In this document: one piece after another, positions 1 through 64,000 of the stretch
Numbering within the stretch: position 1 is the stretch's first letter
Layout of the letters: every line of letters starts with the position of its first letter
Source of the DNA: Naegleria gruberi
Lineage: Eukaryota
Assembly: GCA_000004985.1 (NCBI GenBank)
Contig: GG738894.1
Length of the DNA stretch: 64,000 bases
Reading direction: 5' to 3' (one strand)
Notes under the pieces: model-generated
The model's database searches: none
Seen by the model: the letters and a program-made list of their open reading frames with translations, nothing else
What the model was told of the DNA's origin: nothing
Program-made: the position numbers and the translations under genes

Positions 1-290
1 CAAACCCAAACCCAAACCCAAACCCAAACCCAAACCCAAACCCAAACCCAAACCCAAACCCAAACCCAAACCCAAACCCAAACCCAAACCCAAACCCAAA
101 CCCAAACCCAAACCCAAACCCAAACCCAAACCCAAACCCAAACCCAAACCCAAACCCAAACCCAAACCCAAACCCAAACCCAAACCCAAACCCAAACCCA
201 AACCCAAACCCAAACCCAAACCCAAACCCAAACCCAAACCCAAACCCAAACCCAAACCCAAACCCAAACCCAAACCCAAACCCAAACCCA
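1..290. repeat. Telomeric repeat array, about 48 tandem copies of CCCAAA (G-strand TTTGGG), at the start of the window. It marks the physical chromosome end.
   Basis: Perfect 6-nt periodicity caaacc from position 1 to 290, ending abruptly at cgactaaggt. C-rich strand reads 5'->3' on the top strand, as expected for a left telomere. Confidence 0.9.
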
Positions 291-1094
291 CGACTAAGGT
301 CAGACCCAACATTTTGACTTTTATTCATCTTAATTAATTATCTCAATAAATACTCATTATAAATCAATATATTATATATCAATATACTCCAAATTGAATA
401 TATAATCATATTATAACATAATGTTACATCATTATAATGACTTATATAAGTTAATTTCATATAATAGATTAGACAATTAGAATATCAATGAAAACATTTC
501 AAAATCATTTCAAATCAATATATCATCTTATAAATCATGTCAATAACAAAATATATCAGTTTCAAATACTTTGGTATCATTTCAAGAAATTTACTATTCA
601 ACTTGTCAACTGACCTATACTAACATTGAAGATAGAAATCTATACCACTTCAATTCACTTCCAATACATATATACATGATAATTAAATACATTAATATCA
701 TTTTGACATTCATCCATATCATACATGGTACATGGCTGATCCACTTGATACCTATAGGGATGTGACAATGACATCCACTATACAGATCATCATGAAACTG
801 GTACAGGACCTTACTAATGGTGAATAAACACTACTGTATCAGTTTCATGACAATTTGAAATCATTCAACATGTCAGGAGTGTAATCATGGGAATTATAAA
901 TGTCAAGATAATCAAATCATATTAATTTTAAAATCTTTCAATTACAATATCATATATAGATCAATTAATCATGGTATATCAATAATTGGTATTGAATTTC
1001 ATATCAATTCATTCAAACCTTAATGACCTATCCTTAGATGACCAACTCAATTTTAAACTATCATGAATCATATAACTATTGATATCATTGTGTT
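291..1094. other. Subtelomeric, extremely AT-rich non-coding region
   Basis: No convincing ORF. Only one low-complexity 64-aa ORF. Very low GC; lies between the telomere array and the assembly gap. Confidence 0.5.
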
Positions 1095-3284
1095 NNNNNN
1101 NNNNNNNNNNNNNNNNNNNNNNNNNNNNNNNNNNNNNNNNNNNNNNNNNNNNNNNNNNNNNNNNNNNNNNNNNNNNNNNNNNNNNNNNNNNNNNNNNNNN
1201 NNNNNNNNNNNNNNNNNNNNNNNNNNNNNNNNNNNNNNNNNNNNNNNNNNNNNNNNNNNNNNNNNNNNNNNNNNNNNNNNNNNNNNNNNNNNNNNNNNNN
1301 NNNNNNNNNNNNNNNNNNNNNNNNNNNNNNNNNNNNNNNNNNNNNNNNNNNNNNNNNNNNNNNNNNNNNNNNNNNNNNNNNNNNNNNNNNNNNNNNNNNN
1401 NNNNNNNNNNNNNNNNNNNNNNNNNNNNNNNNNNNNNNNNNNNNNNNNNNNNNNNNNNNNNNNNNNNNNNNNNNNNNNNNNNNNNNNNNNNNNNNNNNNN
1501 NNNNNNNNNNNNNNNNNNNNNNNNNNNNNNNNNNNNNNNNNNNNNNNNNNNNNNNNNNNNNNNNNNNNNNNNNNNNNNNNNNNNNNNNNNNNNNNNNNNN
1601 NNNNNNNNNNNNNNNNNNNNNNNNNNNNNNNNNNNNNNNNNNNNNNNNNNNNNNNNNNNNNNNNNNNNNNNNNNNNNNNNNNNNNNNNNNNNNNNNNNNN
1701 NNNNNNNNNNNNNNNNNNNNNNNNNNNNNNNNNNNNNNNNNNNNNNNNNNNNNNNNNNNNNNNNNNNNNNNNNNNNNNNNNNNNNNNNNNNNNNNNNNNN
1801 NNNNNNNNNNNNNNNNNNNNNNNNNNNNNNNNNNNNNNNNNNNNNNNNNNNNNNNNNNNNNNNNNNNNNNNNNNNNNNNNNNNNNNNNNNNNNNNNNNNN
1901 NNNNNNNNNNNNNNNNNNNNNNNNNNNNNNNNNNNNNNNNNNNNNNNNNNNNNNNNNNNNNNNNNNNNNNNNNNNNNNNNNNNNNNNNNNNNNNNNNNNN
2001 NNNNNNNNNNNNNNNNNNNNNNNNNNNNNNNNNNNNNNNNNNNNNNNNNNNNNNNNNNNNNNNNNNNNNNNNNNNNNNNNNNNNNNNNNNNNNNNNNNNN
2101 NNNNNNNNNNNNNNNNNNNNNNNNNNNNNNNNNNNNNNNNNNNNNNNNNNNNNNNNNNNNNNNNNNNNNNNNNNNNNNNNNNNNNNNNNNNNNNNNNNNN
2201 NNNNNNNNNNNNNNNNNNNNNNNNNNNNNNNNNNNNNNNNNNNNNNNNNNNNNNNNNNNNNNNNNNNNNNNNNNNNNNNNNNNNNNNNNNNNNNNNNNNN
2301 NNNNNNNNNNNNNNNNNNNNNNNNNNNNNNNNNNNNNNNNNNNNNNNNNNNNNNNNNNNNNNNNNNNNNNNNNNNNNNNNNNNNNNNNNNNNNNNNNNNN
2401 NNNNNNNNNNNNNNNNNNNNNNNNNNNNNNNNNNNNNNNNNNNNNNNNNNNNNNNNNNNNNNNNNNNNNNNNNNNNNNNNNNNNNNNNNNNNNNNNNNNN
2501 NNNNNNNNNNNNNNNNNNNNNNNNNNNNNNNNNNNNNNNNNNNNNNNNNNNNNNNNNNNNNNNNNNNNNNNNNNNNNNNNNNNNNNNNNNNNNNNNNNNN
2601 NNNNNNNNNNNNNNNNNNNNNNNNNNNNNNNNNNNNNNNNNNNNNNNNNNNNNNNNNNNNNNNNNNNNNNNNNNNNNNNNNNNNNNNNNNNNNNNNNNNN
2701 NNNNNNNNNNNNNNNNNNNNNNNNNNNNNNNNNNNNNNNNNNNNNNNNNNNNNNNNNNNNNNNNNNNNNNNNNNNNNNNNNNNNNNNNNNNNNNNNNNNN
2801 NNNNNNNNNNNNNNNNNNNNNNNNNNNNNNNNNNNNNNNNNNNNNNNNNNNNNNNNNNNNNNNNNNNNNNNNNNNNNNNNNNNNNNNNNNNNNNNNNNNN
2901 NNNNNNNNNNNNNNNNNNNNNNNNNNNNNNNNNNNNNNNNNNNNNNNNNNNNNNNNNNNNNNNNNNNNNNNNNNNNNNNNNNNNNNNNNNNNNNNNNNNN
3001 NNNNNNNNNNNNNNNNNNNNNNNNNNNNNNNNNNNNNNNNNNNNNNNNNNNNNNNNNNNNNNNNNNNNNNNNNNNNNNNNNNNNNNNNNNNNNNNNNNNN
3101 NNNNNNNNNNNNNNNNNNNNNNNNNNNNNNNNNNNNNNNNNNNNNNNNNNNNNNNNNNNNNNNNNNNNNNNNNNNNNNNNNNNNNNNNNNNNNNNNNNNN
3201 NNNNNNNNNNNNNNNNNNNNNNNNNNNNNNNNNNNNNNNNNNNNNNNNNNNNNNNNNNNNNNNNNNNNNNNNNNNNNNNNNNNN
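1095..3284. other. Assembly gap, a run of 2,190 N
   Basis: Continuous n characters. All ORFs in the track spanning this interval are artefacts of N translated as X. Confidence 0.99.
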
Positions 3285-4602
3285 CATTAGCAAAATAAAC
3301 TTCACCATTTGCTTCAGTGATACAACTAATAATAGTACCTAAACTTGAATTATAAGCAATAGTTCCATCAGTTAAAATTGAAAATTCTGGAAGAGTTACT
3401 CCAGTTCCAGCTTTAAATGTTGCATTTCCATTTGTTTTGTTCAATTCGAATAGCATCATATCATGAGTTGCAAAATAGTTGGTGGAAAGGAATTGAGGAG
3501 AAATGTTGAGAGAAGTTGCTAGCGCAGTTTCTTGACCAAGTGGAATACCAGCAAAATTTTTCGTGTTACAATTTCCAGCTAGGATTTTCCTTTCACCTTC
3601 TTTCGTATAATTATAAACAACCTTTGTCGATTCAGAAACAATCAAATTATCATACATATCCAATAGAACACTATATGGCTTTACCAAACCAGAAACTAGA
3701 ACGCTCTTTGTAAAGGTAGTATCAAGACTAATGTTCAAACTAATCACATTTCCACCATTTTGCTCCACAACATAAACCAAATCTCCTTTTCTAAACATAT
3801 TTCCAGGAAAATTTAAACCTATTTCCTCATGTTTCAATAAAATTGAATTTTCATTTGAAATGTCATATTTAGAAACCTTTCCCGTAGATCCTTGTGAAAT
3901 TATTAAATATTTTCCAGTGGATAGAATTGAATTTGGTCCTCCAAGAATTATTATTGTTGTTGTAATTCTAGTTTGTAAATTAAATTGTCGTATGGCATTG
4001 TTGCTATTGTCAGTAATAAACATTAAATTGTCATCATCTGACAAGGCAACTGACAGAGTTGACGCAAAGAGAACAGAATATGGATCGGTGCTATCATTAT
4101 ATCCAGATGAACCACATTTACCAACAATAGTTGAAATGTTGCCAGTTGTCAAATCAACTCCACGAACACAATTACTAGAACTGACAAAATATAACCAAGT
4201 TTCATTCTTATTAAGTACCATTCCTGTTGGTGCATTCAATTTAGCAGATGTAGCAACAATATTGTTTCCATCATCTCCAGATGCATAACTTCCAGCAAAG
4301 ACAGAGATTACTCCAGTGTTTCCATCAACTTTTCGAATAACATGGTATGTACTATCAGACATGTAGACGGTTCCATCTTTTGCTTGTACAGTATGGGCAA
4401 TTCTAGCAAGACATGACATGCTTGCTGGAAATCCATCACCAAACTGTCTGGTGTATGCTAATGTAATTGGTGAGGTTACACCAGCAAATATGGACACATC
4501 ATATTTAACATCAGATGATGACGCACAAATTAGAGTTGTGTGGAAACTCAGCCAAGTGGTGGCCACAAGGAGAAAACTAATTAGAAGAGCGGATAATGAC
4601 AT
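3285..4602 (-). CDS. Secreted NHL-repeat (six-bladed beta-propeller) protein. The N-terminal about 440 aa are present and the C-terminus is lost in the gap.
   Basis: ATG at 4602..4600 (MSLSALLISFLLVATTWLS, signal-peptide-like) preceded by an A-run. Repeated G/N/D-rich blocks with 'Y.D..NH.IRK.D'-like units typical of NHL repeats. ORF runs uninterrupted into the N gap. Confidence 0.55.
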
Positions 4603-4859
4603 TTTTTTTTGAAGACTAAGAAAGTAATTGTGTGGCAAAGAATTTAGGAGTGTTTCCACCAATTCCTGGTGGTTCTAACATGAGAACAAACCATAGTAAC
4701 TGTTTCCATGGATTGATGGAAAAGAACATGTGTGGTACTTGGTTTCTTTTAGAAGTGTCAAAACTAATGTGATTTGGAAAGTATTAATCAAGCCAATAAC
4801 AATCTTCCAAATTTTATGAAGAGTTTGACAAATTGATTGAATATTAATTTTTGATTAGT

Positions 4860-7800
4860 TTACTTTATTCTGACTTTCTCTTTGATTTGATTGAGTGTAT
4901 CAACCCATTCATCACGTTCTTCCTTAGTTTGAGCAGCTAAAAAGTAATCACGAGTTGGAATTTCAATTCTAAATACGAAACGTTTCTTACTTGATCTTTC
5001 AGGAATCATTTCAATATTCAAAACCTGTCTCATATCAATACATCCTAATTGCTTATCGAATTTATCTGCTTCATCATTGAAATAATAAACATAAAATCCT
5101 TCAATTCTAAAGTAACGCTTCTTATACATGTTTAGTTTAGGACCTTTCTTTTCCAAATAACCATGCTTGTCAGCATTCATTGAAGATGGTTTGACACCAA
5201 ACTTCTTTTCCAAAATGTTAGGTCTTGGTGAACGAACATAAACTTCTTCCTCTTGTGTAATTACTGATTTTCTATCAACAAATGGTTGAGAAACATCAAA
5301 GGTTGAAAGTTGATTGGAAAGTGTTGTCAAATGTTTCTTATTGACAGTTACTGACATACGTTGTGAAAGTTTTTCCTTTTCATGTTGAGAGTTAGATCTA
5401 GATGTTTGAGCGTCCATCTTTTTAGGTTGAATAACATCACCTCCTTTTTTAGGTTGTTGGAATGATTCAATCTTTACGCCTGTATACTTTTTGAGGAATT
5501 TAATTTCACGTTCCAATGTTTCTACCTTTTCACGTTCTTGTAATAGGAGAATTGTATTCGATTCTTGAGATTGTTGGAGTGTAGAGAGAGTCTTTTTACG
5601 ATAGGCCTTAATCTTCTTATATTTTTGATAGACTTCATCCTTTTCTTGTTCCAATTTCTTCATTTGTTCCTTCAAGTTTTCTTCAGCATCTTTGAGAGTG
5701 GTAATTTCCTTTCTGAGTTGTTCAACTTGTTCCATATCGGTGGATTGCTTCTTGCTAATTTCTTCCTTTAACTTTTTGAGTTCAGTTTCAAGATTTTGAA
5801 TTTGCTCCTTGTGCATCTTTTCAGTTTCTTGAGCTTTCATCTTGGAAATTTCCATTTCTGTATTCTTTTTACGAGCAGTATTGAGTTTGACAGTTAAATC
5901 ATCAATAGTTTCTTTGAGTTTTTGACTATTGCCCTTATCTTCGAATGCAGATCTTAGTGAAGCGGTTGTGGAAGAGTTGGCACTTATGGATAATCTGGAA
6001 GATTTTTCTACAGCAGTTTGATATTGATTGAACAATTGTTGATATTCGTAAATCTTATCGTCAAGACTCTTCAAAGCAATTTCAGCTGCTTTTTCTCTTG
6101 CCTTTAAGTTTTCTCTCTTGGCCAAATTGAGTTGTTCCATCAACAGTTTGTTCTTGCTCTTCATCTTTTCGATTAATTGATGAGATGGATCATCAGAAGA
6201 AAGTTGTGAAATTTCCTTAGCATTATGATTATCTTCATCTTCAACAAGTTTCTTTTCAATTTGAGTTAGTTTTTCACTAATCTCTTCGTACATCTTTTTG
6301 TAATCTTCGCATTGAATCTTCAACACATTGACAGTTTCAGCATCAATTTCCATCTTTTTCACAGATAAACTAGATTCCAATCCAGAGCTATTAGATTGTG
6401 TGACTGAGAAACGTGACGAAAGAACTGAATTGGTTGGCTTGGTGGTAGATGCGGAAGTTTCTAACTTTTTCACAGCTTCTTTCAATTCATTGATTTCCTT
6501 AGTCTTTTGAGCAAGCTTTTCATTCAATTCTTCCTTTGTAGAATCAGATTGAATGAGTTTTTCCTTCAATTCTTGAATTTCTGCATGAGTTTTTTGTAAA
6601 CTCTCATCGTGGCGAATCTTTTCCTGTTCTAAACTTTCCTTCAATTCGGTAACTTGTCTAAACTTCTTTTCCAAATCTTCAAGTGATGTTTCAGCAGTGC
6701 TTGCTTGTTTCTTATATTGAACTACAGCTTCGTGTTCCTTCTTTAAATTGGCTTCCAATTCGGTGACTTTAGTTTTCAACGAACTCACTTGTTCATTCAA
6801 TTCATGTTTCTCAGTGAGGACCTTCTTGAAAAGAGTATCAGAAATTTCTGCCTTTTCTTCATTAACAGGGGATGGTGGAGAAGAAGGTGTCATTGGTGAT
6901 TCATCAACTGGTGTTGATGGCTCCTTCTTGACTTCGAAAGAAGAGACAGGTGTTGATGGCAGTTGTTGCCTTTGTGGAACAGGTGGTGCTTGTTCAGGTT
7001 TTACATTACTACTACTAATTGCTGTTGATGAAGAAGTTGATGGTTGACTTATTGGGGTAATTTCGGCAACACCCTCCAAACTGACATAATTGATAGAAAC
7101 CTCACTTGACATTTCACACAGTAAATTGCCCAAATTCAAATTTGGAACTGTTTGCCTTTCAACAAGGGCAGGTAATGATGATTGTGACAAGGTAATAAAT
7201 CCGAAACTTGCTGTATTGATGAAAATTCGCGAGAATAACAGACAACGAAGAGTTGTTTCGAAATAATCAAACTCATCTGATTCACTGTGAATTGCTTCTG
7301 TTACTTGTTGGAAAGTTCTGAATCCTGTTGGACGTGTTTGTTTGTGTGGATCAGTTGATGATTCAGCATCAATATCAATAATGGTCAATCGACCTTCTTT
7401 GGTGAGTTTAGTATTGGTATCACTTTGAAGAAGTTTAATTTCAAAGAAAAGTGAACTATGTTCTATAATATTTCAATGAATCATTCAAGTTGAAAAGAAT
7501 AATGAATAGTTTAAATTGTTTTCTAATATAAATTTCCAATAAAAAAACAAACCTTTTGATCTCTTTTCTAAAGATTTTGAAATAAATTGGAATAGTTCAA
7601 CTTCACTCGTCACAAATTCTTCATGTAATCCAGCAATTTCAACACTATTCGTTTCATCATTGACCAATACTTCCAAATGTGCAGAATTGACATCATTTGC
7701 CAAATCATGATCAGCCAGTAAATCAGTCATGAGTGCTTCACCATTATCCAAACCACAAATTTCAAAACTTGTCATGGAAACTGAAAATTCAATTTCAGGT

Positions 7801-8551
7801 GGCGAATTATTAACAATAAAATCAAAAATTGCTCTCACAACTCTTGAAGCAAAACCTAAATTTGGTGTTGAAGCAACTGCATTTTTACCAAACAGAGTGA
7901 ATGTTTTACCTGTTTGTTCAGCACCAAATGCAAATATTGTGCAATTAATGCCATCTGTCAATCGTTGCACTATCTCAGTTCCGTATTGTGTTGAATTGTA
8001 AACTTCTTCTTGTGTTGCTGTTGCTTTTAAAAATTTATCAAACATGTATTCTGGAGGTTCAGTGGATCCATTCTAATCAATAATATTCGAAAGGTTCAAT
8101 TTATACGAATGGTTCGTTTTTAGTTTTTGAAAATGCCATAAAAATAAATATGGAAGTTGGTGATCACACCATGACACACGACAATCATTTGATATTGTGT
8201 TGTGAATAAAAATTTCGTTACTTTCGAATACTACGTACCTTGATCAGAAAATTCTTTCCGTTCTATTGTTGTTGAAGAAGTTTTTAAATGATGATAAAGT
8301 TGTTGTCATGATGATTCCAGTATGTAAAGTTGAAACGTTAGTGTGAGATAGAGTAGTAGTTATTATCGCAGTAATATTTATCAGATATTCCATATAAACG
8401 AAACCATTCGAATAATAAAAAATAAACGTACTTTATGAAAGGCTACACAACTTTTTGGTTTATCCTCTCCTGCCATACTTTCTGCATCAGACTTGAGGAA
8501 AGGTCTGAAACGAGGACAAACTTTCACTTGAACGTGTTCTGCTTTGGACAT
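4860..8551 (-). CDS. Kinesin-like protein with N-terminal motor, long coiled-coil stalk and C-terminal PH domain. It is multi-exon.
   Basis: Exon 1 from ATG 8551: MSKAEHVQVKVCPRFRP...AFHK, then GTACGT intron of about 370 nt. Exon 2 (about 8069-7559) has FDKFL..TQEEVY and the divergent P-loop AFGAEQTGKTFTLFG. A 96-nt intron (GTTTGT..ATAG, about 7558-7463) precedes the exon with EHSSLFFEIKL...LTIIDIDAESS (SSRSH/DLAGSE equivalents). About 550 aa of heptad-rich K/E/L sequence follows. The C-terminal 100 aa, GYLEKKG...KKRYF...W, match a PH fold. Stop at 4860. Confidence 0.6.
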
Positions 8552-9034
8552 TTTTTTTAATGATACTTGAAATGTTTCTTGTCAGTGATCAAAGAGCGTA
8601 GCTTCCATTCTGCGTTCACTTTCCAGTTCTGATGATGCAGTAGAGGTAATTACTCAATGCAATGAGGCATTTTGGCGACTCTTACGTTTCGAATAGTTTA
8701 GGTGATGAAAGAAGATATTCCTAATACATAAACACAAGAAGTGATTCATTAATTTTGTTCTTTTTGGACAATAACATTTATTAATTGTTGAGGAATAGAT
8801 TGTTATTATACACCCAGGTTGGGATCCTGTAAACAAATAACCTTCTCTAAAAGTAACCTTTTGGTTTTGCCCTTTCAAAGAGGAAACGGTTTGAAATGCT
8901 GTATTTAGCCAACCCAACCATTATTATGATCATACCGGTCACTTCAATTACAGGTTCAATTCATTATAATGACATTTTGATTCGGATTTGGAAGATGTTG
9001 AATAGAAAACGCGAAAGTTTTGTTGTAAAATTTA

Positions 9035-12000
9035 CTAAGGATGTGTTAGTGAATGTTGTAAAACCTTCTCAATTTCATTTTTAAGCTTATTGAGCATGAT
9101 TGGCTTGTAAAGAACGCTGTCAAATCCAAATTCCTTTAGAGTTTCATAAGTTTCCCAAATATTTGCTGTAATACCAATGATTGGAGTTTTGCTATTTTGC
9201 CCTTGTCGAATCTGGACACTTGCATCTTTTCCATTCATAATTGGCATTAATAGATCCATAAGAATAACCTCATATTTTGATTGTTTACATTTCTCGACTG
9301 AATCCAAGCCATTCTCACAAGAATCCACATTTTCATATCCAATCAATTTCAACAATTTGATAATAACTTTACGATTGATATCATTATCTTCCACAACGAG
9401 GGCTTTCTTCTGAGGAGGTTCAATAGATTTCTCTAAAATATTGGTTGGTGTTAAAAAGAGGTTCGAACTACTTGGAGGAATAATATTCGTTTCACAAGGG
9501 AATAATTTGATATAGTGTAACAGGACATCTACCAACTCTCTAAATCTAACAGGTGATGAAATATAACGTTTGTCATTAAATTGTCCTCTGGCACTAATTG
9601 GAATTGCTAAACATGGTATATTTGAAAAATCTTCAACAGTATTGGCATTATACAATACAATATTATACTTGGTCTTGTCTGCATTCTTACTTATGGCTTC
9701 CAAATCAGATTCGAAAACATTTGAATTTGGGAAGAGGAATTGTAAGTAGGGTTTGATTACTGAACCTGTGAGTGTATTGTGTTTGTCAAGGAGATAAAAT
9801 TCAGGAGTGCAATGATGAATCGACTCGTGCAGTTCCTTTGATAATACTTCAATAGTTCTTTGATTGGATTCAAAGAATTCTGATGAATAATCATCAAAAC
9901 CTGAATAATCCCCAACTAAATTCTTGAGTGGTATTATTATTGTTACCTTGGTATATTCGTCAACTTTACTCTCAATAAATATTCTACCTCCCATCAAGTC
10001 GAGTAAACTCTTTGAAATACTGAGTCCATATCCGTTATTCTCCTTGAAATCTCTTTCCTCATCTTCAATGGCAATATCATTGTTGGTTAAGGACTTTTTG
10101 TAGTATTGCTCAAATATTGGATTGGAACTGTTTTGTATGGTTGAATTGAAAGTTTCTTGATCAACCTTGTAAAATGGCTTTTTAAACAAGTCCTTAGTTT
10201 TGGCCTCTGAAATACCACAACCTGTATCTTTACAAATAAACTTGACATAGGTGTATTCAGGATCTTTCTTGAGGCCAACACGAAGCAAATCCTTATTTGT
10301 GCATTGCTCTGCAGTTAATAGGACGTGTCCCTTGTCAGTATACTTGACTGCATTGCTAAGAATGTTCATTAGTATTTGACAAACTCTCGATTGGTCTCCT
10401 AAAAACATGTACTTTGGTAAGGACTTGAAATTATAGAATGATCCTATGGAAATTCTCTTTTCCTCTGCATTTCTAATGAATACTGCAATCATTGATTCCA
10501 AAATATCGACTAGGTTAATCTTCATTTCATTAAGTTTGATTTTTCCAAGTTCTAAATTTGTCAGTTGTAGTGAAGTAGAGAAAATGTGCAATAATAAATT
10601 AGAATTGTAGTAAATATCATCTAGTGTCTCTCTAAATGATTGACTGTTAAATATTTGACTCTTTTCACTGTTCACAGTCTCATGTTTGAGTAATTGAATG
10701 GAACATAAAATGCCCTGAAGAGGATTTCTGGCTTCATGACTCAAGTTACCAATAAATTTAGTTTTGGCTGTGTTGACAATTTGCTGTTTTAACAATTCCA
10801 ATTGTTTTCTTGCATTATCATCACTTTGTTGTTCCATAATTCGAGAGAACATGTAAGTTCCCACAGTTAGAATGAAATGCAAACCAATAATCTCCAAAAT
10901 TTTGGTTTTCATTTCTTCAAGAATGTATTCATCCATCTTACCTCTAGCATCATACTCCCAAATGTAGGAAATGTAGATTGAAAGACAACATCCAAAAGTT
11001 GCTGTAGCTGTATTAATAAGAGAAAATATTCTCCTATAATAGAAAATATTAACAGATATGATAATTGGGAAAGTTTGCAAAATCCAAAATGGAAAATTAG
11101 GTCCATAGTACGTTTGCACTACAATCCTTCCCATGATTGCAATCAGAGTCCTACAAATATTAATAAGTTCTAGTTTTGGTATTGATTTAATAGTTACTGT
11201 AGAGCATAAAGTATCAATAGTAATATTGAACGACATTTCCACAACAAAACCCAACCAGAAAACGAAATATCCATGTGTAACTGGATTAATAAAAACTAGT
11301 GAAACATAAATAAGTAGGATTGCAATAGCAATCATTAATTTAGGATTTGCTTTTGCTAACTGTTCATGCCTAGATTTGAATTTAATAATTAGAGCTTCAT
11401 CATCCGATAAACTAAACCTCCTGTCTTGTGGTAGAGGTAGAGAAGAAGATGGTGAAGAATCGGGTGTTGAAACAGTTGAAGTACTATTTTCTTCCACTGA
11501 TGTTTTTGTGGCTGTATTGATAGATTGTAAATAGGTAGAAACTTCATGATTATTCAATAGAGAGGACATGAAGAATTTCATAAATCCTCCAGTGAGAGTT
11601 TTCCAATAATATGATGCTGGGTAAGAATTTTCTTCTTCCATATGTTCCGAAGCTTCATTAGCTTCTTGATTGGTGAGAATTAGACTTTCACATGTTGATG
11701 ATACATCACTGCTATCTACTTGACTTGAACTGGATGTTCTTTTTAATTGTTGTTGTTGCTGTTGGGGTGGATGTTGTGAATCTCCTAGAGAGCTGATATG
11801 ACTACCAGAACCAACACCACTCGTTGATTCATATGGTGATGAATTATTGGTAGCACTCGATGTTCTAATCACAATAGGTTCCAAAATACTGTGATCTGTT
11901 AATGATTGATCCTGTTCATAGAAGAGTATAAAACTGTCCTTTCTTTTTTGTTTGTTTCCGACAATCACTTGGTCAATATTACTCAATAATTCATGATGAG

Positions 12001-13039
12001 TTGTTGAAGAACCACTTCCAGAACGTGAGGAAGTATGAAAAGTATAACTATTTGGGAGAAATTGAGTTAGGGATGAGTTAGAATTTGAGGAGGAGATGGA
12101 ATTGGATGCCTTTCTTGTGGTAGGAAAATGGTGAGGAGAAGATGATGGTGTTGTGTTTTGATATGAAGATGAGGATGATCCAACAACATTCGTTGAAGCA
12201 TATTGTCCGTGAATACTTGTTGAATAATTATTATTATTATTATTATTTGACTCGTAGGTGTGCTGTTGTTGTTGTTGTTCTGGATTACTTGTCCAACTAT
12301 TGGCACTATGGCATGATAGGGGTGAAATGCACGGAGATTGATGTTGTGCTTGATGATGGCACTGATGATTATTGTTAGACATGAGGGAAATATTAATACG
12401 AGGTATGGAATGTCTTGCTTGTTGTATATGATGTAAATTCAAAACTTCATATTGAGCATCGTTGGAATCACTAATATCATCAGTAAATTCTTCTTGTTGT
12501 GATTCCTCACCGTTCCTTAAAGCAACATGTTCATGTTGTTGTTGTTGATGACCAGATGAATATTGGTGCCCAAAACAAAATTCATCCAAACCATGTGTAT
12601 TCAAAGAACAAGATTGGGCTTCCTTATCTAGTTGATTGGTTGGAATTGTACCACTACCGCTCGGCATGCTACTTTTTTTGTTAACTGTTTCATCTTCCGA
12701 CATGCTCGCTTGAATAAGATCATTTTGTTGTTCATGTGTGTTGTTGTTGTGTGGAGAGAAGTAAAGCAAAGAAATGGCAGCATCTTGTTGTTGATGAAGA
12801 GTACTTTCATGATGAGGGAGCGGAGAAGCATCTCTTGTGGTAGTATTCGCATCTTGTGGTGCTGATTTGGTGTAAATAATACTAAAAGTGTGTTCATCAT
12901 GTATTGGCGATGATGTTCGACTGGGGTTATCATTGATGTTATCTTTCCGTTCTTCCTTGTTGTTGTGTGTTGTTATTACTGGTTGTTGTGGTGTTGGTTT
13001 AGTATCATGATTGTCCTCACCACCTTCACGTCCAACCAT
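9035..13039 (-). CDS. Hybrid sensor histidine kinase with HisKA, HATPase_c and a C-terminal receiver. It has a polytopic membrane sensor region and a Q/N/H/S-rich N-terminal extension of about 500 aa. Intronless, 1334 aa.
   Basis: Single 1334-aa ORF. H-box IGNLSHEARNPLQGI, N-box NILSNAVKYT, G-boxes DTGCGIS and GYGLSISKSL. Receiver with VVEDNDINRKV...ILMDLLMPIMNG...K. Several hydrophobic helices upstream of the H-box. ATG 13039 in an A-rich context. Confidence 0.85.
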   Translation of the reverse strand: MVGREGGEDNHDTKPTPQQPVITTHNNKEERKDNINDNPSRTSSPIHDEHTFSIIYTKSAPQDANTTTRDASPLPHHESTLHQQQDAAISLLYFSPHNNNTHEQQNDLIQASMSEDETVNKKSSMPSGSGTIPTNQLDKEAQSCSLNTHGLDEFCFGHQYSSGHQQQQHEHVALRNGEESQQEEFTDDISDSNDAQYEVLNLHHIQQARHSIPRINISLMSNNNHQCHHQAQHQSPCISPLSCHSANSWTSNPEQQQQQHTYESNNNNNNNYSTSIHGQYASTNVVGSSSSSYQNTTPSSSPHHFPTTRKASNSISSSNSNSSLTQFLPNSYTFHTSSRSGSGSSTTHHELLSNIDQVIVGNKQKRKDSFILFYEQDQSLTDHSILEPIVIRTSSATNNSSPYESTSGVGSGSHISSLGDSQHPPQQQQQQLKRTSSSSQVDSSDVSSTCESLILTNQEANEASEHMEEENSYPASYYWKTLTGGFMKFFMSSLLNNHEVSTYLQSINTATKTSVEENSTSTVSTPDSSPSSSLPLPQDRRFSLSDDEALIIKFKSRHEQLAKANPKLMIAIAILLIYVSLVFINPVTHGYFVFWLGFVVEMSFNITIDTLCSTVTIKSIPKLELINICRTLIAIMGRIVVQTYYGPNFPFWILQTFPIIISVNIFYYRRIFSLINTATATFGCCLSIYISYIWEYDARGKMDEYILEEMKTKILEIIGLHFILTVGTYMFSRIMEQQSDDNARKQLELLKQQIVNTAKTKFIGNLSHEARNPLQGILCSIQLLKHETVNSEKSQIFNSQSFRETLDDIYYNSNLLLHIFSTSLQLTNLELGKIKLNEMKINLVDILESMIAVFIRNAEEKRISIGSFYNFKSLPKYMFLGDQSRVCQILMNILSNAVKYTDKGHVLLTAEQCTNKDLLRVGLKKDPEYTYVKFICKDTGCGISEAKTKDLFKKPFYKVDQETFNSTIQNSSNPIFEQYYKKSLTNNDIAIEDEERDFKENNGYGLSISKSLLDLMGGRIFIESKVDEYTKVTIIIPLKNLVGDYSGFDDYSSEFFESNQRTIEVLSKELHESIHHCTPEFYLLDKHNTLTGSVIKPYLQFLFPNSNVFESDLEAISKNADKTKYNIVLYNANTVEDFSNIPCLAIPISARGQFNDKRYISSPVRFRELVDVLLHYIKLFPCETNIIPPSSSNLFLTPTNILEKSIEPPQKKALVVEDNDINRKVIIKLLKLIGYENVDSCENGLDSVEKCKQSKYEVILMDLLMPIMNGKDASVQIRQGQNSKTPIIGITANIWETYETLKEFGFDSVLYKPIMLNKLKNEIEKVLQHSLTHP

Positions 13040-13506
13040 TTTTTCTCAATCTTGTTTTTGTTGGGTATGAGAAACAGATGTTAGCAAATAATTATCATTC
13101 AATGCTCCATTTCACTTTTGCCACTTGTCAAATCAAATTGACTGTTGGCATTTATGTCTTGTACTATTATGCGAAGTGTTTGGATTCTCTATTAAACCTA
13201 ACAAAAGACAATGCCTCAACACAATTTATCATAAATACAAGAAGATATTATTACGCACTACAGTTTTCCTCAACACAACTTTGAACAGCCTATTTAACAC
13301 CTTATTGTAATCCCAATTTCTATTCAATCCAAACAACCGTAATTTTTGCCTTGCTGCAGCATAAGGAAGGAGAATTTGTGTTCCATTGCAGAAATTTTCC
13401 TTATCAACGCTGATGGACACGAAAGAAAAAGTTGATCGGACGCCCATGTCTTTCTCATCATCAATTAGATTAGAAAAAAATTTAAAAAACAACAACTCAG
13501 AGAGAA

Positions 13507-15699
13507 ATGCATGAAGCACGTCGTCTCTCCATTCTTCTCAACCACTTGAATATCCATGTGGATCAAGAACAACAACAAAATTCCCTATCATCAAATTCAT
13601 GTTCATCATCTTCATCATCAAAACAACAACAAATAATTTATAATATTCCTTCCAATGCTTCTGATTTGAACTTTAAAGGGGATGATCATCATTTGGAATT
13701 ACCTGCTGATGAATCCCTGCATAGATATCATTTGATGCTCAAGAGAAAGGATCAACCACTCTACGATCAACTTCCAACCAAATCACTTTCATCATTGAAG
13801 GCTTTCCATTCCAAAGATTGTAAATCACTTGCTTCACGTCTTTTACAAACAGCTGAAAAGACTATTTTCGATAAGGGTTACACTGCAGCTCGTGAAGCTG
13901 TTTGGAAGATTTTAAATCAAGAAACTTTTACTATTGATAATGAATGGCAAGATCAACAACTCAGACTTCAAATTGTTTCACAATTCCGTGAATTCATCAA
14001 GAATAAGCCAATTACAACACAAGTTATGAATGAAAATATCTTCTTCTTTTTGGGAGCACTTGAATCTGCAATTCAATATGATACATCATTCACTGCTGCT
14101 CTTGTTGTTAGTATGCAATTATTTGGTACTTGTATTTACAAGCTAGGAACTGGAAGACATCAATACTTGTTGAATGATTTGAATTCTGGTCGTGATATTG
14201 GAAGTTTTTGCATGACTGAACTTACTCATGGTTCAAATACTAGAGCCATTGAAACAACAGCTCATTACGATCATGACAAGAAGGAATTCATCATCAACTC
14301 ACCAAGTGAATCATCTTACAAATATTGGATTGGTAATACTGCCTTCTTTGGAACCAAGACTTGTGTATTTGCTCAATTATATGTCAATAATGAAAATAAG
14401 GGTGTACATGTCTTTGTTGTTCCAATCAGAGATCAAGATACACTCGACATGTATCCAGGTATTACCATTAAGGATATTGGATCAAAGAATGGATGGCGTG
14501 GTGTTGCTAATGGTTGTCTTCGTTTTGATCATGTAAGAATTCCAGCTAGTGCCCTATTAAACAAGTATGGCGACATTGATACAAGTGGTAATTATACCAG
14601 TCAAATTAAGGATGAAAATGTAAGATTCGCCCTAACTTTGGCAGCATTGAGCATGGGAAGATTGCTCTATATTGCTGGTCCAACTTTTGCTTTGAGAGCT
14701 GGTTTGACCACAGCCATCAGATATGCTCACCAAAGAAGACAATTTGGTGGAAAGGATGGAAAGGAAAATTTAATTTGGGAATATCCAACTCATTTGAATA
14801 TGATGTTACCAATGGTTGCCATTTCACATGCTTTCCACTCTGGAATGGTTACTTTGGCTCATGAATGGGCAAGTGTCAACAATTCTAATATGGAAGATTT
14901 CCATGCTGTAGTTTCAGGTATTAAGGCCTACGTTTGTGAATATGTCACTCCTGCATTGAGAGAGTTGAGAGTTGCTTGTGGTGGTCACGGATACAGTTCA
15001 AACAATAGAATCAACATTCTCATGAATGATATGGATGTTTTCAATACTGCTGAAGGTGATGCCACTGTTTTGTATATTCAAGTTGCTAAATTCCTTCTTG
15101 GAAAGGCTTCAAAGAAGGCCAATAATAATCCAGTCCTCAAACTTGTTTTGAGTGCTGAACCAAAGGCTGCTCAAAATGTAAACTTATTGACATTTGAAAA
15201 TCAAGCAAAGGCATTGGCTTTCAGAGTCAAATCCTTATTGGAAAAGTGTTCCACCTCCATTGCTAAACACATGAAGGATAAGAAGGATGCCCAAACTGCA
15301 TTCAACTTGGCTCTTGTTGATGTAATTGAACTTGCAAGAAGTTACATTGAATTGGAAATGTTATTCAGACTCGACAAGTCTCTCATTAAGAATGCTGCTG
15401 ATGAACAAGTTAAGCAAGTTTTCAAGACCTTGTCTGATATTTATGCTCTCACAATCATCAAGCAAAACCTTTCCTATTATTTAGTTTATCAATATTTTGA
15501 TATTGACACATCCAAGAAGGTTATGGATGACATTCTTCCACATCTTTACCAAACAGTTAATCCAGACATTTTGGAAATTGTTGATTCCTTCAATATTCCA
15601 GATTCATTGTTGAGAGCACCATTAGGTTTGAGTAATAACCAAAGCTATGTCAAGAGAACACTCCAAAGCATTGGTTTCAAAGCTCCAACCATTGAATAA
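13507..15699 (+). CDS. Acyl-CoA oxidase (peroxisomal-type, ACOX family) with an N-terminal PTS2-like nonapeptide. Intronless, 730 aa.
   Basis: Full-length ACOX-like ORF including the GGHGYS motif. Residues 5-13, RLSILLNHL, fit the PTS2 consensus R-[LVIQ]-x-x-[LVIH]-[LSGA]-x-[HQ]-[LA]. No C-terminal PTS1 (ends -PTIE). Strong codon bias (AAG, TTG, AGA, GGT, GCT, CCA) suggests high expression. Confidence 0.85.
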   Translation: MHEARRLSILLNHLNIHVDQEQQQNSLSSNSCSSSSSSKQQQIIYNIPSNASDLNFKGDDHHLELPADESLHRYHLMLKRKDQPLYDQLPTKSLSSLKAFHSKDCKSLASRLLQTAEKTIFDKGYTAAREAVWKILNQETFTIDNEWQDQQLRLQIVSQFREFIKNKPITTQVMNENIFFFLGALESAIQYDTSFTAALVVSMQLFGTCIYKLGTGRHQYLLNDLNSGRDIGSFCMTELTHGSNTRAIETTAHYDHDKKEFIINSPSESSYKYWIGNTAFFGTKTCVFAQLYVNNENKGVHVFVVPIRDQDTLDMYPGITIKDIGSKNGWRGVANGCLRFDHVRIPASALLNKYGDIDTSGNYTSQIKDENVRFALTLAALSMGRLLYIAGPTFALRAGLTTAIRYAHQRRQFGGKDGKENLIWEYPTHLNMMLPMVAISHAFHSGMVTLAHEWASVNNSNMEDFHAVVSGIKAYVCEYVTPALRELRVACGGHGYSSNNRINILMNDMDVFNTAEGDATVLYIQVAKFLLGKASKKANNNPVLKLVLSAEPKAAQNVNLLTFENQAKALAFRVKSLLEKCSTSIAKHMKDKKDAQTAFNLALVDVIELARSYIELEMLFRLDKSLIKNAADEQVKQVFKTLSDIYALTIIKQNLSYYLVYQYFDIDTSKKVMDDILPHLYQTVNPDILEIVDSFNIPDSLLRAPLGLSNNQSYVKRTLQSIGFKAPTIE

Positions 15700-15866
15700 T
15701 AAAATATTTTAGACAATTATAAATCGGCTGTATTCTTCCAAAACAAGATGCACCAATCAAGCCTCAATGATCATTCCCGCCACAAATTTCAGTTCAAACT
15801 AGACCAATTAACGTTGACTTTCACTGGTCATCTCTCTGGAACTTAAAGGTTCAACAACACAAAAAA

Positions 15867-18800
15867 ATGGCCAAACAATCAAATCAAAGCACCAATGGCT
15901 TTTATTTATCCGTCATGATGATGATCGTGTTTCTATCATTGTGTTGTATGATTGAAAATTCTCTACAACAAAATTTTGTCACCTTCAATTATTATCCAAA
16001 TGAAGGGAAGCTTTTCTCCTCCGATAGCAAATTCGTCAATGTTCAGGGGAGTATTCAAAGTGGTTATTGTAATGCCCTACTGAGTGATTTTGAGCAGTAT
16101 GGAGCATCGGCTTTTTGTTTTTCAGACAATGCTGGTCTGACCATTTATTTGGGATATGGATATTCATTGAGTGGGATTAGATCAGGAACGGACAGTGATG
16201 GAAGATTTGTGAAAATTGAACCAGCTTCTTCTGTTGATTTCAGTGCTGCACTAGATCAGTTAACTATTAATCCTTCGAGAAATTCATATATGATTGTGAG
16301 TGCTGTGGGAAGCTATGTTAATCTGCCAGGAGCTCGATTAAGCTATTCCGTTATTACTAGTGATGCAAAAGTGAATCAATATTTGGCAAAACGTTATCAA
16401 ACTCAAAATCCAATTATTTTCTTTCCATTAACTGAACTTTCTGGTACCTCATTACAAATACAACTTTCTGCTAATTCGTCTGATTGGAATTTGGCGAGAT
16501 CAGCTTCTACGATCATTAAAAATGTTTCGTATGATAGGAGGACATCGTACAACTATGGAAAATCATCAACAAAGTGCGTAGACTATAATTGTTTTATAGA
16601 GACAATGGTAAACGAGACACTTGTGGATAATCCTTCAGTTAATTATTATTTTAATGGAAATTTAGCATCAAGTTTGAATAACTTTCAAATGGCAAAGTTT
16701 ACACCAGCAATTTTTAAATTGACATCTAGTTCTACAACTTTGAAAACTGTTTTCACCACAAACGAAACTTTAAACACTGACATAATAACTGATTCATTTT
16801 CATTATTAACTGGTTATTATTTGAAGAATGGTGATAAAATTCACTCTCAAAGTCAACCGATCACTATCATTTTGGAATCAAGAGACACAAATGCTTTCCC
16901 ATTGGAAGCTATTACTTCTCTGAATTGGTATTTGAGTGTTTCAGCAAGTGTTGACCTTTCTCAATATTCCAACAAGAGATATTTGACATTACCTGCCAAC
17001 ATATTCTCTTCCAATCAAGTTTTGGTAAAAGCAGAGGTCAATTTCAACGATGGAACGCAAATAACTCTTTCAACCACTTTATATATTCAGAATATTGGAA
17101 CTTTAACATTGACTATGGATCCAACAAGCCCATATCTCACATCGGGGGCACAAGTCAATTTGATAACTTATGTAAATGTACCTACAGTTACTATTCAATC
17201 CGTTGTGTATGAAGATAGCGCATCGAAATACATTTCTCTTGATTCAATCAAATCAGAGTTTAATACTAGCTCTATAATTTCCGCAACACTTAAGGCAGAT
17301 ACTCCAGGATCGCTTAGTTTTATGCAAACTATCAAGCTCACTTCAGGAATATCTCTCTATAATTATATTTCAACAAAGGTCATGCCTAAATATCCACTTA
17401 TTTCTGGTTGTTCTGTTTTGCCAAGTTATGGAATCGGTTATGAAGATTTGTTTGGAGTCTCATGTCCAATGGCTCTTGACCAAACCAAGATTTCATCCGT
17501 TAGAGTTGAAGTCTATCAAGACACCGAAAAGCTTTTCACCCTTTTCAATACCAAAACTGCAAACTTTGCAACAAGATTGCCTTTAACCTTAGCAACAACT
17601 AGTAGTTATGTACAGGTAACAATTACAGATATTTTTGGATATTCACACTCGTCTGTCAAATTTTATTACTCTGCTAGTATGAATCAAAATTATCCTACAA
17701 CACTGTTGGGCAGGATTGAAAGGATTCAATTCTATTTGAGCCAAACAAAGGCAAGAAACTTCCAAACGGCAACTAATTATGGTATATTGTTAAACTTGTT
17801 AACAAATGGCATGCTCACAAGTGCTACCGCAATTGAAATTTCTCAATATTCAGTACAATGGAACTCATTCTTGGATTATTTTGTATCTGAATTGGATATT
17901 CTAAGAAGAACCATTTTTCACAGCTCTGTCTACGATAGGGCTGTACCATTATTGGCACCTCTACTTAGAGAAATTGTTGATTTTGCCGATAAGGTTTCGG
18001 CATACACAACTTTAATATCAACAAAGAAACAAGTGCTTGTACAAAATGCAGAATTTTTGATTAGTAATGACAAATCAGGATGGCTATCTACGAGGGATCG
18101 TGCAGCTATTGTCAGAATTTTGGGATCAGTCACTGCTTCAGATCAAACAACGTTTTGGAATGTTACCTCATTAACAGATATTTCAGATTTCAGCACAGCT
18201 TTCAAATCACAACTTTCCAAGTTAGATTCCATGTTTAACAGAGGATTAGATTTATCTCCTTTTGGATTTAATAAGCAAATTAGCAAATTTGATACACTAT
18301 TCGATTTATCATCAGCCCAGAGAAGCATTTCAGGTTTGACAGTTCAAATGCCAGCATTAACTCTCAATGATTATGGTTATCCAGCCAATAGCTATTCTCT
18401 CTTACTTACAAGTTATGATATTTCAACTCAAGTATCCTCAAAGAAATTTAGTCTAAGTACTGGAAACTATTCAAGGTTTTGTGGAAATACACTCTTTTCA
18501 ATTGATGTTGGAAGGAGTGATGGAAGTATTTTGGGAGTTTCAGGACTCTCATCACCTATTATTCTCACAATGGATTTATCTCTTGATAGTTCTTTAGCCA
18601 CTTCAATTAGTAGTGTTAATTTTACTTGTAGATATTTGGCTGAAAACAATATGTGGTCTACGAGTGGTGTGGCAACAGAGGTCGTAACAGTTGGTTCAGC
18701 ATCAGTTAAAGTCAGATGTAAAAGTAACCATCTCAGTACCTTTACAGTTTTTGCAGATGATGTTTATGTCTCCACAACTAATAATTCAACAACCTCAAAT

Positions 18801-20036
18801 ACCGATAAGGTAATACAATCAGGATTATCGCAAGGAGAAATTGCTGCTGCTGTGGTAGTGCCTGTCGTTGTTGTTTTAATTATTACTGTAATTATTATTG
18901 GAATTGTTATTTTCCTGTTATTGAGAATGAAGAGAAAGAAAAAAGCTAATACAGCAGAACCTAAAAAGATGAAGAAAGAAATCAATGCTTACCAAGCTGA
19001 TTCAGTTAAATATGACGACCTAAAGATTGAAATGAGCAGTAACATGTTTATCTCTGATTACAAATCGCTCAATTCGAATACTATTCCTTCTGCAACTTCT
19101 GTTCAATCAACAGAGACACCAACGAGTTATAATGTTACAACTCCATCCACATCTACGAATGTCATTAACAAGAAATATGAAATTTTGGAAAAGATTGGTG
19201 CAGGAGGTTTCGGCGCAGTTTTTAGAGCTAGAAACTTGTTTTTCAATCATGGATCCAAAACTGTCAATGATTTGGAATATTATGCCATTAAGAAGATTCA
19301 ATTATCTGGTCTGTCCGAGTTGAATGACAAATTCAAGGAAGCTGTCAACATGTTCAAGATTCGTCACGAAAATTTAGTATCCTTGGAAGATGCAGTGGTT
19401 GATGAATCAACCAATTCCCTCTATCTAGTAATGAAATTTTATGGAAATGGAGATTTGGATCATTTTGTAAAGAGTAAGAGAATGCTTCCAGAACAAGTAC
19501 TTAAACAAATCATTGTTCAGGTTTGCAGAGGTTTGAAATATTTGGAAGAAGAAAGAGGTTTAATTCACAGAGATATCAAACCATCCAATGTATTTGTTGA
19601 ATATTTCGATTCTGAAAGAGATAACATTAAGGTAGTAGTGTCTGACTTTGGTTTAGCCAAAGAGTCGAACATGATGACTTCAGTTTCGTTTGCAGGAACA
19701 CCATTTTTCATGAGTCCACAAGCATTAATTGGTTCCAAGTACAGTTTCAATGCTGACATATTTTCACTAGGTTGTAGCATCTTTTTAATGATTACACACG
19801 ACATGTCCTCATCCATTGCTCAATTATACTTCCAAAAAGCAGGAAATCAAGGTCAGGTACATGAATTTATCAGAGACAATATTAAGAAGGCATGCCAGAA
19901 TAGTAGAACAATTTCATACAGTGATGAATTTATCGATATTTTATTGAAATTAATGGAATTTGATGCAGATACTAGACCTAATGCAGCAAAAGTTTTGGAA
20001 ATGATTGAAAATTCAGTGGAAATTACAACTGTTTAA
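15867..20036 (+). CDS. Receptor-like Ser/Thr protein kinase. Signal peptide, large glycosylated ectodomain ending in a GPS/GAIN-like motif, single TM, cytoplasmic kinase. Intronless, 1389 aa.
   Basis: N-terminal hydrophobic signal. About 980-aa ectodomain with many N-x-S/T sites. Near the membrane, FTCRYLAENNMWSTSGV...VKVRCKSNHLSTFTVFA resembles the GPS (C..W..C.C.HL..F) signature. TM is AAAVVVPVVVVLIITVIIIGIVIFLLL. Kinase motifs GAGGFGAV, AIKK, HRDIKPSN, DFGLAK. Confidence 0.75.
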   Translation: MAKQSNQSTNGFYLSVMMMIVFLSLCCMIENSLQQNFVTFNYYPNEGKLFSSDSKFVNVQGSIQSGYCNALLSDFEQYGASAFCFSDNAGLTIYLGYGYSLSGIRSGTDSDGRFVKIEPASSVDFSAALDQLTINPSRNSYMIVSAVGSYVNLPGARLSYSVITSDAKVNQYLAKRYQTQNPIIFFPLTELSGTSLQIQLSANSSDWNLARSASTIIKNVSYDRRTSYNYGKSSTKCVDYNCFIETMVNETLVDNPSVNYYFNGNLASSLNNFQMAKFTPAIFKLTSSSTTLKTVFTTNETLNTDIITDSFSLLTGYYLKNGDKIHSQSQPITIILESRDTNAFPLEAITSLNWYLSVSASVDLSQYSNKRYLTLPANIFSSNQVLVKAEVNFNDGTQITLSTTLYIQNIGTLTLTMDPTSPYLTSGAQVNLITYVNVPTVTIQSVVYEDSASKYISLDSIKSEFNTSSIISATLKADTPGSLSFMQTIKLTSGISLYNYISTKVMPKYPLISGCSVLPSYGIGYEDLFGVSCPMALDQTKISSVRVEVYQDTEKLFTLFNTKTANFATRLPLTLATTSSYVQVTITDIFGYSHSSVKFYYSASMNQNYPTTLLGRIERIQFYLSQTKARNFQTATNYGILLNLLTNGMLTSATAIEISQYSVQWNSFLDYFVSELDILRRTIFHSSVYDRAVPLLAPLLREIVDFADKVSAYTTLISTKKQVLVQNAEFLISNDKSGWLSTRDRAAIVRILGSVTASDQTTFWNVTSLTDISDFSTAFKSQLSKLDSMFNRGLDLSPFGFNKQISKFDTLFDLSSAQRSISGLTVQMPALTLNDYGYPANSYSLLLTSYDISTQVSSKKFSLSTGNYSRFCGNTLFSIDVGRSDGSILGVSGLSSPIILTMDLSLDSSLATSISSVNFTCRYLAENNMWSTSGVATEVVTVGSASVKVRCKSNHLSTFTVFADDVYVSTTNNSTTSNTDKVIQSGLSQGEIAAAVVVPVVVVLIITVIIIGIVIFLLLRMKRKKKANTAEPKKMKKEINAYQADSVKYDDLKIEMSSNMFISDYKSLNSNTIPSATSVQSTETPTSYNVTTPSTSTNVINKKYEILEKIGAGGFGAVFRARNLFFNHGSKTVNDLEYYAIKKIQLSGLSELNDKFKEAVNMFKIRHENLVSLEDAVVDESTNSLYLVMKFYGNGDLDHFVKSKRMLPEQVLKQIIVQVCRGLKYLEEERGLIHRDIKPSNVFVEYFDSERDNIKVVVSDFGLAKESNMMTSVSFAGTPFFMSPQALIGSKYSFNADIFSLGCSIFLMITHDMSSSIAQLYFQKAGNQGQVHEFIRDNIKKACQNSRTISYSDEFIDILLKLMEFDADTRPNAAKVLEMIENSVEITTV

Positions 20037-20367
20037 TGAACATTGTATATTTTCTACAGTTCAAATAAATAGTAGATTTATCAAACTACTATTTGCAAAT
20101 GTTATTCAAAAGAACAACAACTATGTTTCCAATTCCTAGTCCTTGTTCATTATTTAGAATGCAAGGAATTATCTGTTCTACATCCAGAACTATCAAACTA
20201 ACCACCATAGACAAGTGATATTTTAAACTCATAGTCGAACAGCAGTTCTCTGAAAACTTCATTGTAATACATTGATTGAAAGGGGCGGTCCAATTTTGTA
20301 TGTCGTTTCTTCTTTATTTAAACGAAAGCAGTTCAGGCTAACGAATACAACAACAATCAAAAAAAAA

Positions 20368-21531
20368 ATGTCGAAACTCAGAATTATTCTCGCTGTTGTG
20401 CTTGTTTGCATGGTAGCAGCATGTTGTATTGCCGAAACCACAGAAAGTGGAGAGTGGAAAGTTAAACTTCGTAATGAAGATTGTAAGAGAGAAATGAAAT
20501 TCTCCTTGTCAGATTCGAATAAGGTTGCCGAAATTGAATCCACTGGTGGATGTAAATCAAAGGACCCAGAAGGACTTATTCAAGGTTCTATTGCTAATAT
20601 TGAATTCCAATTTAATGTCAAGAAGGTGCCACTTGTCAGAATGAAAGCTCACACTGCTGTCAAAGTTGATAATGGACCAACCAAAGTTGTTAACATGGGT
20701 GGTTTGTTTGGATTCGAAAGATTATTCGAATATATTAACAATGATGGAAAGGATGGTTATCAAGTTAATGGAACAGACACTATCGTTCGTTCAATTGACT
20801 TGTCAACTGTTTCTTGGTCTCAAATCACAGTTCAAAAGACAGTTTTGAATGGTTCTTCAAATTCTTTCATTTATGAAGCTTCTTCCCAAGCAACTATTGC
20901 CAATTGGTGTACTTTCAAAATGTCAGCTGTCGTTTCTACTAGTGAAGTTCAAGTTACAAGCAATAAGACTCTTTCTCGTTCTGGAGTTATTCAAGTTTTG
21001 ACTCCTTCCTCACTCAAAGTTAATGTTGAATTGACAAATATTCAATATACTGCTGGTAATTCCTTATTAGGTATTAGTTCTATCACTGCTTATCGTGGAA
21101 ATTTGAAAGAAAAACCAACTCAAGATAAGCCAGTTGAAGAAAAGCCAGATGATGCTTCTCCTGATCAAGCTGTTAATCAATTTGATGGAGATGTCACTGA
21201 TCAAACTGGTTCTTCAGCAGTTGTTTTGCCAAAAGCATTCTTCTCATTCCAAACATTTGTTTCTAAATATCCAACTAGCTCACCAACAAGTATTTCTAGA
21301 TCTACTTTGGGAGTTTCACCATTCGTTGATGCTAACGAAGATTCTGTCAAGCAAATCAGAGATGATTTTGACACTAAGGGAAAGGTAAAGAGATTTTATG
21401 TCTCCTTATTGGAAAGAGTTGATAATTTCGTTTGGGATCCGACTGTTGGATCAAGCACATCTGGAAGTAATGGAATTTGGAGAGGATTCAGTGTTGTTTT
21501 GATGATTTGTTTTGCTTTCTTCATGTTGTAA
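20368..21531 (+). CDS. Secreted, probably GPI-anchored, cell-surface protein of unknown function
   Basis: ATG at 20368 in an A8 context. N-terminal signal MSKLRIILAVVLVCMVAACCIA, S/T-rich body, C-terminal hydrophobic tail GFSVVLMICFAFFML typical of a GPI-attachment signal. Confidence 0.5.
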   Translation: MSKLRIILAVVLVCMVAACCIAETTESGEWKVKLRNEDCKREMKFSLSDSNKVAEIESTGGCKSKDPEGLIQGSIANIEFQFNVKKVPLVRMKAHTAVKVDNGPTKVVNMGGLFGFERLFEYINNDGKDGYQVNGTDTIVRSIDLSTVSWSQITVQKTVLNGSSNSFIYEASSQATIANWCTFKMSAVVSTSEVQVTSNKTLSRSGVIQVLTPSSLKVNVELTNIQYTAGNSLLGISSITAYRGNLKEKPTQDKPVEEKPDDASPDQAVNQFDGDVTDQTGSSAVVLPKAFFSFQTFVSKYPTSSPTSISRSTLGVSPFVDANEDSVKQIRDDFDTKGKVKRFYVSLLERVDNFVWDPTVGSSTSGSNGIWRGFSVVLMICFAFFML

Positions 21532-21728
21532 AATAAAATTACTTTCTTGTACATTAAAACATTAAATATGTCTTAGAATAAATTATTACAAGAATTATTA
21601 TAATTTTTGGATAAATTTGGAAAGTGAATTGAGAATGGAAATTGGAGATTGATTCTGCTAACACCTGTTTAAAAATCACCTCCAGAAAAACGCCTAAAAT
21701 CTTTTTGTCATCATTCATTTAACAAAAA

Positions 21729-22472
21729 ATGATTCGACAACTTCAGGTAGCTTTCGGCTTGTTTATTTGCTGTGCATTTCTTCTGCATGTTGCACTGTGC
21801 ATTCCACCTGGACAAGTTGTGAACATTAACAATTGGTATCTTACCCTTCCAATAGGAAGCTATAAGAATCCACAAAACATCTACCAGCCGAATCTAAACA
21901 CATTCGAAAGTGATCCGTATTTTGTTACTGGAAACGATGGAAACAGCATTAGATTTAGAGTTCCAATCCATAAACAAACTGTTACAACATCTGGAAGTAG
22001 TTATCCAAGAACTGAGTTGAGAGAAATGGATTCGTCTAATCCTTCCAAGACGAAAGTTGCTTGGACGAATTCAGATAAAGGAGTTCATACCATGATTATT
22101 GATCAGGCAATCACTCACCTCCCAATCAAGAGAAATCGACTTGCGGCAGGTCAAATCCACGATGACAATGAATTTGTCATTATTATTCAATTGACAGGAA
22201 GTCAACTTTTTGTAAAAACAAATAAGAATGCAAATGCCAAAGTTTTAGATAGTAACTATCAATTAGGCACTAGATTCCTCTTGAAAATCGAAGGATTTGG
22301 TGGAATTACCAATATTTATTATAATGACATGACGAAAGCTGCCTATTCCTATGAATATTCGTATAAGAATGCCTATTTCAAAGCAGGATGTTATTCGCAA
22401 TCAAATTGTGATTATGAACAAGAATTGTGTACAGACACTTCGTTTGTTGAGATTGTTTATGGAAATATTTAA
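21729..22472 (+). CDS. Secreted polysaccharide-lyase family 7 (alginate lyase 2-like) protein
   Basis: Signal peptide, then the three PL7 signature blocks in order: YPRTELREM (R-S/T-E-L-R-E), QIHDD (QIH) and YFKAGCYSQ (YFKAG-V/I-Y-N/S-Q). The 247-aa size fits a single jelly-roll PL7 catalytic module. Confidence 0.6.
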   Translation: MIRQLQVAFGLFICCAFLLHVALCIPPGQVVNINNWYLTLPIGSYKNPQNIYQPNLNTFESDPYFVTGNDGNSIRFRVPIHKQTVTTSGSSYPRTELREMDSSNPSKTKVAWTNSDKGVHTMIIDQAITHLPIKRNRLAAGQIHDDNEFVIIIQLTGSQLFVKTNKNANAKVLDSNYQLGTRFLLKIEGFGGITNIYYNDMTKAAYSYEYSYKNAYFKAGCYSQSNCDYEQELCTDTSFVEIVYGNI

Positions 22473-22543
22473 TATTACGGTACCAAAAAAGTTCTCCATT
22501 CCATTTTCAAACTGTAAAAGGCAAAAAAAACAAAGATAAAAAA

Positions 22544-23254
22544 ATGGCTCAACAAGTCGTCGTCGTTGCTTTTGATTCTCACGCAGGAAACAAACATTTA
22601 ATGTCCTTTTTCATCTTGATGACAATTCTATTGACAATATTTTGTCCAGCAACAAGTGCGGGATTGATCGGAGAAGTGAATTCACAAGAAGAAAATACAA
22701 CAAGTGGAATTTCTATATTGACACTTCCTAATACTCAATCAATTGTTGGAAATTCAACAGTTGCCTTTTCAGTGGTTAAATTATCGACCAAGTATACTTT
22801 GAGTGAAAATGGATTTGTAAGATTGGACCTTAGTGGACTTTTAAGGGGAGATTCGAATTTTAAGGAAATTTACTTGACAAGCGTTTATCCATTTGAATCA
22901 AATTCATTGGAATTTGATTATTCATTCAAGAAGGAAGGTCCTTATTCATCTGCTACTTCAAATATTCCTGCAAGTTCAACAATTATTGCTCAGATTTCAA
23001 TTCCAGAAAGTTTACAATCATCTGCATTTATTTCACTTTATATGGATATTAAGTGTTTACAAACAAAGTGTGATTTCCAGGTTTCTATTGAGGATGGAGT
23101 TTCTGTTGCTATAGGAGCTGTCATTGGCTCCATTCTTGGTGCAATTATTTTGGTAATTATTGGAATTATGGTTTTGGTCATTTGGTTGAGAATTTATTCA
23201 CCAAAATATAGGACTGATGAGGATAAAGTTAAATTAACATCGACACATGTTTAA
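22544..23254 (+). CDS. Type I single-pass membrane glycoprotein, unknown function
   Basis: N-terminal hydrophobic segment, ectodomain of about 170 aa with N-glycosylation sites, TM VAIGAVIGSILGAIILVIIGIMVLVIWL, short cytoplasmic tail. Confidence 0.45.
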   Translation: MAQQVVVVAFDSHAGNKHLMSFFILMTILLTIFCPATSAGLIGEVNSQEENTTSGISILTLPNTQSIVGNSTVAFSVVKLSTKYTLSENGFVRLDLSGLLRGDSNFKEIYLTSVYPFESNSLEFDYSFKKEGPYSSATSNIPASSTIIAQISIPESLQSSAFISLYMDIKCLQTKCDFQVSIEDGVSVAIGAVIGSILGAIILVIIGIMVLVIWLRIYSPKYRTDEDKVKLTSTHV

Positions 23255-23352
23255 GTGTTGGAATTTAAATTATTATCATTTTCAAATATTTTCCAATATT
23301 TTGTAATATTTTGTAATTTTGTAAAATTATTAAATAAATTTAAATATTAAAA

Positions 23353-24197
23353 ATGTCGCAACCAATCATTAGATATGCCTTCCTACATGGTTATGCTTCC
23401 TCTCCAAGCACTCGGAAGGGTATTCATCTCAAGAAATTCTTCTCAGAACATGGCATTGAATTGGTGGTTCCAGATTTGAATATTCCTTCGTTTGAAGAAT
23501 TGACAATTTCAGTGTTTTAAATTATTTGGAAACGGAAATATTATTAGATTGTGATAATGATGGCAAAGAGGTACATAATTTTATGATTTTTCTTTTTAAA
23601 TATTTAAATATTTGATCATCAATTTATTAAAATATTTAAATAATGTTTAAATATTCGGAATTGCTAAATTTCATGATGGAATATTATCATCACTATCAAC
23701 AGATTAAATGGAGATTAATTGCAAGTTCTCTGGGAGGCATGATTGGAACGAGATTTGCTGAGCTTCACCCAGAAAGAGTTGATTCTCTCATTCTCCTTGC
23801 CCCAGCTTTTAATACTGAAAGTAGATGGAGAAGTATTTTGGATATTGAAGAGTGGGAAAGAAATGGAACGAGAGAAATTTATAATTACAAACTTGGATCT
23901 GTGAAACATGTGAAATTTGACATTTTTAAAGATTTAGTTAATCATCCAGCATTTCCCATTCCAAATTGTGTATTAAATCAGGAAGGGAAGGGTATTAAAT
24001 TGTTTATTATACATGGAGAACAAGATGATGTTGTGAAAATTGGCACAACTGATCTGTTTTTGGAAAGATTAGTGGAATTGAACTTTGATTTGGAGAGAAA
24101 TGTTAAAGTTTTCAGAGTTCCAGATGGACATGAACTTGTGAGTGAGGAAACTTTGAATTTGATTGAAAAGTTGGTGTTGGATAATTTACTATTGTAA
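23353..24197 (+). CDS. YqiA/UPF0227-like alpha/beta-hydrolase (esterase), with at least 2 exons
   Basis: Exon 1 MSQPIIRYAFLHGYASSPSTRKG...PDLNIPSFEELTIS. Downstream exon IKWRLIASSLGGMIGTRFAELHPERVDSLILLAP...IIHGEQDDVV matches the YqiA layout (HGF-SSP, GSSLGG nucleophile elbow, C-terminal HG). Intron boundaries between about 23515 and 23700 are not resolved unambiguously. Confidence 0.5.
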
Positions 24198-24350
24198 ATA
24201 AGAGTTTTGGAACTTTAGTTTTCAATCATGTTCACAATATAGATTATTATCACAACAACCAAATAATTTACTTTAAAGGTGATAGAGTGGTAAAACATCA
24301 ATTCCCAAATTTTCATTGCCATGTGATGCAAAGTTTCTGTGAAATTCAGT

Positions 24351-25880
24351 TTACAATTCTTCATAAACTTTTTCATTGTTAATTCCAATTTTCTTCATCA
24401 TTTCAATTTCTTCACTTGATTTCCCATATTGAATTAGTCTTAATGAGAAAATAACTGGCGATTCGACAAGCTGAAGGATCATTCCAGTCAATTGAGCACA
24501 AATCAAATAGAGAAATCCAAAATTTTCCCAAACGAAACCTTTCAACAATTTCGAATCATCTTGGAAACTGTCCCTACAAAAATACAACACCAAGGCACAT
24601 GCAAATCCGCTCACCATTTTGCATCTTTCAATTTGATGCAAAATGTTATTGGTTTGCTCGTCACCACTCCAGAGTTGACTAAACATGTAGTTCAGTAAAT
24701 TGTTTTTTGAGGATTTGACACTTTGAAACACTAAATTGGATCTCAATTTCATGGAATTGAAAAGATTGACATTTGGGGTAACACTGTGAACAAGTAGTGA
24801 GCGACTTGTCAAGAGTAAAATTAAACAACAAATGACAAATAGCAGACATCCAATTCCAAATAATAAGGAAAATGCAATTATCAAGATAATGCACAATATT
24901 CCCAGAGTTAGAGATACTGGATCCATATTAGTTTCTCTAAAAGTTTCCGATTTCTCATAATAATAAGTTTTTTCAGTTCGAGTAATCGTTTTGGTTGATC
25001 TCTTGTCAATTACATCCATAACTTTGGAACAGAATGCAATAATTGGAAAACTAATTGATACAGAAATGACACACAAATCTCTGAGAACAATGATCAAATG
25101 ATGAACTGTTGTGAAAATTGAAAAAATGGTCAACTCAATTCCTTTGTACAAGAAATTGTTAAAAAATAAATGAAAGGGGGAGAACCATCTTCTAGAATCA
25201 AACACCTCCATAAATATTAACTCTGAAATTGTGATATGAACAATATTAGTCATGATTTCCATTAATAGAAAGGTCAGTAATATTTCACTGTAAAGGACGA
25301 ACTTGTCTGCTTGTGAATTGAAGATTGAAAATACCAATAAAACCAATATTACTTGCATAAACAAGCCAAATATTACTAATCCAATCGATTGCTTTAAAAT
25401 CTTCCATGAAAATTTGGTGACATCTGCACTGACATTGAAAACTGACGTTTGTTTGAAAGTTCTAATCAAATCTAATACTAATACAACAAATGAATAAATT
25501 GCCAACAAGCTGAATAACCATTTAGATTGATCATCTTCCAACTTTCCATTGAAAAACATGTAGAAAGCAAACAAACAAAGAGAAGCTCCAAAAAAGAAAC
25601 TTCCAATAAAGTGAATTGTCAAGTAAATGATTCTATCTTTGCAATACAGTTCTATAAAGAACAGAGAAGTGAATACTATTCCTATCAGTATTGAAAAACC
25701 AATAACAGTTTGCAAAATGTCAACAAACAACGAAGCCACAATCTTGTCAACAAGTGTCACGAGTGAAAAATCAACAATTTTACAAGCCAGCAAGTAAATA
25801 ACAATAAAAGCCAAAGGACTTGTACAGATCAACCCTTTGAGAATGATTGTTAGTGCATTAGGAAAGTTTCCAGTTGTCAT
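24351..25880 (-). CDS. Polytopic integral membrane protein of about 12 TM helices, unknown family
   Basis: Continuous ORF. The track start is a TTG, and the first ATG (MTTGNFPNAL) at 25880 has an A-rich context. Hydrophobic helices throughout; no recognisable transporter signature. Confidence 0.45.
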   Translation of the reverse strand: MTTGNFPNALTIILKGLICTSPLAFIVIYLLACKIVDFSLVTLVDKIVASLFVDILQTVIGFSILIGIVFTSLFFIELYCKDRIIYLTIHFIGSFFFGASLCLFAFYMFFNGKLEDDQSKWLFSLLAIYSFVVLVLDLIRTFKQTSVFNVSADVTKFSWKILKQSIGLVIFGLFMQVILVLLVFSIFNSQADKFVLYSEILLTFLLMEIMTNIVHITISELIFMEVFDSRRWFSPFHLFFNNFLYKGIELTIFSIFTTVHHLIIVLRDLCVISVSISFPIIAFCSKVMDVIDKRSTKTITRTEKTYYYEKSETFRETNMDPVSLTLGILCIILIIAFSLLFGIGCLLFVICCLILLLTSRSLLVHSVTPNVNLFNSMKLRSNLVFQSVKSSKNNLLNYMFSQLWSGDEQTNNILHQIERCKMVSGFACALVLYFCRDSFQDDSKLLKGFVWENFGFLYLICAQLTGMILQLVESPVIFSLRLIQYGKSSEEIEMMKKIGINNEKVYEEL

Positions 25881-26076
25881 ATTTTTTTTCTTATTGAATT
25901 TCAAAACGTGAAAACGTGATTAAACACAATCAAACTATTCTCCAATATCCACTCTATCTCATTCCAATCTCAAATCCACTTCCTTCCCTTCAAACTTCAT
26001 CTCAAAATCATCTCAATTTCCAAAATAGCCGTTACAAAAAAATCAAAAAAAAACATAAATTTCAACTCAAAAAAAA

Positions 26077-27783
26077 ATGAAAAGAACAAAGAGGGACGAT
26101 CCTGTTGCTCTCGTCATTGATTTGGCATCATCATCATCGGACGAAGAAGAAGAAGAAGAGGAACAGCAAAAGGAACAACAATCAAATAAAATTAGATGCA
26201 CAAATTGCCGTAAAGGGCACTCCAAATGTTCATCTCTGCAGGACGGAATTTTTCCATGCAAAAGATGTAAGGATAAGAAGAAGGAATGTATTCCAGTGAA
26301 TTTTAAAAGAGGTATGAAGGAATCCGACTCTAAAACATCATCAAAATCTTCAAAATCTCCATCATCAAAATCATCAGCGAGTGGAAAATCAAACAACAAG
26401 AAAAATTCATCAAGTCAAACATCATCTTCATCATCAATAGTACAAACAGTTGTTAAAAAGGAAGAGGAACCAAAGAAGAAACGAAAAGTGGTGAAGGATG
26501 AATCCGATGATAGTCCAACAAGTAAGCCACTTCTCACCAATCTGAATGGTCACTCACAACACGATCAAATCGAACCATTCGATGAGACAACTTATAACAA
26601 TTTTGAAAGATATTCGGAGAGATTATTGGAAGTAACATCTGATGATGGAAGATCGAATACTACTTCCTTCATTAACAATAATAATAATAATAACAATAAT
26701 AATAGTATGAATATATTTCTTGCTAGGATGCCTAATGGAGATTTAAACTTGATGAGAGCTCCATCACTTCTTCAATCCAAAATAATGTTGGAGAAAATGG
26801 TTGCAGAACCTGAAACTGCAATGATTTATCAGTATGATGGTCCTCTGTGTTTTGGATTTTCTCCCACTGTTAGACCTCTAGCATCTGCAGAACAGTACAT
26901 GATTAATCAAGTCAGTACTTTATCAAAATCTAGGGATACTCTACTTCATCAACATTTTGTGGAAAACTACAAGAAGAATCACATGCTTGATTGTAAATTT
27001 AGAGTTTATGATGTGGAATCGAAAACTGAGGTCGATTTGGAATGTCACTCTGCTGTTGTACTTTCCTTTAGTCCTTATCTGAGATCTCTCGTCAAACCAA
27101 CAGCGACTCAACCAGTATTTAAATTTGGAAACAAATTTCACTATGTAAATAAGAATGCACTGTTAAATATTATCGAATTTCTCTATCTAGGAAAGAAAAT
27201 TGCTGGGAGTATGGATGAACTGTTTGATATTGTACTTTGCTCAATTTTGATGGACATTGAAGAAGTCAAGTATGCAGCATGTCTCACTATTATTACTAAA
27301 TTATTCAAGGAAGGTCAAATTGCACCACTCAAACCTAAAAGAGCTGCCAAAATAGTTGGAGTTTTACATTTTGCAGATGAACACTTTTTGCAATTACTCA
27401 TTCAAGCAATTTTCAATAGGATCGTGAGAGAAGATGTTGGAGAAGAATTGAAACAACATGGATTGAGTAAACATTTATTAGAAAAACTGAGAAGTTGGCA
27501 AGAATATCGAGATGGAGTTGTGTGGAATGAAGAAGGACTCACTAAGGATGTCTCTATGAAACTTGACAATAATACCCTCTCAACCAAAACATGGCACAAA
27601 TTGACCAAAACTGCCTACCCAAACAGACAATACTGTCAATCGAAAGAAGATCTCAAAGAAGTCATCATTTCCGAGCAAATAGAACACGACCTAAAGAAAG
27701 CTAAAGAAGCAACAAACTCTCAATCATTAAGCAGCCCTAAAAAATCCATTCACAAACGTGTTGTTTCTAATCAACTTTTGTAA
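26077..27783 (+). CDS. Putative transcription factor with an N-terminal Zn2Cys6 binuclear cluster and a central BTB/POZ-like domain. Intronless, 568 aa.
   Basis: CTNCRKGHSKCSSLQDGIFPCKRCKDKKKEC fits C-x2-C-x6-C-x(5-12)-C-x2-C-x6-C. Poly-Ser/Glu and poly-Asn linkers. Residues about 300-400 (DLECHSAVVLSFSPYLRSL...ALLNIIEFLYLGK...LFDIVLCSILMDIEEV) align with the BTB core. Confidence 0.65.
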   Translation: MKRTKRDDPVALVIDLASSSSDEEEEEEEQQKEQQSNKIRCTNCRKGHSKCSSLQDGIFPCKRCKDKKKECIPVNFKRGMKESDSKTSSKSSKSPSSKSSASGKSNNKKNSSSQTSSSSSIVQTVVKKEEEPKKKRKVVKDESDDSPTSKPLLTNLNGHSQHDQIEPFDETTYNNFERYSERLLEVTSDDGRSNTTSFINNNNNNNNNNSMNIFLARMPNGDLNLMRAPSLLQSKIMLEKMVAEPETAMIYQYDGPLCFGFSPTVRPLASAEQYMINQVSTLSKSRDTLLHQHFVENYKKNHMLDCKFRVYDVESKTEVDLECHSAVVLSFSPYLRSLVKPTATQPVFKFGNKFHYVNKNALLNIIEFLYLGKKIAGSMDELFDIVLCSILMDIEEVKYAACLTIITKLFKEGQIAPLKPKRAAKIVGVLHFADEHFLQLLIQAIFNRIVREDVGEELKQHGLSKHLLEKLRSWQEYRDGVVWNEEGLTKDVSMKLDNNTLSTKTWHKLTKTAYPNRQYCQSKEDLKEVIISEQIEHDLKKAKEATNSQSLSSPKKSIHKRVVSNQLL

Positions 27784-28015
27784 ATATTAATGTATTTACA
27801 ACCATGACGAGCTATAGTATTATTCAACTCATTATCTTACGACATTTCCGATCTCTATTTGTTCTATTCATCCTTGATGATGCACCAAGAATCTCTCTTC
27901 TTCGCACATTATTATCAATTTGCTGTACGACAAGTCCTCGTACATTGCATTCATCAACATACATGATGAGAAAGAGGACAAATATTAATAATCAATTAGA
28001 AAAAATTCCTTCCAC

Positions 28016-30078
28016 TTGCACAATATAGAGATGAAGTATCAAAGAAACAAGTTACTGTCATTATGTTTATTGGCCATTGTTGGATTAATGTTCATGATAG
28101 GAGGATTGAATGGACAGAAGGATTGTCCCTCCTATCGTTCCAAACACTACTTTCCAAGGATGAGATATGAAAATGATGGCACCACCACTCGATCGGAATA
28201 TTTGACAATGAGGGATGGTGTAAAGATTGCCTGTGATTTATATTTGCCATACAGGGCTGTTAATGAAAATCACAGATTGCCAACATTGTTGCACGTGACC
28301 AGATATTACAGATCTTACAAGGTGAATTGGCCATTTAATTATCTTGTTGGAGATAAGATTAGTATTAATGGAATTCCATTCCCAAAATTCTTGGCTCGTG
28401 GATATGCCATTGTTAGTTGCGATACTAGGTATGTTTTACATATAATATAACTTATTAACATAGTATCAAAAGAGGTTCTGGTGTTAGTTTCGGAAAGAGA
28501 TTATACGATTTCCACAGAGATGAAGTTCAAGATTTCAAGGAAGTTCTCGATTGGATTACCAAACAAAAGTTCAGTAATGGAAAGATTGTTTCTACTGGTA
28601 TTTCGTATGATGGCATGGTCACTGATTTCTTGACCTCTTTGAATCATCCAGCTTTGGTTGCTGTTTCTTCAATTTCAGGACCATTCGATATCTATAGGGA
28701 TACAATCTATCCTGGTGGTATTTATCAAAAGTCATTTATTGATTATTATTTGAAATTTACACAAACTGTCGAGTCTGGAGAGATGATTACTAGATCTGAT
28801 TTGTGTGCTGGTTGTGCTCCAGAAACACTCAAGGAAAAGATTATGGACAAGTTGGCTAAACTTCTCCTCGGTGGTGTTAACCCTGTGGATTCCAATGATT
28901 TGGAAACTATGAGAAAAGCCATTGAATCACACAAGGACTCTACTGACATGTTGGATGTTGTTCATCATCTTGAAAAAGGTATCAATAAGATTGTTACCAC
29001 AGACAAGTTCACCTATGAAATGGAAAGAGATGGACCAATGAGAGTCATTGCTGATAATAAGAAGAGAATTCCAATATTAGTATTTGGTGGCTATTATGAA
29101 AGTATGGTTTTGAATAGTGTTGTAAAAAGATTCTACTCTTTATATCACAAGGACAGCAGATTGATTATGGGACCTTACAATCACGGTCTCAAGGTAATCA
29201 ACTCACCTTACTCAGAAACCACCACACCATGTTTTGATGCCTTTGAGGAAATTATGAGATTCTTTGATCATCATTTAGGATTGGAGGAAGATCTTGGACT
29301 CGAAAATGAAAAACAAGTTCACTACTATTCTATTGGATCTGAAAAGTGGTTCTCAGTTGACAGTTGGCCACCAAAAGCTGAAGAGAAGGTTTTACATTTG
29401 AGTAATGCTGGAGCCCTCGTATCCGAGAAGACTGAATTGAATCATGTTTTAAAGCTTAATATGGAGGAAGAAACACTCATTGACTGTAAGTGGAATATGT
29501 TAACTTCACTCTTCCAAAAAGCTACCAAATACTCTGCAACCTTGTCCTCTCCTCAATTCTCCAATGGAAAGCTCAATTATATCTCACAACCATTGAGTGA
29601 AGATTTGGAAATTACTGGTTATCCTCACCTCACTGTTGAATTATCTGCCAACAATCGTGATGGATTGATTTTTGCCTATTTGCAAGAAGTTGACACCAAG
29701 GGAACTGTTAACTTTGTCATGGATACTCAATTGAGACTCGTCCATCGTAAATTGAATTTACACAGAAATACCAGTGGACTCATTGATGTAGTTCCACATC
29801 ATACCTTCTACGTGGAGGATCGTCAATATTTAGAACCAAACCAAAAGACCACCATTCAATTATACTTCCCAGCTGTTTCCTACACTGTCAAGAAGGGTCA
29901 CTCTCTCAAGCTTTCCCTCTTCTCATTCGATAAGATTAACTTTAAGATTTTTGAGAATGAATCTGATCTTTCCAGTGAGCTCTTCCTTCACAGTGCCTCT
30001 CTCCATCTTCCAATCGTTCACTCTCGTCCAGAATCTTCTTCTTTACATTCTGATAATTCTAATAAGGATGAGCTCTAA
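28016..30078 (+). CDS. CocE/NonD-family (peptidase S15, Xaa-Pro dipeptidyl-peptidase-like) hydrolase, two exons
   Basis: Exon 1 28016-28428, a 44-nt GTATGT...AG intron at 28429-28472, exon 2 to 30078. Splice restores ...CDTRGSGVSFG. GISYDGM nucleophile motif (GxSxG), N-terminal signal/TM anchor, long C-terminal beta-sandwich region as in CocE/NonD. Confidence 0.7.
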
Positions 30079-30177
30079 AATAAAACAATTTGTCATCATT
30101 CCCTTAGTATTAAATAGTGGATGCATTACAGTTCATCTCTCTCTTCTGAGGGATTCTCACAGACAGTTCAAAAAAAA

Positions 30178-32046
30178 ATGCAGGAACAAACAACAGCAAA
30201 AGATCATGTTCTATCTGTTCTTGAAGAACAACAGCAAGATTATGCTACTACTGTTAAATCTTCATCATTTACTGCTGTTAGTCATGATGAAGAAGATTTT
30301 CACTTGTTTGAAAGAAAAAAGAAGAAACGAAAAGAAAATTCTGATTTATTAATTCTTCTATCGGAAGAAAGTGATGAATTTGATGGTGGATGGTTGAGAT
30401 TGAAGGATGAATGGATGATTGTGTTGGAATTTCTTCCGATTGGAAGCATTCTCATGTTGGCCATGACTAGGAAAGCCAATTATGGATGGATTTGTGGATA
30501 TGTGAGGAGGATGGCAAGATTATTGATTGAGAAGGGATTGGGAGGAAGGTTTTCAATTACTAAAATGTTGAGAATGAAGAAAAAGATGCATGTTGATTCG
30601 AATAATTTTAAACAAGTTTATGAAGTGTTTAAAGAGATTAGTTTGAGAAATGGATCATTAACTGAATTGAGTCATGGTTTTTTATTTAATGGTATTCATT
30701 TTGAACAGTTATACCATTTATTGGATATTAGAAAGAGTTTGGGACATTTGGATGAATTGACTGTCGAAACTGTTTGTCTTCCAAAGAAGGAAATTCTATC
30801 ATTTGAAAGAATTTTCCTTAAGAAACAAATTAAGGACATTCCTATAGGTTACGAATTGAAAAATTTGGAATTAATTATTGAATATTCAGAGTATGGAGTT
30901 CAAACTCTTTACAAAATTCTTGCAAAATGCAGAAATTTAGAAAGTTGTCAAATTCAAGTTGACGAAAACTCTAAAAAAACCACACATCTCTATTCTGATG
31001 ATACATTTGATGAAAATTACATTCATGTACCTCTAATGAATAATCTTAAACATTTAGATGTGGATTCATTTGAAGAAGACCCACAATTCATGTTTGACTT
31101 GTTGAAATTTTGTCCAAACTTGGAAACATTGCATTATGCATGTGAAGCAACACCAAAAGATGAGTTTTTGAAATTTGTATCTGAAATGTGTCCAAAACTG
31201 AGAAGAATGACCATTCAGTCTGAGTATAGTAGAATTACTGATGATGCACTTGTTGATTTTTTAACACGACAAAAAGAAATGGAATACTTAGATATAAGAC
31301 CAACTCCAATGATTAGTGGAAAGGTATTTAAACACTTGGATCAATTTGAAAAGCTTAAATATTTGAGAATTCGTAGGTGTCTTCATTATGCAAGTATTGC
31401 TCCTCAATTGGTCGATGATTTTCAATTAGGATCAAGACCATTGCCCAATCTACATTATTTGGATATTGGAAATAATTATAGATTCTCTACTCATGTGAAA
31501 TTTGATCGATTTGAAAATAGTTTAAAGCTAGTAGCTCCAAATTTGAAAGACTTTTATGAAATGGACAAAACGTCAATTCTCGAGCTCTATGCGACTACTT
31601 TAGAGACAACCATTGGTACTTTGACTAATCTATCTGAATTGCATTTATGCACAAATTTAAAAAGGGTAGTTCTCCAAATTCCTGAAAATAGCAAATTTGA
31701 TGGCATTCCTGTTTGTCCACATGTGATTGAGTTGAAATTTCATTTTAATTACTATTTGGATAGTACAGTCTTGTTGCAACTTGCCAGAATATTTCCATCT
31801 GTGGAGGTGCTTGATATTTCGTTTTGTGGAGATTCATTTGTGGAATTATTGAAAAATTCATCATTTTGGCCGAAACTAGTTTATTTGAAGGTTTCACCAA
31901 CAAGAAAGGAGAAATTAATCAACATTGACAATGCTAGACCAAGCATCTACATTGAAGGATTTCAATTTCCAATCATTCCTAACACTTTTAATTATTTATG
32001 GCTAGAAAGAGATTTAAATGTTAGAAATGAATATTTCTTGACATGA
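30178..32046 (+). CDS. Leucine-rich-repeat protein (F-box/LRR-like, cysteine-containing LRRs)
   Basis: ATG in an A9 context. Repeated L..L.L..C..I(T/S)D blocks (CPNLETLHYAC, CPKLRRMTIQSEYSRITDDAL, etc.). Confidence 0.45.
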   Translation: MQEQTTAKDHVLSVLEEQQQDYATTVKSSSFTAVSHDEEDFHLFERKKKKRKENSDLLILLSEESDEFDGGWLRLKDEWMIVLEFLPIGSILMLAMTRKANYGWICGYVRRMARLLIEKGLGGRFSITKMLRMKKKMHVDSNNFKQVYEVFKEISLRNGSLTELSHGFLFNGIHFEQLYHLLDIRKSLGHLDELTVETVCLPKKEILSFERIFLKKQIKDIPIGYELKNLELIIEYSEYGVQTLYKILAKCRNLESCQIQVDENSKKTTHLYSDDTFDENYIHVPLMNNLKHLDVDSFEEDPQFMFDLLKFCPNLETLHYACEATPKDEFLKFVSEMCPKLRRMTIQSEYSRITDDALVDFLTRQKEMEYLDIRPTPMISGKVFKHLDQFEKLKYLRIRRCLHYASIAPQLVDDFQLGSRPLPNLHYLDIGNNYRFSTHVKFDRFENSLKLVAPNLKDFYEMDKTSILELYATTLETTIGTLTNLSELHLCTNLKRVVLQIPENSKFDGIPVCPHVIELKFHFNYYLDSTVLLQLARIFPSVEVLDISFCGDSFVELLKNSSFWPKLVYLKVSPTRKEKLINIDNARPSIYIEGFQFPIIPNTFNYLWLERDLNVRNEYFLT

Positions 32047-32328
32047 TTTTGTAACCAGAATGTTATCCAACTAGCCTCCTACCAATTTCCTAAAGTTTCC
32101 GAGCTTTGTTATTTTTCATCCCACAAGTTGTTTCTAACTCAACTGATGGTGTGCAATCAACACTTTTCAACAAATTCATCAAGAAGAAAAATCATGTCTT
32201 ATTCAAAAAACAGGCATGGAAAGGAATTTACCAATCCATTCTGCATCTCTTATTGGAATGTTGTAATCACAACACAATGTTTTAAAACCGAATTAAATTT
32301 GATGACGGAACGTGCCAAGAACACACAT

Positions 32329-32916
32329 TCAATTATCCAATTGATACATCTCTCTATTATTGAATGGAATCAAAGCCAACACAAGAGCCTGTTCGTAATA
32401 GGCAGCTCTCGTAACAATCTCTCTCGTCAACAACCCTACAGCACCTGTTTGTTGCTTTGAATTGTGCTTTTTAAAGACAATATCATTAGCTTCTCCCAAT
32501 TCCTTGCCCTCCTTGATGAGAAGAATAATCTCTGGTGGTAAATAAAAGCTCGATGTTTGTGCCGATGATACATAACCAGTCTTGTTTTCAACAACAACAG
32601 TGAAAGCAGAGGAAGCAACTCGAGTCTCACTCTCAAATTCTATTCCTCCCTCGATACCAACAAAATAGATACCATCAGTGTGGGTGGCTACATCAGTAGA
32701 TGATGTTTCTTGCTCGAGAAAGGCTTTCTGTACATTGAGTGCTCTTGTTGTGGCTCCGTGAAGAGTTTCCTTGTTGGATTTTGGTTGGGCATCAACACCA
32801 GATGGAACAGAGAGAGAACGAAATTCTATGGACGTGTTGTCTGGATAGACTTTGATAAAGGCTTCTTTGGTGCAGCCAACTTTAACTGGATTGGTCGAGC
32901 CAACAATGACGAGCAT
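32329..32916 (-). CDS. YjjX-family (DUF84) non-canonical purine NTP phosphatase (inosine/xanthosine triphosphatase)
   Basis: MLVIVGSTNPVKVGCTKEAF..SGVDAQP...ALIPF parallels E. coli YjjX MHQVVCATTNPAKIQAI..SGVPEQP...ALSPF. 195 aa, intronless. Confidence 0.6.
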   Translation of the reverse strand: MLVIVGSTNPVKVGCTKEAFIKVYPDNTSIEFRSLSVPSGVDAQPKSNKETLHGATTRALNVQKAFLEQETSSTDVATHTDGIYFVGIEGGIEFESETRVASSAFTVVVENKTGYVSSAQTSSFYLPPEIILLIKEGKELGEANDIVFKKHNSKQQTGAVGLLTREIVTRAAYYEQALVLALIPFNNREMYQLDN

Positions 32917-33156
32917 GATGTTGTTGGATTTTTTTTAAAGATTTTAATTAAAAGTTTTTTTCAAAATTGTTCTAACGGTTTCATAAATTTTCACTATTTC
33001 CAAATCTGTTATTAAGGGATCGTAGACTGATTAACTTTCTAACAAAAAATTAATTTCAGCAAGTTTTGGAAGTATATATCTTTCTCATGAAGCCCACTAC
33101 ATGTGTTAGTTTAAATAAGAACACTATGAAAATACAAAAATACAAACTGAAAAAAA

Positions 33157-35920
33157 ATGGAACGAGAACACCGCCCTCAATACAACACTTTGAGCAGCAC
33201 CTCGAATATTACTGAGAATATGTTTGCAAATGATGACTCTTTTGGTGATGACGATTTAAATATGATGGGAGTTGATCGTCAATATTCGGGTTCTAGTAAT
33301 GATAATAGTAATAATGATGAGGAAGAGGCTCGGCAAATTTCATCCTTCCTGAATACAACAGCAGGTTTATCACAAGTAAGGGATAATTCAATTCATTCGG
33401 GGACGGTTGATCCATCATTTGATGATAATTTATCTGATTATGGAGATGAATACTTGGGAGAGGATGTTATGATGCAGACAATGAGACCTAACAGAAATAA
33501 TAAGGAAAACAATGAGGATGAGGATGAAACACTCCTTCAAACAAATTCATATGAATATTCACAGGATAAGGTGGAACAGTTCATCAAAGGAGAAGACTTT
33601 GCTGGTCTATCTAAGGAGATTGAAAAGCTTCTCGAGTCAGATAATGCCACACCTCGTCTTGGAAATCAAACAACAACACCATTGGATAATATTGGAGAAG
33701 AATATGCATCTCTTTCTAACAATAGTTCTCTTCTTCAACAAGAAGGAGAAGGAACAAATGATATGAGCACCACCAATAAGGAATCTTCATCTTTCATCAC
33801 TGATGAAGAAGCAGAAGAGAGATTGAAATCACTTCTAATGAAATTGGACAAGTCAAAAATCTCGGAAACCAACACTAACAGAACGGAAAGCCCTAAACAA
33901 CAATCATCTCAATTCTTTCTTCCTCAACAGGAAAATATCATAACAACCAGAATGCTTCCAGATGCAAATGAATTGTCTATTGAAACAAGATCATCAACCT
34001 CCTCACCTGCAACAACACGAGAAAGTACTCCAAGTAAAAAGATTGAGGAAATTATAGAAAAGTATGAATATTTGGATAGTATTTCTCACAATAGCGATAC
34101 TGTGAAACCTGTTCATTCATCGAGAGAGGATCATCTCTTTGACAAGTATGATGCAAATTATAACAACTTGGATCAAGGGGAAATATCATTGAAAAAGGGT
34201 GAATCTAAAAGACCAGAACTCTTAAGTGCACCGTCTACTCCTTCACTCTCCTCTATAATTAATAATAACATGAATCACAATTTAGAGTTCAGAGAGCAAA
34301 ACATTCTGCCAGAAAAAGAAGTGGAAATTTCAAACATCTCAACTATTTATGAGGAGACCAACGTTAATAATATAATAGAGATGAAACTTGAACCAATTTC
34401 TCAATTGTTAAGGTCAAGTGGATATGCTGGCTTTTTAGGGGAAACTGATATTGTAAAGAGTAAGTTCACAACAATCGTGCAACCAAACAATATTTTAATA
34501 ATATCATTTCAATACGATAGGAATCAAAGAAACATTCCAAATGATGTTAGAAGATATGGAAAGAAAAACTAAAACCATTGAATTACAATCTAAGAATCAA
34601 CAAGAATTTACCAAAACCATGTTGAAATTAAAGCAACAGGTGGAAAAGGCCAATGAAGTTTGTAATCAATACAAGGTTCAACTGGAAAAGAAGGACAATG
34701 AATTGAAAGCATTCAAGGATAACAATCAAGTTAGTAGCAATAAGAATGAGAAGGAAATTTCTCAACTAAAAAAGATGGTTGAAGGAATGACCTCCAAAGT
34801 TTCGCAATACGAGTCAAGCATTACAGTCAAAGATGAGGAGATTAATGATTTGAAAAAGAAACTTTACCAAATTGTATCAAAAGAAGAAACTAAGCGAATT
34901 AATGCGATGAATATATTCAGTCAAGCCAATAAGAGAAAGCCTACAACTAAAACAGACTTGAAAGAAATTGATATCATTTCAATGTATGAAGAGCAGAGAA
35001 CACAACTGAAGAGAGAAGTTGCATTCCTTAAAACCGAGATACAGAGACTCAATGAAAGTGAAGTGCAAAATCAAAATGGCTCAGAAATTGTTCATAAGAA
35101 TGAGGAGCAAATCAAAAAATTAATCGCTCAAACGAGGATGGAACGAGAACGATATTCCAAGTTGGAGGCCGAATTTAATGCCGTTCAACAAAAACTAAGT
35201 GCACTATCGAATCAGAACCAAAGAGTGATAGCAAATCTTGAAGAGGAGAATTCCAGACTTTTGAATGAGCTAAAAGGAAGACCTCACGCTGAAGACTTTG
35301 AGAATCTCAGACAAAGGAGCGAACTAATTAGAAAGGAGCTTATTATGAAGAACAAGGAACTGACAGAATTGAAAAAAACTACAGACAAGTCTGCAGTCCT
35401 TTCTATACCCGGAGGGAAATGGTCTAACACTAAAGAGGAAGCCTCCTCAAAAAAGAAGAAAACCACTGACAATGTCTCTCTCCAAACCTCTTTCGAGAAA
35501 GAAGATCAGAAAGATCTCTCTATCTACAAGGATATTATTCAAGAAGTTTGTAAAATTCTAAACATCTCAGACGTGAGTGGACTTGTGGCCTCCCTCCAAA
35601 AGATGGTTTCAATTGTGAAGGCTGTACCAAAAATGGAAAAGTTTATTTGCGAGATTTGTGATATTTGTAAAAAGGGAACTGTGGATCTGGGCCACGAAAT
35701 TGATCTAAAACCAAAGGTGATTGCTCCATTGTTGGGATATTGGATTGAAAAATTGAGGGAAAATCAGGAAATGGAAAAGGAAATTGCTCAACTTTTGAAT
35801 AATAGACAAGGTAAAGAACCAATAGATTATTCCGATCCTGATTACAAGGAATTGAAGAGACAAATATTGACATCAGTTGCAGAGTTGGTGAGTTACGAGT
35901 CCAATCAACAGACTCAATAA
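33157..35920 (+). CDS. Acidic low-complexity protein with a C-terminal coiled-coil, two exons
   Basis: ORFs 33157-34572 and 34541-35920 are joined by a 61-nt GTAAGT...AG intron (34460-34520) that restores frame (..DIVK|RIKETFQMMLEDMERKT..). N-terminal D/E/N/S-rich region; C-terminal long heptad-rich K/E/L region. Confidence 0.55.
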
Positions 35921-35931
35921 ATCACCAACAA

Positions 35932-36642
35932 TTAATACTTTCTAGGTCTGCCTCTACTTCTCTTGGGTTTCAGACTATTCATCAATTGCTCTTCCCTGTA
36001 GGATTCCATGGTGTGATTCACAAGCTGCAAGTTTCCGTTTAATGTTGAAATATTTTGAGAGTAGGTTGATGAGCTATTTGTCGGTGATTGAATTATAAGG
36101 GGAGGTGGAGGGAAAGATGATTTTCTGGCTCTTTTTTGACTTGCGGTCTTGGTTGGTTTGGAAATTAAACTGTCTTTTCTGTACATGGGAACTGGTAATA
36201 TTATTTCTTGTTTGTTTTCATTAGATGGAGTGGTTTGAACGACATGATTAGTATTTAAACAAGAGGGGAATTGATCTAATGAAAATTGTCCTTGAACTGG
36301 ATTAATAGATATCGAAGTGATGGGAGAAGGAGAATTGAAATTTGAAACTTCTGAGTGTGGAATGAATTCAGTTTGAGCTACCATTTGTTGATTAGAAGAG
36401 GTATGATAGCTTAGAAAAGTTGGAGAGCTACAAACTTGATTGGATATTTCACTTGACGTGTTTTCATCTGATCTGTTAATAAGCGAAATGTAAATCTTCA
36501 ACAGTGAAAAAAACAATTCACTGTCTGCCTCTTGCTGTTGCATGCAATTGTAATTATTGGACATTTTTTTGTTATGGATTAGGTTTTTAATCGTGTTGAT
36601 GGTTTTAAGAGTGAGGAGAATGGTTACCATACCAATCAACAA
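35932..36642 (-). CDS. AT-hook-containing nuclear protein (paralog B)
   Basis: Ends ...TMESYREEQLMNSLKPKRSRGRPRKY, a GRP AT-hook core. S/N/Q-rich body. Confidence 0.45.
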   Translation of the reverse strand: MLIGMVTILLTLKTINTIKNLIHNKKMSNNYNCMQQQEADSELFFSLLKIYISLINRSDENTSSEISNQVCSSPTFLSYHTSSNQQMVAQTEFIPHSEVSNFNSPSPITSISINPVQGQFSLDQFPSCLNTNHVVQTTPSNENKQEIILPVPMYRKDSLISKPTKTASQKRARKSSFPPPPLIIQSPTNSSSTYSQNISTLNGNLQLVNHTMESYREEQLMNSLKPKRSRGRPRKY

Positions 36643-36770
36643 AGAGATATTCCTAATGAAGAGGATAGTTTTACCATTCTATTATATATCTCTAAATCTA
36701 GAATATCATCTTCAAATAAGTATACTCGAACATTGACATTTATAATATTCAAACAAATGAAATTGAATAT

Positions 36771-37497
36771 TTAATTCTTCCTGGGTCTTCCTCTTCCACG
36801 TTTAGGTCTATTCAAGTTCTTTTTCATTTCCTCCCTGTAAGAATCCATTGTTACAACAGAGAGTTTAATTCCATTTTCGTTTTCATTTAACTTTTGGGTC
36901 TGATCTACTATGATTTTTGAACTTGATGTACTAGAACTTGATGAAGATGATGTAGATGATACTGATCGAACTCTGGACATGATGTTTTGATTATTTCTCG
37001 ATTTGATTTTGGCAGGCTTAATAATTTTTTGTTCATGTGAAAAATTGGTAGATGTTGATGCATGTTGCGAAACATGATGTTTCTGTTAAGGTAAAGAATA
37101 CATGTACACATGTCGAACTACTTACATGTACATCATGCATGATTTCTTGGGATGTTTCAATAATTTCACATTTCGAAATTCCATTCTTTTCTGAAAGAAC
37201 TATTCTCATCATGGGTTTTGTCTTGGATGTAGAAGATTCATCAACAGCATGTTGTTGCTGAACTGACGCTTTGGTATTTTCAACACAAATAAGGCCTTCT
37301 ACATGTTCGTTTGTGCTATTCTGCCTCAGCATCCATTGTTGTTCCTGCTGTTCTTGTTGATATTGTCGATGAGCCAACATTTGTTCCTGTTGTTGCTGTA
37401 AAGCATATAATTGAAGCAAGATTTGCATGTTATTTTCACTTGGTTCATCACTGTTGTTGTTTTGAGATATTGATGATGAGGTATTGTTGTTAAACAT
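36771..37497 (-). CDS. AT-hook-containing nuclear protein (paralog A), two exons
   Basis: Exon 1 from ATG 37497 (MFNNNTSSSISQNNN..., Q-rich). A 43-nt GTAAGT...AACAG intron at about 37107-37149. Exon 2 ends ...TMDSYREEMKKNLNRPKRGRGRPRKN, the same C-terminal module as the adjacent gene. Confidence 0.5.
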
Positions 37498-38120
37498 TTT
37501 TTAAGGTTTTTTCTCAACTGAAAGCTTCTCTAGGATTAAAGAAATGGTAGATTCGTTCCTTGTCCACAAAATTTCTAATTAAGGATATCGAATTTTGCTT
37601 AAATGCATTATGGGTTGTGCTTTTCACCTTAATAGAACAACATGCACCACCGCGTTTGAACGTACATCGCAGAAATGGCAGATTCGCACCGTGCGTCTTA
37701 TAACACCGTATTTCAACCCTAATTTGACTTTTTGTGCTGAGTCAAACCCACAAGAAATACGCAGTTGTGAACTCTAAGGTTTTGTTAAGAAACTATTTTT
37801 TAAGAACAATTCCAAGAGTCTTTCTTTTCCTTAGTTTTCCTCAAGGAAAAAACTGAAGAGACACATGCTGTGCACAATTATTCAGGGAAATTTGACTTGA
37901 ATAATTTTGTTCGTCGGCCATTAGTAACCAAGTTCGTCATTTGCTTGTACAAATGCTTGTAGTGATAATGTGGAAGACTCGCTGAAACGAGAACAATCCA
38001 AATCAATACACCAAACTCTTTTTCCCCTTTGATTATTTTTGAAAATCAATTAAGGTCAAAGAAATAGTAATATTTTCCCAACAATAACAAATTGATATCA
38101 CAATTGAAAGGCAAAAAAAA

Positions 38121-38420
38121 GATTTTCACTGCTGGGTTTCATCGCTGTTGTTGGTTAGAGATATTGATGAGGAGTATCTTTAAACATTTTTTTTCTCACT
38201 TTTGAAAGATACTCCACCACAGAACTACAGAATATTAAGAATATTCATTCTCCACCACAGGAATACACAGAATATATTGTGGTGGATTCTCTTTCATGAA
38301 TAATTCATTTTTGGATTGTGCGTCTCACCTTAATGGATTTAGATCACATATAGAGTGTTGTGAAATGATCGTGGCTTGAATCATCTGTAAATAATCAGAG
38401 GTCTTTCTATTTCTGCTTCT
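38121..38420. repeat. Degenerate segmental duplicate of 37440-37800. It copies the 5' end and upstream region of AT-hook gene A.
   Basis: 38131-38190 (ttcatcgctgttgttggttagagatattgatgaggagtatctttaaacattttttt) is about 80% identical to 37445-37500. 38300-38340 (ggattgtgcgtctcaccttaatgg) matches 37610-37635 (gggttgtgcttttcaccttaatag). The copy has an in-frame stop. Confidence 0.5.
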
Positions 38421-38922
38421 GAATCATTTTCTGTGTTTGAGAATTTTTACACTACCTTTTAGCGACGATTATTTGATTGTTCTATGACACTTTTCTTCTC
38501 TCTCTGAATAGATTGATCGAGAGGGTATGAATTGTTGGATACTTTTAGATCATTTGAGTGGGACTTCTTAACAGATGACACTGTCATCAACTGAGTCATT
38601 CACATATAAAAGTTTCCATTGGATTGGTCGAGTATAACTCTGAAAGTTTCATCAATCCTTAAAATTGTGTATTTTTTTATAGTGATTGTGTGTTTCGTTT
38701 TCCTTAAACCGATTCAATATATTGATGGATGAACAAACAAAAGGAAAATGAACCAGGAGGTAAATAAAATTGTATTTAATTCACAATCTGATCTGACGTT
38801 AGGTTGAATAACGGCCCCTCTTCTTTGAAGATACCAGAGATGGTGAAAAACCTTCAGCACATGTCAAAAATCTCTCTCAGCAAGTTTCCCTCAACTCAAA
38901 CAGTTAAATTAATTTAAAAAAA

Positions 38923-41127
38923 ATGAAAACATTCCTCTCTAAACATTCCTTGCTGCCATCAAAATCAACGACAGGTGGCAGCACTGGTAAATCAAATCAA
39001 GACATGGCAAATTCAAAAACCGAATTAGAAGAAGCAACTATCGAAAGTGCACTTCATGATCCGAAATTACTAACTGTTGGTTCCGAACCTTCCATGAGTA
39101 AACAAATTTCCAAATCTCAAGGTCAATTCGATGATGGAATTTTGAAACGAGCCGAAAAGAGTTTTGGAGGTTTTTTCAAAGCATTGAGGAATGAGAAGGA
39201 TGACAATCAGAAAAAGAAGAAACCAAACAAATTTTCCAACTCTCTGCATAATATAAACAAGATGACTGATGACGTGACTAGTCCAAAAACAAGTCAACCT
39301 AATTTACAAAAGAATGGTACTGGTTCATTTCTCACTCTTCCCAATTTAAAAGCACCAGATGATCAGAGATTAAGTATTACATCTTATGACAGTAGTTGTC
39401 ATTCAATGAGTCAGGGAAATTTAGAAGAATTGTCTCCATCACCAAATGCTCAATATTTTCATAAGAGAAGAGAAGGGGAGAAATCATTGGATGATTTGTC
39501 GCCAGATGTATTGGGGTATATCATTAGCTTTTTGCCATCTAACTTGGAAATTGTTAAGGAATATTATAGAGATTCGTATAGTCAATTATTAGAAATTAGA
39601 AAGAGAGCTAAACTTTCAATGAATGGAAAGAATAAGATTGAAGCGATTAATAGCAAACAAAAGAAGGCTCTCAAAAAGTTGCTCTATTCTAAAAAGGAAG
39701 CAACTCGATCTTTTGGTGTATTTTCACTTTGTTTTACGAAACGATATTTCTATGAAGAGTTATTCGAAAGGGTTTCATTCTGGCAAAGTTTATGTGAGGT
39801 TTGTAACAGGATTGACTTGAGAAGTTGGGATTCTTTCTGTCAAAAAGTTGATCAATCACATGATGATAAGGAACAAATTGACATGTGGCAGAATATTTAC
39901 AGATATTACAATGAATTTTCTGCCAGATGGGAAATTCATCCAGATTTTGTGCATTCAGTATTCAAGATTTCTCAAAATGATTTGAAAATTAAGAGAAGTT
40001 CCAAAAAGTCAAAACTCAACTCAAGTCATCTTGGACACTTGATTGAATATAAGGATGAATTCAAGAGCTTGTTGAATACAGGTTCCAAAAAAGATTCATT
40101 ATGTGCCATTTCATCCAATTCATTCACTCCTGGTAACTTGTACTATATAGAATGTGAATGCAAGTTTAGTTCAATTTCTTCAAGATTAGCCATAGGTATC
40201 ATGCCAGATACAGATTGTTTCTTTAAGGAGCATCAAGATCCAACAGCTCACAATATGGACTATTCCTTCACCAGCTTTGATGACACAACCTCTCCATTGA
40301 AGAACATTTGCAGAAACTCTCTCAATATGGCTCAAAACATTTCACTCAACTTGTCCAATGTTCATTCACCATTCAATCCAAAAGAATACACCTCTCCTGA
40401 TATGCTCTGTCTCTCCATGCTTGAGAATATGGAAGATTCCCAACTCTTCCTCTCAGGAGACAAGATTAGTATCATTATCGACTATGCCCACACTGAAAAG
40501 AATGTTCTCAAATTGTACTATTGTAACAATTGGGATAGCTCAAAAGAAAGGACTACCTTTGCAAAATCCATCGAGAGAATTAAACTTTACGATAGGACAA
40601 GAGCTGAAGGTCAATTCGCTAATTATCTTCCTCAAAATTTAGCTCTCCAAGATGATAAGGTGTTGAATTACTTGATTAAGGATGAAATTTCACAAATTCA
40701 AAAGGAATGTAAAAAGAATTCTTCAACAACAACAACCACAGAAGACAATGTCAATCAATCATTTGAAGATAGAATTAGTGAACCATTCAAAAAGTACAGT
40801 TCCAGACATGTTTATTTCCTTTCCAAATATAGAAATTCCACAGAACAAAATTATCAATATCCGAAAGGATATAAATCACATGCAAGACGTGAAATTATTT
40901 CATTTTTCAAAGTTGATGAAAAGAATGAAAGTTCACATCCAATCAAATCTTTGAGTTCTGCATTTGATCCGACTAGGGAACGTCCAACTATTTGTACAGC
41001 TGACTTGTACTTGCCAAATATCAAACTTTGCATGTCAAGTCAAGAAGTTGGAGATTCTGTCAAGATTGTGAAACCTTCACTTCCTTATCCACCTTTCTTT
41101 TATCATTTATTATCACAAAAAGAATAA
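38923..41127 (+). CDS. Large hypothetical protein (734 aa) with an F-box-like segment. Intronless.
   Basis: ATG in an A-rich context. LSPDVLGYIISFLPSNLEIVKEYY resembles an F-box. The remainder is S/N/K-rich with no recognisable domain. Confidence 0.45.
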   Translation: MKTFLSKHSLLPSKSTTGGSTGKSNQDMANSKTELEEATIESALHDPKLLTVGSEPSMSKQISKSQGQFDDGILKRAEKSFGGFFKALRNEKDDNQKKKKPNKFSNSLHNINKMTDDVTSPKTSQPNLQKNGTGSFLTLPNLKAPDDQRLSITSYDSSCHSMSQGNLEELSPSPNAQYFHKRREGEKSLDDLSPDVLGYIISFLPSNLEIVKEYYRDSYSQLLEIRKRAKLSMNGKNKIEAINSKQKKALKKLLYSKKEATRSFGVFSLCFTKRYFYEELFERVSFWQSLCEVCNRIDLRSWDSFCQKVDQSHDDKEQIDMWQNIYRYYNEFSARWEIHPDFVHSVFKISQNDLKIKRSSKKSKLNSSHLGHLIEYKDEFKSLLNTGSKKDSLCAISSNSFTPGNLYYIECECKFSSISSRLAIGIMPDTDCFFKEHQDPTAHNMDYSFTSFDDTTSPLKNICRNSLNMAQNISLNLSNVHSPFNPKEYTSPDMLCLSMLENMEDSQLFLSGDKISIIIDYAHTEKNVLKLYYCNNWDSSKERTTFAKSIERIKLYDRTRAEGQFANYLPQNLALQDDKVLNYLIKDEISQIQKECKKNSSTTTTTEDNVNQSFEDRISEPFKKYSSRHVYFLSKYRNSTEQNYQYPKGYKSHARREIISFFKVDEKNESSHPIKSLSSAFDPTRERPTICTADLYLPNIKLCMSSQEVGDSVKIVKPSLPYPPFFYHLLSQKE

Positions 41128-41296
41128 GAAACCTAACTAATCTAACCATGTTGAACTCACTAACTTTATAACTCAAATAACAAACTCACCACAACTTAAT
41201 AAAAACCTCAATCTAACCCTTCAAATATTCAGTCTCTTTATATCATAATCTAACCGAAATAACCAACAAAAACAATCAAAAAACAAAACAAAAGAA

Positions 41297-42163
41297 ATGC
41301 CACAACTTGAAGTTCACGTAATTAAGGGCGTAAATTTACCCAAGATGGATGTTGGAATTGGCGCCAAAAGTGATCCCTACGTTGTGATGAAGATTGGCAA
41401 GTGCAAACATCAAACCACCATTAAGAAGAATACTTTAGATCCGATCTATAATGAAACCTTCCTCTTTACCTTTGAAAATAAGGGAGAGGCTACCACCTCC
41501 GCTACCAAATTAAAATTACAAATGTTTGATTATGATAAGTTAACAAAGGATGATAAGATGGGAAAGGCTAGTATTGTTCTGAGTGGATTAAAGAAGGGAG
41601 AAGTAACCAAGCATACTATCAAGATTGGTCCGAAGGGAAATTTACTTATTGAATTGAGAGCCTTAGATTTTGGTTTGAGTGCTGATGATGATGATATTGA
41701 ACAAGATATTAAGAAGGCTTGTTATTATTACTTTAAAACACCAGTTGATGAGCAGGGAAATAACAATGAAATGGAATCAGAGGCCATTCAAAGTGCAGCT
41801 TTTGATGAGAAATTAATTGCTAATTATTTAGAGTGGCAAATTCAAACGCCCGATGATGAAATCACAACCTTTGTCAGATCTTCATTGGTGAATGGTGGTT
41901 GGTTCAGAGTGATGAAAGGCCAAATAGATGACAATTACTACTATTACAAGTATGCTGGAATTAATGATGAAGGTTTTGAGGAGTATGATCAAGCCACTGA
42001 AGAGGAATTGACAGATTTGGATAATGATATGAAACAGTGGAAGTTAGAGATGGAATATCAAGTCGATGAAAGTGAAAGGAAACAATTGTATTTTGTGACT
42101 GAATATTTGGATAGTGCCACTGGAGAATATTATGCTGTCTATTCTGATAAGCAACATCTATAA
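41297..42163 (+). CDS. C2-domain protein (Ca2+/lipid-binding fold), 288 aa
   Basis: MPQLEVHVIKGVNLPKMDVGIGAKSDPYVVMKIG...TLDPIYNETF...LKLQMFDYDKLTKDDKMG is a canonical C2 beta-sandwich signature. Confidence 0.65.
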   Translation: MPQLEVHVIKGVNLPKMDVGIGAKSDPYVVMKIGKCKHQTTIKKNTLDPIYNETFLFTFENKGEATTSATKLKLQMFDYDKLTKDDKMGKASIVLSGLKKGEVTKHTIKIGPKGNLLIELRALDFGLSADDDDIEQDIKKACYYYFKTPVDEQGNNNEMESEAIQSAAFDEKLIANYLEWQIQTPDDEITTFVRSSLVNGGWFRVMKGQIDDNYYYYKYAGINDEGFEEYDQATEEELTDLDNDMKQWKLEMEYQVDESERKQLYFVTEYLDSATGEYYAVYSDKQHL

Positions 42164-42963
42164 ATTGTTATCAAATTAAATTGTTGAAGTTGACTTTGTT
42201 GGTGTCACGTTAAGAACTTAAAAGTGACCAATCTACAGATAATAGCTTAATAGATGGGTATTATACAACAGCGAACTGTACAGTAATAGTTCAATGATTA
42301 GTTGTGAAAAGAATCACGGATAAAGATGATTCTCGACGAAAGCTTGCCATCTTTTTAACACAATGGCAAGTCAATCTACCAATTCCACACTGAAATATAA
42401 CATTGTTATCGGTTCGAATAGATTAGGAAGGTATATGTCAGATGCAAAAGTTACTTTCCAAATAAATAAGAAATGCAAGTTCTATAATGAGCTACTAGTT
42501 GACTTAGATGAATTCGAAATTAGCCACCCATTTGTTTTTGGACCCACAGTATTTGATGTTGGATCTTTCTTTCTCGAGCCTTTATTGTTCTCCTTCTCAA
42601 TTTTTACAGGTTTCTAATAAATATATCATCTCTTTCGAATAGGTTTTAGAGACATTTCTACCTCATCTCCATGAATGTATCTTTGAATAAAAGCCCATTT
42701 TTATGTTTCTCTGATTCAGGGTGATGTGTTTCTTGATTTTATTTTCATAAAGTTATGTCAGTTTGCAAACGCCAAATAAAATCACCTTGATCCTAATTTG
42801 GAATACTGACAAGTGACTGGGCATGAAAATGCATGACTTAGTTGGCTGACCAGCATCAAAAGCAATCACTTAGTTTCCTTTTGAAATGTTTTAAAGTCTC
42901 CAACAATACACAATACAAAAAAACAACATTACATTTATTCGAAACAATAGTTTATTAGAAAGT

Positions 42964-44508
42964 ATGCATCACAATAGATCAGAAAGTGAACCAACAAGAA
43001 TACAATCTATCCGATTGCCTACTCATGATCGAAGAGGTCAATCTATGGGAAATTCTCCACAATCACCTTTAAACATACTTTCGTCTAGTACTCCAAGATA
43101 TTCTAAACGAAAGGAAGAACGAACAGTCAATCTAGACCAATATTCCTTCAAAACACAAACTAATCCAACACTTTCCCAACTCTTACTCAAGCTTGGTCAT
43201 GAAATATTCGAAAATTGGGACGAATTCTGTGGAAACTTGGCACTTCAAGCCAGAACCTTCAAATCTTCATCAAAATCCGATCAGGAAACTAAACCATTCT
43301 CTTCCCAACCATGTACTCTACTCAATAGAATGTTCTCCTACGAGAATGTCTTTTCAAAACTAACCATAGAACAGCAAATCCATTTAATCACCAATTTCAT
43401 CACAAACTATTCCTGTTATGAGGTGAATGGTTCGATAAATATGAGAATTCCAACACATCTGTACAAGTATGTGTTAGATGAGGAGGAGCACATTACGAGA
43501 TCACGTTCTCCATCTTCACCTACTCATCATGTTTCCAATTTTTCACATCATTCGAATAATGATAGATTTTCCAATATTAAAGGAAGAGCTCCAATGAGCA
43601 GGAGAATAGTTCCACAACAGGTATCAGTCCTTTCAGAAATGTATTTCCAATACGATGAGGAGAATGACAGATGCGATTCAATGATGGTTTTGGCCTTTTT
43701 ATTGGATGTGGTTTTGAGAGGTTGTGTCCAGAAGGAGTTGACCACAACTTGCATGGACATGAGAAGTGTGGAAACAATTCTTTCTGAGAAATCTGAGCAT
43801 CATGGAGATGATTCACCTTGTTTAGGAAGGGATCAAGATGAGGAGGTCAATAGTTATCATTGGAGAGAGTATGTTTGTGATGTTTTGAGGCAATTGGTGG
43901 TTGGAAGAGAATCGAATAGAGATTCGTTTGATGAGACAGATCATGGAAATGATGTAGATATGGAAATGTCTGCATTTTCAAATGACATGTCAGTTTGGGA
44001 TGCTTTAATAATGAGAATTTTCAAGAATTTTCTTGATTTTAATCAAAATGACAAGCTGTCACGTGTTGAAACAGTTAAGGAACAATGTAAGCGATTGAAA
44101 AAACATTTCAAGAATAGTGCCAAGAATGTTTATCAAGTTCTGCAACACGACATGTGTCGTTTGGCATTCGTCTGTCAAAATGCCACACTATTCCAACCAA
44201 ATTTCAGAACTACTGCCGAAAAATATATCGACTCTCTCAGAAAGGAAGATAAAATGAAAGATCTTCCATTGAGTTTGGAAATGAGTGGCGAGCTACCTTT
44301 CATTACCATTTGTTATTGGCATACCTTGATGTGTAGAGGAGTACATGCTTATTTATCACCTCTGGAAAGAGTGAAAGCATTCCACAGAGTGGTGGAGAAG
44401 GCAATCTTTCCAATCAAACATATTTCACCAAAGAATCCAACAGAACCTTCTCATGTTTCATTAATCTTGTCAAAATCTGTACAATCATTCTTGGAATTAT
44501 TCAAATAA
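42964..44508 (+). CDS. Hypothetical protein, 514 aa
   Basis: Long intronless ORF with non-repetitive composition. No motif recognised. Confidence 0.4.
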   Translation: MHHNRSESEPTRIQSIRLPTHDRRGQSMGNSPQSPLNILSSSTPRYSKRKEERTVNLDQYSFKTQTNPTLSQLLLKLGHEIFENWDEFCGNLALQARTFKSSSKSDQETKPFSSQPCTLLNRMFSYENVFSKLTIEQQIHLITNFITNYSCYEVNGSINMRIPTHLYKYVLDEEEHITRSRSPSSPTHHVSNFSHHSNNDRFSNIKGRAPMSRRIVPQQVSVLSEMYFQYDEENDRCDSMMVLAFLLDVVLRGCVQKELTTTCMDMRSVETILSEKSEHHGDDSPCLGRDQDEEVNSYHWREYVCDVLRQLVVGRESNRDSFDETDHGNDVDMEMSAFSNDMSVWDALIMRIFKNFLDFNQNDKLSRVETVKEQCKRLKKHFKNSAKNVYQVLQHDMCRLAFVCQNATLFQPNFRTTAEKYIDSLRKEDKMKDLPLSLEMSGELPFITICYWHTLMCRGVHAYLSPLERVKAFHRVVEKAIFPIKHISPKNPTEPSHVSLILSKSVQSFLELFK

Positions 44509-44593
44509 AAATAATAATAAATAATTGAGAGCGTTTTATTTACAATCATATATTTTTCAATAGTATGATAATGAAGATTTCGAACATCTTGAA

Positions 44594-46053
44594 TTAGTCC
44601 TTAATTACATGTTCATAATCTTTGGTGTGTTCAAATTCATAATCTAAATGTACATAACATCTTTCAACATCTGGTAATGATTCAATCTTCTTTTGCAATG
44701 ATTCACCAACATCGTGAGAGTCCAAGAGTGGAGTTTCCTTTGGAAGGACAACATCAATCTCAACAATCATGTTAGCTCCAGAGTAGTAGGCCATTACTGA
44801 ATCAACTTGTGTAATTAAAGGACTATGATTCAAGGCCATAAATGTTAATTTTTGAATATATTCCTTGTCTGCAGTCAAGCCAACCAGTTTTGTAATGTGT
44901 TCCAATGATTCCTGAATCCAACTCTTAATAATATAAGTACTCAAAAGAACTGCACCAATAGAATCTAACCACCACAAGTAAGTACTCAAGAATAATGAAA
45001 CAAGTAACAAGCTGTTCGATAAGACATCATTTCTATGATCGAATGCGTAGGCAATTACAGATGGTGAATGTTTGACTCTTCTGCAAACCAAATGGAGAGC
45101 CAATTTGATGAGAATAGTTGCCAACAAGACACCAATACCATACCAATAGAAAATTGAGGAGAGATATTTTGGAATCATAATTCCAAACATCCATTCAACC
45201 TCAGCATTGGAATCAGCAGAGCTATTATTATTGTAAACATCGCCAGTAATGAGACCTGTTACAATTTGAGATATACCTTCCTTGATAATTTGTAAACTTG
45301 CTGTACACATGCAAGTTGCAAAGATAACAAATCCAATTGGTTCCAATCTGTTTCTTCCAATTGGGTATTGTTCTTTCTTCTTCTGTACAATGAAGTAATA
45401 TAAATAATCAAACCAGACAATAAATCGAGAGCTGAATCAATTGTAGACGTAATAACTGAAAGGGAAACTGACAAGACACTCGCAGAACATTTCAACACAA
45501 ATAAGCAAACATTAGTCCAAAATGACAAGTGAATGCACCAATATTCCAATCGTTTCATTGCAGGTGAAACTTGTTCTTCCTGTTTGAATGCATCTTCATT
45601 CATAACAACAGATCTTCCTGTTAAATCACCTTCACTGGTTGTTTCATCTGCATGTTCCAATTTTGACTTGTATAGTTTTGCATACTCATCAACCATTTCA
45701 TTTTGCTTTTCGTAAAACTCAACTACCTTCTTCTTTTCAATATTGGATGTATCAATCAGTGGAAATTGCTTAAAATTTGATTGCCAATCCCTTGTAGCAT
45801 GTTCCACATACGACACATTTACCTTGGGAACTGAAATTGGATTAAAATTTGGACTGGAACCAATTCTATGCGTCATCATTTGTTCAGATGAATTTCCTCC
45901 TTCACCATTAGCAGCAGTAGCAACAATTGGTTTATCATTATTCATGTCCACAACTTCAATCATTTCTTCATCATCTGTTGCAGCAAGTTTGGTCTTTTTC
46001 TTTTTCGCATAGTGGCCATGATTAATTCCCTCCTCTAATATTCCTTCCGACAT
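44594..46053 (-). CDS. Cation diffusion facilitator, Mn-CDF/MTP8-like subgroup, with a frame disruption between TM2 and TM3
   Basis: DSALD (TM2) and DHRND (TM5) DxxxD motifs. KEQYPIGRNRLEPIGFVIFA matches the YPIGK-R-EP-G loop. C-terminal ...GESLQKKIESLPDVERCYVHLDYE. The two ORFs (45259-46053, 44594-45346) are offset by one base within the purine run AGAAGAAGAAAGAA (about 45350-45365), with no canonical intron available. Confidence 0.6.
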
Positions 46054-46446
46054 TTTTAAAGCTACTGTAATGAACGCACAAGTATATTTTTGTTATGAAA
46101 GTGTTGCGGCTTTGTTTTTGCACAAATTCTTATTGCGCAATTATTTCGTAAGTGTTGGAGTTCTGGAGCGATAATGATGAATAAAAGGCAAATAATCAAA
46201 TAAATGGGTAATAGCAACACTAACATTGTTGACTAATATGTGAAGTGCAGATATGAATGCTCGTTTTCAACAAGGTTTTTGAATAAGATTCCAATCACTA
46301 TTAATCATTTCCTTTCGAGCAATGTGTTCTAGAACGTTTTGTAGATGCATTGCTTTCCAGAACCAATTATCATTCATACCACTATAAAGATTGTTGCAAG
46401 TTGGTGGCAATTTTGTTGAAATTGCACTGAGAAATAGTTTTTAAAT

Positions 46447-47511
46447 TCATGGATAATTAAATTCCAAAACAGAACTATTCCAATTAAAAAATTCAACGTA
46501 AAATCCAAGATTTTTCATATCTTGCACATAATCCTTCACCAGAGAATGACTCTTATAATCAATAGAAAGAAACTCCTCACTTTTAAACCATTCCAATTGT
46601 TTAGGTAGTTTCATACCTTCTGCCAAAGATGCTTGGACCTCTTCATCATCTGAAACATCTTGAACCTTGTTTGATTTTCTATTGCTATTTTTTAAAGTAA
46701 GATTATCCACTTCATCTTTCCACCAAAATTGATAACCCAAATATCTAAACTTTGGAATAATTTCTGTAGCAAAAACTCCTTGATTATTATTCAAATAGTA
46801 CCAACTTCCAATATATGCATTAAACCCTTCATTCATTAATGCATTTTCCTCAGTTGCCCAGAATGGATTATCCTCATTGAGTGTAGTATGTATTAAGTGT
46901 TTCAATTGTTTTTCAAAATTTTCATTATTCGAACAATCTGATAATGGATCCAATAATTTCATTAATTTCCTATTCTTTTGATTGTAAGGCATTGCCTCTT
47001 CCATTTCAATCCACTTTTCAATGATGGCATTTGTGGCACTATAGACGAATATTCCAACTGGACACAATAGAATATCAAATAGTAATTTTCCTTGACAATT
47101 TGATAGATATCCCACATTATCGATGTGATCTTGTACAACTCCGATCATATCCTCACTATAATTGTAATATCAAAATTAATATTAAATAATTATTTAAATT
47201 AATTACCTTGATATTAAATTGGCCATATTAATAGGAAGTTTAGTCTTTCTATCAATTTCAATCGGATGACAATGAAAAGTATACGGAACATCATCATGAA
47301 CCTCACATAGTGTATAATCTAATTGTCTTCTTCCCTTCCTAATTGATGAAGATGCTTGTTCTTCATCTAATTGCTTTTGTATCGTTAGAATTATTACTTC
47401 ATCTATTTCCGAAAGAGTTTCATCATTATGATCATTAATTTTCTTTTTTTTACAAGTTTTTTCTTCTTTCCTAATTTTTTTTTTTTTTTTTTTGGTGATT
47501 TTCATAATCAA
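46447..47511 (-). CDS. Hypothetical protein, two exons, with a lysine-rich N-terminus
   Basis: Exon 1 47511 to about 47210 (MIMKITKKKKKK...MANLIS), a GTAATT...TATAG intron of about 50 nt, exon 2 (S)EDMIGVVQDH... to 46447. The frame is preserved across the junction. Confidence 0.4.
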
Positions 47512-49092
47512 AATAATAATATAATACCAGCTTGAGTACCCAAAGTATTCAAAACAGTATCAACATCACCAGAATAAACAAGAATTCTAATTTGAGGAAG
47601 CAACTTGGTATAGAATGGCAACATGGTAGTATAGATGGTGGTGTAATTAATGAAGGTTGAACAAACTTGCCATCCATTTGGATTACCAATATGAGTAGCA
47701 CCAATGGCTGATCTAACAGCTGGAGTATTGAAATAGGAAATGACAGAGTGATCTGGAACACAAGGTGAATCACTTTCGTCACCAACAATAGAGAAACTAG
47801 ATCTTCTTGATGTAGCTCTGTGAGTGTGAAGTTGGAAGAGTGGATGATTCTTAGAGTTGATAGAACGCTTTGGCATGTTTAAACCGTTATCACCCAACCA
47901 TGTGCAGCTAAATATTTTGTTGACCAAAAGATGAGAAAATTCCAATAATAAATTCCAATAATAATTCCAACAATTCAATTTTCATGAATTTTCAAACATT
48001 TTCAATAACATTGTTCACGTTAATATTGATATCAAATTACTTGGATAACTTACGAGTCATAAATGTAATATGGATTCAAATGGGTCAAGGAAGCATAAAC
48101 TTTTGACAAGAATGCAGAACAATCAGCACTGTTTTGATTAGCATAAAAATTACCCTTGCAACTAACAAAACCAGCATTGTAATCTTCAATGGTAATCAAA
48201 CTGTGTTCCTTATAGAAGAGAGGAACAGAGTTGGCATCTTCTTCACCATCAGTAACACCATTACCAACCAAAATACCTGCATGAAATTATATTAGTATAA
48301 ATTGAAATCAGAAACATACCTTGCAAGTTAATCTTTGGTAATTCACCTTGTTGATTTCCTTGTAAAATTCTGTAAGCAGCAGATGGAACATAAACTCCAC
48401 CATATGATTCTCCAGAAATAAAGAATGGATTCTTGACATATTGTGGGAATCTAGAGAAGAAATCTCTCATGGCTCCATTCATATCATTGGCAGCAGTAAT
48501 ATCGGTGATAGACATATAATCAGCAGTATTGTCACTATAACTATAACCCTATTTAGTTGTTTAAATCATGAACAAACTCTCTATGTAACAAAAACTTACA
48601 ACACCAATTGGTTGTTCCAAATAAATAATGTTAACTCTCTTATTCCAAGCAAATGGATTGCTAACAACAGTTTTACCATCAGCTAACACAACAAAAGGTC
48701 CATGTTCCGATACCATTCCGTCTATTGTTGAAATAGTCATTAGATGACATTGTTAAAACTTTAAATTTTCACAATTTTCACAAAATACTAACCAATTGAA
48801 GAGCAACCTGGGCCACCATTTGTCCACAAAACCCTATTCATTGTCAAAAGGATGATAATACTGAAACAACTTACACTGGTGCTGTAGCTGGATTTTCTTG
48901 ACATTCCATGAACCAATAAAACAAATGGTGTTGAGTAGAATTTCCATTCAAATAGCCAGTGTAACTCTTGAATGTTATTGGTTGATTATAACCAGGCAAG
49001 GAAGTAACAAGATGATCCCTCGAGGTTTGTCCCATAACAACCTGAGCATGCAAGAACATCAACAGAGCAAGGCTTCCGAAGACGAGTAACAA
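47508..49092 (-). CDS. Serine carboxypeptidase (peptidase S10), at least 5 exons, apparently lacking the C-terminal catalytic His region
   Basis: Exon 1 from 49092 (signal peptide) ...ATAPV. A 41-nt GTAAGT intron. VLWTNGGPGCSSIG. A 67-nt intron. DGMVSEHGPF...GESYGGVYVP (catalytic Ser). A 43-nt GTATGT..CAG intron at 48277-48319. ILVGNGVTDG.... An intron of about 70 nt. ...VYSGDVDTVLNTLGTQAG, then a stop. There is no downstream exon encoding the His box. Confidence 0.65.
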
Positions 49093-49504
49093 AGTTCTGG
49101 AAACGTTTTTGCATTTTTTTTAAATTCAAGTAGCCGGCTATTGGTTGGCGGGTGATTTTTTCAGTGCTTTTTGAGGCAGGCAAAATATCTCAAGAATTTC
49201 CAATGTTACGGCTTTCATGTTGGGAGATGCTTTTTTGAAACTCCGGAGATGGAAAACAAAATTGTTAGTAATGACCCTTGAGTATCTTGTTCGTTATCTT
49301 CAAATAATATTGAAATACATCTATGATTCCGTTTTCCAAACATCTTAATTACAGATATTTTTTTCATTGTAGGGTGATATTTAAGAGGTCACAGCAATCA
49401 CAATAGCAACGCTTTTCTCTTGTGTATGGGACAATCATTTGGTTGTCGAGTTGCTTATCGTTATCCTTAGAAGATTGAAGAAGCATCAGAATTTGTTTAA
49501 TCCA

Positions 49505-49580
49505 TTCTTCTTGTTTCCTATCTCTTTCTTCTTGTTTTCTATCACGTTCATCTTGCTTTCTATCCCTTTCTTCTTGTTTC
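49505..49580. repeat. Imperfect 21-bp tandem repeat, about 3.5 copies
   Basis: ttcttcttgtttcctatctct / ttcttcttgttttctatcacg / ttcatcttgctttctatccct / ttcttcttgtttc. On the minus strand it would encode (RKQEERD)n, but that ORF starts at TTG. Confidence 0.5.
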
Positions 49581-50006
49581 TTTTCAAGCTTATTAACTTT
49601 CAATAATCTTATTTAAAACCGAAAGGATTAGGGAATTATTAAGTTTTAACATGTCGAGTGAATTCATTTTTTTCTATTATAGATTTAGTTTATTTAATAT
49701 GGGTAAGTTGTAGGGACTTTCACTGTACAATATTTGAAATGTGGGGGATTATTGGGTCTTTTCAAGAACTCTTTTGATTTCTTCGACTGTTTATCACGAA
49801 AATTGGGAATGTGTCAAATCAAGAAATATACAAGTAAAGAAGCATTTCAAAAGTTATGAGTAGAGCACAAATTTACAACTTGATTCAATACAGAGATCTT
49901 TTAAGTCATGTTTCAGATTTAGCTTTTCATGATGTTGCTTGACATTCGAAATAATCTTATTTATGCCTGTATGAAGTGAAAAGAACTATTTGGTTTCAGT
50001 CCTGTT

Positions 50007-50993
50007 TTATAAAAGAGAGCAATACCAATTTTTAATCTCCTCTTCATTTGCATCCTTTTCGAAAAAACTATTGAAGGTAAATTGTAATTGAATGAACCAC
50101 ACTGGTACATAAATATGTTTGAAATTCTTACAGTCAATCTCCACAAATACTGAGCGTCTATATTCATACGCTTTCTGTACAGCATCTTTCAAGCATACTG
50201 GTTTTCTTTCGTAGTGAGAATAATTCTTTTCTGAATGTAATCCTAAAACTATTCCTGTATCAGTATTATTAGATTGTAAACCCGCTAAGAACCATTCATC
50301 TAATTTGTTGAATGTCGATTCATGATCCATTGAAAATGCAAATAAACATTTCACATCATATTCTTGATGCCATTTATCTTCAATCATTTCACTCTTGGAG
50401 TAGAATCTTTCAACTCCATTTGTCTCCCAAATCTGATGCTTACAACGATTCTCCTCATTGGGAATTGTACATATTTTTGAAAAGTAATAAGGCCCAATAC
50501 CAACATTTTCCCTAAATTTTCCATGTTGAATAAAAGTTCCCAAAGTTGATTTTCCAATACCACTATCTCCTAAAATCATATAATTAATTGTTTGATCTTT
50601 GTGAGCTATTTCAAAATTAGGAAAAAATAATCGATAGAAATTCAACAATTCCAACTCGTTAGGATTGAGAATTTGTGAAATTTCTTCTGTATTTCTTTCC
50701 GGATCATGATTTCCCAATTTAAAAGCCAATTTTAACAAGTGTAATCGTATGAAATATTTTGCATTTCCAATTAATTTTACATGATCACTATTCGAATTTT
50801 CCGCGTTTTGATAAATTGAAATATTTAAATCTGATTTCTCGCCATTACAAAATTTACAAATATCATCACTAATAACAATGCAGGAATTTCTAATCAAGTT
50901 GTGAATATTCCGATTAACAGTGAGGAGAGAAGTTAAAACATCAATCGGTTCTAAAAATTGAATAATCTCCAACCAAGCAAGATCTTGCGCCAT
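50007..50993 (-). CDS. F-box-like N-terminus fused to a divergent Ras-superfamily small-GTPase-like domain
   Basis: ATG 50993 after an A8 run. N-terminal LAWLEIIQFLEPIDVLTSLLTVNRNIHNLI is F-box-like. G1 ILGDSGIGKST. G3 WETNGVERF (the DTAGQ equivalent with the catalytic Gln replaced). No clean NKxD. Confidence 0.5.
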   Translation of the reverse strand: MAQDLAWLEIIQFLEPIDVLTSLLTVNRNIHNLIRNSCIVISDDICKFCNGEKSDLNISIYQNAENSNSDHVKLIGNAKYFIRLHLLKLAFKLGNHDPERNTEEISQILNPNELELLNFYRLFFPNFEIAHKDQTINYMILGDSGIGKSTLGTFIQHGKFRENVGIGPYYFSKICTIPNEENRCKHQIWETNGVERFYSKSEMIEDKWHQEYDVKCLFAFSMDHESTFNKLDEWFLAGLQSNNTDTGIVLGLHSEKNYSHYERKPVCLKDAVQKAYEYRRSVFVEIDCKNFKHIYVPVWFIQLQFTFNSFFEKDANEEEIKNWYCSLL

Positions 50994-51660
50994 TTTTTTT
51001 GTAATGAATTAACACACCAACACTCACAGTCAACCACAATAAAATCTAATGAAATATCTTTCTCAATAAAATCCAAATTCCAATTATAGTTTGTCTGAAC
51101 CACCTCTCAATGCTAATTCTACTACTCCATCTCAATAGCACAAACCAATATTCCACATTCCACAATTCTCCACATCAAGTACAACTCCAACTTCGGATCA
51201 CCTCTCTACAAAATCAAAAACTTCCAACACCCACTTTCCAAGTGAACCAAAAATCAATCCTCCATAAAAAACAATAGGATTACATAATATTCAATATACA
51301 GTACACTGAAGCAAGCACACTTCATCATAATCGCGCATTATTATTTCACGAATATACTGAATATACTGCCGTGTCATTTCATGAGTGGACAATTCATGCA
51401 TAACTCCTTTTTACATTGCTAACAACCCATCATATCAAAAAAAGACCCAATACAACAATCAACAGCCAGTTAGTTGCCTTCATCCTCAACACACAACAAG
51501 CCTTTGATTTTTCGCGCTTTTTTTCTCTTGTTTTAATTTCCCTCCACAAAGCTCCTGTAAATAATTCAATATTTCATCAAAGAGCACACTCAATCTTTTT
51601 GCGTGAGTGAAGAAAGAAGAAATTAGTGTACAATAGTGGTTTTCCCGACATATTGAAAGT

Positions 51661-54600
51661 ATGAAACGGGTTGGAATTTCCCAGAGGAAGATCCATCATT
51701 TGATTTTAATTTTGATTTTCCTTGTCTTGTTTGTGATTAATAATTATGAATTATTAATTAATAATCATAATGCTGATTTGGGATCATCACCAGAGGCAGT
51801 GTTCATGGGAGGTCTTGTTAATGGTGCTTCTTATCGATTTTTAGGTGAATTAACCAATTCAACCAAAACAAATGTTTCTGCAGTCTATGTAGATGCACAA
51901 TCAGGTCAATCATTCACTAATTATACTGTATCGACTTCAACTTCAACGATTGGTTTTGGATCATTTTCATATACCTATGAAAGTGATGAATTTTCATGGC
52001 AAATTGTGATGGACAATGAATTGCCTTCATTTACCAATACGAGTAGTAGTATTTCATTGAGATATTATCGATTGGTACATAAGAATATATTGCTGACTGA
52101 TTTATCAAAGAATTTATTTATTAGTGTGGAGAATATTTCGACAGTGTTGACTCCTCTCAATCTGTTGAATGGATCTAATGGATTGGATATTAGTGTGAAT
52201 GGAATGCTTATTAGATTGAATGGAACAACTAAGGGAAAGTACTCCAATTCATCAAAATTGGTGGATATTCCTGAATTGTTTACATCTTCCTATTCATTAC
52301 AATTGTTTTCAATTCAATTGAATACATCAAAATTACAAGATAATAGTACCTATCCTGCAGTGGTAGATCCATCGAAAATTTTGGTCAATTACACTCAACT
52401 CAAAGGAAAGAATCCAACATATTCCTACCAGGTTCTCGAATCAGTGAAGGAATATATCAAGGTTCTTTCAGTAACCACTGTTTCATTGAAGAATTTGTGC
52501 AGTTCTTCCTCTCCTATTGTGGCCTTTACGTGGGGCTCTTGGAAATTGTGGTTCGTTTTGGCCATTGTCATTCTAATGTTGCTCATGCTTGTGGCTTCAT
52601 GGTGGAGGCCATACTTTATTGTTTTCATGACTTTGGTCATTTTGAATCTTTCAGGAATAATTAACCTTACACAAACTCTGAGTGGTTTCTCTAATGATGG
52701 TATGCTGACAGTCTTGCTGCTCTTCCCTATTGTCCAACCATTATCGGAGAATTCATTAGTATTGAGAGGATCCAAGTTAGTATTTGGTACAGCCAAGTAT
52801 GGTTTATGGTTGTGTATGCTTAGATTATGTTTGGTTATTTCAGTAATTAGTCCTTTCATTAATAATACTCCAATTGTCGTTACAGCCCTTCCAATTATTG
52901 TAAGTTTATTATGAATATTTCTCTTATTTTGTTTCTTCTATAATATTTTAATATTTATTTCATTAAAATAGAAAGATTGGGCCAGAGAAAATAACATTGC
53001 TGCCTCCAAATTCTTAATGGCCATGTGTTATATTACAACAGCTGCAGGCTTAATGACCTTGATTGGTACCAGTACAAACATTGTGACCAATGGTCTATTT
53101 ACTGCCTACGGTTATGAGGCTTTCACATTCTACGAATTTTTCTACATTGGATCAATTTTGACATTTATTACAATCATTTATTTGTGTACATATGGATTGT
53201 GGGTCTCTCCAAATAGAAAAGGTGGTATGTTTAGATTGGCCAGAGAAAGAGGTGAACAATTCTTGACAAAACTTGCAGTCGAAAGAAGGAATTCACCTTT
53301 AATTGGTAAGAACAAGACCAAAGTTATTACTTATTTGGGATTGGACAAGTTGGAAGTTGTTGAAATTATCAGAAAAAAGACCAAACAAGCACCAGCCGCC
53401 ACACCATCCAATGACCGATCGAATACTGATTCACCAACTAGGGTGGAGGTGACCACAATTATGAGTTCAAACGATGATGACAATTTGGAACATATTGTGC
53501 CAGTTCCTGACGATTTGACCATTCAACTCTATGATACCATCATTTTCAAAGGTCATCCAACCAATATTTTAAAACTCCACTCCATGGTTGGTGTTTCACA
53601 AAATATTGAACAAGATCCAAAGGAAGAATCCAACATTTTGCACACCATGTTGGGAACTGAAAATTTACAAATCGATACCAATGTAAATAATGCAAACAAT
53701 ACAGAAAAGAAGAGTCCACTTTCTCCAAGAAAGCCATCAACTGCTGAAGAGAATGATCAAGAAGTTGTTGTGGAAATTAGTGATAGTGAGGCTGCTTCTA
53801 CCAATGATTTGATTATTGGTGAGACAAATTCTACAGAGGATCAATTTTCCTCTGCACCACCAATTCCAAAAACCTCATTGAAAAATAAGATTAAGGAACA
53901 AAATCTTCATGAAATGGTTCTCAAAAAGTCAGTTGAAGAAGAAGAAAAGAGAAAGTCTTCTGTTGAAGAAGAGACTGAAATGGAGGAAATACAAATTCCA
54001 AATGATGTGGAAATTCCATCAAACCCTACTGATTCAGAAAAAAGAATAGACACAATTGACAATACAGAAAATAAGACAGTCGACACTACAACTGAAAGTA
54101 AAAAGAAGGAGGATGCCTCTGAAGCAGAATCTGAGAATGAACCAGAATTTTTCGAAGTGGTCATTAGTACCTTCAACCCATGCATGGGTGAATTATACTC
54201 TGATTTTGAAAAGAGATATGGAGTTGTCATTCTTGCAGTTCGTCACAATAAGGGTCTCGAAACTAAAACAGATATCACTGATTTCAAGACTACAAAGGTT
54301 AAAGCAGGAGATACTTTATTACTTATTGGAAAGGCTGATTTCTATTCCAAGTGGCATGAACTAAGGATTTCTATGTCATTTCCAGATGTAATGTTTCACC
54401 AAAGGAGAAGAGCAAACATCAAAAATTTATTGTCAAGATTCCATTCACAAAGAAATCAGTCAACTTGTGGTGGTGGGAACACTTGATTTTCCCATTCTTT
54501 ATTGCAATGATTGCTGTTGCCATTGCTGGATATTCAATGCTTCAATGTGCTATGGTTACTTTGTGTGTTGTAATTATTTTCAGATTAATCAATCCAATTA

Positions 54601-55064
54601 AGGCAATTGAATCTATCGAGTGGCCACTTATTGCCTTGATCGGTTCTAGTTTTGGTATTGGTACTGCAATTACTCAATCAGGTATGGGTGAGGCTCTTGC
54701 AGAATTATTAAGATTGATGAATGTTCCAGTTATTCTACTTCCAGCATTTGTCGTTTTCATTACTCTAGTAGTGACTGCTGTCATTACCAATAATGCTGCT
54801 GTGGCTGTTTGTTTCCCATTGGCTATGGCTATTGCTAGATCGTACGGTTTAAATCCTCGATGCTTTGCCATGTGTGTCTGTATTGCTGCCTCCTCTGTAT
54901 TTGCCACTCCAATTGGCTACCAATGCAATATGATGATTATGGGACCTGGTGGTTATTCCTTTATCGATTATGTGAAAATTGGTTTACCATTGACAATTAT
55001 TTACTTTTTCGCCGTTAGTACATTTGTTCCACTCATTTGGGGATTGGAAGTTCCAAACTTTTAA
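51661..55064 (+). CDS. SLC13/DASS-superfamily permease of the bacterial YfbS type, with two internal TrkA-C domains. It is preceded by a eukaryote-style N-terminal signal anchor and glycosylated ectodomain. Three exons.
   Basis: Exon 1 51661-52902 (ectodomain of about 270 aa rich in N-x-S/T, then TM helices). A 66-nt GTAAGT..ATAG intron at 52903-52968. Exon 2 52969-54387 (..LPII|KDWARENNIAASKFLMAMCYITTAAGLMTLIGTSTNIV; TrkA-C-like GELYSDFEKRYGVVILAVRHNKG...GDTLLLIGK). A putative 50-nt intron at 54388-54437 (GTAATG..AAG) rejoins frame to ..IPFTKKSVNLWWWEHLIF.. C-terminal permease repeat to 55064. Confidence 0.6.
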
Positions 55065-55143
55065 AATATTTGAAAATATTACAATATTAGAAATAATTAT
55101 TTATTTTGAAATATATATCACTTTTGGATAATATACAAATAGT

Positions 55144-55965
55144 TCAAACTTCTTTCCTTTTACAGAAAATCAAACAGCTCCAAATAAATACTGTTAATAC
55201 AATTGCCAAACAACACAATACAATACAAGCAATTCCTCCTCCTTTGAGACTTGTTTGAAGTGCCAACAATCTGTCCACTTCATCCAAATTTATAATTGGT
55301 TTCACAGAGAGTGTCACATTAGAACTCAACACTCCACTAATCAAAGTAGAATTATTCGAAAATTGATTATTCAAGTTATTGAGATACCACTCTGTTTCAT
55401 TCATGTAGCAGATTCCTTTTCCCAAATTAATGCTTGTCAATTCAATAGTCGAAAATAATCGATTAGTTTCAAGAGTGGTATTTAATTGTGGGAAACGATC
55501 ATCCTCAATTCGAATCAAACTTGCACATTTTTTCACTTTACAAACATTCGTATAATAAGTCGTCGATCCACAATAATAAAAACTATCCACACATTTTGCA
55601 GTAACATTCAACACTGTACAATTCATAACAAATTGATCCCTCACCATACTTTCTCTTTCAATTGAAACCACAACTTTCGAATTGGGTGAACAACATTCGA
55701 ATAACAATCCAGCACTCGCACCCAACAATCCAAGTACCAAGGCAGGTAAAACAAGCACTCCAACCACCAATAAGAACGTCCAATGCTTCCTCCCGAATGC
55801 ATTCTCCAACGAGTGAGGAATACTTGTCGGTCTAGTGCCCAAATTAACAACGACCGTAGTGGATTGTGCAATTTGTGCGTTTTGACCTGCAGAGGCCTCC
55901 CGTGGTGGGATGGCTGCTGGATTGGAATGCGAGGTGGAGGGAATGTGGGCTGGTAGAGTAGACAA
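55144..55965 (-). CDS. Membrane glycoprotein-like ORF without an identifiable ATG start. It may be a pseudogene or a mis-joined 3' portion of the upstream gene.
   Basis: A 273-aa ORF with an internal TM (LLVVGVLVLPALVLGLLGASAGLL) and a C-terminal TM (GIACIVLCCLAIVLTVFIW). The track start is TTG. No ATG exists between it and the stop of the upstream gene at 56075. Confidence 0.3.
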   Translation of the reverse strand: MSTLPAHIPSTSHSNPAAIPPREASAGQNAQIAQSTTVVVNLGTRPTSIPHSLENAFGRKHWTFLLVVGVLVLPALVLGLLGASAGLLFECCSPNSKVVVSIERESMVRDQFVMNCTVLNVTAKCVDSFYYCGSTTYYTNVCKVKKCASLIRIEDDRFPQLNTTLETNRLFSTIELTSINLGKGICYMNETEWYLNNLNNQFSNNSTLISGVLSSNVTLSVKPIINLDEVDRLLALQTSLKGGGIACIVLCCLAIVLTVFIWSCLIFCKRKEV

Positions 55966-56074
55966 TTTTTTTAAAGTTGTTTTTTGATGAATTTACAAAA
56001 ATACTTTACAATAAATTTCTATAATTGATCTACTAGTAGATCAGTATTGATTTATCGTTGATGAGGGAGGACTA

Positions 56075-56965
56075 TTAAACATGATTAACACTTGAATAGT
56101 AATAAACCACTGCTTCAGTTTGTTGCGCAGCATTCGAAGTATTTCTATCCGAATCTTGTTCATAATTCTCCATTGCAGTAGAAGAATACTCAACTGTTGA
56201 AGCTTCTGTATATCTACGTGAATTCTCACCTCTATCTCCCACATTATCAGCATTTTCATTTTCCAATTGATCACTACTTGCATTACTTGTTGAACGATAT
56301 GGATTCTTTCCATTCAAAACATCCAAAACCTTAAAACAACAATTAGAACTCCAATCTCCTTCTGAAATTGTCTTGTGAATTCCAAATGCACAAATTGGTA
56401 AGACACAAAATACTAAAATGAGACCAACAGGGACCAAAATGAATGGAAGAATGCAATTGACATCACATTGGTTGACTGCAGTGGTTGATTGAGTGGAATT
56501 GGAATTGGTTTCAGTTAGGACATTCAGAAATTGTGTTGAAATTTCGTTAGCTGAAACTATTAGAATCGAATGAGTTGACGAATGAATGAGCATGAATAGT
56601 ATAAAGGAGAGAATTAAATATTGTTTCCATTTCAATAACTGAAACTTTTTCTGCAACAATTGTGATTTCATATAATTTCTTCTTGTTTTTTGAATTTTCC
56701 CTTTTTCATATTCATCACATTTGTATTGTTGTAATTTCTTCAACTTATTATTGGTAATAATATTAATAATCCTATTCCTTCTTGTAGTGTCATCTTGATC
56801 ATCGGAATTACAAGTTATAGTAGAATTAATACTACTGTCATATTGTGGTTGTTGCTGAGAGGATTCTCTTCCATGAATTGTCACACTTGATGAATTCTCC
56901 ATCACAGTTGTGGCCCTATCATGACATTGTTGGTGGTGTATGAACATTTTTTGTTTGTTGTTCAT
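56075..56965 (-). CDS. Single-pass membrane protein, unknown function
   Basis: The ORF-track start is TTG. In-frame ATGs lie at 56965 and 56947 (the latter in an A-rich context). TM FILVPVGLILVFCVLPICAF. S/N-rich tail. Confidence 0.4.
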   Translation of the reverse strand: MNNKQKMFIHHQQCHDRATTVMENSSSVTIHGRESSQQQPQYDSSINSTITCNSDDQDDTTRRNRIINIITNNKLKKLQQYKCDEYEKGKIQKTRRNYMKSQLLQKKFQLLKWKQYLILSFILFMLIHSSTHSILIVSANEISTQFLNVLTETNSNSTQSTTAVNQCDVNCILPFILVPVGLILVFCVLPICAFGIHKTISEGDWSSNCCFKVLDVLNGKNPYRSTSNASSDQLENENADNVGDRGENSRRYTEASTVEYSSTAMENYEQDSDRNTSNAAQQTEAVVYYYSSVNHV

Positions 56966-57132
56966 GAAATAGAAGAGACTATTGTGACACAAACAACAAC
57001 TTGCATTAATAACGGCATTGGGTGGAGTTGAAGTTCGATATTGTGCGGCCTCTAATTGTCAAAAATAGTTTTGTTTTATTATTTCATGATCCTCACAAAA
57101 ACGATAACAAGTTATTTGGAGTTCGATAACAA

Positions 57133-59316
57133 TTAGTGAGTTTCAGTTGTTGTGGTGGTAGCTTCTGTTTGTTGAGATTGTTCGTTTGTTGTTTGATTAG
57201 TGGCAGCACCAATACGTTGTTGAATCATATTAACGACAAAGGCTGGATCAATAACGTGTTCGAAAATTAAACCAGATCTTTCCATACCCTTAGAATTGAC
57301 AGTCTTCAAGTAAATTCTATTGTCTTCAGCCCAAACACTCTTAATCTTTTCATAATTGACACTGACCAAGTTCATTCTCAAACGAAGTGGCAATTCAATA
57401 ACTCTAACAATACGTTCAGAGGTGATCAAATAGTGAACACTTCTTCTCTTGAAGAGAGCAAACCAAGTAATGAGGGCAATAACACCCAAAGTAAAGTACA
57501 AATGCAAGAATCCACTGAAAATCTTGAGTTTGAAAATAGAGATACCAGCATGGAGAGTACCATAGGCAATCAAACCAATAACGAATAAAATAAGGGCAAC
57601 CTTGGCAATGACACACAAGATACGTCCAAACTTTCTCTTACCATTACAAGCACCATGTTTCTTACCGTGACATGAAATATTCTTCTTGGCTGGCTTTTCA
57701 TACAATAAGAGAGTTTCAGTTGCCTTGGTAGCAGTTGATCTCATAAGTTTCCAGAACTTGGACAATCTCTTTTGCAATACTCTTTCTTGACGTGGAGTAT
57801 TTTCCATCTGTAAAGTGGAAGAAGAGAGAAGAGTTCTAGACTTTGGTTCTTTTGGATCTTGAATAATAACAGCTGAAGAGGAAACTTCATCGAGTTTGTA
57901 AACTTCTCCAGTACCTTCAAATGGATTGGCAAAGTATTGTCTAATGAATCTATCACAAGAACGTCTACTCTTACCATCCAAAACCTTAAAACCAATAATT
58001 ACAAAGATTACAGTAATAACTACTGAAAGAATCAAGAAACCTGGAATAGCACAACGAAGACTACGACGGAATCTACGAGCAACAGTTTCACGAGTGGCAA
58101 TAACATCTTCATGGTTCTCATCTCCACGACGATCCTTTTGTGGTTGTCTATTGTCAGCAGGAGCAATTGATGAGGATGGTTGTTGTCCTTGTTTACCAGA
58201 GTCAGGTTTAGCTTGATCGTTTGGTTGACCAGATTGTGGTGGTGCTTGCTGATTATCATTAGATGGTGGTGCTTGTGGCTTTGAGCTTTCTAGGATTCTC
58301 TTTTCACCACGACCAGATTGTGGTGGTTGATGTTTGGAGTATCCTCCATGACCCTTTCCTGGCTTTTCCATATCAAAGAACATGTCCATAACTTCCATCA
58401 TTCTCATTCTGTCTTCATCAATATAGCAAGAAATTTCACCAAGTTTAATAACACGATCTCTGCAATCTAAAGTTTGTTGTTGTAATGGATATGAACAAAC
58501 TCTTGACATGATGAAGGATTTCTTGGCAATCTTTGGTGGTTTAGTGTAAGAGTCTGGTCTTGATCTCATTACATGTCTAATTTCTCTAGTGTGTCTGGCA
58601 TGATTAGCAATTGAATGATGACCAGGATGGAATTCATCATGACCTGGACCACCAGGACCCAAGTTTCTGTGTGCAACTGAAACATTCAATTCGAGATAGT
58701 ACACTCCACGATCATAGTCAAAGTGTACAACAGAGTTATCTTGGTCAGTATTGACCTGGCAAACGCTCTTTCTATAATTTAAATGATTGTCAGCACTCTT
58801 ACCAATAGTTAAGAAGAATGCAATGGAGAGGAAAATAAATAAGAGTGAGAATACCCCAACAGCTCTTGGAATTCTTGTCCAAGTCTTACCCTTTAACGAT
58901 TTCAAAAATCTTTTTTGTTGGGCATGTTTACAATTTCTCCACTTCCAGAGCCATGATCTACGAGGAGCTTGTTCTCTTTGTGGCAATGGAATGGTAGTAT
59001 CTTGATTATTGGTAGTAGTAGTGGATGATGGAATTAAATTTTGGTTCATTGGAACTTCTTGTAATTCAACATCATTATGTACAATTGAAGATGGAATTGA
59101 TGATGAAGGAGGAACGTAATTGAATGGAATTGGATTCATACCACTCCATGGATACATGGTTGGGAGGTTATTTGTAGTAGTTTGATTAGCTGTTGATGGA
59201 GTTGTGGAATTTGGTTGTTGTTGATGAACCGTATAATAGGGAACATATTGAAGATCTTCGGAAGCCCCATTCAATGATGGATATTGGGAAGTTGGTTGTT
59301 GTTGTTGATTATTCAT
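57133..59316 (-). CDS. Membrane protein with a P/Q-rich N-terminus and a C-terminal two-helix hairpin followed by a bacterial-type PH (bPH_2/YdbS-YdbT-like) domain
   Basis: First ATG at 59316 (MNNQQQQ; the track start is TTG). Two TM helices near residues 160 and 440. C-terminal LILFVIGLIAYGTLHAG...VIALITWFALF, then RRSVHYLITSERIVRVIELPLRLRMNLVSVNYEKIKSVWAEDNRIYL, which follows the bPH_2 pattern. Confidence 0.45.
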   Translation of the reverse strand: MNNQQQQPTSQYPSLNGASEDLQYVPYYTVHQQQPNSTTPSTANQTTTNNLPTMYPWSGMNPIPFNYVPPSSSIPSSIVHNDVELQEVPMNQNLIPSSTTTTNNQDTTIPLPQREQAPRRSWLWKWRNCKHAQQKRFLKSLKGKTWTRIPRAVGVFSLLFIFLSIAFFLTIGKSADNHLNYRKSVCQVNTDQDNSVVHFDYDRGVYYLELNVSVAHRNLGPGGPGHDEFHPGHHSIANHARHTREIRHVMRSRPDSYTKPPKIAKKSFIMSRVCSYPLQQQTLDCRDRVIKLGEISCYIDEDRMRMMEVMDMFFDMEKPGKGHGGYSKHQPPQSGRGEKRILESSKPQAPPSNDNQQAPPQSGQPNDQAKPDSGKQGQQPSSSIAPADNRQPQKDRRGDENHEDVIATRETVARRFRRSLRCAIPGFLILSVVITVIFVIIGFKVLDGKSRRSCDRFIRQYFANPFEGTGEVYKLDEVSSSAVIIQDPKEPKSRTLLSSSTLQMENTPRQERVLQKRLSKFWKLMRSTATKATETLLLYEKPAKKNISCHGKKHGACNGKRKFGRILCVIAKVALILFVIGLIAYGTLHAGISIFKLKIFSGFLHLYFTLGVIALITWFALFKRRSVHYLITSERIVRVIELPLRLRMNLVSVNYEKIKSVWAEDNRIYLKTVNSKGMERSGLIFEHVIDPAFVVNMIQQRIGAATNQTTNEQSQQTEATTTTTETH

Positions 59317-59971
59317 CTTCACTACTAACAATATTTATCTCAACGTGATGACGATGATAATACAATTATTATTAACAAAGGAGATTTTGCCGTTGATGAT
59401 AGTTCGCTATTTAAAAAATGTCGATACAAAAATGCGCGCTAACTGGGTAATGAGTTGGTTTTTTTAATGTTGTTTTTGCTGTTTTGAAAGCAGGAATTAG
59501 AAGGTAATAAAAATGCGACGATTAATACGCCTTAATACAGAGTTCCGTTCCACTAGTACTGTTTACGTTCGCTGATGGTTGACTTGTGAAGGACAATATT
59601 GCAGGGTTTGGAACAACAAAGTAGAAGATGCTATTGTCCTGTTCAGTGATGAAGAACTTTAAATTTTAGAAACTTACTGTTCTGCTCAATAACTATGCAA
59701 TATTACTTTATCTGATCTAATATTGGGTTAGTACTTTATTCCTCGTTATTCGAATGATGTAGAATAGTTGAACAACATGGTTATTGCATGGTTGTATATT
59801 AAATGACACTTCATCTCAACAATTTATTCGCCAAAATATCCTATTCATCCATTCCATTCTCAAAAAGAAATTTCGCCTCCATCCTCATTACAATTAATAT
59901 TTATGCGTTCATTCCAAATCGTCATTTCATAAAAGAGTCGAATTTACAATCTTTCCAAAATCATTGAATGT

Positions 59972-62900
59972 TTAATGCTTGTCACTGGATTTTACCGAAA
60001 GTACAGAAGGACGGGTTGAAGATTTGACAGAGAGTGGAGAGTTTCTGGTATTATTTACATTGTTTGAACTGTTTGTGACTGAGAGCTGTTGTTGGGATTG
60101 TTTGATAGGAGTTGTGTTGACCTGTCTTCCAGTTGTTGTTGATGAGCTTGAACCAGTTGCTGTTGTATTGGATGTGCTTGGAGTACTGGAATACTTTTGA
60201 GAGGTAGTCACAACTTTTCCACTATTAACATTTGTATTGACCTTATTCGTTGCTGTTGGTTGATTAGCAGTTGTAGAACTTGTTGTTGTGGACGTAAGCT
60301 TTGGAACTGTATTGGTTGCAGTTGATTTGTTGGCAGTCTGAGTTGTTGGTTTGACTTCGACTGGTGTGGAGGTAAGTTTTGGAACTGTATTGGTTGCAGT
60401 TGGTTTGTTGGCAGTCTGAGTTGTTGGTTTTACCTCCACTGGTAGTGGTAAAATTTCATTATCTTTCAGAACTGTCTTGGCAGAGGTTGAGGTGAGAATT
60501 TGAGGTTCTTCTCTATTACCACACAATCTATTCTTTCTGCATTTTCCTTTGGCATTGGCACTGATTTCGATACCCCTCTTCTCACTGGTGAAAAGTTTGT
60601 TGAGCATGACGAGAGGGTCCGCATCCGATCCAATATATACATTCGATCCGCTATTGCTAAAAACCTTATTATTTACAATATTTCCGAGTCCTTCCTTTCC
60701 AATCTTGATACCTTCAGCCATGCTATTGTGAATTTGATTATTTTCAATTGTTGGATTTCCACCATCCTTTATAAAAATGTTTGCTTCCAAACTTCCAAAA
60801 ATGTCATTATCAGCAATAGTGCCATGAGCACCTGAATGTATTTGAATTCCAACATGAGGAGAGTCACGAATAGTATTACCAGTAATGGTTGGATCTGCCT
60901 TTTCACAAATTTCCAAAGAAACTCCCTTAAAGGTACACTTTTCGATGGATGCATCACATTTTGATCCCTTCAATTTAACAGTACAATGTGGGAGTTTTCC
61001 AGTTGTTTTGGTATTTGGTTTGTACTCTGAATTGTAAACTATCAAATTTCTAATTTTCGAATATCTGACATTGTCAAAGAGAATGACATCCTCAACATCT
61101 TTTGGTTTGTAAAGAATGGCATGTGATTTTCCTTCCGAAATTCCCTTCAAAAAGACACTTCTGTCAATGAGAATTTGTTCCTTATAAACTCCAGGTCGAA
61201 TATTAATAATTGGTGTTGTGAGTGGTCTGGTTGGTTTGATGATTTTTCTTCCGTCTGATGGCCTCACAATGAAAGGCAAGTTGAATTTTTGCATTAAAAG
61301 TCTCTGCTTATCAACAAGTGAAATGTCAAGATTGGAGAGTGGATTACTCTTGACTGGATTGTTTGTTCCCAACATGACTCCTCCACTCGATCCACAATCT
61401 TCATACTCTCCAATATCTCCCAAATTACCAGTTCTAAAACTACTGGCCTTCTTTAGCGAGCCCGAGTCTGAGAAGGCATTCTTCATGGAACTGGCTGAAA
61501 AGGTTTTTGTCAATGAATGAGATGGTAGTGGCCTCTTTGGTATAATTTTCGTAATATCCATTGGAAGAGCATTGATAGCTGTTTGAATGGATGTATAGTC
61601 TCCCTTTCCATTAATATCTACTGTATATTCGAGTGAGTTTTGGAGAGGAATACTTCTCAATTCGGTCAATATTTGAGAGAAGGTTGGACGTTCGTCTGGA
61701 TCCTGTAAACAACAAGTCGAAACCAATCTAACAAAGCAATCAATAATTGGTGATTCTTGTGCCAATTTTTCAGCATTTTCAATCTTTGGTCTTTGTCCCA
61801 TAATTACCTGTGAAGCTACAGTGAATGGATTTTGAACATCGTGAAATGGAATTAAGTGAGTAATCAACTCGTACATGACCATTCCGAAACTGTAAACGTC
61901 AGCTTTTTCTCCTGAAGATGCTGCAGAACTGAACATTTCCTGTTTTTCAAGTTTCGAATATAATAAGTAAAGTAGTAATATTTGATAATAATTTGTTGCA
62001 TAATTTGAATAATAAATTGATATTAAAAGTCAATGCAAAAATACTTACTGGAGCCATCCATCCAGATGTACCTTTCATACCAGATACTCCTGAATTTCTA
62101 TTTCTCACAGAAGACAATCCAAAATCTGAAATTTTCGAAATCAAATTCTTATCCAACAACACGTTATGACTCTTCAAATCTCTGTGAATGATTGGTTTTG
62201 GTCTCGAGTGCAAATGATGCATTCCTTCGGCAATATCAATGGCAATTTGTAATTTCATTTCATTGCTGAGAATTGGTTGTGATTGGAGGAATTTCTTGTA
62301 CTTGTCTGCTTGTTCATCCTCATCATCCATTGGAGATTCGACAATGGTGAGTCCAGTTCCGAGAAGTTTCTTTGTGGTTGGTGTGATCACTTGTCTATTG
62401 TTTTGTTGATTTGAAGGAGGTTTTAATTTGCCATTCTGTGATGATTCATTGGTTGGTGAGAGTTGAGAAGAGTTTTGTTTCTTGGATTTCATCAGAGGTT
62501 CATAGTCATACTCTGGAAAGGTTGTTTCTAATACTTTATGAAGAGAGAAGGGCAGAAATTCCTATTTTTCAATATTACATTATATATTAATTATATATTA
62601 GAATATTAATATGATGTTGTGTGTTGTTGTTATTAATATTATTCCGAATGATGTTTTCCAATTAATTAAATTAAACATTATAATAACAATTAAATTGTTG
62701 GAAGAAGTTAAACACAAATATAATGGAGAGAAGAGTCATAAGAAGAAGAAGAAATTACACTTAGAAAAGAGAGAAATAATTAAACAACTCACCATAACAA
62801 TATAAACACACTGACTATCATCGGACCAACCAAAAACATTCAAAATATTGGAATGTTGTACTCGTAACATGATGGCAATTTCATTCAAAGTCTCCTTCCA

Positions 62901-63466
62901 CAATTCATCATCATCACTATAGCTAGCAAGTCCAATCTTATTTCTTGGTGTTCGACAATTCTCGGGTATGAACAATTGTTTAATAGCACAAACTTCACCA
63001 TCATAGGTTCCCTTACTATTATCATCATCATCATTCGTTATTATTAATTGTTATTATTAATTCATATAATTCAAATATAATGGTTTAAATTCCAAATCAA
63101 AATATTACAGCAATATTTGGATAGATTACATTGTATATAATGGCAATCAGGATGATTTTAATTTTTCATAATTTGTAATTGTATCCGTTATGAAGATATG
63201 AAATTAATTGGCAAAGGAAAAGATTTGATAATTAAAAACATTAACAAAGGAAATGATAGAACGATCATTGAATCAACTACTGAACAGACAAATTAAACAA
63301 CAACATACTTTACAAAGCCTTTAAATAATATATATTAAAAAAACGAGGGAAAATATATTGAAAACATACCAAAACCTCCTTTACCAATCTTTTCTCCAAA
63401 TTCTAAATCCTCCTTATCAATTCGAAATTCTTTAATTTCGTCTTCCAAATCTCCGATATTATTCAT
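59972..63466 (-). CDS. TKL-like protein kinase with a large kinase-insert, fused to a C-terminal parallel beta-helix (PbH1 repeats) and a repeat-encoded T/P/S-rich tail. At least 4 exons.
   Basis: Exon 1 63466-63370 (MNNIGDLEDEIKEFRIDKEDLEFGEKIGKGGFG). A GTATGT intron. Exon 2 about 63010-62762 (GTYDGEVCAIKQL...CVYIVM). A GTGAGT intron. Exon 3 about 62535-62047 (HRDLKSHNVLLD, DFGLSS, GTSGWMAP). A 110-nt GTAAGT intron. Exon 4 61936-59972 (EMFSS..., then NTIRDSPHVGIQIHSGAHGTIADNDI-type beta-helix turns, then a TQTANKPTATNTVPKLTST tandem repeat). Confidence 0.7.
60290..60440. repeat. Two tandem copies of about 75 bp inside the kinase/beta-helix CDS. They encode duplicated PVEVKPTTQTANK(P/S)TATNTVPKLTST.
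   Basis: 60289-60363 and 60364-60438 are near-identical (ggaactgtattggttgcagttg(a/g)tttgttggcagtctgagttgttggttt...). Confidence 0.6.
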
Positions 63467-64000
63467 CTTCTTTGGATTGTAAAACTAAAGGTTGTTGCAA
63501 CGACTGTAAATATTTCGTTTTTTATATATATTTGATTATTGTATTGGGTATCGTGTTGTTTTGTTCACTTTCTTGATGGACTTTGAAAAAAGGTCAATGT
63601 CCACTGATGTCTATTGTTTTTTTTTAACTTGACGAGTGACAATCGGGCTCATTCTTGGGTCATCCAGAAAACAACATTGATTTTGTCGTTCAAGCAAAAA
63701 GCAATTCTCTATCTTTTACCTTGCATTTTACCAACAGCAAACAAAGTAAACGCCAAAAATAGAAGAAATGGCTGGTTTCATGGTTCACCGAGTTGTAAAT
63801 TATTTTGGCGCACTCTAAGAAAATGCACAACATTTACCAAGTTTGTTAGGATGAGATTTTACCTGCAACGATTCAAAGAACGTTGAGAGTAATCACTTGT
63901 TTATTGAATTGGTAGAAGGGTAGAAGAAAAGAAGGCTTCCCTAGAAAATGAAGATGATTGAAAAATCTCCAAATCAGAATCAGAAATGAATTAAGAGAAC

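Follow-up and report, generated by a model that had tools for sequence, protein, structure and literature searches.

A terminal TTTGGG repeat array at a probable chromosome end of Naegleria gruberi

Here, we describe what is almost certainly one end of a Naegleria gruberi scaffold, represented by a 64,000-nucleotide stretch of DNA (the window), in which bases 1-290 form a perfect array of TTTGGG/CCCAAA hexamers that very probably represents the proximal portion of a canonical telomere, maintained by telomerase, at one N. gruberi chromosome end. We base this reading on the combination of a short, perfect unit with clustered T and G, a position at the extreme end of the sequence, and a G-rich strand that runs towards the terminus. 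The TTTGGG telomere of N. gruberi is real, mechanistically ordinary, and has been known since 2013, when Fulneckova et al. (Genome Biol Evol 5:468; PMC3622300) screened 143 genome assemblies in silico for minisatellites that lie at sequence ends in the right orientation and put forward TTTGGG as the candidate telomere repeat of this species, for which the 2010 genome paper had come without telomere information. The same survey cautioned that candidate repeats identified in silico still need experimental confirmation, and it is on that survey that the occurrence of TTTGGG at other N. gruberi chromosome ends rests, as a candidate assignment (PMC3622300). Our literature search found nothing after the survey on Naegleria telomeres, TERT, telomerase RNA or experimental confirmation of the repeat, and the paper on the N. 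fowleri nanopore assembly does not mention telomeres. The window agrees with the published candidate in organism, in unit, and in type of evidence (terminal, oriented arrays in an assembly), and is one such end; beyond the survey, it provides the anatomy of that end, comprising a 290-nt array, a sharp junction, 804 bp of unique AT-rich sequence, a gap, and a gene within 3 kb.

The array begins at base 1 of the window, which we take to be the scaffold end. Tandem Repeats Finder reported bases 1-290 as a period-6 repeat with 48.3 copies, 100% matches, 0 indels and a score of 580 (unit CAAACC), and a direct check of the 6-nt period found that the perfect CCCAAA register stops exactly at base 290; the unit is thus a short tandem hexamer with a G cluster on one strand, kept at 100% identity throughout, and falls within the 5-8 nt typical of telomerase-type minisatellites (TnAmGo class). 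A perfect hexamer array of 290 nt cannot arise by chance. The junction at 290|291, read from the sequence as ...CCCAAACCCA|CGACTAAGGTCAGACCCAAC..., leads into the first 20 bases of flanking DNA on the + strand (CGACTAAGGTCAGACCCAAC, 291-310), which hold a single degenerate unit (GACCCAAC) at 303-310, just past the array. The C-rich strand lies on the + strand, so that reading from the left end gives the C-strand 5' to 3', and the complementary (TTTGGG)n runs 5' to 3' towards the end of the sequence; with the 5' end of the C-strand at the left end, the G-strand points to the terminus, as it does in known telomerase-type telomeres. Copy number, perfection and orientation together bear out the proposal of the initial annotation that the window opens with a left-end T3G3 telomere of about 48 perfect hexamers. 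Within the window, the repeat is confined to this place: no CCCAAA dimer occurs in bases 297-64000, no 9-mer of any TTTGGG permutation is present on either strand in the rest of the window, and the isolated hexamers that do occur (CCCAAA 18 times, TTTGGG 16 times) appeared ordinary by eye. The annotation had also held that telomerase-added units are normally heterogeneous, which is not generally the case, given the very regular repeats of Tetrahymena, Oxytricha, trypanosomes, plants and vertebrates. Since many telomerases make regular repeats, the perfect uniformity of the array is not suspicious in itself, and consensus smoothing during assembly may also lie behind it.

By analogy with characterised arrays of this class, we infer for the TTTGGG repeats synthesis by telomerase on an RNA template and protection by capping proteins. 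Telomerase (TERT and its RNA) would extend the 3' end of the G-strand by TTTGGG units, copying a template predicted to hold roughly 1.5 copies of CCCAAA and putatively consisting of a 9-11-nt permutation of CCCAAACCCAA, and the C-strand CCCAAA would be filled in by conventional replication. Capping proteins would bind the double-stranded and single-stranded repeats and hide the end from repair, and the G3 runs, spaced by T3, might fold into G-quadruplexes. The window yielded no Rfam match to a telomerase RNA and no template-like 9-mer, as expected for 64 kb of a whole genome, and we know of no telomerase RNA described in discobids outside the kinetoplastids.

The initial annotation had likened the unit to ciliate G-strand variants while pointing out that the downstream genes use the standard code, and the gene content settles the host as a non-ciliate with that code. 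Along all of its 730 aa, the product of the open reading frame (ORF) at 13507-15699 shows 100% identity to an acyl-CoA oxidase-like protein of Naegleria gruberi, a heterolobosean amoeboflagellate (Discoba), with N. lovaniensis (59%), N. fowleri (58%) and Willaertia magna (53%) as the next-best matches, and 74% of bases 3285-64000 is taken up by standard-code ORFs of 150 aa or more. The identity to N. gruberi also overturned a dictyostelid origin, which the hybrid histidine kinase, TKL-like kinase and F-box/LRR genes had at first brought to mind. Ciliates, by comparison, have macronuclear chromosomes and often a reassigned code. The hexamer itself is shared with the ciliate Paramecium. Paramecium telomeres reportedly follow TTGGG(T/G), a pattern said to go back to work by Forney and Blackburn in 1988 and by McCormick-Graham and Romero in 1996, and of the two units synthesised by its telomerase, one is TTTGGG, which makes this hexamer an established telomerase product. 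Paramecium, however, mixes TTTGGG with TTGGGG through template misincorporation, whereas the N. gruberi array is uniform and belongs to a heterolobosean with the standard code. Tetrahymena (TTGGGG) and Oxytricha (TTTTGGGG) have units of the same TnGm class, without the A of TTAGGG and TTTAGGG, in the same terminal position and orientation, but the numbers of T and G differ from those in N. gruberi, the organisms belong to Alveolata rather than Discoba, and their arrays are those of macronuclear chromosomes.

Kinetoplastids are related to Naegleria within Discoba and are among its nearest relatives with characterised telomeres, which in their case are made by telomerase. Their TTAGGG repeat is likewise hexameric and regular and differs from the Naegleria unit at one position (A in place of T). 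In contrast, trypanosome ends carry long regions of subtelomeric repeats and gene families, while the N. gruberi end has only a short unique spacer. By 2013, kinetoplastids were among the few excavates with characterised telomeres (PMC3622300). The earlier suggestion that TTTGGG could serve as a lineage marker fits this literature, in which the unit is given for the heterolobosean N. gruberi (PMC3622300).

Between the array and the first gene lie at most about 3 kb, of which 2.2 kb are gap. Bases 291-1094 comprise 804 bp of unique AT-rich sequence with an excess of C over G (skew 0.28) and a G+C content of 25.2%, compared with 34.2% in bases 3000-64000, and their commonest 6-mers are ATCA-type words. 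The longest stop-free frame in this segment has 72 codons, leaving no convincing ORF, and look-ups of three mini-ORFs from it matched nothing; Rfam and tRNA scans of the window likewise gave no match. Comparison of the segment with the rest of the window and with every locus fetched in the analysis found no significant similarity, only short low-complexity matches. Three short direct repeats in this segment, at spacings of 387-413 bp, had prompted the idea of a degenerate subtelomeric satellite of about 390 bp, which we rejected: a periodicity of about 390 bp was absent from bases 291-1094 by half-versus-half alignment, shuffle-controlled local alignment and an autocorrelation scan, and the best self-alignment in the segment was a 60-nt AT-rich low-complexity match at the wrong offset. 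No subtelomeric repeat block is visible after the array.

After base 1094 comes a run of 2,190 N (1095-3284) that links the 1,094-bp telomeric contig with the rest of the scaffold, where the genes lie; base 1094 therefore marks a contig end inside the scaffold and not a biological boundary. This bears on the earlier description of the region as an almost gene-free AT-rich subtelomere, in which the base composition stands and the lack of genes is overstated, because only 804 bp were sequenced before the gap and a gene enters its far edge. That first recognisable gene, on the - strand at 3285-4662, encodes an NHL-repeat protein, as read from the translation of its ORF. Only its 5' part is present; transcription proceeds towards the telomere, and the 3' part falls within the gap. 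The match to Pfam TEN_NHL is weak (E 3.4e-8), with no individual stretch over threshold, and by eye the N-terminus of the protein has a hydrophobic stretch resembling a signal peptide. Genes this close to the repeats are consistent with the high ORF density across the rest of the window, where the predicted products include a hybrid histidine kinase, an acyl-CoA oxidase, a TKL-like protein kinase, an F-box/LRR protein and a PH-domain protein.

Several of these genes deserve mention in their own right. On the - strand, ORF 7485-8045 encodes an N-terminal fragment of a kinesin motor (Pfam), and ORF 4860-7388, about 96 nt away, encodes a long region that by eye is probably coiled-coil, followed by a C-terminal PH domain; the two ORFs probably belong to a single kinesin-like gene as separate exons. 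An alginate-lyase-family ORF (PF08787, E 1.6e-33) at 21729-22472 and an S15 X-Pro dipeptidyl-peptidase ORF at 28615-30078 belong to families with a mainly bacterial association and are possible horizontal acquisitions in the amoeba. ORF 59972-61936 (- strand) has matches to a right-handed beta-helix region and to the C-terminal portion of a protein-kinase domain, and contains a 78-bp tandem repeat at 60287-60448 (2.1 copies, 91% identity). As to the acyl-CoA oxidase, N. lovaniensis carries two adjacent genes (730 and 722 aa) on PYSW02000062.1 (10001-15161 of the fetched locus L001), where the N. gruberi window has one, and the region is not collinear between the two species, the neighbouring genes being different. 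The orthologues of both N. lovaniensis and Willaertia lie inside contigs with other neighbours and consequently give no information about the telomere.

The reading of the array as a telomere has to be weighed against the possibility that the assembly by chance broke off at an ordinary hexanucleotide microsatellite of the chromosome interior, or at an interstitial telomere-like tract. An exact scan of a metagenome collection for (CCCAAA)6 returned at least 120 stretches and lends this idea some substance, as the arrays are internal only in 91 of the 120 matches listed (median contig G+C content 53%), where they are ordinary microsatellites. In the other 29 of the 120 matches listed, the array reaches a true end of its contig, in 22 with the telomere orientation and in 7 with the opposite one (binomial p = 0.008), and these seven wrongly oriented ends indicate that contigs can break at such arrays for non-telomeric reasons. 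The internal arrays, however, are short among the matches listed, with a median of 46 nt and a maximum of 112 nt, a view limited by short-read assembly, whereas the N. gruberi array extends over 290 nt, is perfect and correctly oriented, and sits at the extreme end. Furthermore, the 2013 survey weighed the position and orientation of repeats across the assembly in naming TTTGGG for N. gruberi (PMC3622300), and we consider an internal or interstitial origin very improbable. Nor do we give much credence to terminal repeats that are real but kept without telomerase, by recombination or rolling-circle copying, which we regard as exceedingly improbable even though the lack of literature hits on Naegleria TERT or telomerase RNA could be read in its favour. 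Telomerase-independent systems usually have long complex units or retroelements; neither follows the array, and a templated telomerase typically produces just such a perfectly regular TnGm unit of 6 nt.

A third alternative accepts the array as a true N. gruberi telomere and questions its place, supposing that the 1,094-bp telomeric contig was mis-scaffolded from another chromosome end, in which case the genes from base 3285 onward would not really be subtelomeric. The join spans all 2,190 N, and an independent assembly also ends beside it. A metagenome contig of 10,107 bp (L124; ENA ERZ929261, contig k127_443439; run ERR1078381, PRJEB11402) matches the window collinearly from 13441 to 3314 at 99.1% identity, with 65 mismatches and 13 gap openings; to judge by its sequence, an N. 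gruberi-like strain is present in the sample of that run. This contig stops at base 3314 of the window, within the NHL-repeat gene and 30 nt short of the gap edge, and two assemblies breaking at the same spot suggests a repeated or polymorphic segment there, of the kind at which scaffolders err. The position of the N. lovaniensis acyl-CoA oxidase orthologue, about 31 kb inside a 107-kb contig and among different neighbours, could also be taken to favour a mis-join, but as the gene neighbourhood differs between the species anyway, that position says little. There is no positive sign of a mis-join, and nothing contradicts the placement at the scaffold end, so that we regard mis-scaffolding as unlikely. 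A mis-join would in any case leave the nature of the array unchanged.

The metagenome scan also lends some independent support to (TTTGGG)n capping the chromosomes of at least one further organism. Thirteen of the 22 telomere-oriented ends listed come from a single small dataset, JAESGV01 (IMG 3300037860; contigs L008, L030, L032, L043, L055, L078, L079, L083, L084, L085, L103, L116 and L121), from which all 13 of 13 ends are correctly oriented. All the junction sequences printed for this dataset differ from one another, three have degenerate units beside the junction, and the capped contigs, with a G+C content of 22-39%, were taken to represent one AT-rich eukaryote. At least one of them (L008) carries a eukaryote-type gene, the C-terminus of a P4-ATPase (flippase). 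On another (L085, 229-3765 and 5668-11497), a Ty3/gypsy-type pol ORF with reverse transcriptase, RNase H and integrase starts 135 bp from the telomeric repeats and is adjoined by two long, intronless PPR-DYW genes of the RNA-editing type, whose best named homologues are from plants at 22-24% identity; PPR-DYW genes are of a type known from Naegleria. Searches with the flippase C-terminus and the PPR-DYW proteins, and tblastn against Naegleria and Willaertia DNA, assigned no taxon to the JAESGV01 organism, which may be another protist with TTTGGG telomeres. A contig from elsewhere in the scan (L065; LUMJ01000369.1) has CCCAAA repeats in telomere orientation over its first 66 nt (bases 1-66), followed by dense ORFs, many with GTG or TTG starts, among them aconitase X, NFACT and a class II tRNA synthetase. 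Its appearance is prokaryotic, perhaps archaeal, and the terminal repeats could stem from a contig that happened to break at a microsatellite, or from another cause.

The 13 TTTGGG-capped ends on differing unique sequence in JAESGV01, together with the PPR-DYW genes on one contig, hint that the TTTGGG telomere may extend beyond a single species to a broader set of AT-rich protists, mostly uncultured and possibly heterolobosean, in which a telomerase RNA would direct its synthesis, a notion we put forward tentatively and consider doubtful at present. For N. gruberi itself, the array marks the reference scaffold as reaching a chromosome end, which has little import beyond annotation. The TTTGGG unit can serve in checks of completeness of Naegleria assemblies, in the search for the telomerase RNA template and in the design of telomere probes. 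In this compact genome, the distance from a telomere to ordinary genes would be no more than about 3 kb if the contig is correctly joined.

Follow-up and report, generated by a model that had tools for sequence, protein, structure and literature searches.

NAEGRDRAFT_59090 encodes a predicted single-pass receptor kinase

We analyzed a 64-kb stretch of Naegleria gruberi DNA, referred to here as the window. The open reading frame at 15867..20036 on the + strand, on which all features given below lie, is NAEGRDRAFT_59090 and matches the NCBI protein with 100% identity and 100% coverage. The gene is single-exon, with an uninterrupted frame of 1389 aa followed by a stop codon. Its product is laid out as a signal peptide, an ectodomain of ~960 aa, one transmembrane (TM) helix and a Ser/Thr kinase. 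A Kyte-Doolittle scan predicted the signal peptide at residues 1-33 (15867..15965), with a hydrophobic core at ~12-30 and a putative cleavage position. Besides this segment, only residues 992-1020 (18840..18926) rose above the hydropathy threshold. This single TM helix is preceded by what reads as a Ser/Thr/Asn-rich extracellular stalk, residues 966-991 (18762..18839; pLDDT < 50), and is followed by the positive-inside cluster RMKRKKK. N-glycosylation sequons are found N-terminal to the TM helix in 11 of 12 cases. From these sequence features we infer that NAEGRDRAFT_59090 is a type I single-pass receptor kinase with the ectodomain outside and the kinase inside.

The Ser/Thr protein kinase domain spans residues 1104-1378 (19176..20000; Pkinase PF00069, E=1.9e-43). 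A preliminary description of this DNA had proposed a single TM segment followed by a cytoplasmic Ser/Thr kinase, and the one helix at 992-1020 and the Pkinase match bear this out. We found the G-loop GAGGFG (1111-1116), K1142, E1158, HRDIKPSN (1234-1241, with H1234, D1236 and N1241) and DFG (1260), and an alignment of three Naegleria species indicated that the catalytic residues are kept in each. The APE motif reads SPQ in NAEGRDRAFT_59090, and its glutamate is changed to Gln in two of the three homologs. Judged from its sequence the kinase is apparently catalytically competent. Its closest sequence relatives in the PDB are ULK1/2, CAMK1 and NEK7/2. Between the membrane and the kinase the same three-species alignment revealed a cytoplasmic juxtamembrane motif, SSNMFISDYKS (residues 1057-1067, 19035..19067), with the consensus SSxLFIS(D/E)Y(K/R)S kept in 3/3 species.

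The N-terminal part of the ectodomain, residues 34-612 (15966..17702), is an orphan region, rich in predicted strands and carrying several N-glycosylation sequons. It gave no Pfam match and no PDB sequence match. The AF2 model of this region has a mean pLDDT of 37.8, and Foldseek returned only generic FnIII, Ig and PKD-like sandwiches. In this low-confidence model, residues ~316-408 and ~516-600 are predicted Ig/FnIII/PKD-like beta-sandwiches. We considered a REJ or PKD1-like identity for the region, which is unsupported given these search results and a model too poor to decide it. The region is homologous to residues 891 onward of the N. fowleri protein P0002 and to the upstream ORF at the N. 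lovaniensis locus.

Homologs with the same domain order are present in two other Naegleria species

When the ectodomain was used as a phmmer query we obtained 3 matches among 1.84 billion representatives. This exhaustive HMMER search was the one that recovered the two homologs. The word-index protein search with the ectodomain returned NAEGRDRAFT_59090 itself only, and the 3-sequence GAIN alignment, used as a query, gave no matches. A word-index search with GAIN subdomain B, the TM helix and the kinase together returned only P0003 and unrelated kinases (24-36% identity). The Ser/Thr-rich composition probably swamped the word candidates in these searches.

The homologs are N. fowleri FDP41_011216 and N. 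lovaniensis C9374_012141, and both have the order ectodomain, GPS, TM helix and kinase. Thus, a search of related genomes, which the preliminary description had called for, did find the same architecture elsewhere. Ectodomain identity across the three species is 25-31%. The N. fowleri homolog has EGF repeats added upstream of the GAIN domain, and its automatic UniRef name is 'GPS domain-containing protein'. In N. lovaniensis the gene is annotated in two pieces; there is a local frameshift, and homology resumes in another frame. The neighbors of the N. lovaniensis locus differ (VPS13, LRR genes), and the three genes are compared here as homologs.

The juxtamembrane motif is a GPS

The GPS motif occupies residues 921-962 (18627..18752) and aligns to positions 3-44 of 45 of the Pfam profile PF01825, with C921, W930, C951, H955, L956, S957 and F959 as its defining residues. 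The peptide reads C921-RYLAENNMW930-STSGV...VRC951-KSN-H955-L956-S957-TFTVF962. The strings on which the GPS was originally proposed, a juxtamembrane Cys/Trp spacing with an HL-S/T-F context, are therefore present as written. When the isolated 171-aa region was searched, PF01825 was the sole family reported, with E=1.7e-4 and a score of 22.5 bits, exactly the gathering cutoff. In full-length NAEGRDRAFT_59090 the match was E=0.002 and 19.0 bits, under the 22.5-bit cutoff. PF01825 matched 3/3 members of the Naegleria family, with a best E of 6.4e-6. This outcome of the HMM search supports the preliminary description, with NAEGRDRAFT_59090 itself standing at the cutoff.

We found that C, W, C, H, L and F of the GPS are invariant in the alignment of the three homologs, and that the HL(S/T) site is kept as HLS, HLT and HLT. 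The predicted autoproteolysis site, H955-L956 / S957 (18729..18737), falls in the model secondary structure in the turn that joins the last two strands, 946-953 to 958-965. A relaxed GPS regular expression, written after the motif was seen, gave one match in the six-frame translation of the window. When the ectodomain was shuffled 200,000 times with its composition preserved, the same expression matched 2 of the shuffled sequences, a count that is only indicative given the post hoc pattern.

A reduced cysteine pattern is also seen in PKD1-type GPS motifs. In CL1 the GPS disulfides are C801-C832 and C820-C834 (PMC3321182). Compared with CL1, NAEGRDRAFT_59090 keeps Cys1 (C921) and Cys3 (C951), while the positions of Cys2 and Cys4 are occupied by V935 and S953. 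This leaves a single canonical GPS disulfide out of two. A real homolog with one bridge lost would be expected to look like this. We conclude that the juxtamembrane motif of NAEGRDRAFT_59090 is a real GPS.

The membrane-proximal ectodomain resembles a GAIN domain

Model ma7967becc2b5, which was built from the 3-sequence alignment and is of moderate confidence (mean pLDDT 59, pTM 0.41), consists of helices followed by ~13 strands, with HL/S in the turn preceding the last strand. Residues ~613-785 (17703..18221) form a candidate GAIN subdomain A of ~9 predicted helices in a bundle. Residues ~802-965 (18270..18761) correspond to GAIN subdomain B, with ~12-13 strands and the GPS at its end. The predicted structure thus has the two-subdomain GAIN layout, in which subdomain A is helical and subdomain B is a beta-sandwich ending in the GPS. 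Foldseek returned four matches at E<=1e-3, all of them GAIN domains, with BAI3 the best. The alignments to GAIN structures cover 340-379 columns and include both subdomains, and the global TM-scores are low (0.25-0.30). Structure prediction, which had been proposed as a check on the GAIN assignment, was thus favorable to it within the confidence of the model.

We found the same relationship at the level of sequence profiles. The only matches at E<=10 of the Naegleria family profile against PDB sequences were two aGPCR GAIN domains, ADGRG1 (E=0.013) and ADGRD1 (E=5.3, not significant alone). Both alignments are in register, with the 'NLssPilLTF' strand, C..W, C and HLT.FAV. This result required the family profile; a single-sequence phmmer search of the PDB with residues 613-986 gave no GAIN match. 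The Pfam scan of the full-length protein gave no model of the GAIN helical subdomain at E<=10. An assignment to the broader superfold of autoproteolytic ZU5/Nup98-type beta-sandwiches, in place of GAIN proper, was also considered, and we regard it as highly unlikely.

Several observations could be taken to mean that the motif arose by chance in a low-complexity, Ser/Thr-rich ectodomain, or that the GAIN-kinase fusion is an artefact of the gene model. The full-length Pfam score is sub-threshold, the ectodomain composition is biased enough to swamp word-index searches, and the N. lovaniensis gene is annotated as two. However, the motif is kept in three species with the GPS HMM matching each of them, so rare a result among the shuffles argues against chance, and the independent sequence-profile and fold evidence agree. 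The reading frame is continuous through ectodomain, TM helix and kinase in both N. gruberi and N. fowleri, and the N. lovaniensis split reflects the local frameshift, beyond which homologous sequence goes on. Chance or artefact is largely refuted and in our judgment very improbable. Our data suggest instead that the membrane-proximal ectodomain is, with fair likelihood, a genuine GAIN domain with an intact H-L/S site, carried on a single-pass receptor Ser/Thr kinase.

NAEGRDRAFT_59090 differs from known GAIN proteins and from known receptor kinases

The GAIN region matches the adhesion GPCRs (for example CD97/ADGRE5, GPR56/ADGRG1, BAI3 and the latrophilins) best, both in structure and by profile. 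Like NAEGRDRAFT_59090 they combine a large adhesion-type ectodomain with a GAIN domain and GPS next to the membrane, and the HL/S/T site lies in the turn preceding the last beta-strand. The EGF repeats upstream of GAIN in the N. fowleri homolog likewise recall the EGF-TM7 receptors. In contrast to these class B2 receptors, NAEGRDRAFT_59090 has one TM helix and not seven, lacks the 7TM tethered-agonist pocket, has one GPS disulfide and not two, and has a fused Ser/Thr kinase as its output in place of a G protein. Consistent with this, Pfam gave no 7tm family in the protein at E<=10 and there is one hydrophobic segment after the GPS.

Polycystin-1, PKD1-like and REJ proteins share with NAEGRDRAFT_59090 a GAIN/GPS outside the GPCR context that follows a very large ectodomain. 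However, polycystin-1 and PKD1-like proteins have 11 TM helices where NAEGRDRAFT_59090 has one, and NAEGRDRAFT_59090 has in addition a kinase output. No REJ, PLAT/LH2 or PKD_channel family was found in the protein at E<=10 with Pfam. The polycystin-1/REJ family also has members with few TM helices, and sea-urchin suREJ1 is a GPS protein with a single one. With one TM helix and no PLAT or REJ domain, NAEGRDRAFT_59090 belongs with neither the adhesion GPCRs nor the PKD1-like proteins.

GPS motifs have already been published in the genus. The N. fowleri 7TM-RGS proteins have EGF-like/lectin ectodomains and a membrane-adjacent GPS and were proposed to be adhesion-type sensors (Bosch et al. 2022, PMC9283941). 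They share the genus and the membrane-adjacent GPS with NAEGRDRAFT_59090. Their GPS is followed by a 7TM domain fused to an RGS box, whereas that of NAEGRDRAFT_59090 is followed by one TM helix fused to a kinase. Pfam found no RGS or 7TM domain in NAEGRDRAFT_59090, the C-terminus of which is a protein kinase, and the N. fowleri GPS-7TM-RGS proteins were absent from the 3 phmmer ectodomain matches among 1.84 billion representatives. The gene probably arose by shuffling of an ectodomain-GAIN cassette, which Naegleria also uses before 7TM-RGS proteins.

The receptor kinases GDT and DRK of Dictyostelium, also an amoeboid protist, have a signal peptide, an ectodomain, one TM helix and a cytoplasmic ePK, as does NAEGRDRAFT_59090 (PMC1420674). 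However, these are TKL-group kinases with lineage-specific, unrelated ectodomains and no reported GPS or GAIN, whereas the kinase of NAEGRDRAFT_59090 is nearest to ULK, CAMK and NEK types.

GAIN has been studied almost only as an autoproteolytic module that presents a tethered agonist in adhesion GPCRs and polycystin-1. Our literature search found no paper describing a GAIN domain followed by a single TM helix and a kinase. A 2025 survey of GAIN-domain models still names adhesion GPCRs and polycystin-1 as the only known GAIN-containing families (PMC11697300). The earlier suggestion that this architecture may belong to no described family agrees with our literature search and has to be narrowed in three respects: single-pass GPS proteins such as suREJ1 exist, the automatic UniRef name of the N. 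fowleri homolog mentions the GPS, and GPS motifs were already published in N. fowleri (PMC9283941).

A GAIN domain may act as a switch for a fused kinase

We infer that the GAIN domain may be cleaved and coupled to the kinase. It would cleave itself at L956/S957 during biosynthesis. The N-terminal fragment of ~920 aa would serve as an adhesion or ligand-binding ectodomain, and the C-terminal fragment of ~430 aa would comprise the strand, stalk, TM helix and kinase. The last beta-strand (S957-TFTVFAD) would hold the N-terminal fragment non-covalently on the C-terminal fragment. This strand cannot be a tethered agonist in the adhesion-GPCR sense because there is no 7TM bundle. A ligand or a mechanical pull would instead destabilize or remove the N-terminal fragment and thereby cause an oligomeric or conformational change of the membrane-anchored kinase. 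The GAIN domain would then be a portable switch, proteolytic or mechanical, placed on a kinase output.

Many true GAIN domains with seemingly good sites stay uncleaved, and the HL/S sequence is therefore no proof of proteolysis. It is conceivable that NAEGRDRAFT_59090 is a GAIN-fold receptor kinase in which cleavage is absent or irrelevant, the domain being a rigid membrane-proximal stalk or folding module and the kinase being switched on by ligand-induced dimerization as in classical single-pass receptor kinases. We regard this as possible rather than probable. CL1 holds its scissile turn with two disulfides, of which NAEGRDRAFT_59090 has just one, and the structure of BAI3, the top Foldseek match, is uncleaved, so the fold exists without cleavage (PMC3321182). 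The single-pass GDT and DRK receptor kinases of Dictyostelium are likewise thought to act by ligand sensing (PMC1420674). However, the H, the L, the S/T nucleophile and the F at +3 are either unchanged or conservatively substituted in ectodomains that are only 25-31% identical, which argues for selection on the site itself. We tentatively propose that NAEGRDRAFT_59090 could be a functional 'adhesion receptor kinase' in Naegleria, in which the GAIN domain self-cleaves and the fused Ser/Thr kinase is switched across one TM helix when a ligand or force drives off the N-terminal fragment.

A GAIN domain placed on a kinase through one helix separates functions, since autoproteolysis and shedding of the N-terminal fragment are possible and 7TM agonism is not. 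The GAIN-kinase is thus a natural test of whether the GAIN fold works generally as a mechanical or proteolytic switch, and it adds a heterolobosean to the evidence on how old GAIN is and how the domain has been shuffled. If the proposal is true, it would add a third class of GAIN output, one without a tethered-agonist pocket, beside the 7TM and PKD1 11TM cores. Together with the Naegleria GPS-7TM-RGS proteins it would also identify GAIN as a portable mechano-proteolytic switch in a discoban only distantly related to animals, one that predates the adhesion-GPCR mechanism and is more modular. The EGF-bearing homolog comes from the lethal pathogen N. fowleri and is a candidate surface-exposed sensor with a possibly druggable kinase domain.

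Identity and layout of the receptor kinase

The ORF at 15867..20036(+) runs for 1389 codons in a single reading frame without interruption, and its translation matches the Naegleria gruberi protein NAEGRDRAFT_59090 of NCBI with 100% identity. That entry is named "hypothetical protein" and its precomputed Pfam annotation lists kinase domains only. Using a hydropathy scan we found only two hydrophobic segments, a signal-peptide-like core at the N-terminus and a transmembrane (TM) helix at residues 992-1020 with RMKRKKK directly after it. All but one of the 12 N-glycosylation sequons lie N-terminal to this helix. On the cytoplasmic side, residues 1104-1378 match the Pfam protein kinase domain (E = 1.9e-43), and the G-loop, K1142, E1158, HRDIKPSN and DFG are present and kept in all three Naegleria species described below. 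The closest solved kinases are ULK1/2, CAMK1 and NEK7/2, thus this Ser/Thr kinase does not belong to the TKL receptor-kinase families. The linker between the TM helix and the kinase is divergent except for SSxLFIS(D/E)Y(K/R)S at residues 1057-1067 (19035-19067), which occurs in all three homologues and might serve for docking or be phosphorylated.

The preliminary description had proposed a cytoplasmic Ser/Thr kinase joined through one TM helix to an ectodomain that bears a GPS-like motif. The hydropathy and Pfam results show that this layout is real, and the motif it quoted was found exactly: C921-RYLAENNMW930-STSGV...VRC951-KSN-H955-L956-S957-TFTVF962. NAEGRDRAFT_59090 is single-pass with type I topology; its membrane-proximal domain is of the GAIN type, its HL|S site is intact and its kinase is apparently competent. 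The most fitting name for it is GAIN-domain receptor Ser/Thr kinase.

Homologues in other Naegleria species

We searched 1.84 billion representative proteins exhaustively with the ectodomain (HMMER) and obtained only two relatives, both from Naegleria: N. fowleri FDP41_011216 (2316 aa, E = 8.5e-27) and N. lovaniensis C9374_012141 (806 aa, E = 5.6e-13). In both, one TM helix and then a closely related kinase come after the GPS motif. The N. fowleri protein is homologous to the N. gruberi protein in the N-terminal ectodomain as well, and carries an additional N-terminal region (residues ~1-890) with some eight EGF repeats of the teneurin type and a weak match to a beta-propeller repeat (SBBP). 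Its EGF-GAIN layout recalls the EGF-TM7 adhesion GPCRs.

The N. lovaniensis homologue (PYSW02000055.1, 7977-12421) is annotated as two genes of 663 aa and 806 aa with 33 nt between them. The 663-aa upstream ORF aligns with the N. gruberi ectodomain (E = 7e-10). Since homologous sequence runs on in another frame across the junction, the split points to a local frameshift, which could be either an assembly error or the mark of a pseudogene. So far GAIN-domain receptor kinases are seen as a small family in three Naegleria species.

The GPS motif

In the full-length protein the Pfam GPS model (PF01825) aligned with residues 921-961 through positions 3-44 of its 45, with E = 0.002 and 19.0 bits, which falls below the gathering score of 22.5 bits. 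With the isolated ~170-aa region, GPS was the sole family matched, and its score of 22.5 bits (E = 1.7e-4) coincides with the cutoff. The corresponding isolated regions of all three homologues match GPS (best E = 6.4e-6), which upholds the assignment. The motif reads CRYLQESTGDW...VKCQTTHLTTFSVF in N. fowleri and CRYFLESNSVW...ITCSTNHLTSFAVF in N. lovaniensis, and UniRef labels FDP41_011216 a "GPS domain-containing protein". A relaxed GPS pattern occurs once across all six frames of the window and arose in 2 of 200,000 ectodomain shuffles, a frequency that is indicative only, as the pattern was composed post hoc.

The crystal structure of CL1 contains the disulfides C801-C832 and C820-C834 (PMC3321182). 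We found that the Naegleria homologues retain cysteines 1 and 3, and that the other bridge has lost its two cysteines (V935 and S953 stand in their place in N. gruberi). Such a one-bridge pattern would be expected of a true homologue after it dispensed with one disulfide.

The predicted GAIN fold

A profile of the three Naegleria sequences was searched against all PDB chain sequences. The best match of the 390-aa profile was the GAIN domain of GPR56/ADGRG1 (E = 0.037). With subdomain B (residues ~802-965) only two sequences were found at E<=10, both adhesion-GPCR GAIN domains (ADGRG1, E = 0.013; ADGRD1, E = 5.3), and the alignment stays in register for ~100 residues (the "NLssPilLTF" strand, Cys, Trp, Cys, HLT.FAV). 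We then modeled residues 595-986 with AlphaFold2 from the three-sequence alignment. The model is of moderate confidence only (mean pLDDT 59, pTM 0.41; ~70 in the GPS strands) and consists of ~9 helices followed by 12-13 strands, with H955-L956-S957 lying in the turn that joins the last two strands. Foldseek returned exactly four PDB matches at E<=1e-3, all four of them GAIN domains, over 340-379 aligned columns: BAI3 (4dlo, E = 9.6e-8), CELSR1 (E = 4.9e-7), ADGRL3 (E = 8e-5) and CD97 (E = 3.1e-4). At this threshold the moderate-confidence model resembles GAIN domains only, in agreement with the PDB profile matches, and the interpretation as a GAIN-domain receptor kinase is supported.

The first 580 residues of the ectodomain matched nothing in Pfam or among the PDB sequences. 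Their model (pLDDT 37.8) is not useful, and its only similarities were to generic sandwiches (FnIII, Ig, PKD-like). A polycystin-1-like REJ module thus has no support.

Proposed mechanism and comparison with known receptors

We propose that the GAIN domain self-cleaves between L956 and S957 and that the ~920-aa N-terminal fragment would remain attached through the S957-TFTVFAD strand. Ligand or force acting on this fragment may then change the state of the ~430-aa membrane-anchored kinase fragment. The protein lacks a 7TM bundle, so the S957 strand cannot be a tethered agonist of the adhesion-GPCR kind. Alternatively, the GAIN fold may be kept as an uncleaved stalk with the kinase under ordinary ligand-induced dimerisation. 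We consider this main rival less likely. H, L, S/T and F(+3) are conserved across ectodomains that are no more than 25-31% identical. Such conservation argues for selection on the predicted HL|S/T cleavage site, and is not proof of cleavage. Putative autoproteolysis coupled to kinase signalling is the key functional claim for this protein.

In its ectodomain build, and presumably in its working, NAEGRDRAFT_59090 is like the adhesion GPCRs and polycystin-1. However, a single TM helix in place of a 7TM bundle excludes it from the former, and the single helix together with the absence of PLAT, REJ and channel domains excludes it from the latter. N. fowleri EGF/lectin-GPS-7TM-RGS proteins carry GPS motifs (PMC9283941), so the module is not new to Naegleria. 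A literature search of incomplete coverage found no paper on a protein in which GAIN/GPS is joined to a kinase by a single TM helix. What is new in this protein is how known modules are combined, not the kind of module.

Genomic surroundings

The window opens with CCCAAA (TTTGGG in the complementary strand) repeated 48 times in tandem at 1-288. The array resembles a telomere repeat at the scaffold end and the region looks subtelomeric, which would place the gene ~16 kb from the chromosome end. An assembly gap of 2190 N (1095-3284) accounts for the very low GC of the first 4 kb and for the long ORFs listed there, which are spurious. The neighbouring genes, among them an acyl-CoA oxidase gene upstream, are unrelated to the receptor kinase. 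Further upstream, about 3 kb from the receptor kinase, 9035-13039 (-) encodes a hybrid histidine kinase of 1334 aa with HisKA, HATPase_c and Response_reg domains. Directly downstream, the 419-aa ORF at 20272-21531 (+) gave no Pfam match and has hydrophobic segments near both termini, as would a secreted GPI-anchored surface protein. It is followed at 21729-22472 (+) by a 247-aa secreted-looking protein matching Alginate_lyase2 (PF08787, E = 1.6e-33), a family unusual in an amoeboflagellate, and horizontal acquisition of this gene is possible.

What the first reader, a model, noticed from the sequence alone, without database searches (positions are those of the whole stretch)
21729..22472. PL7-type alginate lyase in a eukaryotic chromosome, a candidate horizontally acquired gene
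All three PL7 catalytic blocks (RTELRE, QIH, YFKAG-Y-Q) are intact behind a eukaryotic signal peptide. PL7 lyases are overwhelmingly bacterial. The gene has host-like codon usage and an A-rich start context, so it is integrated rather than contamination. The substrate (alginate or poly-uronate from bacterial or algal prey) is unknown.
Basis: partly seen in the sequence, partly recalled or inferred. Interest (0 to 1): 0.55.

Follow-up and report, generated by a model that had tools for sequence, protein, structure and literature searches.

The report
Truncated bacterial-type alginate lyase in Naegleria
The soil amoeba Naegleria gruberi carries a small family of alginate-lyase genes of bacterial type, probably used against slimy bacterial polysaccharides, and the copy in this window is a real, integrated gene that has lost its normal tail end through a 208-base deletion.

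Summary
The ORF at 21729..22472 (+) is real. It is Naegleria gruberi NEG-M XP_002672853.1, deposited as "predicted protein". It is a clear PL7 lyase (Pfam PF08787, 116.8 bits against a 29.7 cut-off). The RTELRE, QIH and YFKAGCYSQ motifs are intact, and the model superposes on the poly-guluronate lyase ALY-1 (TM 0.92). It is integrated, not contamination: it lies 21.7 kb from a telomere, among eukaryotic genes, with host-like codon usage.

1. This copy is truncated. A ~98%-identical haplotype encodes 291 aa. NEG-M lost about 208 bp, removing the terminal β-strand and a hydrophobic anchor-like tail. The ORF now ends in 8 codons of former 3'UTR.
2. It is not a singleton. NEG-M has two paralogues, and a further copy occurs in an environmental Naegleria.
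3. A second, unidentified eukaryote carries three copies that are 65-73% identical to CPR-type bacterial PL7s.

Bacterial origin is well supported. NJ trees do not resolve whether there were one or two transfers. PL7 transfer into eukaryotes is already documented (a diatom, fungi), so this is a new member of a known kind. Activity and substrate are untested.

The parts
21729..22472 (+). Complete ORF of the NEG-M allele (247 aa plus stop); N. gruberi XP_002672853.1 / NAEGRDRAFT_71919; single exon
   Evidence: Pfam PF08787 E = 1.6e-33
21729..21800 (+). Predicted signal peptide (residues 1-24, MIRQLQVAFGLFICCAFLLHVALC)
   Evidence: Hydrophobic stretch, mean KD 2.23; homology to mature bacterial enzymes starts at residue 24-25; modelled as a separate helix 2-22. 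Inferred, because no signal-peptide predictor was available
21801..22445 (+). Native part of the PL7 beta-jelly-roll catalytic domain (residues 25-239), Pfam profile positions 1-211 of 225
   Evidence: 98.7% identical at DNA level to haplotype L001, with 6 synonymous and 3 nonsynonymous differences
22008..22025 (+). Motif A, R94-T-E-L-R-E99 (RXE(L/V)R)
   Evidence: Sequence; R94, E96, L97, R98 and E99 are invariant in 123- and 66-sequence alignments; motif definition from PMC11960938
22152..22160 (+). Motif B, Q142-I-H144 (Q(I/V)H)
   Evidence: Sequence; Q142 and H144 invariant
22374..22400 (+). Motif C, Y216-F-K-A-G-C-Y-S-Q224 (YFKXGXYXQ)
   Evidence: Sequence; F217, K218, G220, Y222 and Q224 invariant (Y216 invariant, nearly invariant)
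22446..22472 (+). Deletion junction (about 22446-22449) and neo-C-terminus VEIVYGNI plus TAA, read from sequence that is 3'UTR in the intact haplotype. About 208 bp present in L001/L002 are missing here (last 52 codons, stop and about 50 bp of 3'UTR)
   Evidence: blastn and alignment A1; translation of the intact form; Pfam coverage 211/225 against 225/225; tail modelled as an 8-residue strand against a 14-residue native strand

Best explanation
The ORF is a polysaccharide lyase family 7 (PL7) gene of bacterial origin. It is fixed in the Naegleria gruberi nuclear genome and has been duplicated there. The normal product is inferred to have three parts: a signal peptide, a ~230-residue beta-jelly-roll catalytic domain, and a short Ser/Thr-rich linker ending in a hydrophobic C-terminal segment of the GPI-signal or tail-anchor type. 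That would put the enzyme on the amoeba's surface or in the endocytic lumen. By homology it would cleave poly-uronates such as alginate by beta-elimination, using the Arg (motif A), Gln/His (motif B) and Tyr (motif C) residues. The closest characterised enzymes are the poly-guluronate lyase ALY-1 and AlgAT5. The likely biological role is breaking down uronic-acid exopolysaccharide of bacterial prey or biofilms. The copy in this window is a derived allele. A ~208-bp deletion removed the last 52 codons, which held the 14-residue terminal strand, the linker and the hydrophobic tail, along with the stop and part of the 3'UTR. The ORF now ends after 8 UTR-derived codons. If still functional, it would be a soluble secreted enzyme with a shortened substitute strand. 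Otherwise it is a recently disabled allele.

Shown: family membership, motifs, predicted fold, integration, the deletion, the paralogues, and bacterial nearest relatives.
Inferred: signal peptide, anchoring, enzymatic activity, substrate, biological role, and direction and number of transfers.
For: Family and fold: Pfam 116.8 bits; PDB sequence hits at 3e-46 and 7e-41; AF2 model pLDDT 95.6, superposing on 1uai over all 223 residues with TM 0.92 and rmsd 1.6 A. Motif residues are invariant across 123 homologues.

Integration: a telomere at 1-~290; neighbours are N. gruberi proteins with kinesin, PH, Ser/Thr-kinase, acyl-CoA oxidase and BTB domains; GC3 0.298 against 0.23-0.36, CAI 0.646 within the neighbour range, and the same A-rich start context. 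An independent metagenome assembly shows the same gene between the same flanking genes.

Selection: 6 synonymous and 3 nonsynonymous differences between haplotypes, pN/pS 0.13.

Family expansion: P0006 (56% identity, 417-kb scaffold) and P0008 (45%, 507-kb scaffold) in NEG-M, and P0007 in an environmental Naegleria.

Deletion. The intact form models with strand 242-255 and a low-confidence tail 260-291.

Anchor-like tails: the last 15 residues have mean KD 2.5-2.9 in P0002, P0007 and P0008.

Bacterial origin: apart from the three copies in the second eukaryote, all non-Naegleria hits that could be placed by name, domain architecture or context are bacterial-type (most are unnamed). Named ones include Levy-, Davies-, Roizman- and Gottesmanbacteria, Parcubacteria, Pendulispora, Streptomyces, Catellatospora and Kribbella. 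Bacterial gene neighbourhoods were confirmed for P0025, P0026 and P0283. Only the Naegleria clusters exceed 50% identity among 1.84 billion representatives.

Role: one close bacterial homologue sits next to a UDP-glucose/GDP-mannose dehydrogenase and a GT2/beta-helix synthase-like gene, which hints at a bacterial poly-uronate substrate. There is a precedent hypothesis for Acanthamoeba (PMC7641382).
Against: No expression or activity data exist for any Naegleria PL7, and no paper was found on them. The window allele lacks 14 of 225 profile positions. Its substitute tail scores -10 bits against the strand profile, against +17 to +26 for native strands, so it may be unstable or inactive. The AF2 placement of the tail as a strand is biased, because the MSA aligned it to the native strand. 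The deletion is seen only in the NEG-M reference and could not be checked against reads. Naegleria's position in the NJ trees is unstable because of its long branch, so donor identity and the number of transfers are unresolved. Pseudomonas alginate lacks G-blocks (background knowledge), which fits poorly with a poly-G-type enzyme. The real substrate may not be alginate. GPI anchoring against a transmembrane tail was judged from hydropathy only.
Confidence: 0.72

Rival explanations
1. The window copy is a non-functional, recently disabled allele (an incipient pseudogene). Loss of the terminal beta-strand destabilises the jelly roll, and the paralogues or the other haplotype carry the function.
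For: The Pfam match stops at 211/225 while all relatives reach 225. The native strand has 14 residues and the substitute has 8. The substitute tail scores -10 bits against +17 to +26 for native strands. The deletion also removed about 50 bp of 3'UTR, leaving only 71 bp before the next gene's ATG. The locus is subtelomeric and structurally polymorphic.
Against: The ORF is still open with all catalytic motifs. pN/pS is 0.13 over the retained 239 codons, although that mostly reflects history before the deletion. AF2 models a complete jelly roll with the neo-tail as a strand at pLDDT ~98, and Foldseek aligns all 223 residues of 1uai. The neo-tail is in the top 1.5% of random read-through peptides for resemblance to the strand.
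Confidence: 0.35
2. The 208-bp deletion is an assembly or sequencing artefact of the NEG-M reference, and the real NEG-M gene is the 291-aa form.
For: The truncated form occurs on a single contig in the whole collection. A paralogue from the sample that yielded the intact form is 100% identical to NEG-M's, so that sample holds a very close relative.
Against: The junction leaves a clean ORF with no Ns or low-quality signs nearby; the only N gap is at 1095-3284. The two haplotypes also differ by SNPs, by other indels in the downstream gene and by a 1.47-kb presence/absence segment, so they are genuinely different haplotypes. The missing 208 bp holds no obvious tandem repeat that would collapse an assembly (seen directly in alignment A1).
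Confidence: 0.1
3. The gene is bacterial contamination or a mis-assembled bacterial fragment, not a Naegleria gene.
For: The PL7 family is overwhelmingly bacterial, and the gene has no introns.
Against: It lies inside a 499,907-bp scaffold that begins with a telomere, between eukaryotic genes at eukaryotic spacing. GC, GC3 and codon usage match the neighbours. The same arrangement occurs in an independent assembly. It is at most 50% identical to any bacterial protein. It carries eukaryote-style signal and anchor sequences.
Confidence: 0.01
4. The PL7 was acquired once in an ancestral heterolobosean and inherited vertically, with losses in other lineages. The Naegleria copies and those of the second eukaryote would then be orthologous descendants, not independent transfers.
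For: The second eukaryote's only named neighbour-gene hit is Acrasis kona, a heterolobosean, at 33%. By raw distance the Naegleria clade is nearest to the second eukaryote's sequences (0.80). In the narrower tree both clades branch next to each other at the base of the CPR-type cluster.
Against: A joint eukaryote clade appears in only 37/300 and 16/300 bootstraps. The second eukaryote's proteins are 65-73% identical to bacterial ones but only 44-50% identical to Naegleria's, and they nest inside the bacterial cluster with P0025 as sister in 135/300 replicates. They lack the Naegleria-specific C-terminal extension. No N. fowleri, N. lovaniensis or Acrasis homologue appears among the best 120 hits.
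Confidence: 0.2
5. The enzyme's substrate is not alginate but another uronic-acid polymer, such as glucuronan or a CPR-type or other bacterial capsular poly-uronate. 'Alginate lyase' would then be only a family label.
For: PL7 includes glucuronan lyases (7nde hit). The closest bacterial homologues are in CPR and soil bacteria not known as alginate degraders. One sits beside a nucleotide-sugar dehydrogenase and a GT2 synthase-like gene. N. gruberi is a freshwater and soil organism with no access to brown algae (background knowledge).
Against: The closest characterised enzymes (ALY-1 at 34% structural-alignment identity, AlgAT5 at 40%) are alginate lyases, whereas the glucuronan lyase is only 21% identical. 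The QIH and YFKAGxYxQ motifs are the alginate-lyase consensus.
Confidence: 0.3

Closest known systems
ALY-1 poly(alpha-L-guluronate) lyase of Corynebacterium sp. (PDB 1uai) and AlgAT5 (PDB 5zqi), single-domain bacterial PL7 enzymes
   Same: Same Pfam family, same three catalytic motifs and a single ~220-residue jelly-roll domain. The model superposes on 1uai with TM 0.92 and rmsd 1.6 A (34% identity), and 5zqi is 40% identical.
   Different: The Naegleria protein is encoded in a eukaryotic nucleus with a eukaryote-style signal peptide. The intact form has an added Ser/Thr-rich linker and a hydrophobic C-terminal tail. The window allele lacks the native terminal strand. Its activity and specificity are untested.
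PL7 proteins of CPR/Microgenomates bacteria (Candidatus Levy-, Davies-, Roizman- and Gottesmanbacteria) and allied unnamed metagenomic bacteria
   Same: They are the closest sequence relatives outside eukaryotes: 44-48% identical to the window protein and 58-69% to the second eukaryote's copies. They have the same domain length and end in ...NYGEVxIYxLxVTH.
   Different: They have bacterial gene contexts. Many carry LysM, dockerin or CBM32-type (PF00754) modules and none has a C-terminal hydrophobic anchor. None of them is biochemically characterised as far as the searches show.
[quoted passage not shown]
   Same: A bacterial PL7 was acquired by a eukaryote, gained a signal peptide and was then duplicated. 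Some family members acquired a C-terminal membrane anchor.
   Different: The diatom genes derive from marine Vibrio-like CBM32-PL7 genes and expanded to 91 copies that support growth on brown-algal alginate. Naegleria has 3-4 single-domain copies from a different (ALY-1/CPR-type) branch, lives in fresh water and soil, and has no demonstrated alginate use.
Fungal PL7 lyases (Paradendryphiella salina PL7A/PL7C; Trichoderma PL7A glucuronan lyase) and red-algal PyAly
   Same: They are eukaryotic PL7 enzymes with the same fold.
   Different: They are only 13-21% identical and belong to different PL7 branches, so the Naegleria genes were not inherited from, or shared with, these eukaryotic groups.
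Predicted alginate lyase of Acanthamoeba castellanii (noted in PMC7641382)
   Same: A bacterivorous free-living amoeba carries an alginate-lyase gene proposed to act on bacterial alginate biofilms, which is the same ecological logic.
   Different: The organism belongs to a different supergroup (Amoebozoa). Its family and relationship to the Naegleria genes were not tested here, it does not appear among the top hits, and it is also uncharacterised.

Membership tests
Polysaccharide lyase family 7 (Pfam PF08787 Alginate_lyase2) | Sequence match to the family profile above the curated threshold | tested here: met
   116.8 bits against a cut-off of 29.7, E = 1.6e-33; PDB PL7 hits down to 3e-46
Polysaccharide lyase family 7 (Pfam PF08787 Alginate_lyase2) | Three conserved catalytic blocks: RXE(L/V)R, Q(I/V)H and YFKXGXYXQ (definition from PMC11960938) | tested here: met
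   RTELRE 94-99, QIH 142-144 and YFKAGCYSQ 216-224 lie in invariant columns of 123- and 66-sequence alignments
Polysaccharide lyase family 7 (Pfam PF08787 Alginate_lyase2) | Beta-jelly-roll fold matching solved PL7 structures | tested here: met
   AF2 pLDDT 95.6 and pTM 0.88; Foldseek gives 1uai TM 0.92 and rmsd 1.6 A, and the top 42 hits are all PL7 or alginate-lyase entries. This is a predicted fold, not a solved one
Polysaccharide lyase family 7 (Pfam PF08787 Alginate_lyase2) | Complete catalytic domain including the native C-terminal beta-strand (NYGEVxIYxLxVTH) | tested here: not met
   The window allele covers profile positions 1-211 of 225. P0002, P0006, P0007, P0008, P0010 and P0012 cover 1-225 and P0009 covers 3-225. 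The strand is replaced by 8 UTR-derived residues scoring -10 bits. The intact haplotype form meets this feature
Polysaccharide lyase family 7 (Pfam PF08787 Alginate_lyase2) | Beta-eliminative cleavage of alginate or another poly-uronate | not testable with these tools
   This needs a recombinant enzyme and an A235 or NMR assay. No published data were found
Horizontally acquired bacterial gene in a eukaryote | Physically integrated in the host chromosome with host-like composition | tested here: met
   Telomere, eukaryotic neighbours and a 499,907-bp scaffold; matching GC3, CAI and start context; the same locus in an independent assembly
Horizontally acquired bacterial gene in a eukaryote | Closest relatives outside the recipient lineage are bacterial, and other eukaryotic PL7s are more distant | tested here: met
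   bacterial contexts; fungal and red-algal PL7s at 13-21% identity
Horizontally acquired bacterial gene in a eukaryote | Phylogeny nests the eukaryotic clade within bacterial sequences with support | tested here: inconclusive
   The Naegleria clade is monophyletic in 300/300 replicates, but it is a long branch with unstable placement; the best partner appears in 93/300. The second eukaryote's clade is nested in the CPR-type cluster. Only NJ with a Kimura correction was possible, because no ML software was available
Horizontally acquired bacterial gene in a eukaryote | Patchy distribution: absent from close relatives and other eukaryotes | tested here: inconclusive
   No N. fowleri, N. lovaniensis, Acrasis or other named eukaryote appears among the best 120 hits of two searches, and only Naegleria clusters exceed 50% identity in 1.84 billion representatives. 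Individual genomes could not be queried directly
GPI-anchored or tail-anchored surface protein (intact Naegleria PL7 forms) | N-terminal signal peptide plus a C-terminal hydrophobic segment at the extreme terminus, preceded by small residues | tested here: inconclusive
   P0002, P0007 and P0008 end in 14-20 hydrophobic residues (mean KD 2.5-2.9 over the last 15) after S/T/N-rich linkers, and the tail is low-confidence in AF2. No GPI predictor was available. P0006 has a short polar stretch after its hydrophobic segment. The window allele lacks the tail altogether

The most novel reading that the evidence does not exclude
Naegleria and a second, possibly heterolobosean, amoeba each acquired PL7 lyases from the same CPR/Patescibacteria-type donor pool. 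This would point to a recurrent physical association between ultra-small CPR bacteria and bacterivorous amoebae. Naegleria then converted the enzyme into a surface-anchored tool for stripping poly-uronate matrix from prey. The NEG-M allele would be a natural experiment in which a deletion turned the anchored enzyme into a secreted one by recruiting 3'UTR sequence as a replacement beta-strand.
Probability: 0.12. Interest if true: 0.6.

Novelty: new member of a known kind. Interest (0 to 1): 0.4.

Why it matters
If active, these enzymes would give Naegleria a bacterial-style way to break down uronic-acid exopolysaccharides. That is relevant to how free-living amoebae graze on biofilms, including those in water systems where the pathogenic relative N. 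fowleri lives. It would also add a heterolobosean case to the few documented PL7 transfers into eukaryotes. The apparent CPR-type affinity of the closest bacterial relatives is unusual for a donor group and is worth a proper phylogeny. In practical terms, the reference NEG-M gene model is a truncated allele, so anyone expressing this protein should use the 291-aa haplotype form or a paralogue.

Tried and rejected
- Contamination was rejected on the telomere, the neighbours, codon usage and an independent assembly.
- ML phylogeny was not possible because no tree software was installed. Biopython NJ bootstrapping timed out, so I wrote a vectorised NJ. The Naegleria placement stayed unstable.
It gave outgroups but no donor.
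- Naming the closest unnamed bacterial relatives failed: a cluster look-up of ten NCBI-sourced proteins returned no organism names. Context look-ups confirmed bacterial neighbourhoods but gave no taxonomy.
- Identifying the second eukaryote gave only a 33% hit to Acrasis kona for one neighbour gene, which is suggestive at most.
- P0006 could not be located on a contig.
- Literature searches found nothing on a Naegleria PL7. These covered the locus tag and accessions, Naegleria with alginate or polysaccharide lyase, and the metagenome accessions.
- A citable source for the QIH-versus-QVH specificity rule was not found in the review checked, so I make no specificity claim from that motif.
- I considered whether the neo-tail is a relic of an ancestral C-terminus. 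I rejected this because its Glu codon spans the deletion junction and the matching L001 sequence is non-coding, with a TAG in that frame.
Full report
**1. What is at the coordinates**

Window 21729..22472 (+) is an uninterrupted ATG-to-TAA ORF of 247 codons. It matches Pfam PF08787 (Alginate_lyase2, the PL7 family) at E = 1.6e-33, 116.8 bits against a curated cut-off of 29.7. It also matches solved PL7 enzymes at E = 3.2e-46 (AlgAT5, 5zqi) and 6.6e-41 (ALY-1 poly-guluronate lyase, 1uai).

- RTELRE, residues 94-99, nt 22008-22025.
- QIH, residues 142-144, nt 22152-22160.
- YFKAGCYSQ, residues 216-224, nt 22374-22400.

Their key residues are invariant in alignments of 123 and 66 homologues. They fit the published PL7 catalytic consensus RXE(L/V)R / Q(I/V)H / YFKXGXYXQ (PMC11960938).

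The first 24 residues are a basic residue followed by a hydrophobic stretch (mean Kyte-Doolittle 2.23). They end just where homology to mature bacterial enzymes begins, which fits a signal peptide. This is inferred, because no predictor was available.

**2. Whose genome, and is the gene really part of it**

The window opens with about 290 bp of perfect (CCCAAA)n, a telomere. Exact-sequence look-up identifies the ORF as Naegleria gruberi NEG-M XP_002672853.1 / EFC40109.1 / NAEGRDRAFT_71919 / D2VSF2, deposited as "predicted protein". It lies on a 499,907-bp scaffold, and the neighbouring ORFs are N. gruberi proteins EFC40106, EFC40107 and EFC40112.

The neighbours carry kinesin, PH, hybrid histidine-kinase, Ser/Thr-kinase, acyl-CoA-oxidase, BTB, alpha/beta-hydrolase and PepX domains.

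The PL7 ORF has GC 0.358 and GC3 0.298, against 0.23-0.36 for the neighbours. Its CAI is 0.646 (neighbour range 0.645-0.777) and its RSCU correlation is 0.80. It has the same A-rich start context as most neighbours.

Contamination is excluded.

**3. The copy in this window is truncated**

The protein's 90% cluster holds a second member, P0002. It is 291 aa long, identical in layout up to "...CTDTSF", and then different.

Its contigs (L001 and L002, metagenome run ERR1078381) are collinear with the window:
- L001 1-3113 matches window 17077-20207 (97.9%).
- L001 3106-3878 matches window 21674-22446 (98.7%).
- L001 4089-5078 matches window 22450-23463 (94.9%).

The NEG-M paralogue P0008 is found with 100% identity in the same sample. 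L001 is therefore a within-species haplotype.

The base-level alignment shows that about 208 bp of L001 (3879-4088) are missing from the window. These are the last 52 codons (DNYAEVQIYNVSTTHDYSTNRTFDSFATSNVVRRNSSTIGMLIFFLFTFFLF), the stop codon and about 50 bp of 3'UTR. The window ORF therefore runs on into former 3'UTR and ends as VEIVYGNI*.

Because all three paralogue-like sequences and all bacterial relatives keep the "NY[AG]EVxIYxLxxTH" strand, the 291-aa form is ancestral and the NEG-M form is derived.

The consequences are as follows:
- The Pfam match stops at profile position 211 of 225 in the window protein, whereas P0002, P0006, P0007, P0008, P0010 and P0012 cover 1-225 and P0009 covers 3-225.
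- AlphaFold2 models the intact form with a 14-residue terminal strand (242-255) followed by a low-confidence tail (260-291, pLDDT below 50).
- The window protein models as the same jelly roll (pLDDT 95.6, pTM 0.88), with the neo-tail as an 8-residue strand (239-246).
- That model superposes on all 223 residues of 1uai (TM 0.92, rmsd 1.6 A).
- The modelled strand is not independent evidence, because MAFFT had aligned the tail to the native strand in the input MSA.

Scored against a profile of the native strand, the neo-tail gets -10.2 bits, against +16.8 and +25.8 for native strands. It is still in the top 1.5% of 7,216 stop-free 8-mers translated from this window's non-coding DNA. It keeps the invariant Glu and much of the hydrophobic alternation. 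Whether the truncated protein folds and works is therefore open.

Over the 239 shared codons the haplotypes differ by 6 synonymous and 3 nonsynonymous changes (pN/pS 0.13). The gene was under purifying selection at least until the deletion.

**4. A small gene family with anchor-like tails**

NEG-M has two more PL7 genes on other scaffolds: P0006 (424 aa, 56% identity, 417-kb scaffold) and P0008 (299 aa, 45%, 507-kb scaffold). The ERR1078381 sample holds a further one, P0007 (295 aa), that is not in the NEG-M protein set.

P0002, P0007 and P0008 end in 14-20 strongly hydrophobic residues at the extreme C-terminus, after Ser/Thr/Asn-rich linkers (mean KD 2.5-2.9 over the last 15 residues). P0006 has a long Asn/Ser/Thr-rich linker and a hydrophobic segment near its end.

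This is the layout of GPI-signal or tail-anchored surface proteins, judged from hydropathy only. The window allele has lost the tail, so it would be soluble if it is made at all.

**5. Origin**

An exhaustive HMMER scan of 1.84 billion representatives finds 1,650 relatives (868 at E <= 1e-10, 212 at E <= 1e-30). Only the Naegleria clusters exceed 50% identity.

The best non-Naegleria hits are 44-50% identical. The named ones are mostly CPR/Microgenomates (Candidatus Levy-, Davies- and Roizmanbacteria), plus Pendulispora and Streptomyces. Unnamed relatives that I inspected have bacterial neighbourhoods:
- a Crp regulator;
- an RND pump, a histidine kinase and a GH18;
- a nucleotide-sugar dehydrogenase and a GT2.

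Solved fungal and red-algal PL7s are only 13-21% identical. The Naegleria genes do not belong to those eukaryotic PL7 groups.

**6. A second eukaryote**

Three of the top hits (P0009, P0010, P0011; 239-243 aa) lie on three contigs (55, 147 and 12.6 kb) of one JGI metagenome (3300062347). They sit among protein kinase, F-box, AP-5 sigma, RING, RGS, START, LIM, P450, metacaspase, Kelch and RRM genes, so this is a eukaryote.

For one neighbour gene the only named relative is from Acrasis kona (Heterolobosea) at 33%. That is a weak hint about what the organism is.

These three proteins are 74-75% identical to each other. They are 70-73% identical to unnamed bacterial-type proteins and 65-69% to Davies-, Gottesman-, Roizman- and Parcubacteria, Catellatospora and Pendulispora. 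They are only 44-50% identical to the Naegleria proteins. They lack the Naegleria C-terminal extension.

**7. Phylogeny**

Only neighbour-joining (Kimura-corrected distances, 300 bootstraps) was possible.

| Data set | Naegleria clade | Second-eukaryote clade | Joint eukaryote clade |
|---|---|---|---|
| Top 122 sequences, 221 columns | 300/300 | 300/300 | 37/300 |
| 170 domains from the wider representative sample, 217 columns | 300/300 | 297/300 | 16/300 |

In the wider tree the second eukaryote nests inside the CPR-type bacterial cluster, with P0025 as sister in 135/300 replicates. Naegleria is a long branch with no stable partner (best 93/300). Its smallest raw distances are to the second eukaryote (0.80) and to P0025, Davies-, Levy- and Roizmanbacteria (0.81-0.84).

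My reading is that both eukaryotic groups derive from the same bacterial PL7 branch (ALY-1/CPR-type). Two separate transfers fit the data better than one, but this is not settled.

**8. Likely function**

By homology the enzyme would cleave poly-uronates by beta-elimination. The closest characterised relatives are alginate lyases.

For a freshwater and soil bacterivore, the plausible substrate is bacterial uronic-acid exopolysaccharide rather than brown-algal alginate. Two observations are in line with this:
- One close bacterial homologue sits next to a UDP-glucose/GDP-mannose dehydrogenase and a GT2/beta-helix gene.
- The same anti-biofilm idea has been proposed, without testing, for an Acanthamoeba alginate lyase (PMC7641382).

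No activity, expression or localisation data exist. All of this section is inference.

**9. Novelty**

No paper in the searchable library mentions this gene or a Naegleria PL7. Transfer of bacterial PL7 genes into eukaryotes is documented for Nitzschia sing1, which has 91 copies, some with C-terminal transmembrane anchors (PMC11960938). Fungal PL7s are known too (PMC6710412), and heteroloboseans are rich in HGT, with 1,253 supported cases in Acrasis kona (PMC11589745).

This is therefore a new member of a known kind. It has three modest twists: the apparently CPR-type affinity of its closest bacterial relatives, the anchor-like tail acquired in Naegleria, and the polymorphic truncated allele in the reference genome. 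I score interest at 0.4.

Noticed in passing
window 1-3284: The window starts with about 290 bp of perfect (CCCAAA)n, a TTTGGG-type telomere. A very AT-rich subtelomere follows (GC 0.11-0.17), with an assembly gap of 2,190 Ns at 1095-3284. The PL7 gene is therefore subtelomeric, about 21.7 kb from the chromosome end.
   Followed up: partly
window 20208-21673: A 1.47-kb segment is present in NEG-M but absent from the ~98%-identical L001/L002 haplotype. It holds an ORF (ATG at 20368, ends 21531, 387 aa) with a signal peptide and a C-terminal hydrophobic tail and no Pfam family. No flanking direct repeat longer than 6 bp was found. This is a presence/absence polymorphism immediately upstream of the PL7 gene.
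   Followed up: partly
window 22544-23254: The downstream gene (236 aa, a membrane protein with a type-I-like layout and no Pfam family) differs from the L001 haplotype by in-frame indels (for example VNSQEE occurs only in NEG-M) as well as SNPs. Both genes flanking the PL7, and the intact PL7 itself, encode predicted surface proteins, so this is a fast-changing surface-protein neighbourhood.
   Followed up: partly
window 9035-13039 (-) and 28615-30078 (+): There is a 1,334-aa hybrid histidine kinase (HisKA, HATPase_c and a receiver domain) and a PepX/S15 (X-Pro dipeptidyl-peptidase, CocE/NonD-type) protein. Both belong to bacterial-flavoured families and lie in the same subtelomeric region, so they are possible further transfer candidates.
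   Followed up: no
L012 250-1137 (ENA ERZ929261 contig k127_453837): P0007 is a PL7 gene from the same metagenome run as the intact haplotype. Its Kimura-corrected distance to NEG-M paralogue P0008 is 0.37 (roughly 70% identity), and it is absent from the NEG-M protein set. Either PL7 copy number varies between N. gruberi strains, or a second Naegleria species is in the sample.
   Followed up: partly
L014 333-6408 / L015 276-6351: In an unnamed bacterium (GCA_964641355.1) a close PL7 homologue (P0283) lies near a UDP-glucose/GDP-mannose dehydrogenase and a 970-aa GT2 plus beta-helix (NosD-like) protein. That looks like a poly-uronate exopolysaccharide synthesis locus and hints at the natural substrate of this PL7 branch.
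   Followed up: no
L003, L004, L011 (JGI 3300062347 contigs Ga0606064_0015, _0121, _0653): An unidentified, gene-dense eukaryote whose genes appear as long uninterrupted ORFs has three PL7 genes at separate loci. They are 65-73% identical to CPR-type bacterial PL7s. The only named relative of one neighbour gene is from Acrasis kona (33%).
   Followed up: partly

What the first reader, a model, noticed from the sequence alone, without database searches (positions are those of the whole stretch)
23353..32916. Run of bacterial-type enzymes (YqiA esterase, CocE/NonD S15 hydrolase, YjjX NTPase) interleaved with host regulators
Within 10 kb, three genes have their closest recognisable families in bacteria: UPF0227/YqiA, CocE/NonD with GxSYxG, and DUF84/YjjX. 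Two of them carry spliceosomal introns, the esterase and CocE, so they are domesticated. Together with the PL7 lyase, the YfbS permease and the bPH_2 protein elsewhere in the window, this chromosome end looks enriched for prokaryote-derived functions.
Basis: inference. Interest (0 to 1): 0.5.

Follow-up and report, generated by a model that had tools for sequence, protein, structure and literature searches.

The report
Three unrelated old Naegleria hydrolase genes
Three enzyme genes that look bacterial sit near one chromosome end of the amoeba Naegleria gruberi. They are long-resident, unrelated genes that are scattered in sister species, and only one is a good candidate for an ancient gene transfer from prokaryotes, so the run is ordinary.

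Summary
The window is a telomere-bearing scaffold end of Naegleria gruberi NEG-M. The three genes exist and belong to the named Pfam families: UPF0227, Peptidase_S15+PepX_C and NTPase_I-T. All three are already public predicted proteins.

- **Not a unit.** In N. lovaniensis the orthologues lie on three different contigs, each roughly 95-230 kb from a contig end. The NTPase keeps one internal housekeeping neighbourhood in N. lovaniensis and N. fowleri. Nothing else in the window is syntenic.
- **NTPase (YjjX type).** This is the one solid ancient transfer candidate. Naegleria plus Willaertia form a clade (bootstrap 96), and the next relatives are prokaryotes at 45-52% identity.
- **CocE/NonD hydrolase.** The subfamily is abundant in bacteria (28-33% identity, at least 598 genomes), but in a quick tree it groups with Incisomonas and Eimeria. 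It carries a signal peptide and KDEL.
- **"YqiA" esterase.** It is not YqiA proper. Its subfamily is widespread but patchy in eukaryotes. As assembled, the gene has a 1-nt frameshift plus a 132-nt intron, and an intact paralogue exists elsewhere.
- **Chance.** With 2.7% bacterial-like genes, about six such runs are expected genome-wide.

Subtelomeric enrichment cannot be tested from one window.

The parts
23353..24197 (+). UPF0227-family alpha/beta serine hydrolase gene (the 'YqiA esterase'). The corrected product is 237 aa and keeps the Ser-Asp-His triad.
   Evidence: Pfam UPF0227 2.6e-12. Orthologues in N. lovaniensis, N. fowleri and an environmental relative at 44-47% BLASTP identity, 53-55% over trimmed alignment columns. 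S, D and H are invariant in alignment A1. Model rebuilt.
23353..23570 (+). Esterase exon 1. It can only be read through if one base is added in the T run.
   Evidence: The frame 0 ORF stops at 23518-23520. The +2 frame continues as LNYLETEILLDCDNDGKE, matching the paralogue P0421 LNYLKEEIFIVRDGEKN and the N. lovaniensis/N. fowleri sequences.
23515..23518 (+). T4 homopolymer where one T appears to be missing. This is either a sequencing error or a real frameshift (very recent pseudogene).
   Evidence: Inserting one T gives an uninterrupted 237-codon CDS. No second assembly was found to check it.
23571..23702 (+). Esterase intron, 132 nt, GTACAT...CAACAG. The RefSeq ORF start (ATG 23643) lies inside it.
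   Evidence: This is the only AG that gives an in-frame junction. The model A segment scores 30/24/21/17 against homologues, versus 15/9/7/17 for the ORF-head alternative. The N. lovaniensis orthologue is intronless.
23703..24197 (+). Esterase exon 2, with the nucleophile elbow IASSLGG and the D and H of the triad.
   Evidence: tblastn with P0247, P0248 and P0249; alignment A1.
28031..30078 (+). CocE/NonD (S15) family serine hydrolase gene, 667 aa, with an N-terminal signal-like hydrophobic segment and a C-terminal KDEL.
   Evidence: Spliced product identical to XP_002672857. Peptidase_S15 1.1e-37 and PepX_C 2e-22. TIGR00976 236.8 bits against a cutoff of 66.3. Profile match to cocaine esterase 1e-58. 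KDEL/KDEF is conserved in the four Naegleria-clade sequences and absent from the two bacterial homologues read.
28429..28472 (+). CocE intron, 44 nt, GTATGT...AAAAG.
   Evidence: The flanking coding sequence is collinear, without length change, in the environmental strain contig L001. The N. lovaniensis orthologue has no intron here; its two introns are near aa 230 and aa 375.
32329..32916 (-). YjjX-type NTPase gene (NTPase_I-T/DUF84), 195 aa, single exon. Predicted inosine/xanthosine triphosphatase.
   Evidence: Pfam 5.7e-46. PDB VC0702 3e-29 and YjjX 1.3e-15. AF2 pLDDT 94.4. Foldseek TM 0.8-0.9 to 1U5W/1ZWY. All 38 invariant family columns are retained.
24351..25904 (-). Interleaved gene: 517-aa hydrophobic (apparently multi-pass membrane) protein with no Pfam family.
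26077..27783 (+). Interleaved gene: 568-aa protein with a BTB-like and a Zn2Cys6-like segment (XP_002672856).
   Evidence: BTB 18.6 bits and Zn_clus 16.6 bits, both below the Pfam cutoffs. UniRef name 'BTB domain-containing protein'.
30121..32046 (+). Interleaved gene: 641-aa ORF with a weak F-box-associated LRR match. The public gene model differs.
   Evidence: LRR_At5g56370 6.2e-5, 23.2 bits, below cutoff. The exact ORF product is not in the collection.
21729..22472 (+).
   Evidence: Alginate_lyase2 1.6e-33; exact match. Its origin was not analysed.
1..288 (.). Telomeric repeat (CCCAAA)n marking the chromosome end, followed by a 2,190-bp assembly gap at 1095-3284.

Best explanation
**Overall.** The 'run' is a chance or secondary neighbourhood of three functionally unrelated single-gene hydrolases. 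All three have been in the Naegleria lineage for a long time, and each has a different history.

**1. NTPase (32329-32916, minus strand).** It is a YjjX-type house-cleaning NTPase. By homology it should hydrolyse ITP/XTP and keep non-canonical purines out of nucleic acids. It was most likely acquired once from a prokaryote by an ancestor of Naegleria plus Willaertia. Since then it has been an ordinary, intronless, single-copy nuclear gene.

**2. CocE/NonD hydrolase (28031-30078).** It is an S15-family serine hydrolase with a Ser-Glu/Asp-His triad. It has been fitted with a signal peptide and a KDEL tail, so it probably works in the ER lumen or early secretory pathway on an unknown ester or peptide. 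Its subfamily is mainly bacterial, but a few other eukaryotes have it. Its route into Naegleria is therefore unresolved: direct from bacteria, via another eukaryote, or ancient. It duplicated in N. gruberi and gained introns independently in different species.

**3. Esterase (23353-24197).** It is a small UPF0227 alpha/beta serine hydrolase. Its subfamily is patchily but widely spread among eukaryotes. The subtelomeric copy is interrupted by a 1-nt frameshift in the assembly, and an intact paralogue exists elsewhere.

**Shown versus inferred.**
- Shown: family membership, gene structures, age, dispersal in sister species.
- Inferred: enzymatic activities, ER location, direction of transfer.
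For: **Identity and families:**

**Age**
- NTPase orthologues in N. fowleri and N. lovaniensis (60%) and Willaertia (56%). The clade has bootstrap 96 and shares an insertion of up to about 12 aa.
- Esterase orthologues in N. lovaniensis and N. fowleri.
- CocE orthologue in N. lovaniensis plus a paralogue in N. gruberi.

**Dispersal**
- In N. lovaniensis the three orthologues are on PYSW02000026 (377-394 kb of 614 kb), PYSW02000040 (285-302 kb of 396 kb) and PYSW02000011 (579-598 kb of 738 kb).
- The N. fowleri NTPase sits at 360-376 kb of 613 kb, in the same dynein / Mut7-C / MAPEG / PARP / PAC4 / MRP-L20 neighbourhood as in N. lovaniensis.
- tblastx finds nothing shared with the window except each gene itself.

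**NTPase origin**
- All other hits in the top 120 are at 43-52% identity. None carries a EukProt or eukaryotic label.
- Checked contexts are prokaryotic.
- The distance to the nearest prokaryote (0.69) is about the same as to Willaertia (0.65).

**CocE:** at least 598 bacterial genomes from many phyla at 28-33% identity over the full length; KDEL is found only in the Naegleria clade; intron positions are not shared between species.

**Esterase:** the eukaryotic distribution and the paralogue; the frameshift-plus-intron model.

**Composition:** GC3 is 0.26-0.38 against 0.25-0.35 for neighbouring genes.

**Chance:** about 6 such runs are expected genome-wide at the published 2.7% background.
Against: - The trees are quick neighbour-joining trees on limited, partly unlabelled samples. 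Deep nodes are unresolved (bootstrap 10-25) or open to long-branch attraction (the 92 for Naegleria+Incisomonas+Eimeria).
- Only the best 120 of 1,720 NTPase hits were visible, so weaker eukaryotic relatives were not placed. From memory, the animal PRRC1 family is one such relative.
- If PL7 and the permease are also counted as bacterial-type, 5 of about 30 genes has nominal P about 0.001 against 2.7%. Some real local enrichment is therefore not excluded.
- N. gruberi is distant from N. fowleri and N. lovaniensis, so loss of synteny alone is weak evidence.
- No expression or activity data were available.
Confidence: 0.7

Rival explanations
1. Subtelomeric HGT island. The chromosome end preferentially captures prokaryotic DNA, and these genes were acquired there and then domesticated by intron gain.
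For: - Three to five bacterial-family genes lie within 21-55 kb of a telomere.
- Nominal P is 0.001-0.05 for 3-5 of 30 genes at the 2.7% background.
- The CocE introns are lineage-specific, as expected for an originally intronless gene.
- The phenomenon is known elsewhere. From memory: bdelloid rotifers. Subtelomeric duplication of HGT-derived genes in Cyanidiophyceae: PMC9812998.
Against: - All three genes predate the divergence of the Naegleria species compared, and the NTPase predates the Naegleria/Willaertia split.
- The orthologues are internal and unlinked in N. lovaniensis, and the NTPase also in N. fowleri.
- There is no compositional signal.
- The esterase's nearest relatives include many eukaryotes.
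- The genes are separated by unrelated Naegleria genes on both strands.
Confidence: 0.08
2. Subtelomeric accumulation of duplicated or relocated accessory genes. The chromosome end collects extra copies of dispensable, patchily distributed enzyme genes whatever their ultimate origin, and some of them decay.
For: - Both the esterase and the CocE gene have a paralogue on another N. gruberi scaffold (P0421; P0127).
- The subtelomeric esterase copy is frameshifted as assembled.
- In the NJ tree the other CocE copy pairs with the N. lovaniensis gene.
- Subtelomeric gene duplication is documented in red algae (PMC9812998).
Against: - The NTPase is single-copy among the hits.
- The window esterase is closer to the N. 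lovaniensis gene (55%) than its paralogue is (46%).
- The locations of the paralogues relative to chromosome ends are unknown (one search failed).
- The other genes in the window are ordinary.
Confidence: 0.15
3. Purely vertical descent. All three families were in the last eukaryotic common ancestor and were lost in most lineages, so no transfer is needed.
For: - The esterase subfamily is present in at least six distant eukaryotic lineages.
- The CocE clade groups with a stramenopile and an apicomplexan (bootstrap 92).
- From memory, DUF84 also occurs in the animal PRRC1 proteins.
Against: - The vahlkampfiid NTPase is 45-52% identical to prokaryotic enzymes. No other eukaryote appears among the 120 best hits, even though EukProt is in the database.
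- The CocE eukaryotic hits score far below the bacterial ones (E 1e-45 against 1e-83).
- The scenario requires very many independent losses.
Confidence: 0.1
4. Bacterial contamination or misassembly of the scaffold end.
For: None beyond the bacterial-looking family names.
Against: - Spliceosomal introns.
- Host-like GC and GC3.
- Eukaryotic targeting signals.
- Flanking eukaryotic genes.
- The same gene order in an independent environmental contig at 97-99% identity.
- Orthologues in three other sequenced vahlkampfiid genomes.
Confidence: 0.01

Closest known systems
E. coli YjjX / Vibrio cholerae VC0702 (UPF0244, NTPase_I-T; ITPase/XTPase)
   Same: Single-domain protein of about 175-195 aa. 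Sequence match 3e-29 (VC0702) and 1.3e-15 (YjjX). Predicted fold TM 0.8-0.9. All invariant family residues are kept.
   Different: Encoded in a eukaryotic nucleus. It carries a vahlkampfiid-specific loop insertion of up to about 12 aa (residues about 66-79, the lowest-pLDDT block). It scores below NCBIfam equivalog cutoffs (148 against 175 bits). Activity is untested.
Rhodococcus cocaine esterase CocE and the CocE/NonD (TIGR00976, peptidase S15) family
   Same: Alpha/beta hydrolase domain plus PepX_C jelly-roll domain. GxSYxG nucleophile and GPxxH histidine. Profile match 1e-58.
   Different: Only about 30% identical to any bacterial member. The acid residue aligned with the CocE 'GWYD' Asp is Glu in both N. 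gruberi copies. A signal peptide and KDEL/KDEF tail are added. It has one spliceosomal intron. The substrate is unknown.
E. coli esterase YqiA / YcfP (UPF0227)
   Same: Small cap-less alpha/beta serine hydrolase with an N-terminal HGF/Y..S motif and a GSSLGG elbow. Pfam UPF0227 above threshold.
   Different: Not an equivalog (23 bits against 252). It belongs to a separate subfamily shared with Creolimax, Galdieria, Cyanophora, Lapot, Protostelium, a rotifer and sciarid flies as well as bacteria. This copy is frameshifted as assembled.
Subtelomeric foreign-gene regions of bdelloid rotifers (from memory: Gladyshev, Meselson and Arkhipova 2008) and subtelomeric duplication of HGT-derived genes in Cyanidiophyceae (PMC9812998)
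   Same: Bacterial-family enzyme genes, some with introns, lying within tens of kb of a telomere.
   Different: Here the genes are old. They are present in sister species or genera, where they are internal and unlinked. They are few and are interleaved with ordinary genes. No genome-wide enrichment has been shown.

Membership tests
NTPase_I-T / DUF84 (YjjX-type ITPase/XTPase) | Pfam PF01931 match above the gathering score over the full domain | tested here: met
   156.8 bits against cutoff 25; residues 6-185 match profile positions 1-161 of 162.
NTPase_I-T / DUF84 (YjjX-type ITPase/XTPase) | YjjX fold | tested here: met
   AF2 pLDDT 94.4, pTM 0.90. Foldseek to 1U5W/1ZWY: E 1e-16 to 5e-19, TM 0.8-0.9.
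NTPase_I-T / DUF84 (YjjX-type ITPase/XTPase) | Conserved family residues (SxNPxK, QP, GIEGG, SK...G) | tested here: met
   38 invariant columns in a 30-sequence alignment, all kept by the window protein.
NTPase_I-T / DUF84 (YjjX-type ITPase/XTPase) | NCBIfam equivalog score (NF003459 / TIGR00258), i.e. same function assumed | tested here: not met
   148.3 against 175 bits; 93.4 against 117.1 bits.
NTPase_I-T / DUF84 (YjjX-type ITPase/XTPase) | ITP/XTP hydrolysis | not testable with these tools
   Needs an enzyme assay.
CocE/NonD hydrolase (peptidase S15) | Peptidase_S15 + PepX_C architecture; TIGR00976 above cutoff | tested here: met
   130.6 and 80.6 bits; TIGR00976 236.8 against 66.3.
CocE/NonD hydrolase (peptidase S15) | Catalytic Ser in GxSYxG and His in GPxxH | tested here: met
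   GISYDG and GPYNHG. G175, Y178, G180 and H370 are invariant and S177 is near-invariant (at least 90%) in A4. Aligned to the CocE segments GVSYLG and GPWSH.
CocE/NonD hydrolase (peptidase S15) | Catalytic Asp (the CocE 'GWYD' position) | tested here: inconclusive
   N. gruberi has GGYYE (Glu), N. lovaniensis has GGYYD. Glu may substitute, but this is untested.
YqiA esterase / UPF0227 | Pfam PF05728 above the gathering score | tested here: met
   47.5 bits against 21, though only over the N-terminal part.
YqiA esterase / UPF0227 | NCBIfam esterase YqiA equivalog (NF008291) | tested here: not met
   23.3 bits against cutoff 252; paralogue 36.6 bits.
YqiA esterase / UPF0227 | Ser-Asp-His triad | tested here: met
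   S, D and H are invariant across 12 homologues including the window gene.
YqiA esterase / UPF0227 | Intact reading frame | tested here: not met
   One nucleotide is missing at the T run 23515-23518 relative to all homologues.
Horizontally acquired gene island at a chromosome end | Closest relatives of each gene outside the lineage are prokaryotic | tested here: inconclusive
   Met for the NTPase. Ambiguous for CocE. Not met for the esterase.
Horizontally acquired gene island at a chromosome end | Genes linked in relatives or donor (co-acquisition), or absent from sister taxa (recent acquisition) | tested here: not met
   Present in sister species, on three contigs, internal, with no shared synteny.
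Horizontally acquired gene island at a chromosome end | Compositional or codon anomaly | tested here: not met
   GC 0.34-0.42 and GC3 0.26-0.38, within or just above the neighbours' range.
Horizontally acquired gene island at a chromosome end | Genome-wide excess of such genes near telomeres | not testable with these tools
   Only this window of N. gruberi is available.

The most novel reading that the evidence does not exclude
N. gruberi chromosome ends may act as sinks for accessory enzyme genes of foreign or patchy origin. Genes that are internal in N. fowleri and N. lovaniensis (the YjjX-type NTPase) or duplicated (the CocE and UPF0227 hydrolases) would be relocated there and then turn over, with the frameshifted esterase as one example. 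That would make this window one instance of a subtelomeric accessory compartment in a discoban protist.
Probability: 0.12. Interest if true: 0.5.

Novelty: new member of a known kind. Interest (0 to 1): 0.17.

Why it matters
It matters little as it stands. Bacterial-like genes are already reported for Naegleria (2.7% of N. gruberi genes, PMC9928731), and all three genes are public predicted proteins.

Three modest points come out of the work:
1. The vahlkampfiid YjjX-type NTPase is a clean candidate for a prokaryote-to-eukaryote transfer, datable to before the Naegleria/Willaertia split.
2. The CocE-like hydrolase shows how such an enzyme is fitted to the eukaryotic secretory pathway (signal peptide plus KDEL) and gains introns independently in sister species.
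3. The public gene model for the esterase is wrong, and the gene is either mis-sequenced or freshly broken.

The work also gives a caution. Pfam families that look bacterial can hide a broad eukaryotic subfamily, and that subfamily only appeared in an exhaustive profile search.

Tried and rejected
**Searches that failed or found nothing**
- An AlphaFold-database fold search, meant to get organism names, was not installed.
- Exact-product look-ups for the annotated esterase and for its paralogue were not on record. No second N. gruberi copy of the T run and no paralogue locus could be read.
- A JGI metagenome scan for the T4/T5 site gave 0 hits.
- A viral contig scan for NTPase relatives found no relative among 42 pattern matches, so a viral source has no support.
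- A literature search for the gene and protein identifiers gave 0 papers. The 2010 N. gruberi genome paper is not held.

**Esterase splice models rejected**
- Model B, joining exon 1 to '...ELLNFMMEYY', needs a non-AG acceptor.
- Model D, joining GT 23512 to AG 23702, deletes a helix of the alpha/beta hydrolase fold.
- A 36-nt mini-intron gives the wrong frame.
- TAA read as a sense codon runs into TGA.

**Other hypotheses rejected**
- A tandem duplication explaining the two helix-like segments: only a 32-nt AT-rich repeat lies inside the intron.
- Contamination.
- A segmental duplication carrying the whole block: the two paralogues are on different scaffolds (395 kb and 468 kb).

Full report
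**What the window is.** Four ORF products of the window are identical to GenBank/RefSeq proteins of Naegleria gruberi NEG-M, on a 499,907-bp scaffold. They are XP_002672853 (PL7), XP_002672856 (BTB), XP_002672857 (CocE-like) and XP_002672928 (YjjX-like). The window starts with 288 bp of (CCCAAA)n, followed by AT-rich sequence and a 2,190-bp gap. It is therefore a real chromosome end, and the finding lies 23-33 kb from the telomere. GC content is uniform at 31-38% outside the telomere and gap region.

**Checking the observation.** Pfam confirms the three family assignments:
- UPF0227: 47.5 bits against a cutoff of 21.
- Peptidase_S15 (130.6 bits) plus PepX_C (80.6 bits).
- NTPase_I-T: 156.8 bits.

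NCBIfam refines this. The CocE-like protein is a clear TIGR00976 member (236.8 against 66.3 bits). The NTPase falls just short of the equivalog cutoffs (148 against 175). The esterase is nowhere near the YqiA equivalog (23 against 252), so 'YqiA esterase' should read 'UPF0227-family hydrolase'.

The interleaved genes are a 517-aa hydrophobic (apparently multi-pass membrane) protein with no Pfam family, a BTB/Zn-cluster-like protein and an LRR protein. The last two give only sub-threshold Pfam hits. Elsewhere in the window, PL7 and a CitMHS/TrkA_C permease are confirmed. bPH_2 is not; the only trace is a bPH_3 hit at E=0.2.

**Gene structures.**
- **CocE.** Exons 28031-28428 and 28473-30078 are separated by a 44-nt GT-AG intron. 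The spliced 667-aa product equals the RefSeq protein exactly.
- **NTPase.** A single 195-codon exon.
- **Esterase.** The exon 1 frame stops at 23518-23520. The public model is only the 184-aa ORF from ATG 23643.
  - The Naegleria homologues show that the true sequence continues in the +2 frame as ...SVF-LNYLETEILLDCDNDGKE. These are the orthologues of N. lovaniensis and N. fowleri, an environmental relative, and especially the N. gruberi paralogue P0421 (...LNYLKEEIFIVRDGEKNIKW).
  - That reading needs one extra T in the T4 run at 23515-23518. A 132-nt GT-AG intron (23571-23702) then joins it in frame to IKWRLIASSLGG... With one T inserted the CDS is an uninterrupted 237 codons.
  - The competing segment, the head of the annotated ORF, scores worse against three of four homologues and ties with the fourth. 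It also has no usable AG acceptor.
However, the gene as assembled is frameshifted, and the public model starts inside the intron.
  - I could not decide between a sequencing error and a very recent pseudogene. No second assembly of this spot was found.

**Are the enzymes likely to be active?**
- **NTPase.** It keeps all 38 invariant columns of a 30-sequence family alignment. It is predicted with pLDDT 94. The model superposes on E. coli YjjX and V. cholerae VC0702 at TM 0.8-0.9. By homology it is an ITP/XTP-hydrolysing house-cleaning enzyme.
- **CocE-like protein.** It has the GISYDG serine and the GPYNH histidine. At the position of the cocaine-esterase GWYD aspartate, both N. gruberi copies have Glu and N. 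lovaniensis has Asp.
  - It begins with a hydrophobic signal-like segment and ends in KDEL.
  - The paralogue and an environmental relative also end in KDEL, and N. lovaniensis ends in KDEF. The two bacterial homologues whose sequences were read have no such tail.
  - An ER or early-secretory location is therefore a reasonable inference.
- **Esterase.** It keeps its Ser-Asp-His triad.

**Age and location of the genes: the key test of the 'island' idea.** All three genes are shared with other vahlkampfiids:
- NTPase: N. fowleri and N. lovaniensis (60%) and Willaertia magna (56%).
- Esterase: N. lovaniensis and N. fowleri (44%).
- CocE: N. lovaniensis (52%) plus a 64% paralogue in N. gruberi.

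In N. lovaniensis the orthologues lie on three different contigs, all well inside:
- NTPase: 377-394 kb of 614 kb.
- Esterase: 285-302 kb of 396 kb.
- CocE: 579-598 kb of 738 kb.

In N. fowleri the NTPase lies at 360-376 kb of 613 kb. It sits in the same housekeeping neighbourhood as in N. lovaniensis: dynein heavy chain, Mut7-C, MAPEG, PARP, PAC4, MRP-L20, DSPc, CENP-C. tblastx of these loci against the window finds nothing in common but the gene itself.

An environmental contig from an N. gruberi-like strain (97-99% identical) is collinear with 26711-34311. The BTB / CocE / LRR / NTPase order is therefore stable within the species complex but specific to it.

Two further points argue against recent acquisition:
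- GC3 of the three genes (0.26-0.38) is like that of their neighbours (0.25-0.35).
- Intron positions in CocE are not shared between species. N. gruberi has one at aa 133; N. lovaniensis has two, near aa 230 and aa 375. The esterase intron is absent from N. lovaniensis.

**Where each gene came from.**

*NTPase.*
- After the five vahlkampfiid sequences, the remaining 115 listed hits (43-52% identity) carry no eukaryotic label, although EukProt is part of the database. The named ones are a Nanoarchaeota and a Gottesmanbacteria MAG.
- Two contexts I checked are prokaryotic. One shows tight operon-like packing. The other has a TonB-dependent receptor, polyphosphate kinase and GluRS.
- In an NJ tree the vahlkampfiid clade has bootstrap 96 but no resolved sister. 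The distance to the nearest prokaryote (0.69) is about the same as to Willaertia (0.65).
- The clade shares an insertion of up to about 12 aa.
- One ancient prokaryote-to-vahlkampfiid transfer is the simplest reading.

*CocE.*
- A scan of species-representative prokaryotic genomes found at least 598 relatives. The best were 28-33% identical over residues about 50-650, in Bacteroidota, Planctomycetota, Nitrospirota, Myxococcota, Acidobacteriota, Chloroflexota, Mycobacterium and others.
- Eukaryotic hits score much lower (Incisomonas 3e-45; Ectocarpus, Tribonema and Eimeria only partial).
- Even so, the NJ tree joins Naegleria with Incisomonas and Eimeria at bootstrap 92. That could be a real eukaryotic clade or long-branch attraction.
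- Origin: bacterial-type subfamily, route unresolved.

*Esterase.*
- The word-indexed search suggested a tie between a bacterium and some insect/rotifer-like sequences.
- The exhaustive profile search found 1,563 representatives.
- Name look-ups showed that the best ones include Creolimax, Galdieria phlegrea, Cyanophora, Lapot gusevi, Protostelium, a bdelloid rotifer and Bradysia, as well as a second N. gruberi gene.
- In the tree the Naegleria clade (bootstrap 76) sits among low-GC eukaryotic sequences, apart from the high-GC bacterial cluster. The deep nodes are unsupported.
Monophyly is not shown.

[quoted passage not shown] At that rate:
- At least 3 hits in 8 consecutive genes has P about 0.001 per run, and about 0.008 somewhere in a 30-gene window.
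- About 6 such runs are expected across 15.7k genes.
- If only the NTPase and CocE qualify, P is about 0.10.
- Counting PL7 and the permease as well (5 of about 30) gives a nominal P of about 0.001.

Window-level enrichment therefore remains open and needs the whole genome.

**Comparison with what is known.**
- This locus shares only its position near a telomere and the bacterial-looking families. It fails the tests of recency, linkage and composition.
- A milder variant fits some facts. Both hydrolases have paralogues elsewhere, and the subtelomeric esterase copy looks broken, so the chromosome end may collect duplicated or relocated accessory genes. I give that about 0.12-0.15.

**Verdict.**
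- The genes are real and correctly classified at the family level.
- One of them is a good ancient HGT candidate that I did not find described in the literature searched.
- The 'run' is not a functional or evolutionary unit, and the chromosome-end enrichment is unproven.
- Interest is low. The finding is a new member of a known kind: bacterial-type genes long domesticated in a phagotrophic protist.

Noticed in passing
window 1-288 and 1095-3284: The chromosome end carries a (CCCAAA)n repeat, i.e. TTTGGG on the G-rich strand, followed by AT-rich unique sequence and a 2,190-bp run of N.
   Followed up: partly
window 23643-24197: The public protein for the esterase (P0246, 184 aa) starts at an ATG inside the 132-nt intron. 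Its first ~20 residues are probably translated intron, and the true N-terminal 72 residues (exon 1) are missing from the model.
   Followed up: yes
window 28031-30078; L011 8001-10402: The CocE-like genes of N. gruberi and N. lovaniensis share no intron positions (aa 133 versus aa ~230 and ~375). This means lineage-specific intron gain or loss after the species split.
   Followed up: partly
window 30064-30078 (C-terminus of the CocE-like protein): KDEL, a canonical ER-retention tail, ends this bacterial-type hydrolase. KDEL or KDEF is conserved in the Naegleria paralogue and orthologues and absent from the two bacterial homologues read.
   Followed up: partly
window 32329-32916, protein residues ~66-79: The Naegleria/Willaertia NTPases share a loop insertion of up to about 12 residues that no prokaryotic homologue in the alignment has. 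It is the only low-confidence block of the AF2 model.
   Followed up: partly
window 30206-30520 versus L001 3520-3583: The environmental N. gruberi-like strain differs from NEG-M by an indel of roughly 250 bp at the 5' part of the LRR gene. The 641-aa ORF product is not the public gene model.
   Followed up: no
window 51661-55061: A CitMHS/TrkA_C (YfbS-like) permease is split over three ORFs, so it presumably has introns. Its evolutionary origin was not examined.
   Followed up: no
window 59972-62492 (minus strand): Two adjacent minus-strand ORFs with protein-kinase matches, probably exons of one gene. The ORF at 59972-61936 also has a right-handed beta-helix/NosD-like region (Beta_helix 1.2e-29).
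   Followed up: no
window 44594-46053 and 47508-47978: A cation-efflux (CDF) transporter is split over two overlapping ORFs. A 156-aa ORF matches only the middle of serine carboxypeptidase S10. Either could be multi-exon or degraded.
   Followed up: no
window 9035-13039 (minus strand): A hybrid histidine kinase (HisKA + HATPase_c + receiver) lies 9-13 kb from the telomere.
   Followed up: no
P0294, P0308 (esterase homologues from metagenomes): Some relatives of the esterase are fused to long C-terminal extensions (599 and 884 aa). One bacterial relative (P0271) is fused to NUDIX, and another sits next to a NUDIX gene (L006).
   Followed up: no

What the first reader, a model, noticed from the sequence alone, without database searches (positions are those of the whole stretch)
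26077..27783. Zn2Cys6 binuclear-cluster DNA-binding domain fused to a BTB/POZ domain
Zn2Cys6 clusters, typical of fungal Gal4-like regulators, normally dimerise via a coiled-coil. Here a perfect six-Cys cluster is followed by Ser/Glu/Asn homopolymers and a BTB-like fold. BTB would supply dimerisation or Cullin-3 adaptor function, giving an atypical transcription-factor design.
Basis: partly seen in the sequence, partly recalled or inferred. Interest (0 to 1): 0.5.

Follow-up and report, generated by a model that had tools for sequence, protein, structure and literature searches.

The report
Naegleria zinc-cluster factor fused to BTB
This is a real Naegleria gruberi gene whose protein joins a Gal4-type zinc-cluster DNA-binding module to a BTB protein-interaction domain, an unusual but evolutionarily local way of building a probable transcription regulator.

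Summary
Window 26077..27783 (+) is one uninterrupted 568-aa ORF, identical to the annotated Naegleria gruberi protein NAEGRDRAFT_59091. UniRef names it only "BTB domain-containing protein".

- **Zinc cluster.** Residues 41-71 carry a C-x2-C-x6-C-x9-C-x2-C-x6-C skeleton. It occurs once in the six-frame window, against 0.003 expected by chance. Pfam Zn_clus is sub-threshold (16.6 bits, cut-off 21). A profile built from published N. fowleri Zn_clus domains scores 20.7 bits (p=1.6e-8), and the match goes beyond the cysteines (0 of 2000 Cys-fixed shuffles reach it).
- **Origin.** That paralog and a Willaertia magna homolog share the N-terminal acidic motif, a "WPNGD" module, the BTB and the C-terminal region, but lack the zinc cluster. 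The cluster, a Ser-rich linker and an exact PKKKRKV nuclear signal therefore form an insertion specific to this gene.

Zinc clusters are already known as Naegleria's largest transcription-factor family. This is a new variant, not a new kind. The likely function, a nuclear DNA-binding factor dimerised through BTB, is inferred and untested. Moderate interest.

The parts
26077..27783 (+). Complete single-exon gene (568 codons plus stop), equal to N. gruberi NAEGRDRAFT_59091
   Evidence: ORF list. 100% identity and coverage to the public protein.
26104..26163 (+). N-terminal motif VALVIDLASSSSDEEEEEEE (res 10-29): a hydrophobic core followed by a Ser/acidic run. It resembles a phospho-regulated SUMO-interaction motif, and is conserved in type in both homologs.
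   Evidence: Alignment A1: P0002 has TLVLSSDDEDEDD and P0004 has RVSLSSSDEEEE at the same place. The SIM reading comes from my own knowledge of SIM consensus and was not tested.
26191..26313 (+). Zn2Cys6 binuclear-cluster module of the Naegleria type (res 39-79; six Cys at 41, 44, 51, 61, 64, 71; CRKGHSKC ... KEC ... KRG)
   Evidence: Pattern is unique in the window, 0.003 expected. Pfam Zn_clus E=0.0084. Best PDB sequence hits are Leu3 (E=0.025, gapless over all six Cys) and Pho7. N. fowleri-derived HMM gives 20.7 bits, p=1.6e-8. 0 of 2000 Cys-fixed shuffles reach the observed score, and it is the only positive hit in the six-frame window.
26323..26436 (+). Ser/Lys-rich low-complexity linker (res 83-120), predicted disordered
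   Evidence: Direct reading. pLDDT below 50 for res 70-210.
26470..26490 (+). PKKKRKV (res 132-138), identical to the classical SV40 large-T monopartite nuclear localisation signal
   Evidence: Direct reading. Identity with the SV40 NLS is from my own knowledge. P0002 has KKRK at the aligned position.
26674..26703 (+). Asn10 homopolymer (res 200-209), the end of the gene-specific insertion
   Evidence: Direct reading. Absent from both homologs.
26710..26859 (+). 'WPNGD' module (res 212-261; predicted strand-strand-helix-strand). It is conserved in the three family members and has no known family match.
   Evidence: Invariant P219, N220, D222, P245, Y253, G255. Secondary structure and pLDDT 60-69. 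No Pfam hit at E<=10.
26941..27309 (+). BTB/POZ domain, long form with N-terminal helix (res ~289-411; Pfam match 297-392; signature CHSAVVLSFSPYLRSLV ... LLNIIEFLYLGK)
27259..27513 (+). Helical extension after the BTB core (res 395-479; the start overlaps the last BTB helix). It superposes on the 3-box/BACK or BHB helices of Cul3 adaptors and NPR1.
27514..27723 (+). C-terminal region conserved in the family (res 480-549; invariant W506, P515), fold unknown and low confidence
   Evidence: Alignment A1/A2. pLDDT ~37-57.

Best explanation
The gene encodes a nuclear, sequence-specific DNA-binding regulator. It was assembled in the Naegleria gruberi lineage by inserting a Naegleria-type Zn2Cys6 module into a duplicate of an older heterolobosean BTB protein. 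The insertion also carries a disordered Ser/Lys/Asn-rich linker and a PKKKRKV nuclear signal.

Proposed mechanism:
1. The NLS takes the protein into the nucleus.
2. The Zn2Cys6 module binds two zinc ions and reads a short DNA half-site. It presents R45, K46, H48 and K50 between Cys2 and Cys3, which is the DNA-contacting stretch in Gal4 and Leu3.
3. The long-form BTB domain about 220 residues downstream homodimerises. It replaces the coiled coil that dimerises fungal zinc-cluster factors, so two DNA-reading heads hang on long flexible tethers.
4. The BTB plus its helical extension serves as the docking surface for effector partners.

Shown here: the single ORF; the identity of both domains; the absence of a predicted coiled coil and of a fungal middle-homology region; and the absence of the Zn module from the paralog and from the Willaertia homolog.

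Inferred, not shown: zinc binding, DNA binding, nuclear localisation, dimerisation and partner recruitment.
For: - **Gene model.** One ORF, equal to the public gene model.
- **Zn2Cys6 module.**
  - The pattern is unique in the window, 0.003 expected.
  - Pfam Zn_clus E=0.0084.
  - Best PDB sequence hits are the Leu3 and Pho7 DNA-binding domains, with all six Cys aligned to Leu3 without gaps.
  - An HMM built from 17 N. fowleri Zn_clus domains (PMC8296547 Table S3) gives 20.7 bits, p=1.6e-8.
  - With the Cys fixed and other residues shuffled, 0 of 2000 reach the observed 25.1 bits (mean 5.8, sd 3.9).
  - The module shares the Naegleria consensus CRKGH-KC, KEC and KRG.
- **Family context.** Zn_clus is the largest DNA-binding family in Naegleria (78 in N. 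gruberi), with varied architectures (PMC5611559).
- **No other dimerisation element.** No helix is predicted in residues 67-169, and no Fungal_trans domains are found.
- **Insertion.** Alignment A1. The Willaertia protein is closer to the Zn-less paralog (9e-30, including a shared C-terminal tail) than to this protein (1e-17). No six-Cys motif occurs in 13.5 kb around the Willaertia gene.
Against: - Both Pfam matches are below their gathering cut-offs.
- AlphaFold modelled the zinc-cluster segment with low confidence. In the full model pLDDT is 35-55.
- Folded alone, the segment came out as a beta, zinc-ribbon-like shape (mean pLDDT 62) with no significant PDB match. The fold of this module is therefore supported by sequence only.
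- The main base-contacting Lys of Gal4-type domains is His here. His is the Naegleria family norm, but nothing is known about DNA recognition by that family.
- No transcript, expression or orthologue evidence was obtainable. No homolog carrying both domains was found anywhere.
- Some zinc-cluster proteins work as monomers, so dimerisation is not obligatory.
Confidence: 0.6

Rival explanations
1. DNA- or chromatin-tethered Cullin-3 substrate adaptor. The BTB plus 3-box/BACK-like helices bind Cul3. The zinc cluster (and perhaps the N-terminal SIM-like motif) brings the ligase to specific loci or to SUMOylated chromatin proteins, so the output is ubiquitylation rather than direct transcriptional control.
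Against: No Kelch, MATH or other recognised substrate-binding domain is present. By direct reading, the loop after the second BTB helix pair (res 340-346, KPTATQP) has no phi-x-Glu motif. That motif contacts Cul3 in SPOP, KLHL and KEAP1; this is my own knowledge, without a structural alignment, so it is a lead only. BTB domains of transcription factors (BCL6, myoneurin, ZBTB8A, Miz-1, Kaiso, BACH) match almost as well. This rival is not exclusive of the main explanation.
Confidence: 0.2
2. The cysteine module is not a working DNA-binding domain. It is either a degenerate relic of a domain-shuffling event or a different small zinc module (for example a CxxC...CxxC zinc ribbon used for protein contacts). 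The protein then does whatever its Zn-less relatives do.
For: Pfam Zn_clus is below threshold. The isolated AlphaFold model is ribbon-like, and its weak PDB neighbours are zinc-ribbon proteins. The C3-C4 loop has 9 residues, longer than the 4-7 (mostly 5) seen in the 17 N. fowleri domains sampled. The family exists and is conserved without the module.
Against: All six Cys are at canonical spacing, with the duplicated C-x2-C-x6-C half-units. Family-specific non-Cys residues are retained (0 of 2000 Cys-fixed shuffles). The 9-residue loop equals that of the solved Leu3 DNA-binding domain. The ribbon-like model is a low-confidence single-sequence prediction with no significant match (E>3). An intact NLS accompanies the module.
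Confidence: 0.12
3. Annotation or expression artefact: the long ORF is not expressed as such. The real start could be a downstream Met, there could be an unrecognised intron, or the gene could be decaying.
For: No transcript evidence could be retrieved. There is no orthologue with the same architecture. The gene lies about 26 kb from a chromosome end, a region type where young or decaying genes are common (my own general knowledge).
Against: A 1,707-nt open frame in 34% G+C DNA is very unlikely without selection. The segment upstream of the Zn module (basic residues, hydrophobic core, SSSDEEEE) matches the true N-termini of both homologs. The Zn module therefore lies between two conserved parts of the protein. 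All motifs are intact.
Confidence: 0.05

Closest known systems
Naegleria Zn_clus (Zn2Cys6) transcription-factor expansion (78 genes in N. gruberi, 56-58 in N. fowleri; Herman et al. 2021, PMC8296547 Table S3; Scazzocchio 2014, PMC5611559)
   Same: Same organism group and same domain subtype. It shares the Naegleria consensus I-x-C-x2-C-R-K-G-H-[RS]-K-C ... K-E-C ... K-R-G. The placement near the N-terminus is like many listed N. fowleri members.
   Different: The C3-C4 loop is longer (9 residues). The match is below the Pfam cut-off, so it was probably not counted in those censuses, and its public name mentions only BTB. No BTB partner domain is described for this family in the texts I could search.
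Fungal Gal4/Leu3/Pho7-type Zn2Cys6 regulators (Pfam PF00172)
   Same: Six-Cys binuclear skeleton, Arg after Cys2, Lys before Cys3, Pro before Cys4. The spacing is identical to the solved Leu3 DNA-binding domain.
   Different: No linker plus coiled-coil dimerisation element (no helix predicted in residues 67-169). No Fungal_trans middle-homology region. His replaces the key base-contacting Lys. The C-terminal partner is a BTB domain.
Metazoan BTB-DNA-binding-domain factors: BTB-C2H2 (ZBTB: BCL6, PLZF, Miz-1, Kaiso, myoneurin), BTB-bZIP (BACH1/2), BTB-AT-hook (PATZ1)
   Different: The domain order is reversed (DNA-binding module N-terminal, BTB C-terminal). The DNA-binding fold is different. The origin is independent, in Heterolobosea. 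The BTB here carries a BACK/3-box-like extension that ZBTB proteins lack. It works like them; it is not a member.
Cul3 adaptors and relatives with BTB plus helical extension (KEAP1, SPOP, KLHL3/11/22, KBTBD2/4, vaccinia A55; plant NPR1)
   Same: These are the best structural matches, and they cover the BTB plus following helices.
   Different: No Kelch, MATH or ankyrin substrate domain. No evident phi-x-Glu Cul3-contact motif (direct reading only). Sequence identity is 11-19%.
Zn-less heterolobosean paralog family: N. gruberi NAEGRDRAFT_53239 (P0002) and Willaertia magna KAL9649836.1 (P0004)
   Same: True homologs. BLASTP 2e-21 and 1e-17 over the WPNGD module, BTB, helical extension and C-terminal region. 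The same type of N-terminal basic/hydrophobic/SSSDEEEE motif is present.
   Different: They lack the roughly 160-residue Zn2Cys6/Ser-rich/NLS/Asn insertion. They keep a C-terminal tail (HP..A.LM.RADLT.IDV) that this protein has lost.
Yeast CBF3 centromere complex (Cep3 Zn2Cys6 protein working with Skp1, a BTB-fold protein)
   Different: There the two folds are on separate polypeptides, and Skp1 is the short, non-dimeric BTB form. This is only an analogy.

Membership tests
Zn2Cys6 binuclear cluster (Pfam PF00172 Zn_clus) | Six cysteines spaced C-x2-C-x6-C-x5-12-C-x2-C-x6-8-C | tested here: met
   C41, C44, C51, C61, C64, C71 with spacings 2, 6, 9, 2, 6. Unique in the six-frame window, 0.003 expected.
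Zn2Cys6 binuclear cluster (Pfam PF00172 Zn_clus) | Significant match to the general family profile | tested here: inconclusive
   E=0.0084, 16.6 bits, below the curated cut-off of 21 bits. PDB sequence search: Leu3 E=0.025, Pho7 E=0.3.
Zn2Cys6 binuclear cluster (Pfam PF00172 Zn_clus) | Match to the lineage's own Zn_clus domains beyond the cysteines | tested here: met
   HMM of 17 N. fowleri domains: 20.7 bits, p=1.6e-8. Cys-fixed shuffles: 0 of 2000 reach the observed score. It is the only positive hit in the window.
Zn2Cys6 binuclear cluster (Pfam PF00172 Zn_clus) | Basic DNA-contact residues between Cys2 and Cys3, and Pro before Cys4 | tested here: met
   Direct reading: C-R45-K46-G-H48-S-K50-C and F-P60-C61.
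Zn2Cys6 binuclear cluster (Pfam PF00172 Zn_clus) | Gal4-like two-helix fold binding two Zn ions | tested here: inconclusive
   AlphaFold without zinc or an alignment: pLDDT 35-55 in the full model. Mean 62 and ribbon-like when folded alone, with no significant PDB match.
Zn2Cys6 binuclear cluster (Pfam PF00172 Zn_clus) | Sequence-specific DNA binding | not testable with these tools
   Needs PBM, SELEX or DAP-seq.
Fungal zinc-cluster regulator architecture (Gal4 type) | Coiled-coil dimerisation element after the cluster, and a Fungal_trans middle-homology region | tested here: not met
   No helix predicted in residues 67-169. No PF04082 or PF11951 hit at E<=10. It has the fungal-type DNA-binding module, but it is not a member of the fungal full-length architecture.
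BTB/POZ domain (Pfam PF00651) | Match to the family profile | tested here: inconclusive
   This protein: E=0.0021, 18.6 bits, cut-off 20.5. The homologous region of the paralog P0002: 8.5e-10, 39.2 bits. P0001-P0002 homology: 5e-14 and 2e-21.
BTB/POZ domain (Pfam PF00651) | BTB core fold | tested here: met
BTB/POZ domain (Pfam PF00651) | Homodimerisation through the long-form N-terminal element | not testable with these tools
   A helix (res 289-299) precedes the first strand, and nearly whole dimeric BTB domains superpose. No multimer prediction or experiment was available.
Cul3 substrate adaptors (BTB-BACK-Kelch, MATH-BTB) | 3-box/BACK helices after the BTB | tested here: met
   Structural alignments extend 140-203 residues into the 3-box/BACK of KEAP1, SPOP, KLHL3/11/22 and A55.
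Cul3 substrate adaptors (BTB-BACK-Kelch, MATH-BTB) | Dedicated substrate-binding domain (Kelch, MATH, etc.) | tested here: not met
   No such Pfam domain at E<=10.
Cul3 substrate adaptors (BTB-BACK-Kelch, MATH-BTB) | Cul3 binding (phi-x-Glu loop motif) | not tested
   By eye, the loop KPTATQP (res 340-346) has no such motif. No residue-level structural alignment or binding assay was available.
Metazoan BTB-zinc-finger (ZBTB) factors | N-terminal BTB followed by C-terminal C2H2 fingers | tested here: not met
   The order is reversed and there are no C2H2 fingers. This is a functional analogy only.

The most novel reading that the evidence does not exclude
The protein is a locus-specific ubiquitin (or SUMO-dependent) chromatin regulator. 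A Naegleria zinc cluster would target a BTB-BACK Cul3 adaptor to defined DNA sites, while the N-terminal VIDL-SSSSDEEEE motif reads SUMO. This would be a one-polypeptide 'DNA-guided E3 adaptor', captured at the moment of its origin by domain insertion into a Zn-less paralog.
Probability: 0.15. Interest if true: 0.55.

Novelty: new variant of a known kind. Interest (0 to 1): 0.35.

Why it matters
BTB domains have been joined to C2H2, bZIP, AT-hook and HTH DNA-binding modules in animals. A Zn2Cys6-BTB join in a heterolobosean amoeba would be an independent invention of the same design with a different DNA reader.

It also shows concretely how Naegleria's puzzling zinc-cluster expansion spreads: by insertion into unrelated scaffolds. 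The donor-less paralog and the Willaertia homolog give a clean before-and-after pair.

There is a practical point too. The gene falls below the Pfam cut-offs for both domains, so censuses of Naegleria transcription factors that rely on those cut-offs probably miss it. A lineage-specific profile recovers it.

The biological weight is limited. It is one gene in one species, with no expression or functional data.

Tried and rejected
1. **Large-database homolog searches.**
   - The full protein and its C-terminal 353 residues found only the protein itself.
   - The exhaustive HMMER scan of 1.84 billion representatives found two real relatives, plus one spurious hit to a 3,428-aa bacterial repeat protein (P0003, 25 repeats, score inflated by repetition; rejected).
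   - A profile of the three family members found nothing further.
   - No N. fowleri or N. lovaniensis homolog appeared.
2. **Metagenome scan** with the family alignment: 509 pattern matches, none confirmed.
3. **Look-up of encoding contigs** for P0001 and P0002, hoping for transcriptome assemblies: not on record.
4. **AlphaFold of residues 32-86 alone, plus Foldseek:** low confidence, ribbon-like, no significant match. Uninformative rather than negative.
5. **phmmer of the BTB regions of P0001 and P0002 against PDB sequences:** no hits. I therefore could not obtain a residue-level alignment to judge the Cul3-contact motif.
6. **afdb50 fold library:** not available.
7. **RPRD1B coiled-coil hit** to the WPNGD region (E=0.012). 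I judged it chance: helical low-information match, not reproduced by structure.
8. **Literature text searches** for Naegleria with Zn2Cys6 or 'binuclear cluster', and for Zn_clus or Zn2Cys6 with BTB, found no description of such a fusion. The one fungal paper with both terms concerns separate neighbouring genes.
9. **Neighbouring genes** are functionally unrelated: S15 peptidase, alginate-lyase-like, kinase and a multi-pass membrane protein. No operon-like context applies in this eukaryote.
Full report
**What is there.** The window is Naegleria gruberi DNA. The ORF at 26077..27783 (+) encodes 568 residues. It is 100% identical over its full length to the public protein NAEGRDRAFT_59091 (XP_002672856.1, EFC40112.1, UniRef D2VSF5 'BTB domain-containing protein'). 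The gene has no intron in the public model. It sits in ordinary 34% G+C coding DNA, about 26 kb from a (CCCAAA)n scaffold end.

**The zinc cluster.**
- Residues 41-71 read CTNCRKGHSKCSSLQDGIFPCKRCKDKKKEC, which is C-x2-C-x6-C-x9-C-x2-C-x6-C.
- This pattern occurs once in the six-frame translation of all 64 kb. Chance expectation from composition is 0.003, with no hit in 200 shuffles.
- Pfam Zn_clus matches residues 41-72 at E=0.0084, 16.6 bits, under the 21-bit cut-off.
- Against PDB sequences the best hits are zinc-cluster DNA-binding domains: Leu3 (E=0.025, all six Cys aligned without a gap) and Pho7.

The decisive evidence came from the literature. Herman et al. 2021 (PMC8296547, Table S3) list the Zn_clus domains of N. 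fowleri, and show Zn_clus to be the largest DNA-binding family in Naegleria: 78 in N. gruberi and 56-58 in N. fowleri. These domains share a distinctive consensus, for example IACVQCRKGHRKCDKRLPNCSNCKRLGKECSYRSPKKRG. The window's IRCTNCRKGHSKC...PCKRCKDKKKECIPVNFKRG follows that consensus.

I built an HMM from 17 of the N. fowleri domains and tested the window against it:
- It scores the query at 20.7 bits, p=1.6e-8.
- With the cysteines held in place and all other residues shuffled, none of 2000 versions reached the observed 25.1 bits (mean 5.8, sd 3.9, max 22.0).
- The site is the only positive-scoring one in the six-frame window.

The module is therefore a member of Naegleria's own zinc-cluster family, with an unusually long third loop. 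The structure could not confirm this. AlphaFold gives the segment pLDDT 35-55 in the full model. Folded alone, it gives a ribbon-like model of mean pLDDT 62 with no significant PDB neighbour.

**The BTB domain.**
- Pfam BTB matches residues 297-392 at E=0.0021, 18.6 bits, cut-off 20.5.
- The AlphaFold model, built on a three-sequence alignment, has pLDDT 75-89 across roughly residues 280-410.
- Foldseek against the PDB returns BTB domains as its top 44 hits. KEAP1 is best at E=9e-6, followed by SPOP, NPR1, KBTBD2, KLHL11, BCL6, BACH1/2 and Kaiso.

This is a long-form BTB with a helical extension of the kind seen in Cul3 adaptors and NPR1.

**Relatives and origin.** An exhaustive HMMER scan of 1.84 billion representatives found only two true relatives of the C-terminal 353 residues:
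- N. gruberi NAEGRDRAFT_53239 (P0002, 447 aa, E=5e-14)
- Willaertia magna KAL9649836.1 (P0004, 475 aa, E=2.6e-4)

P0002 passes Pfam BTB at 8.5e-10. All three proteins share four features:
- an N-terminal basic stretch followed by a hydrophobic core and SS(S)DEEEE
- a conserved 'WPNGD' module
- the BTB with its helical extension
- a C-terminal region with invariant Trp and Pro

Neither relative has a zinc cluster. No six-Cys motif exists in 13.5 kb around the Willaertia gene. The Willaertia protein is closer to P0002 (9e-30, including a shared C-terminal tail) than to the window's protein (1e-17).

The simplest reading is as follows. A Zn-less BTB gene predates the Naegleria-Willaertia split and was duplicated. 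One copy then acquired a roughly 160-residue insertion between the acidic N-terminus and the WPNGD module. The insertion comprises the zinc cluster, a Ser/Lys-rich linker, PKKKRKV and Asn10. Because the zinc cluster lies between two segments that are conserved in the relatives, it is very unlikely to be an annotation artefact of a mis-called start.

**How it probably works.** PKKKRKV (res 132-138) is identical to the SV40 large-T nuclear signal (my own knowledge), so a nuclear location is expected. Zinc-cluster factors normally dimerise through a coiled coil after the cluster. Here no helix is predicted in residues 67-169, and there is no fungal middle-homology region. The long-form BTB is the obvious substitute.

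I therefore favour a BTB-dimerised, bivalent DNA-binding regulator with long flexible tethers. This is analogous to animal BTB-zinc-finger and BTB-bZIP factors, but with the domain order reversed and a different DNA reader. The BTB-BACK-like surface could recruit co-regulators or Cul3. The adaptor reading is the main rival and is not exclusive of the favoured one. Against it:
- There is no substrate-binding domain.
- By eye, the loop that contacts Cul3 in SPOP, KLHL and KEAP1 has no phi-x-Glu motif. This could not be checked with a residue-level alignment.

Zinc binding, DNA binding, dimerisation and localisation are all inferred.

**What is known already, and novelty.** Zinc clusters outside fungi, and their expansion in Naegleria with 'a variety of architectures', were pointed out by Scazzocchio 2014 (PMC5611559). 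Shelest 2017 noted the same patchy distribution (PMC5415576), and Herman et al. 2021 quantified the Naegleria expansion.

Within the searchable literature I found no description of a zinc-cluster-BTB fusion. This protein's public name mentions only BTB. I could not query domain-architecture databases, so the combination may exist elsewhere unnoticed.

I rate it a new variant of known kinds, of moderate interest. It is a tidy case of convergent transcription-factor design and of domain accretion, but it rests on a single lineage-specific gene without functional data.

Noticed in passing
window 1-290 (and 300-1094, 1095-3284): The window begins with about 48 perfect tandem copies of CCCAAA (TTTGGG on the other strand). 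This looks like a telomere-type array at a scaffold end. It is followed by very AT-rich DNA and then a 2.2-kb run of N (assembly gap). The long 'ORFs' listed at 1009-4662 are artefacts of the N run.
   Followed up: no
window 21729-22472 (+): A 247-aa ORF matches Pfam Alginate_lyase2 (PF08787) at 1.6e-33. That is a bacterial-type polysaccharide lyase in an amoeba genome, and a possible horizontal acquisition.
   Followed up: no
window 28016-28450 and 28615-30078 (+): Two adjacent ORFs carry the N-terminal and C-terminal parts of an X-Pro dipeptidyl-peptidase S15 domain plus PepX_C. This is evidently one gene split by an intron or introns.
   Followed up: partly
L001 6001-7492 (Willaertia magna JBEGDK010000089.1): The public gene model for KAL9649836.1 appears to splice out part of its BTB domain. 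Frame 1 reads on as CHKAVFSLYSPVLKEKLENV..., a typical BTB signature, before the model jumps to ...NLTKFHTLLNEQTALLIIEFLYSGE in another frame. This probably explains why the protein has no Pfam BTB hit.
   Followed up: partly
window 26104-26163 (res 10-29), plus P0002 res 16-29 and P0004 res 17-27: All three family members start with a hydrophobic core followed by a Ser/acidic run (VIDLASSSSDEEEEEEE, LVLSSDDEDEDD, VSLSSSDEEEE). This resembles CK2-regulated SUMO-interaction motifs such as those of PIAS proteins. The resemblance is recalled from memory and not tested.
   Followed up: no
window 26710-26859 (res 212-261): A conserved 'WPNGD...PYNGPLFFDF' module precedes the BTB in all three family members. 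It has no Pfam or PDB sequence match and only moderate model confidence. It may be an undescribed small domain specific to Heterolobosea.
   Followed up: partly
window 15867-20036 (+): A 1,389-aa ORF has a C-terminal protein kinase domain (1.9e-43) and a long N-terminal region without a confident family match. It looks like a receptor-like kinase.
   Followed up: no
window 24351-25904 (-): The divergently oriented neighbour is a 517-aa hydrophobic, apparently multi-pass membrane protein with no Pfam match. It is separated from the finding's start codon by only about 170-190 bp, implying a very short shared promoter region.
   Followed up: no
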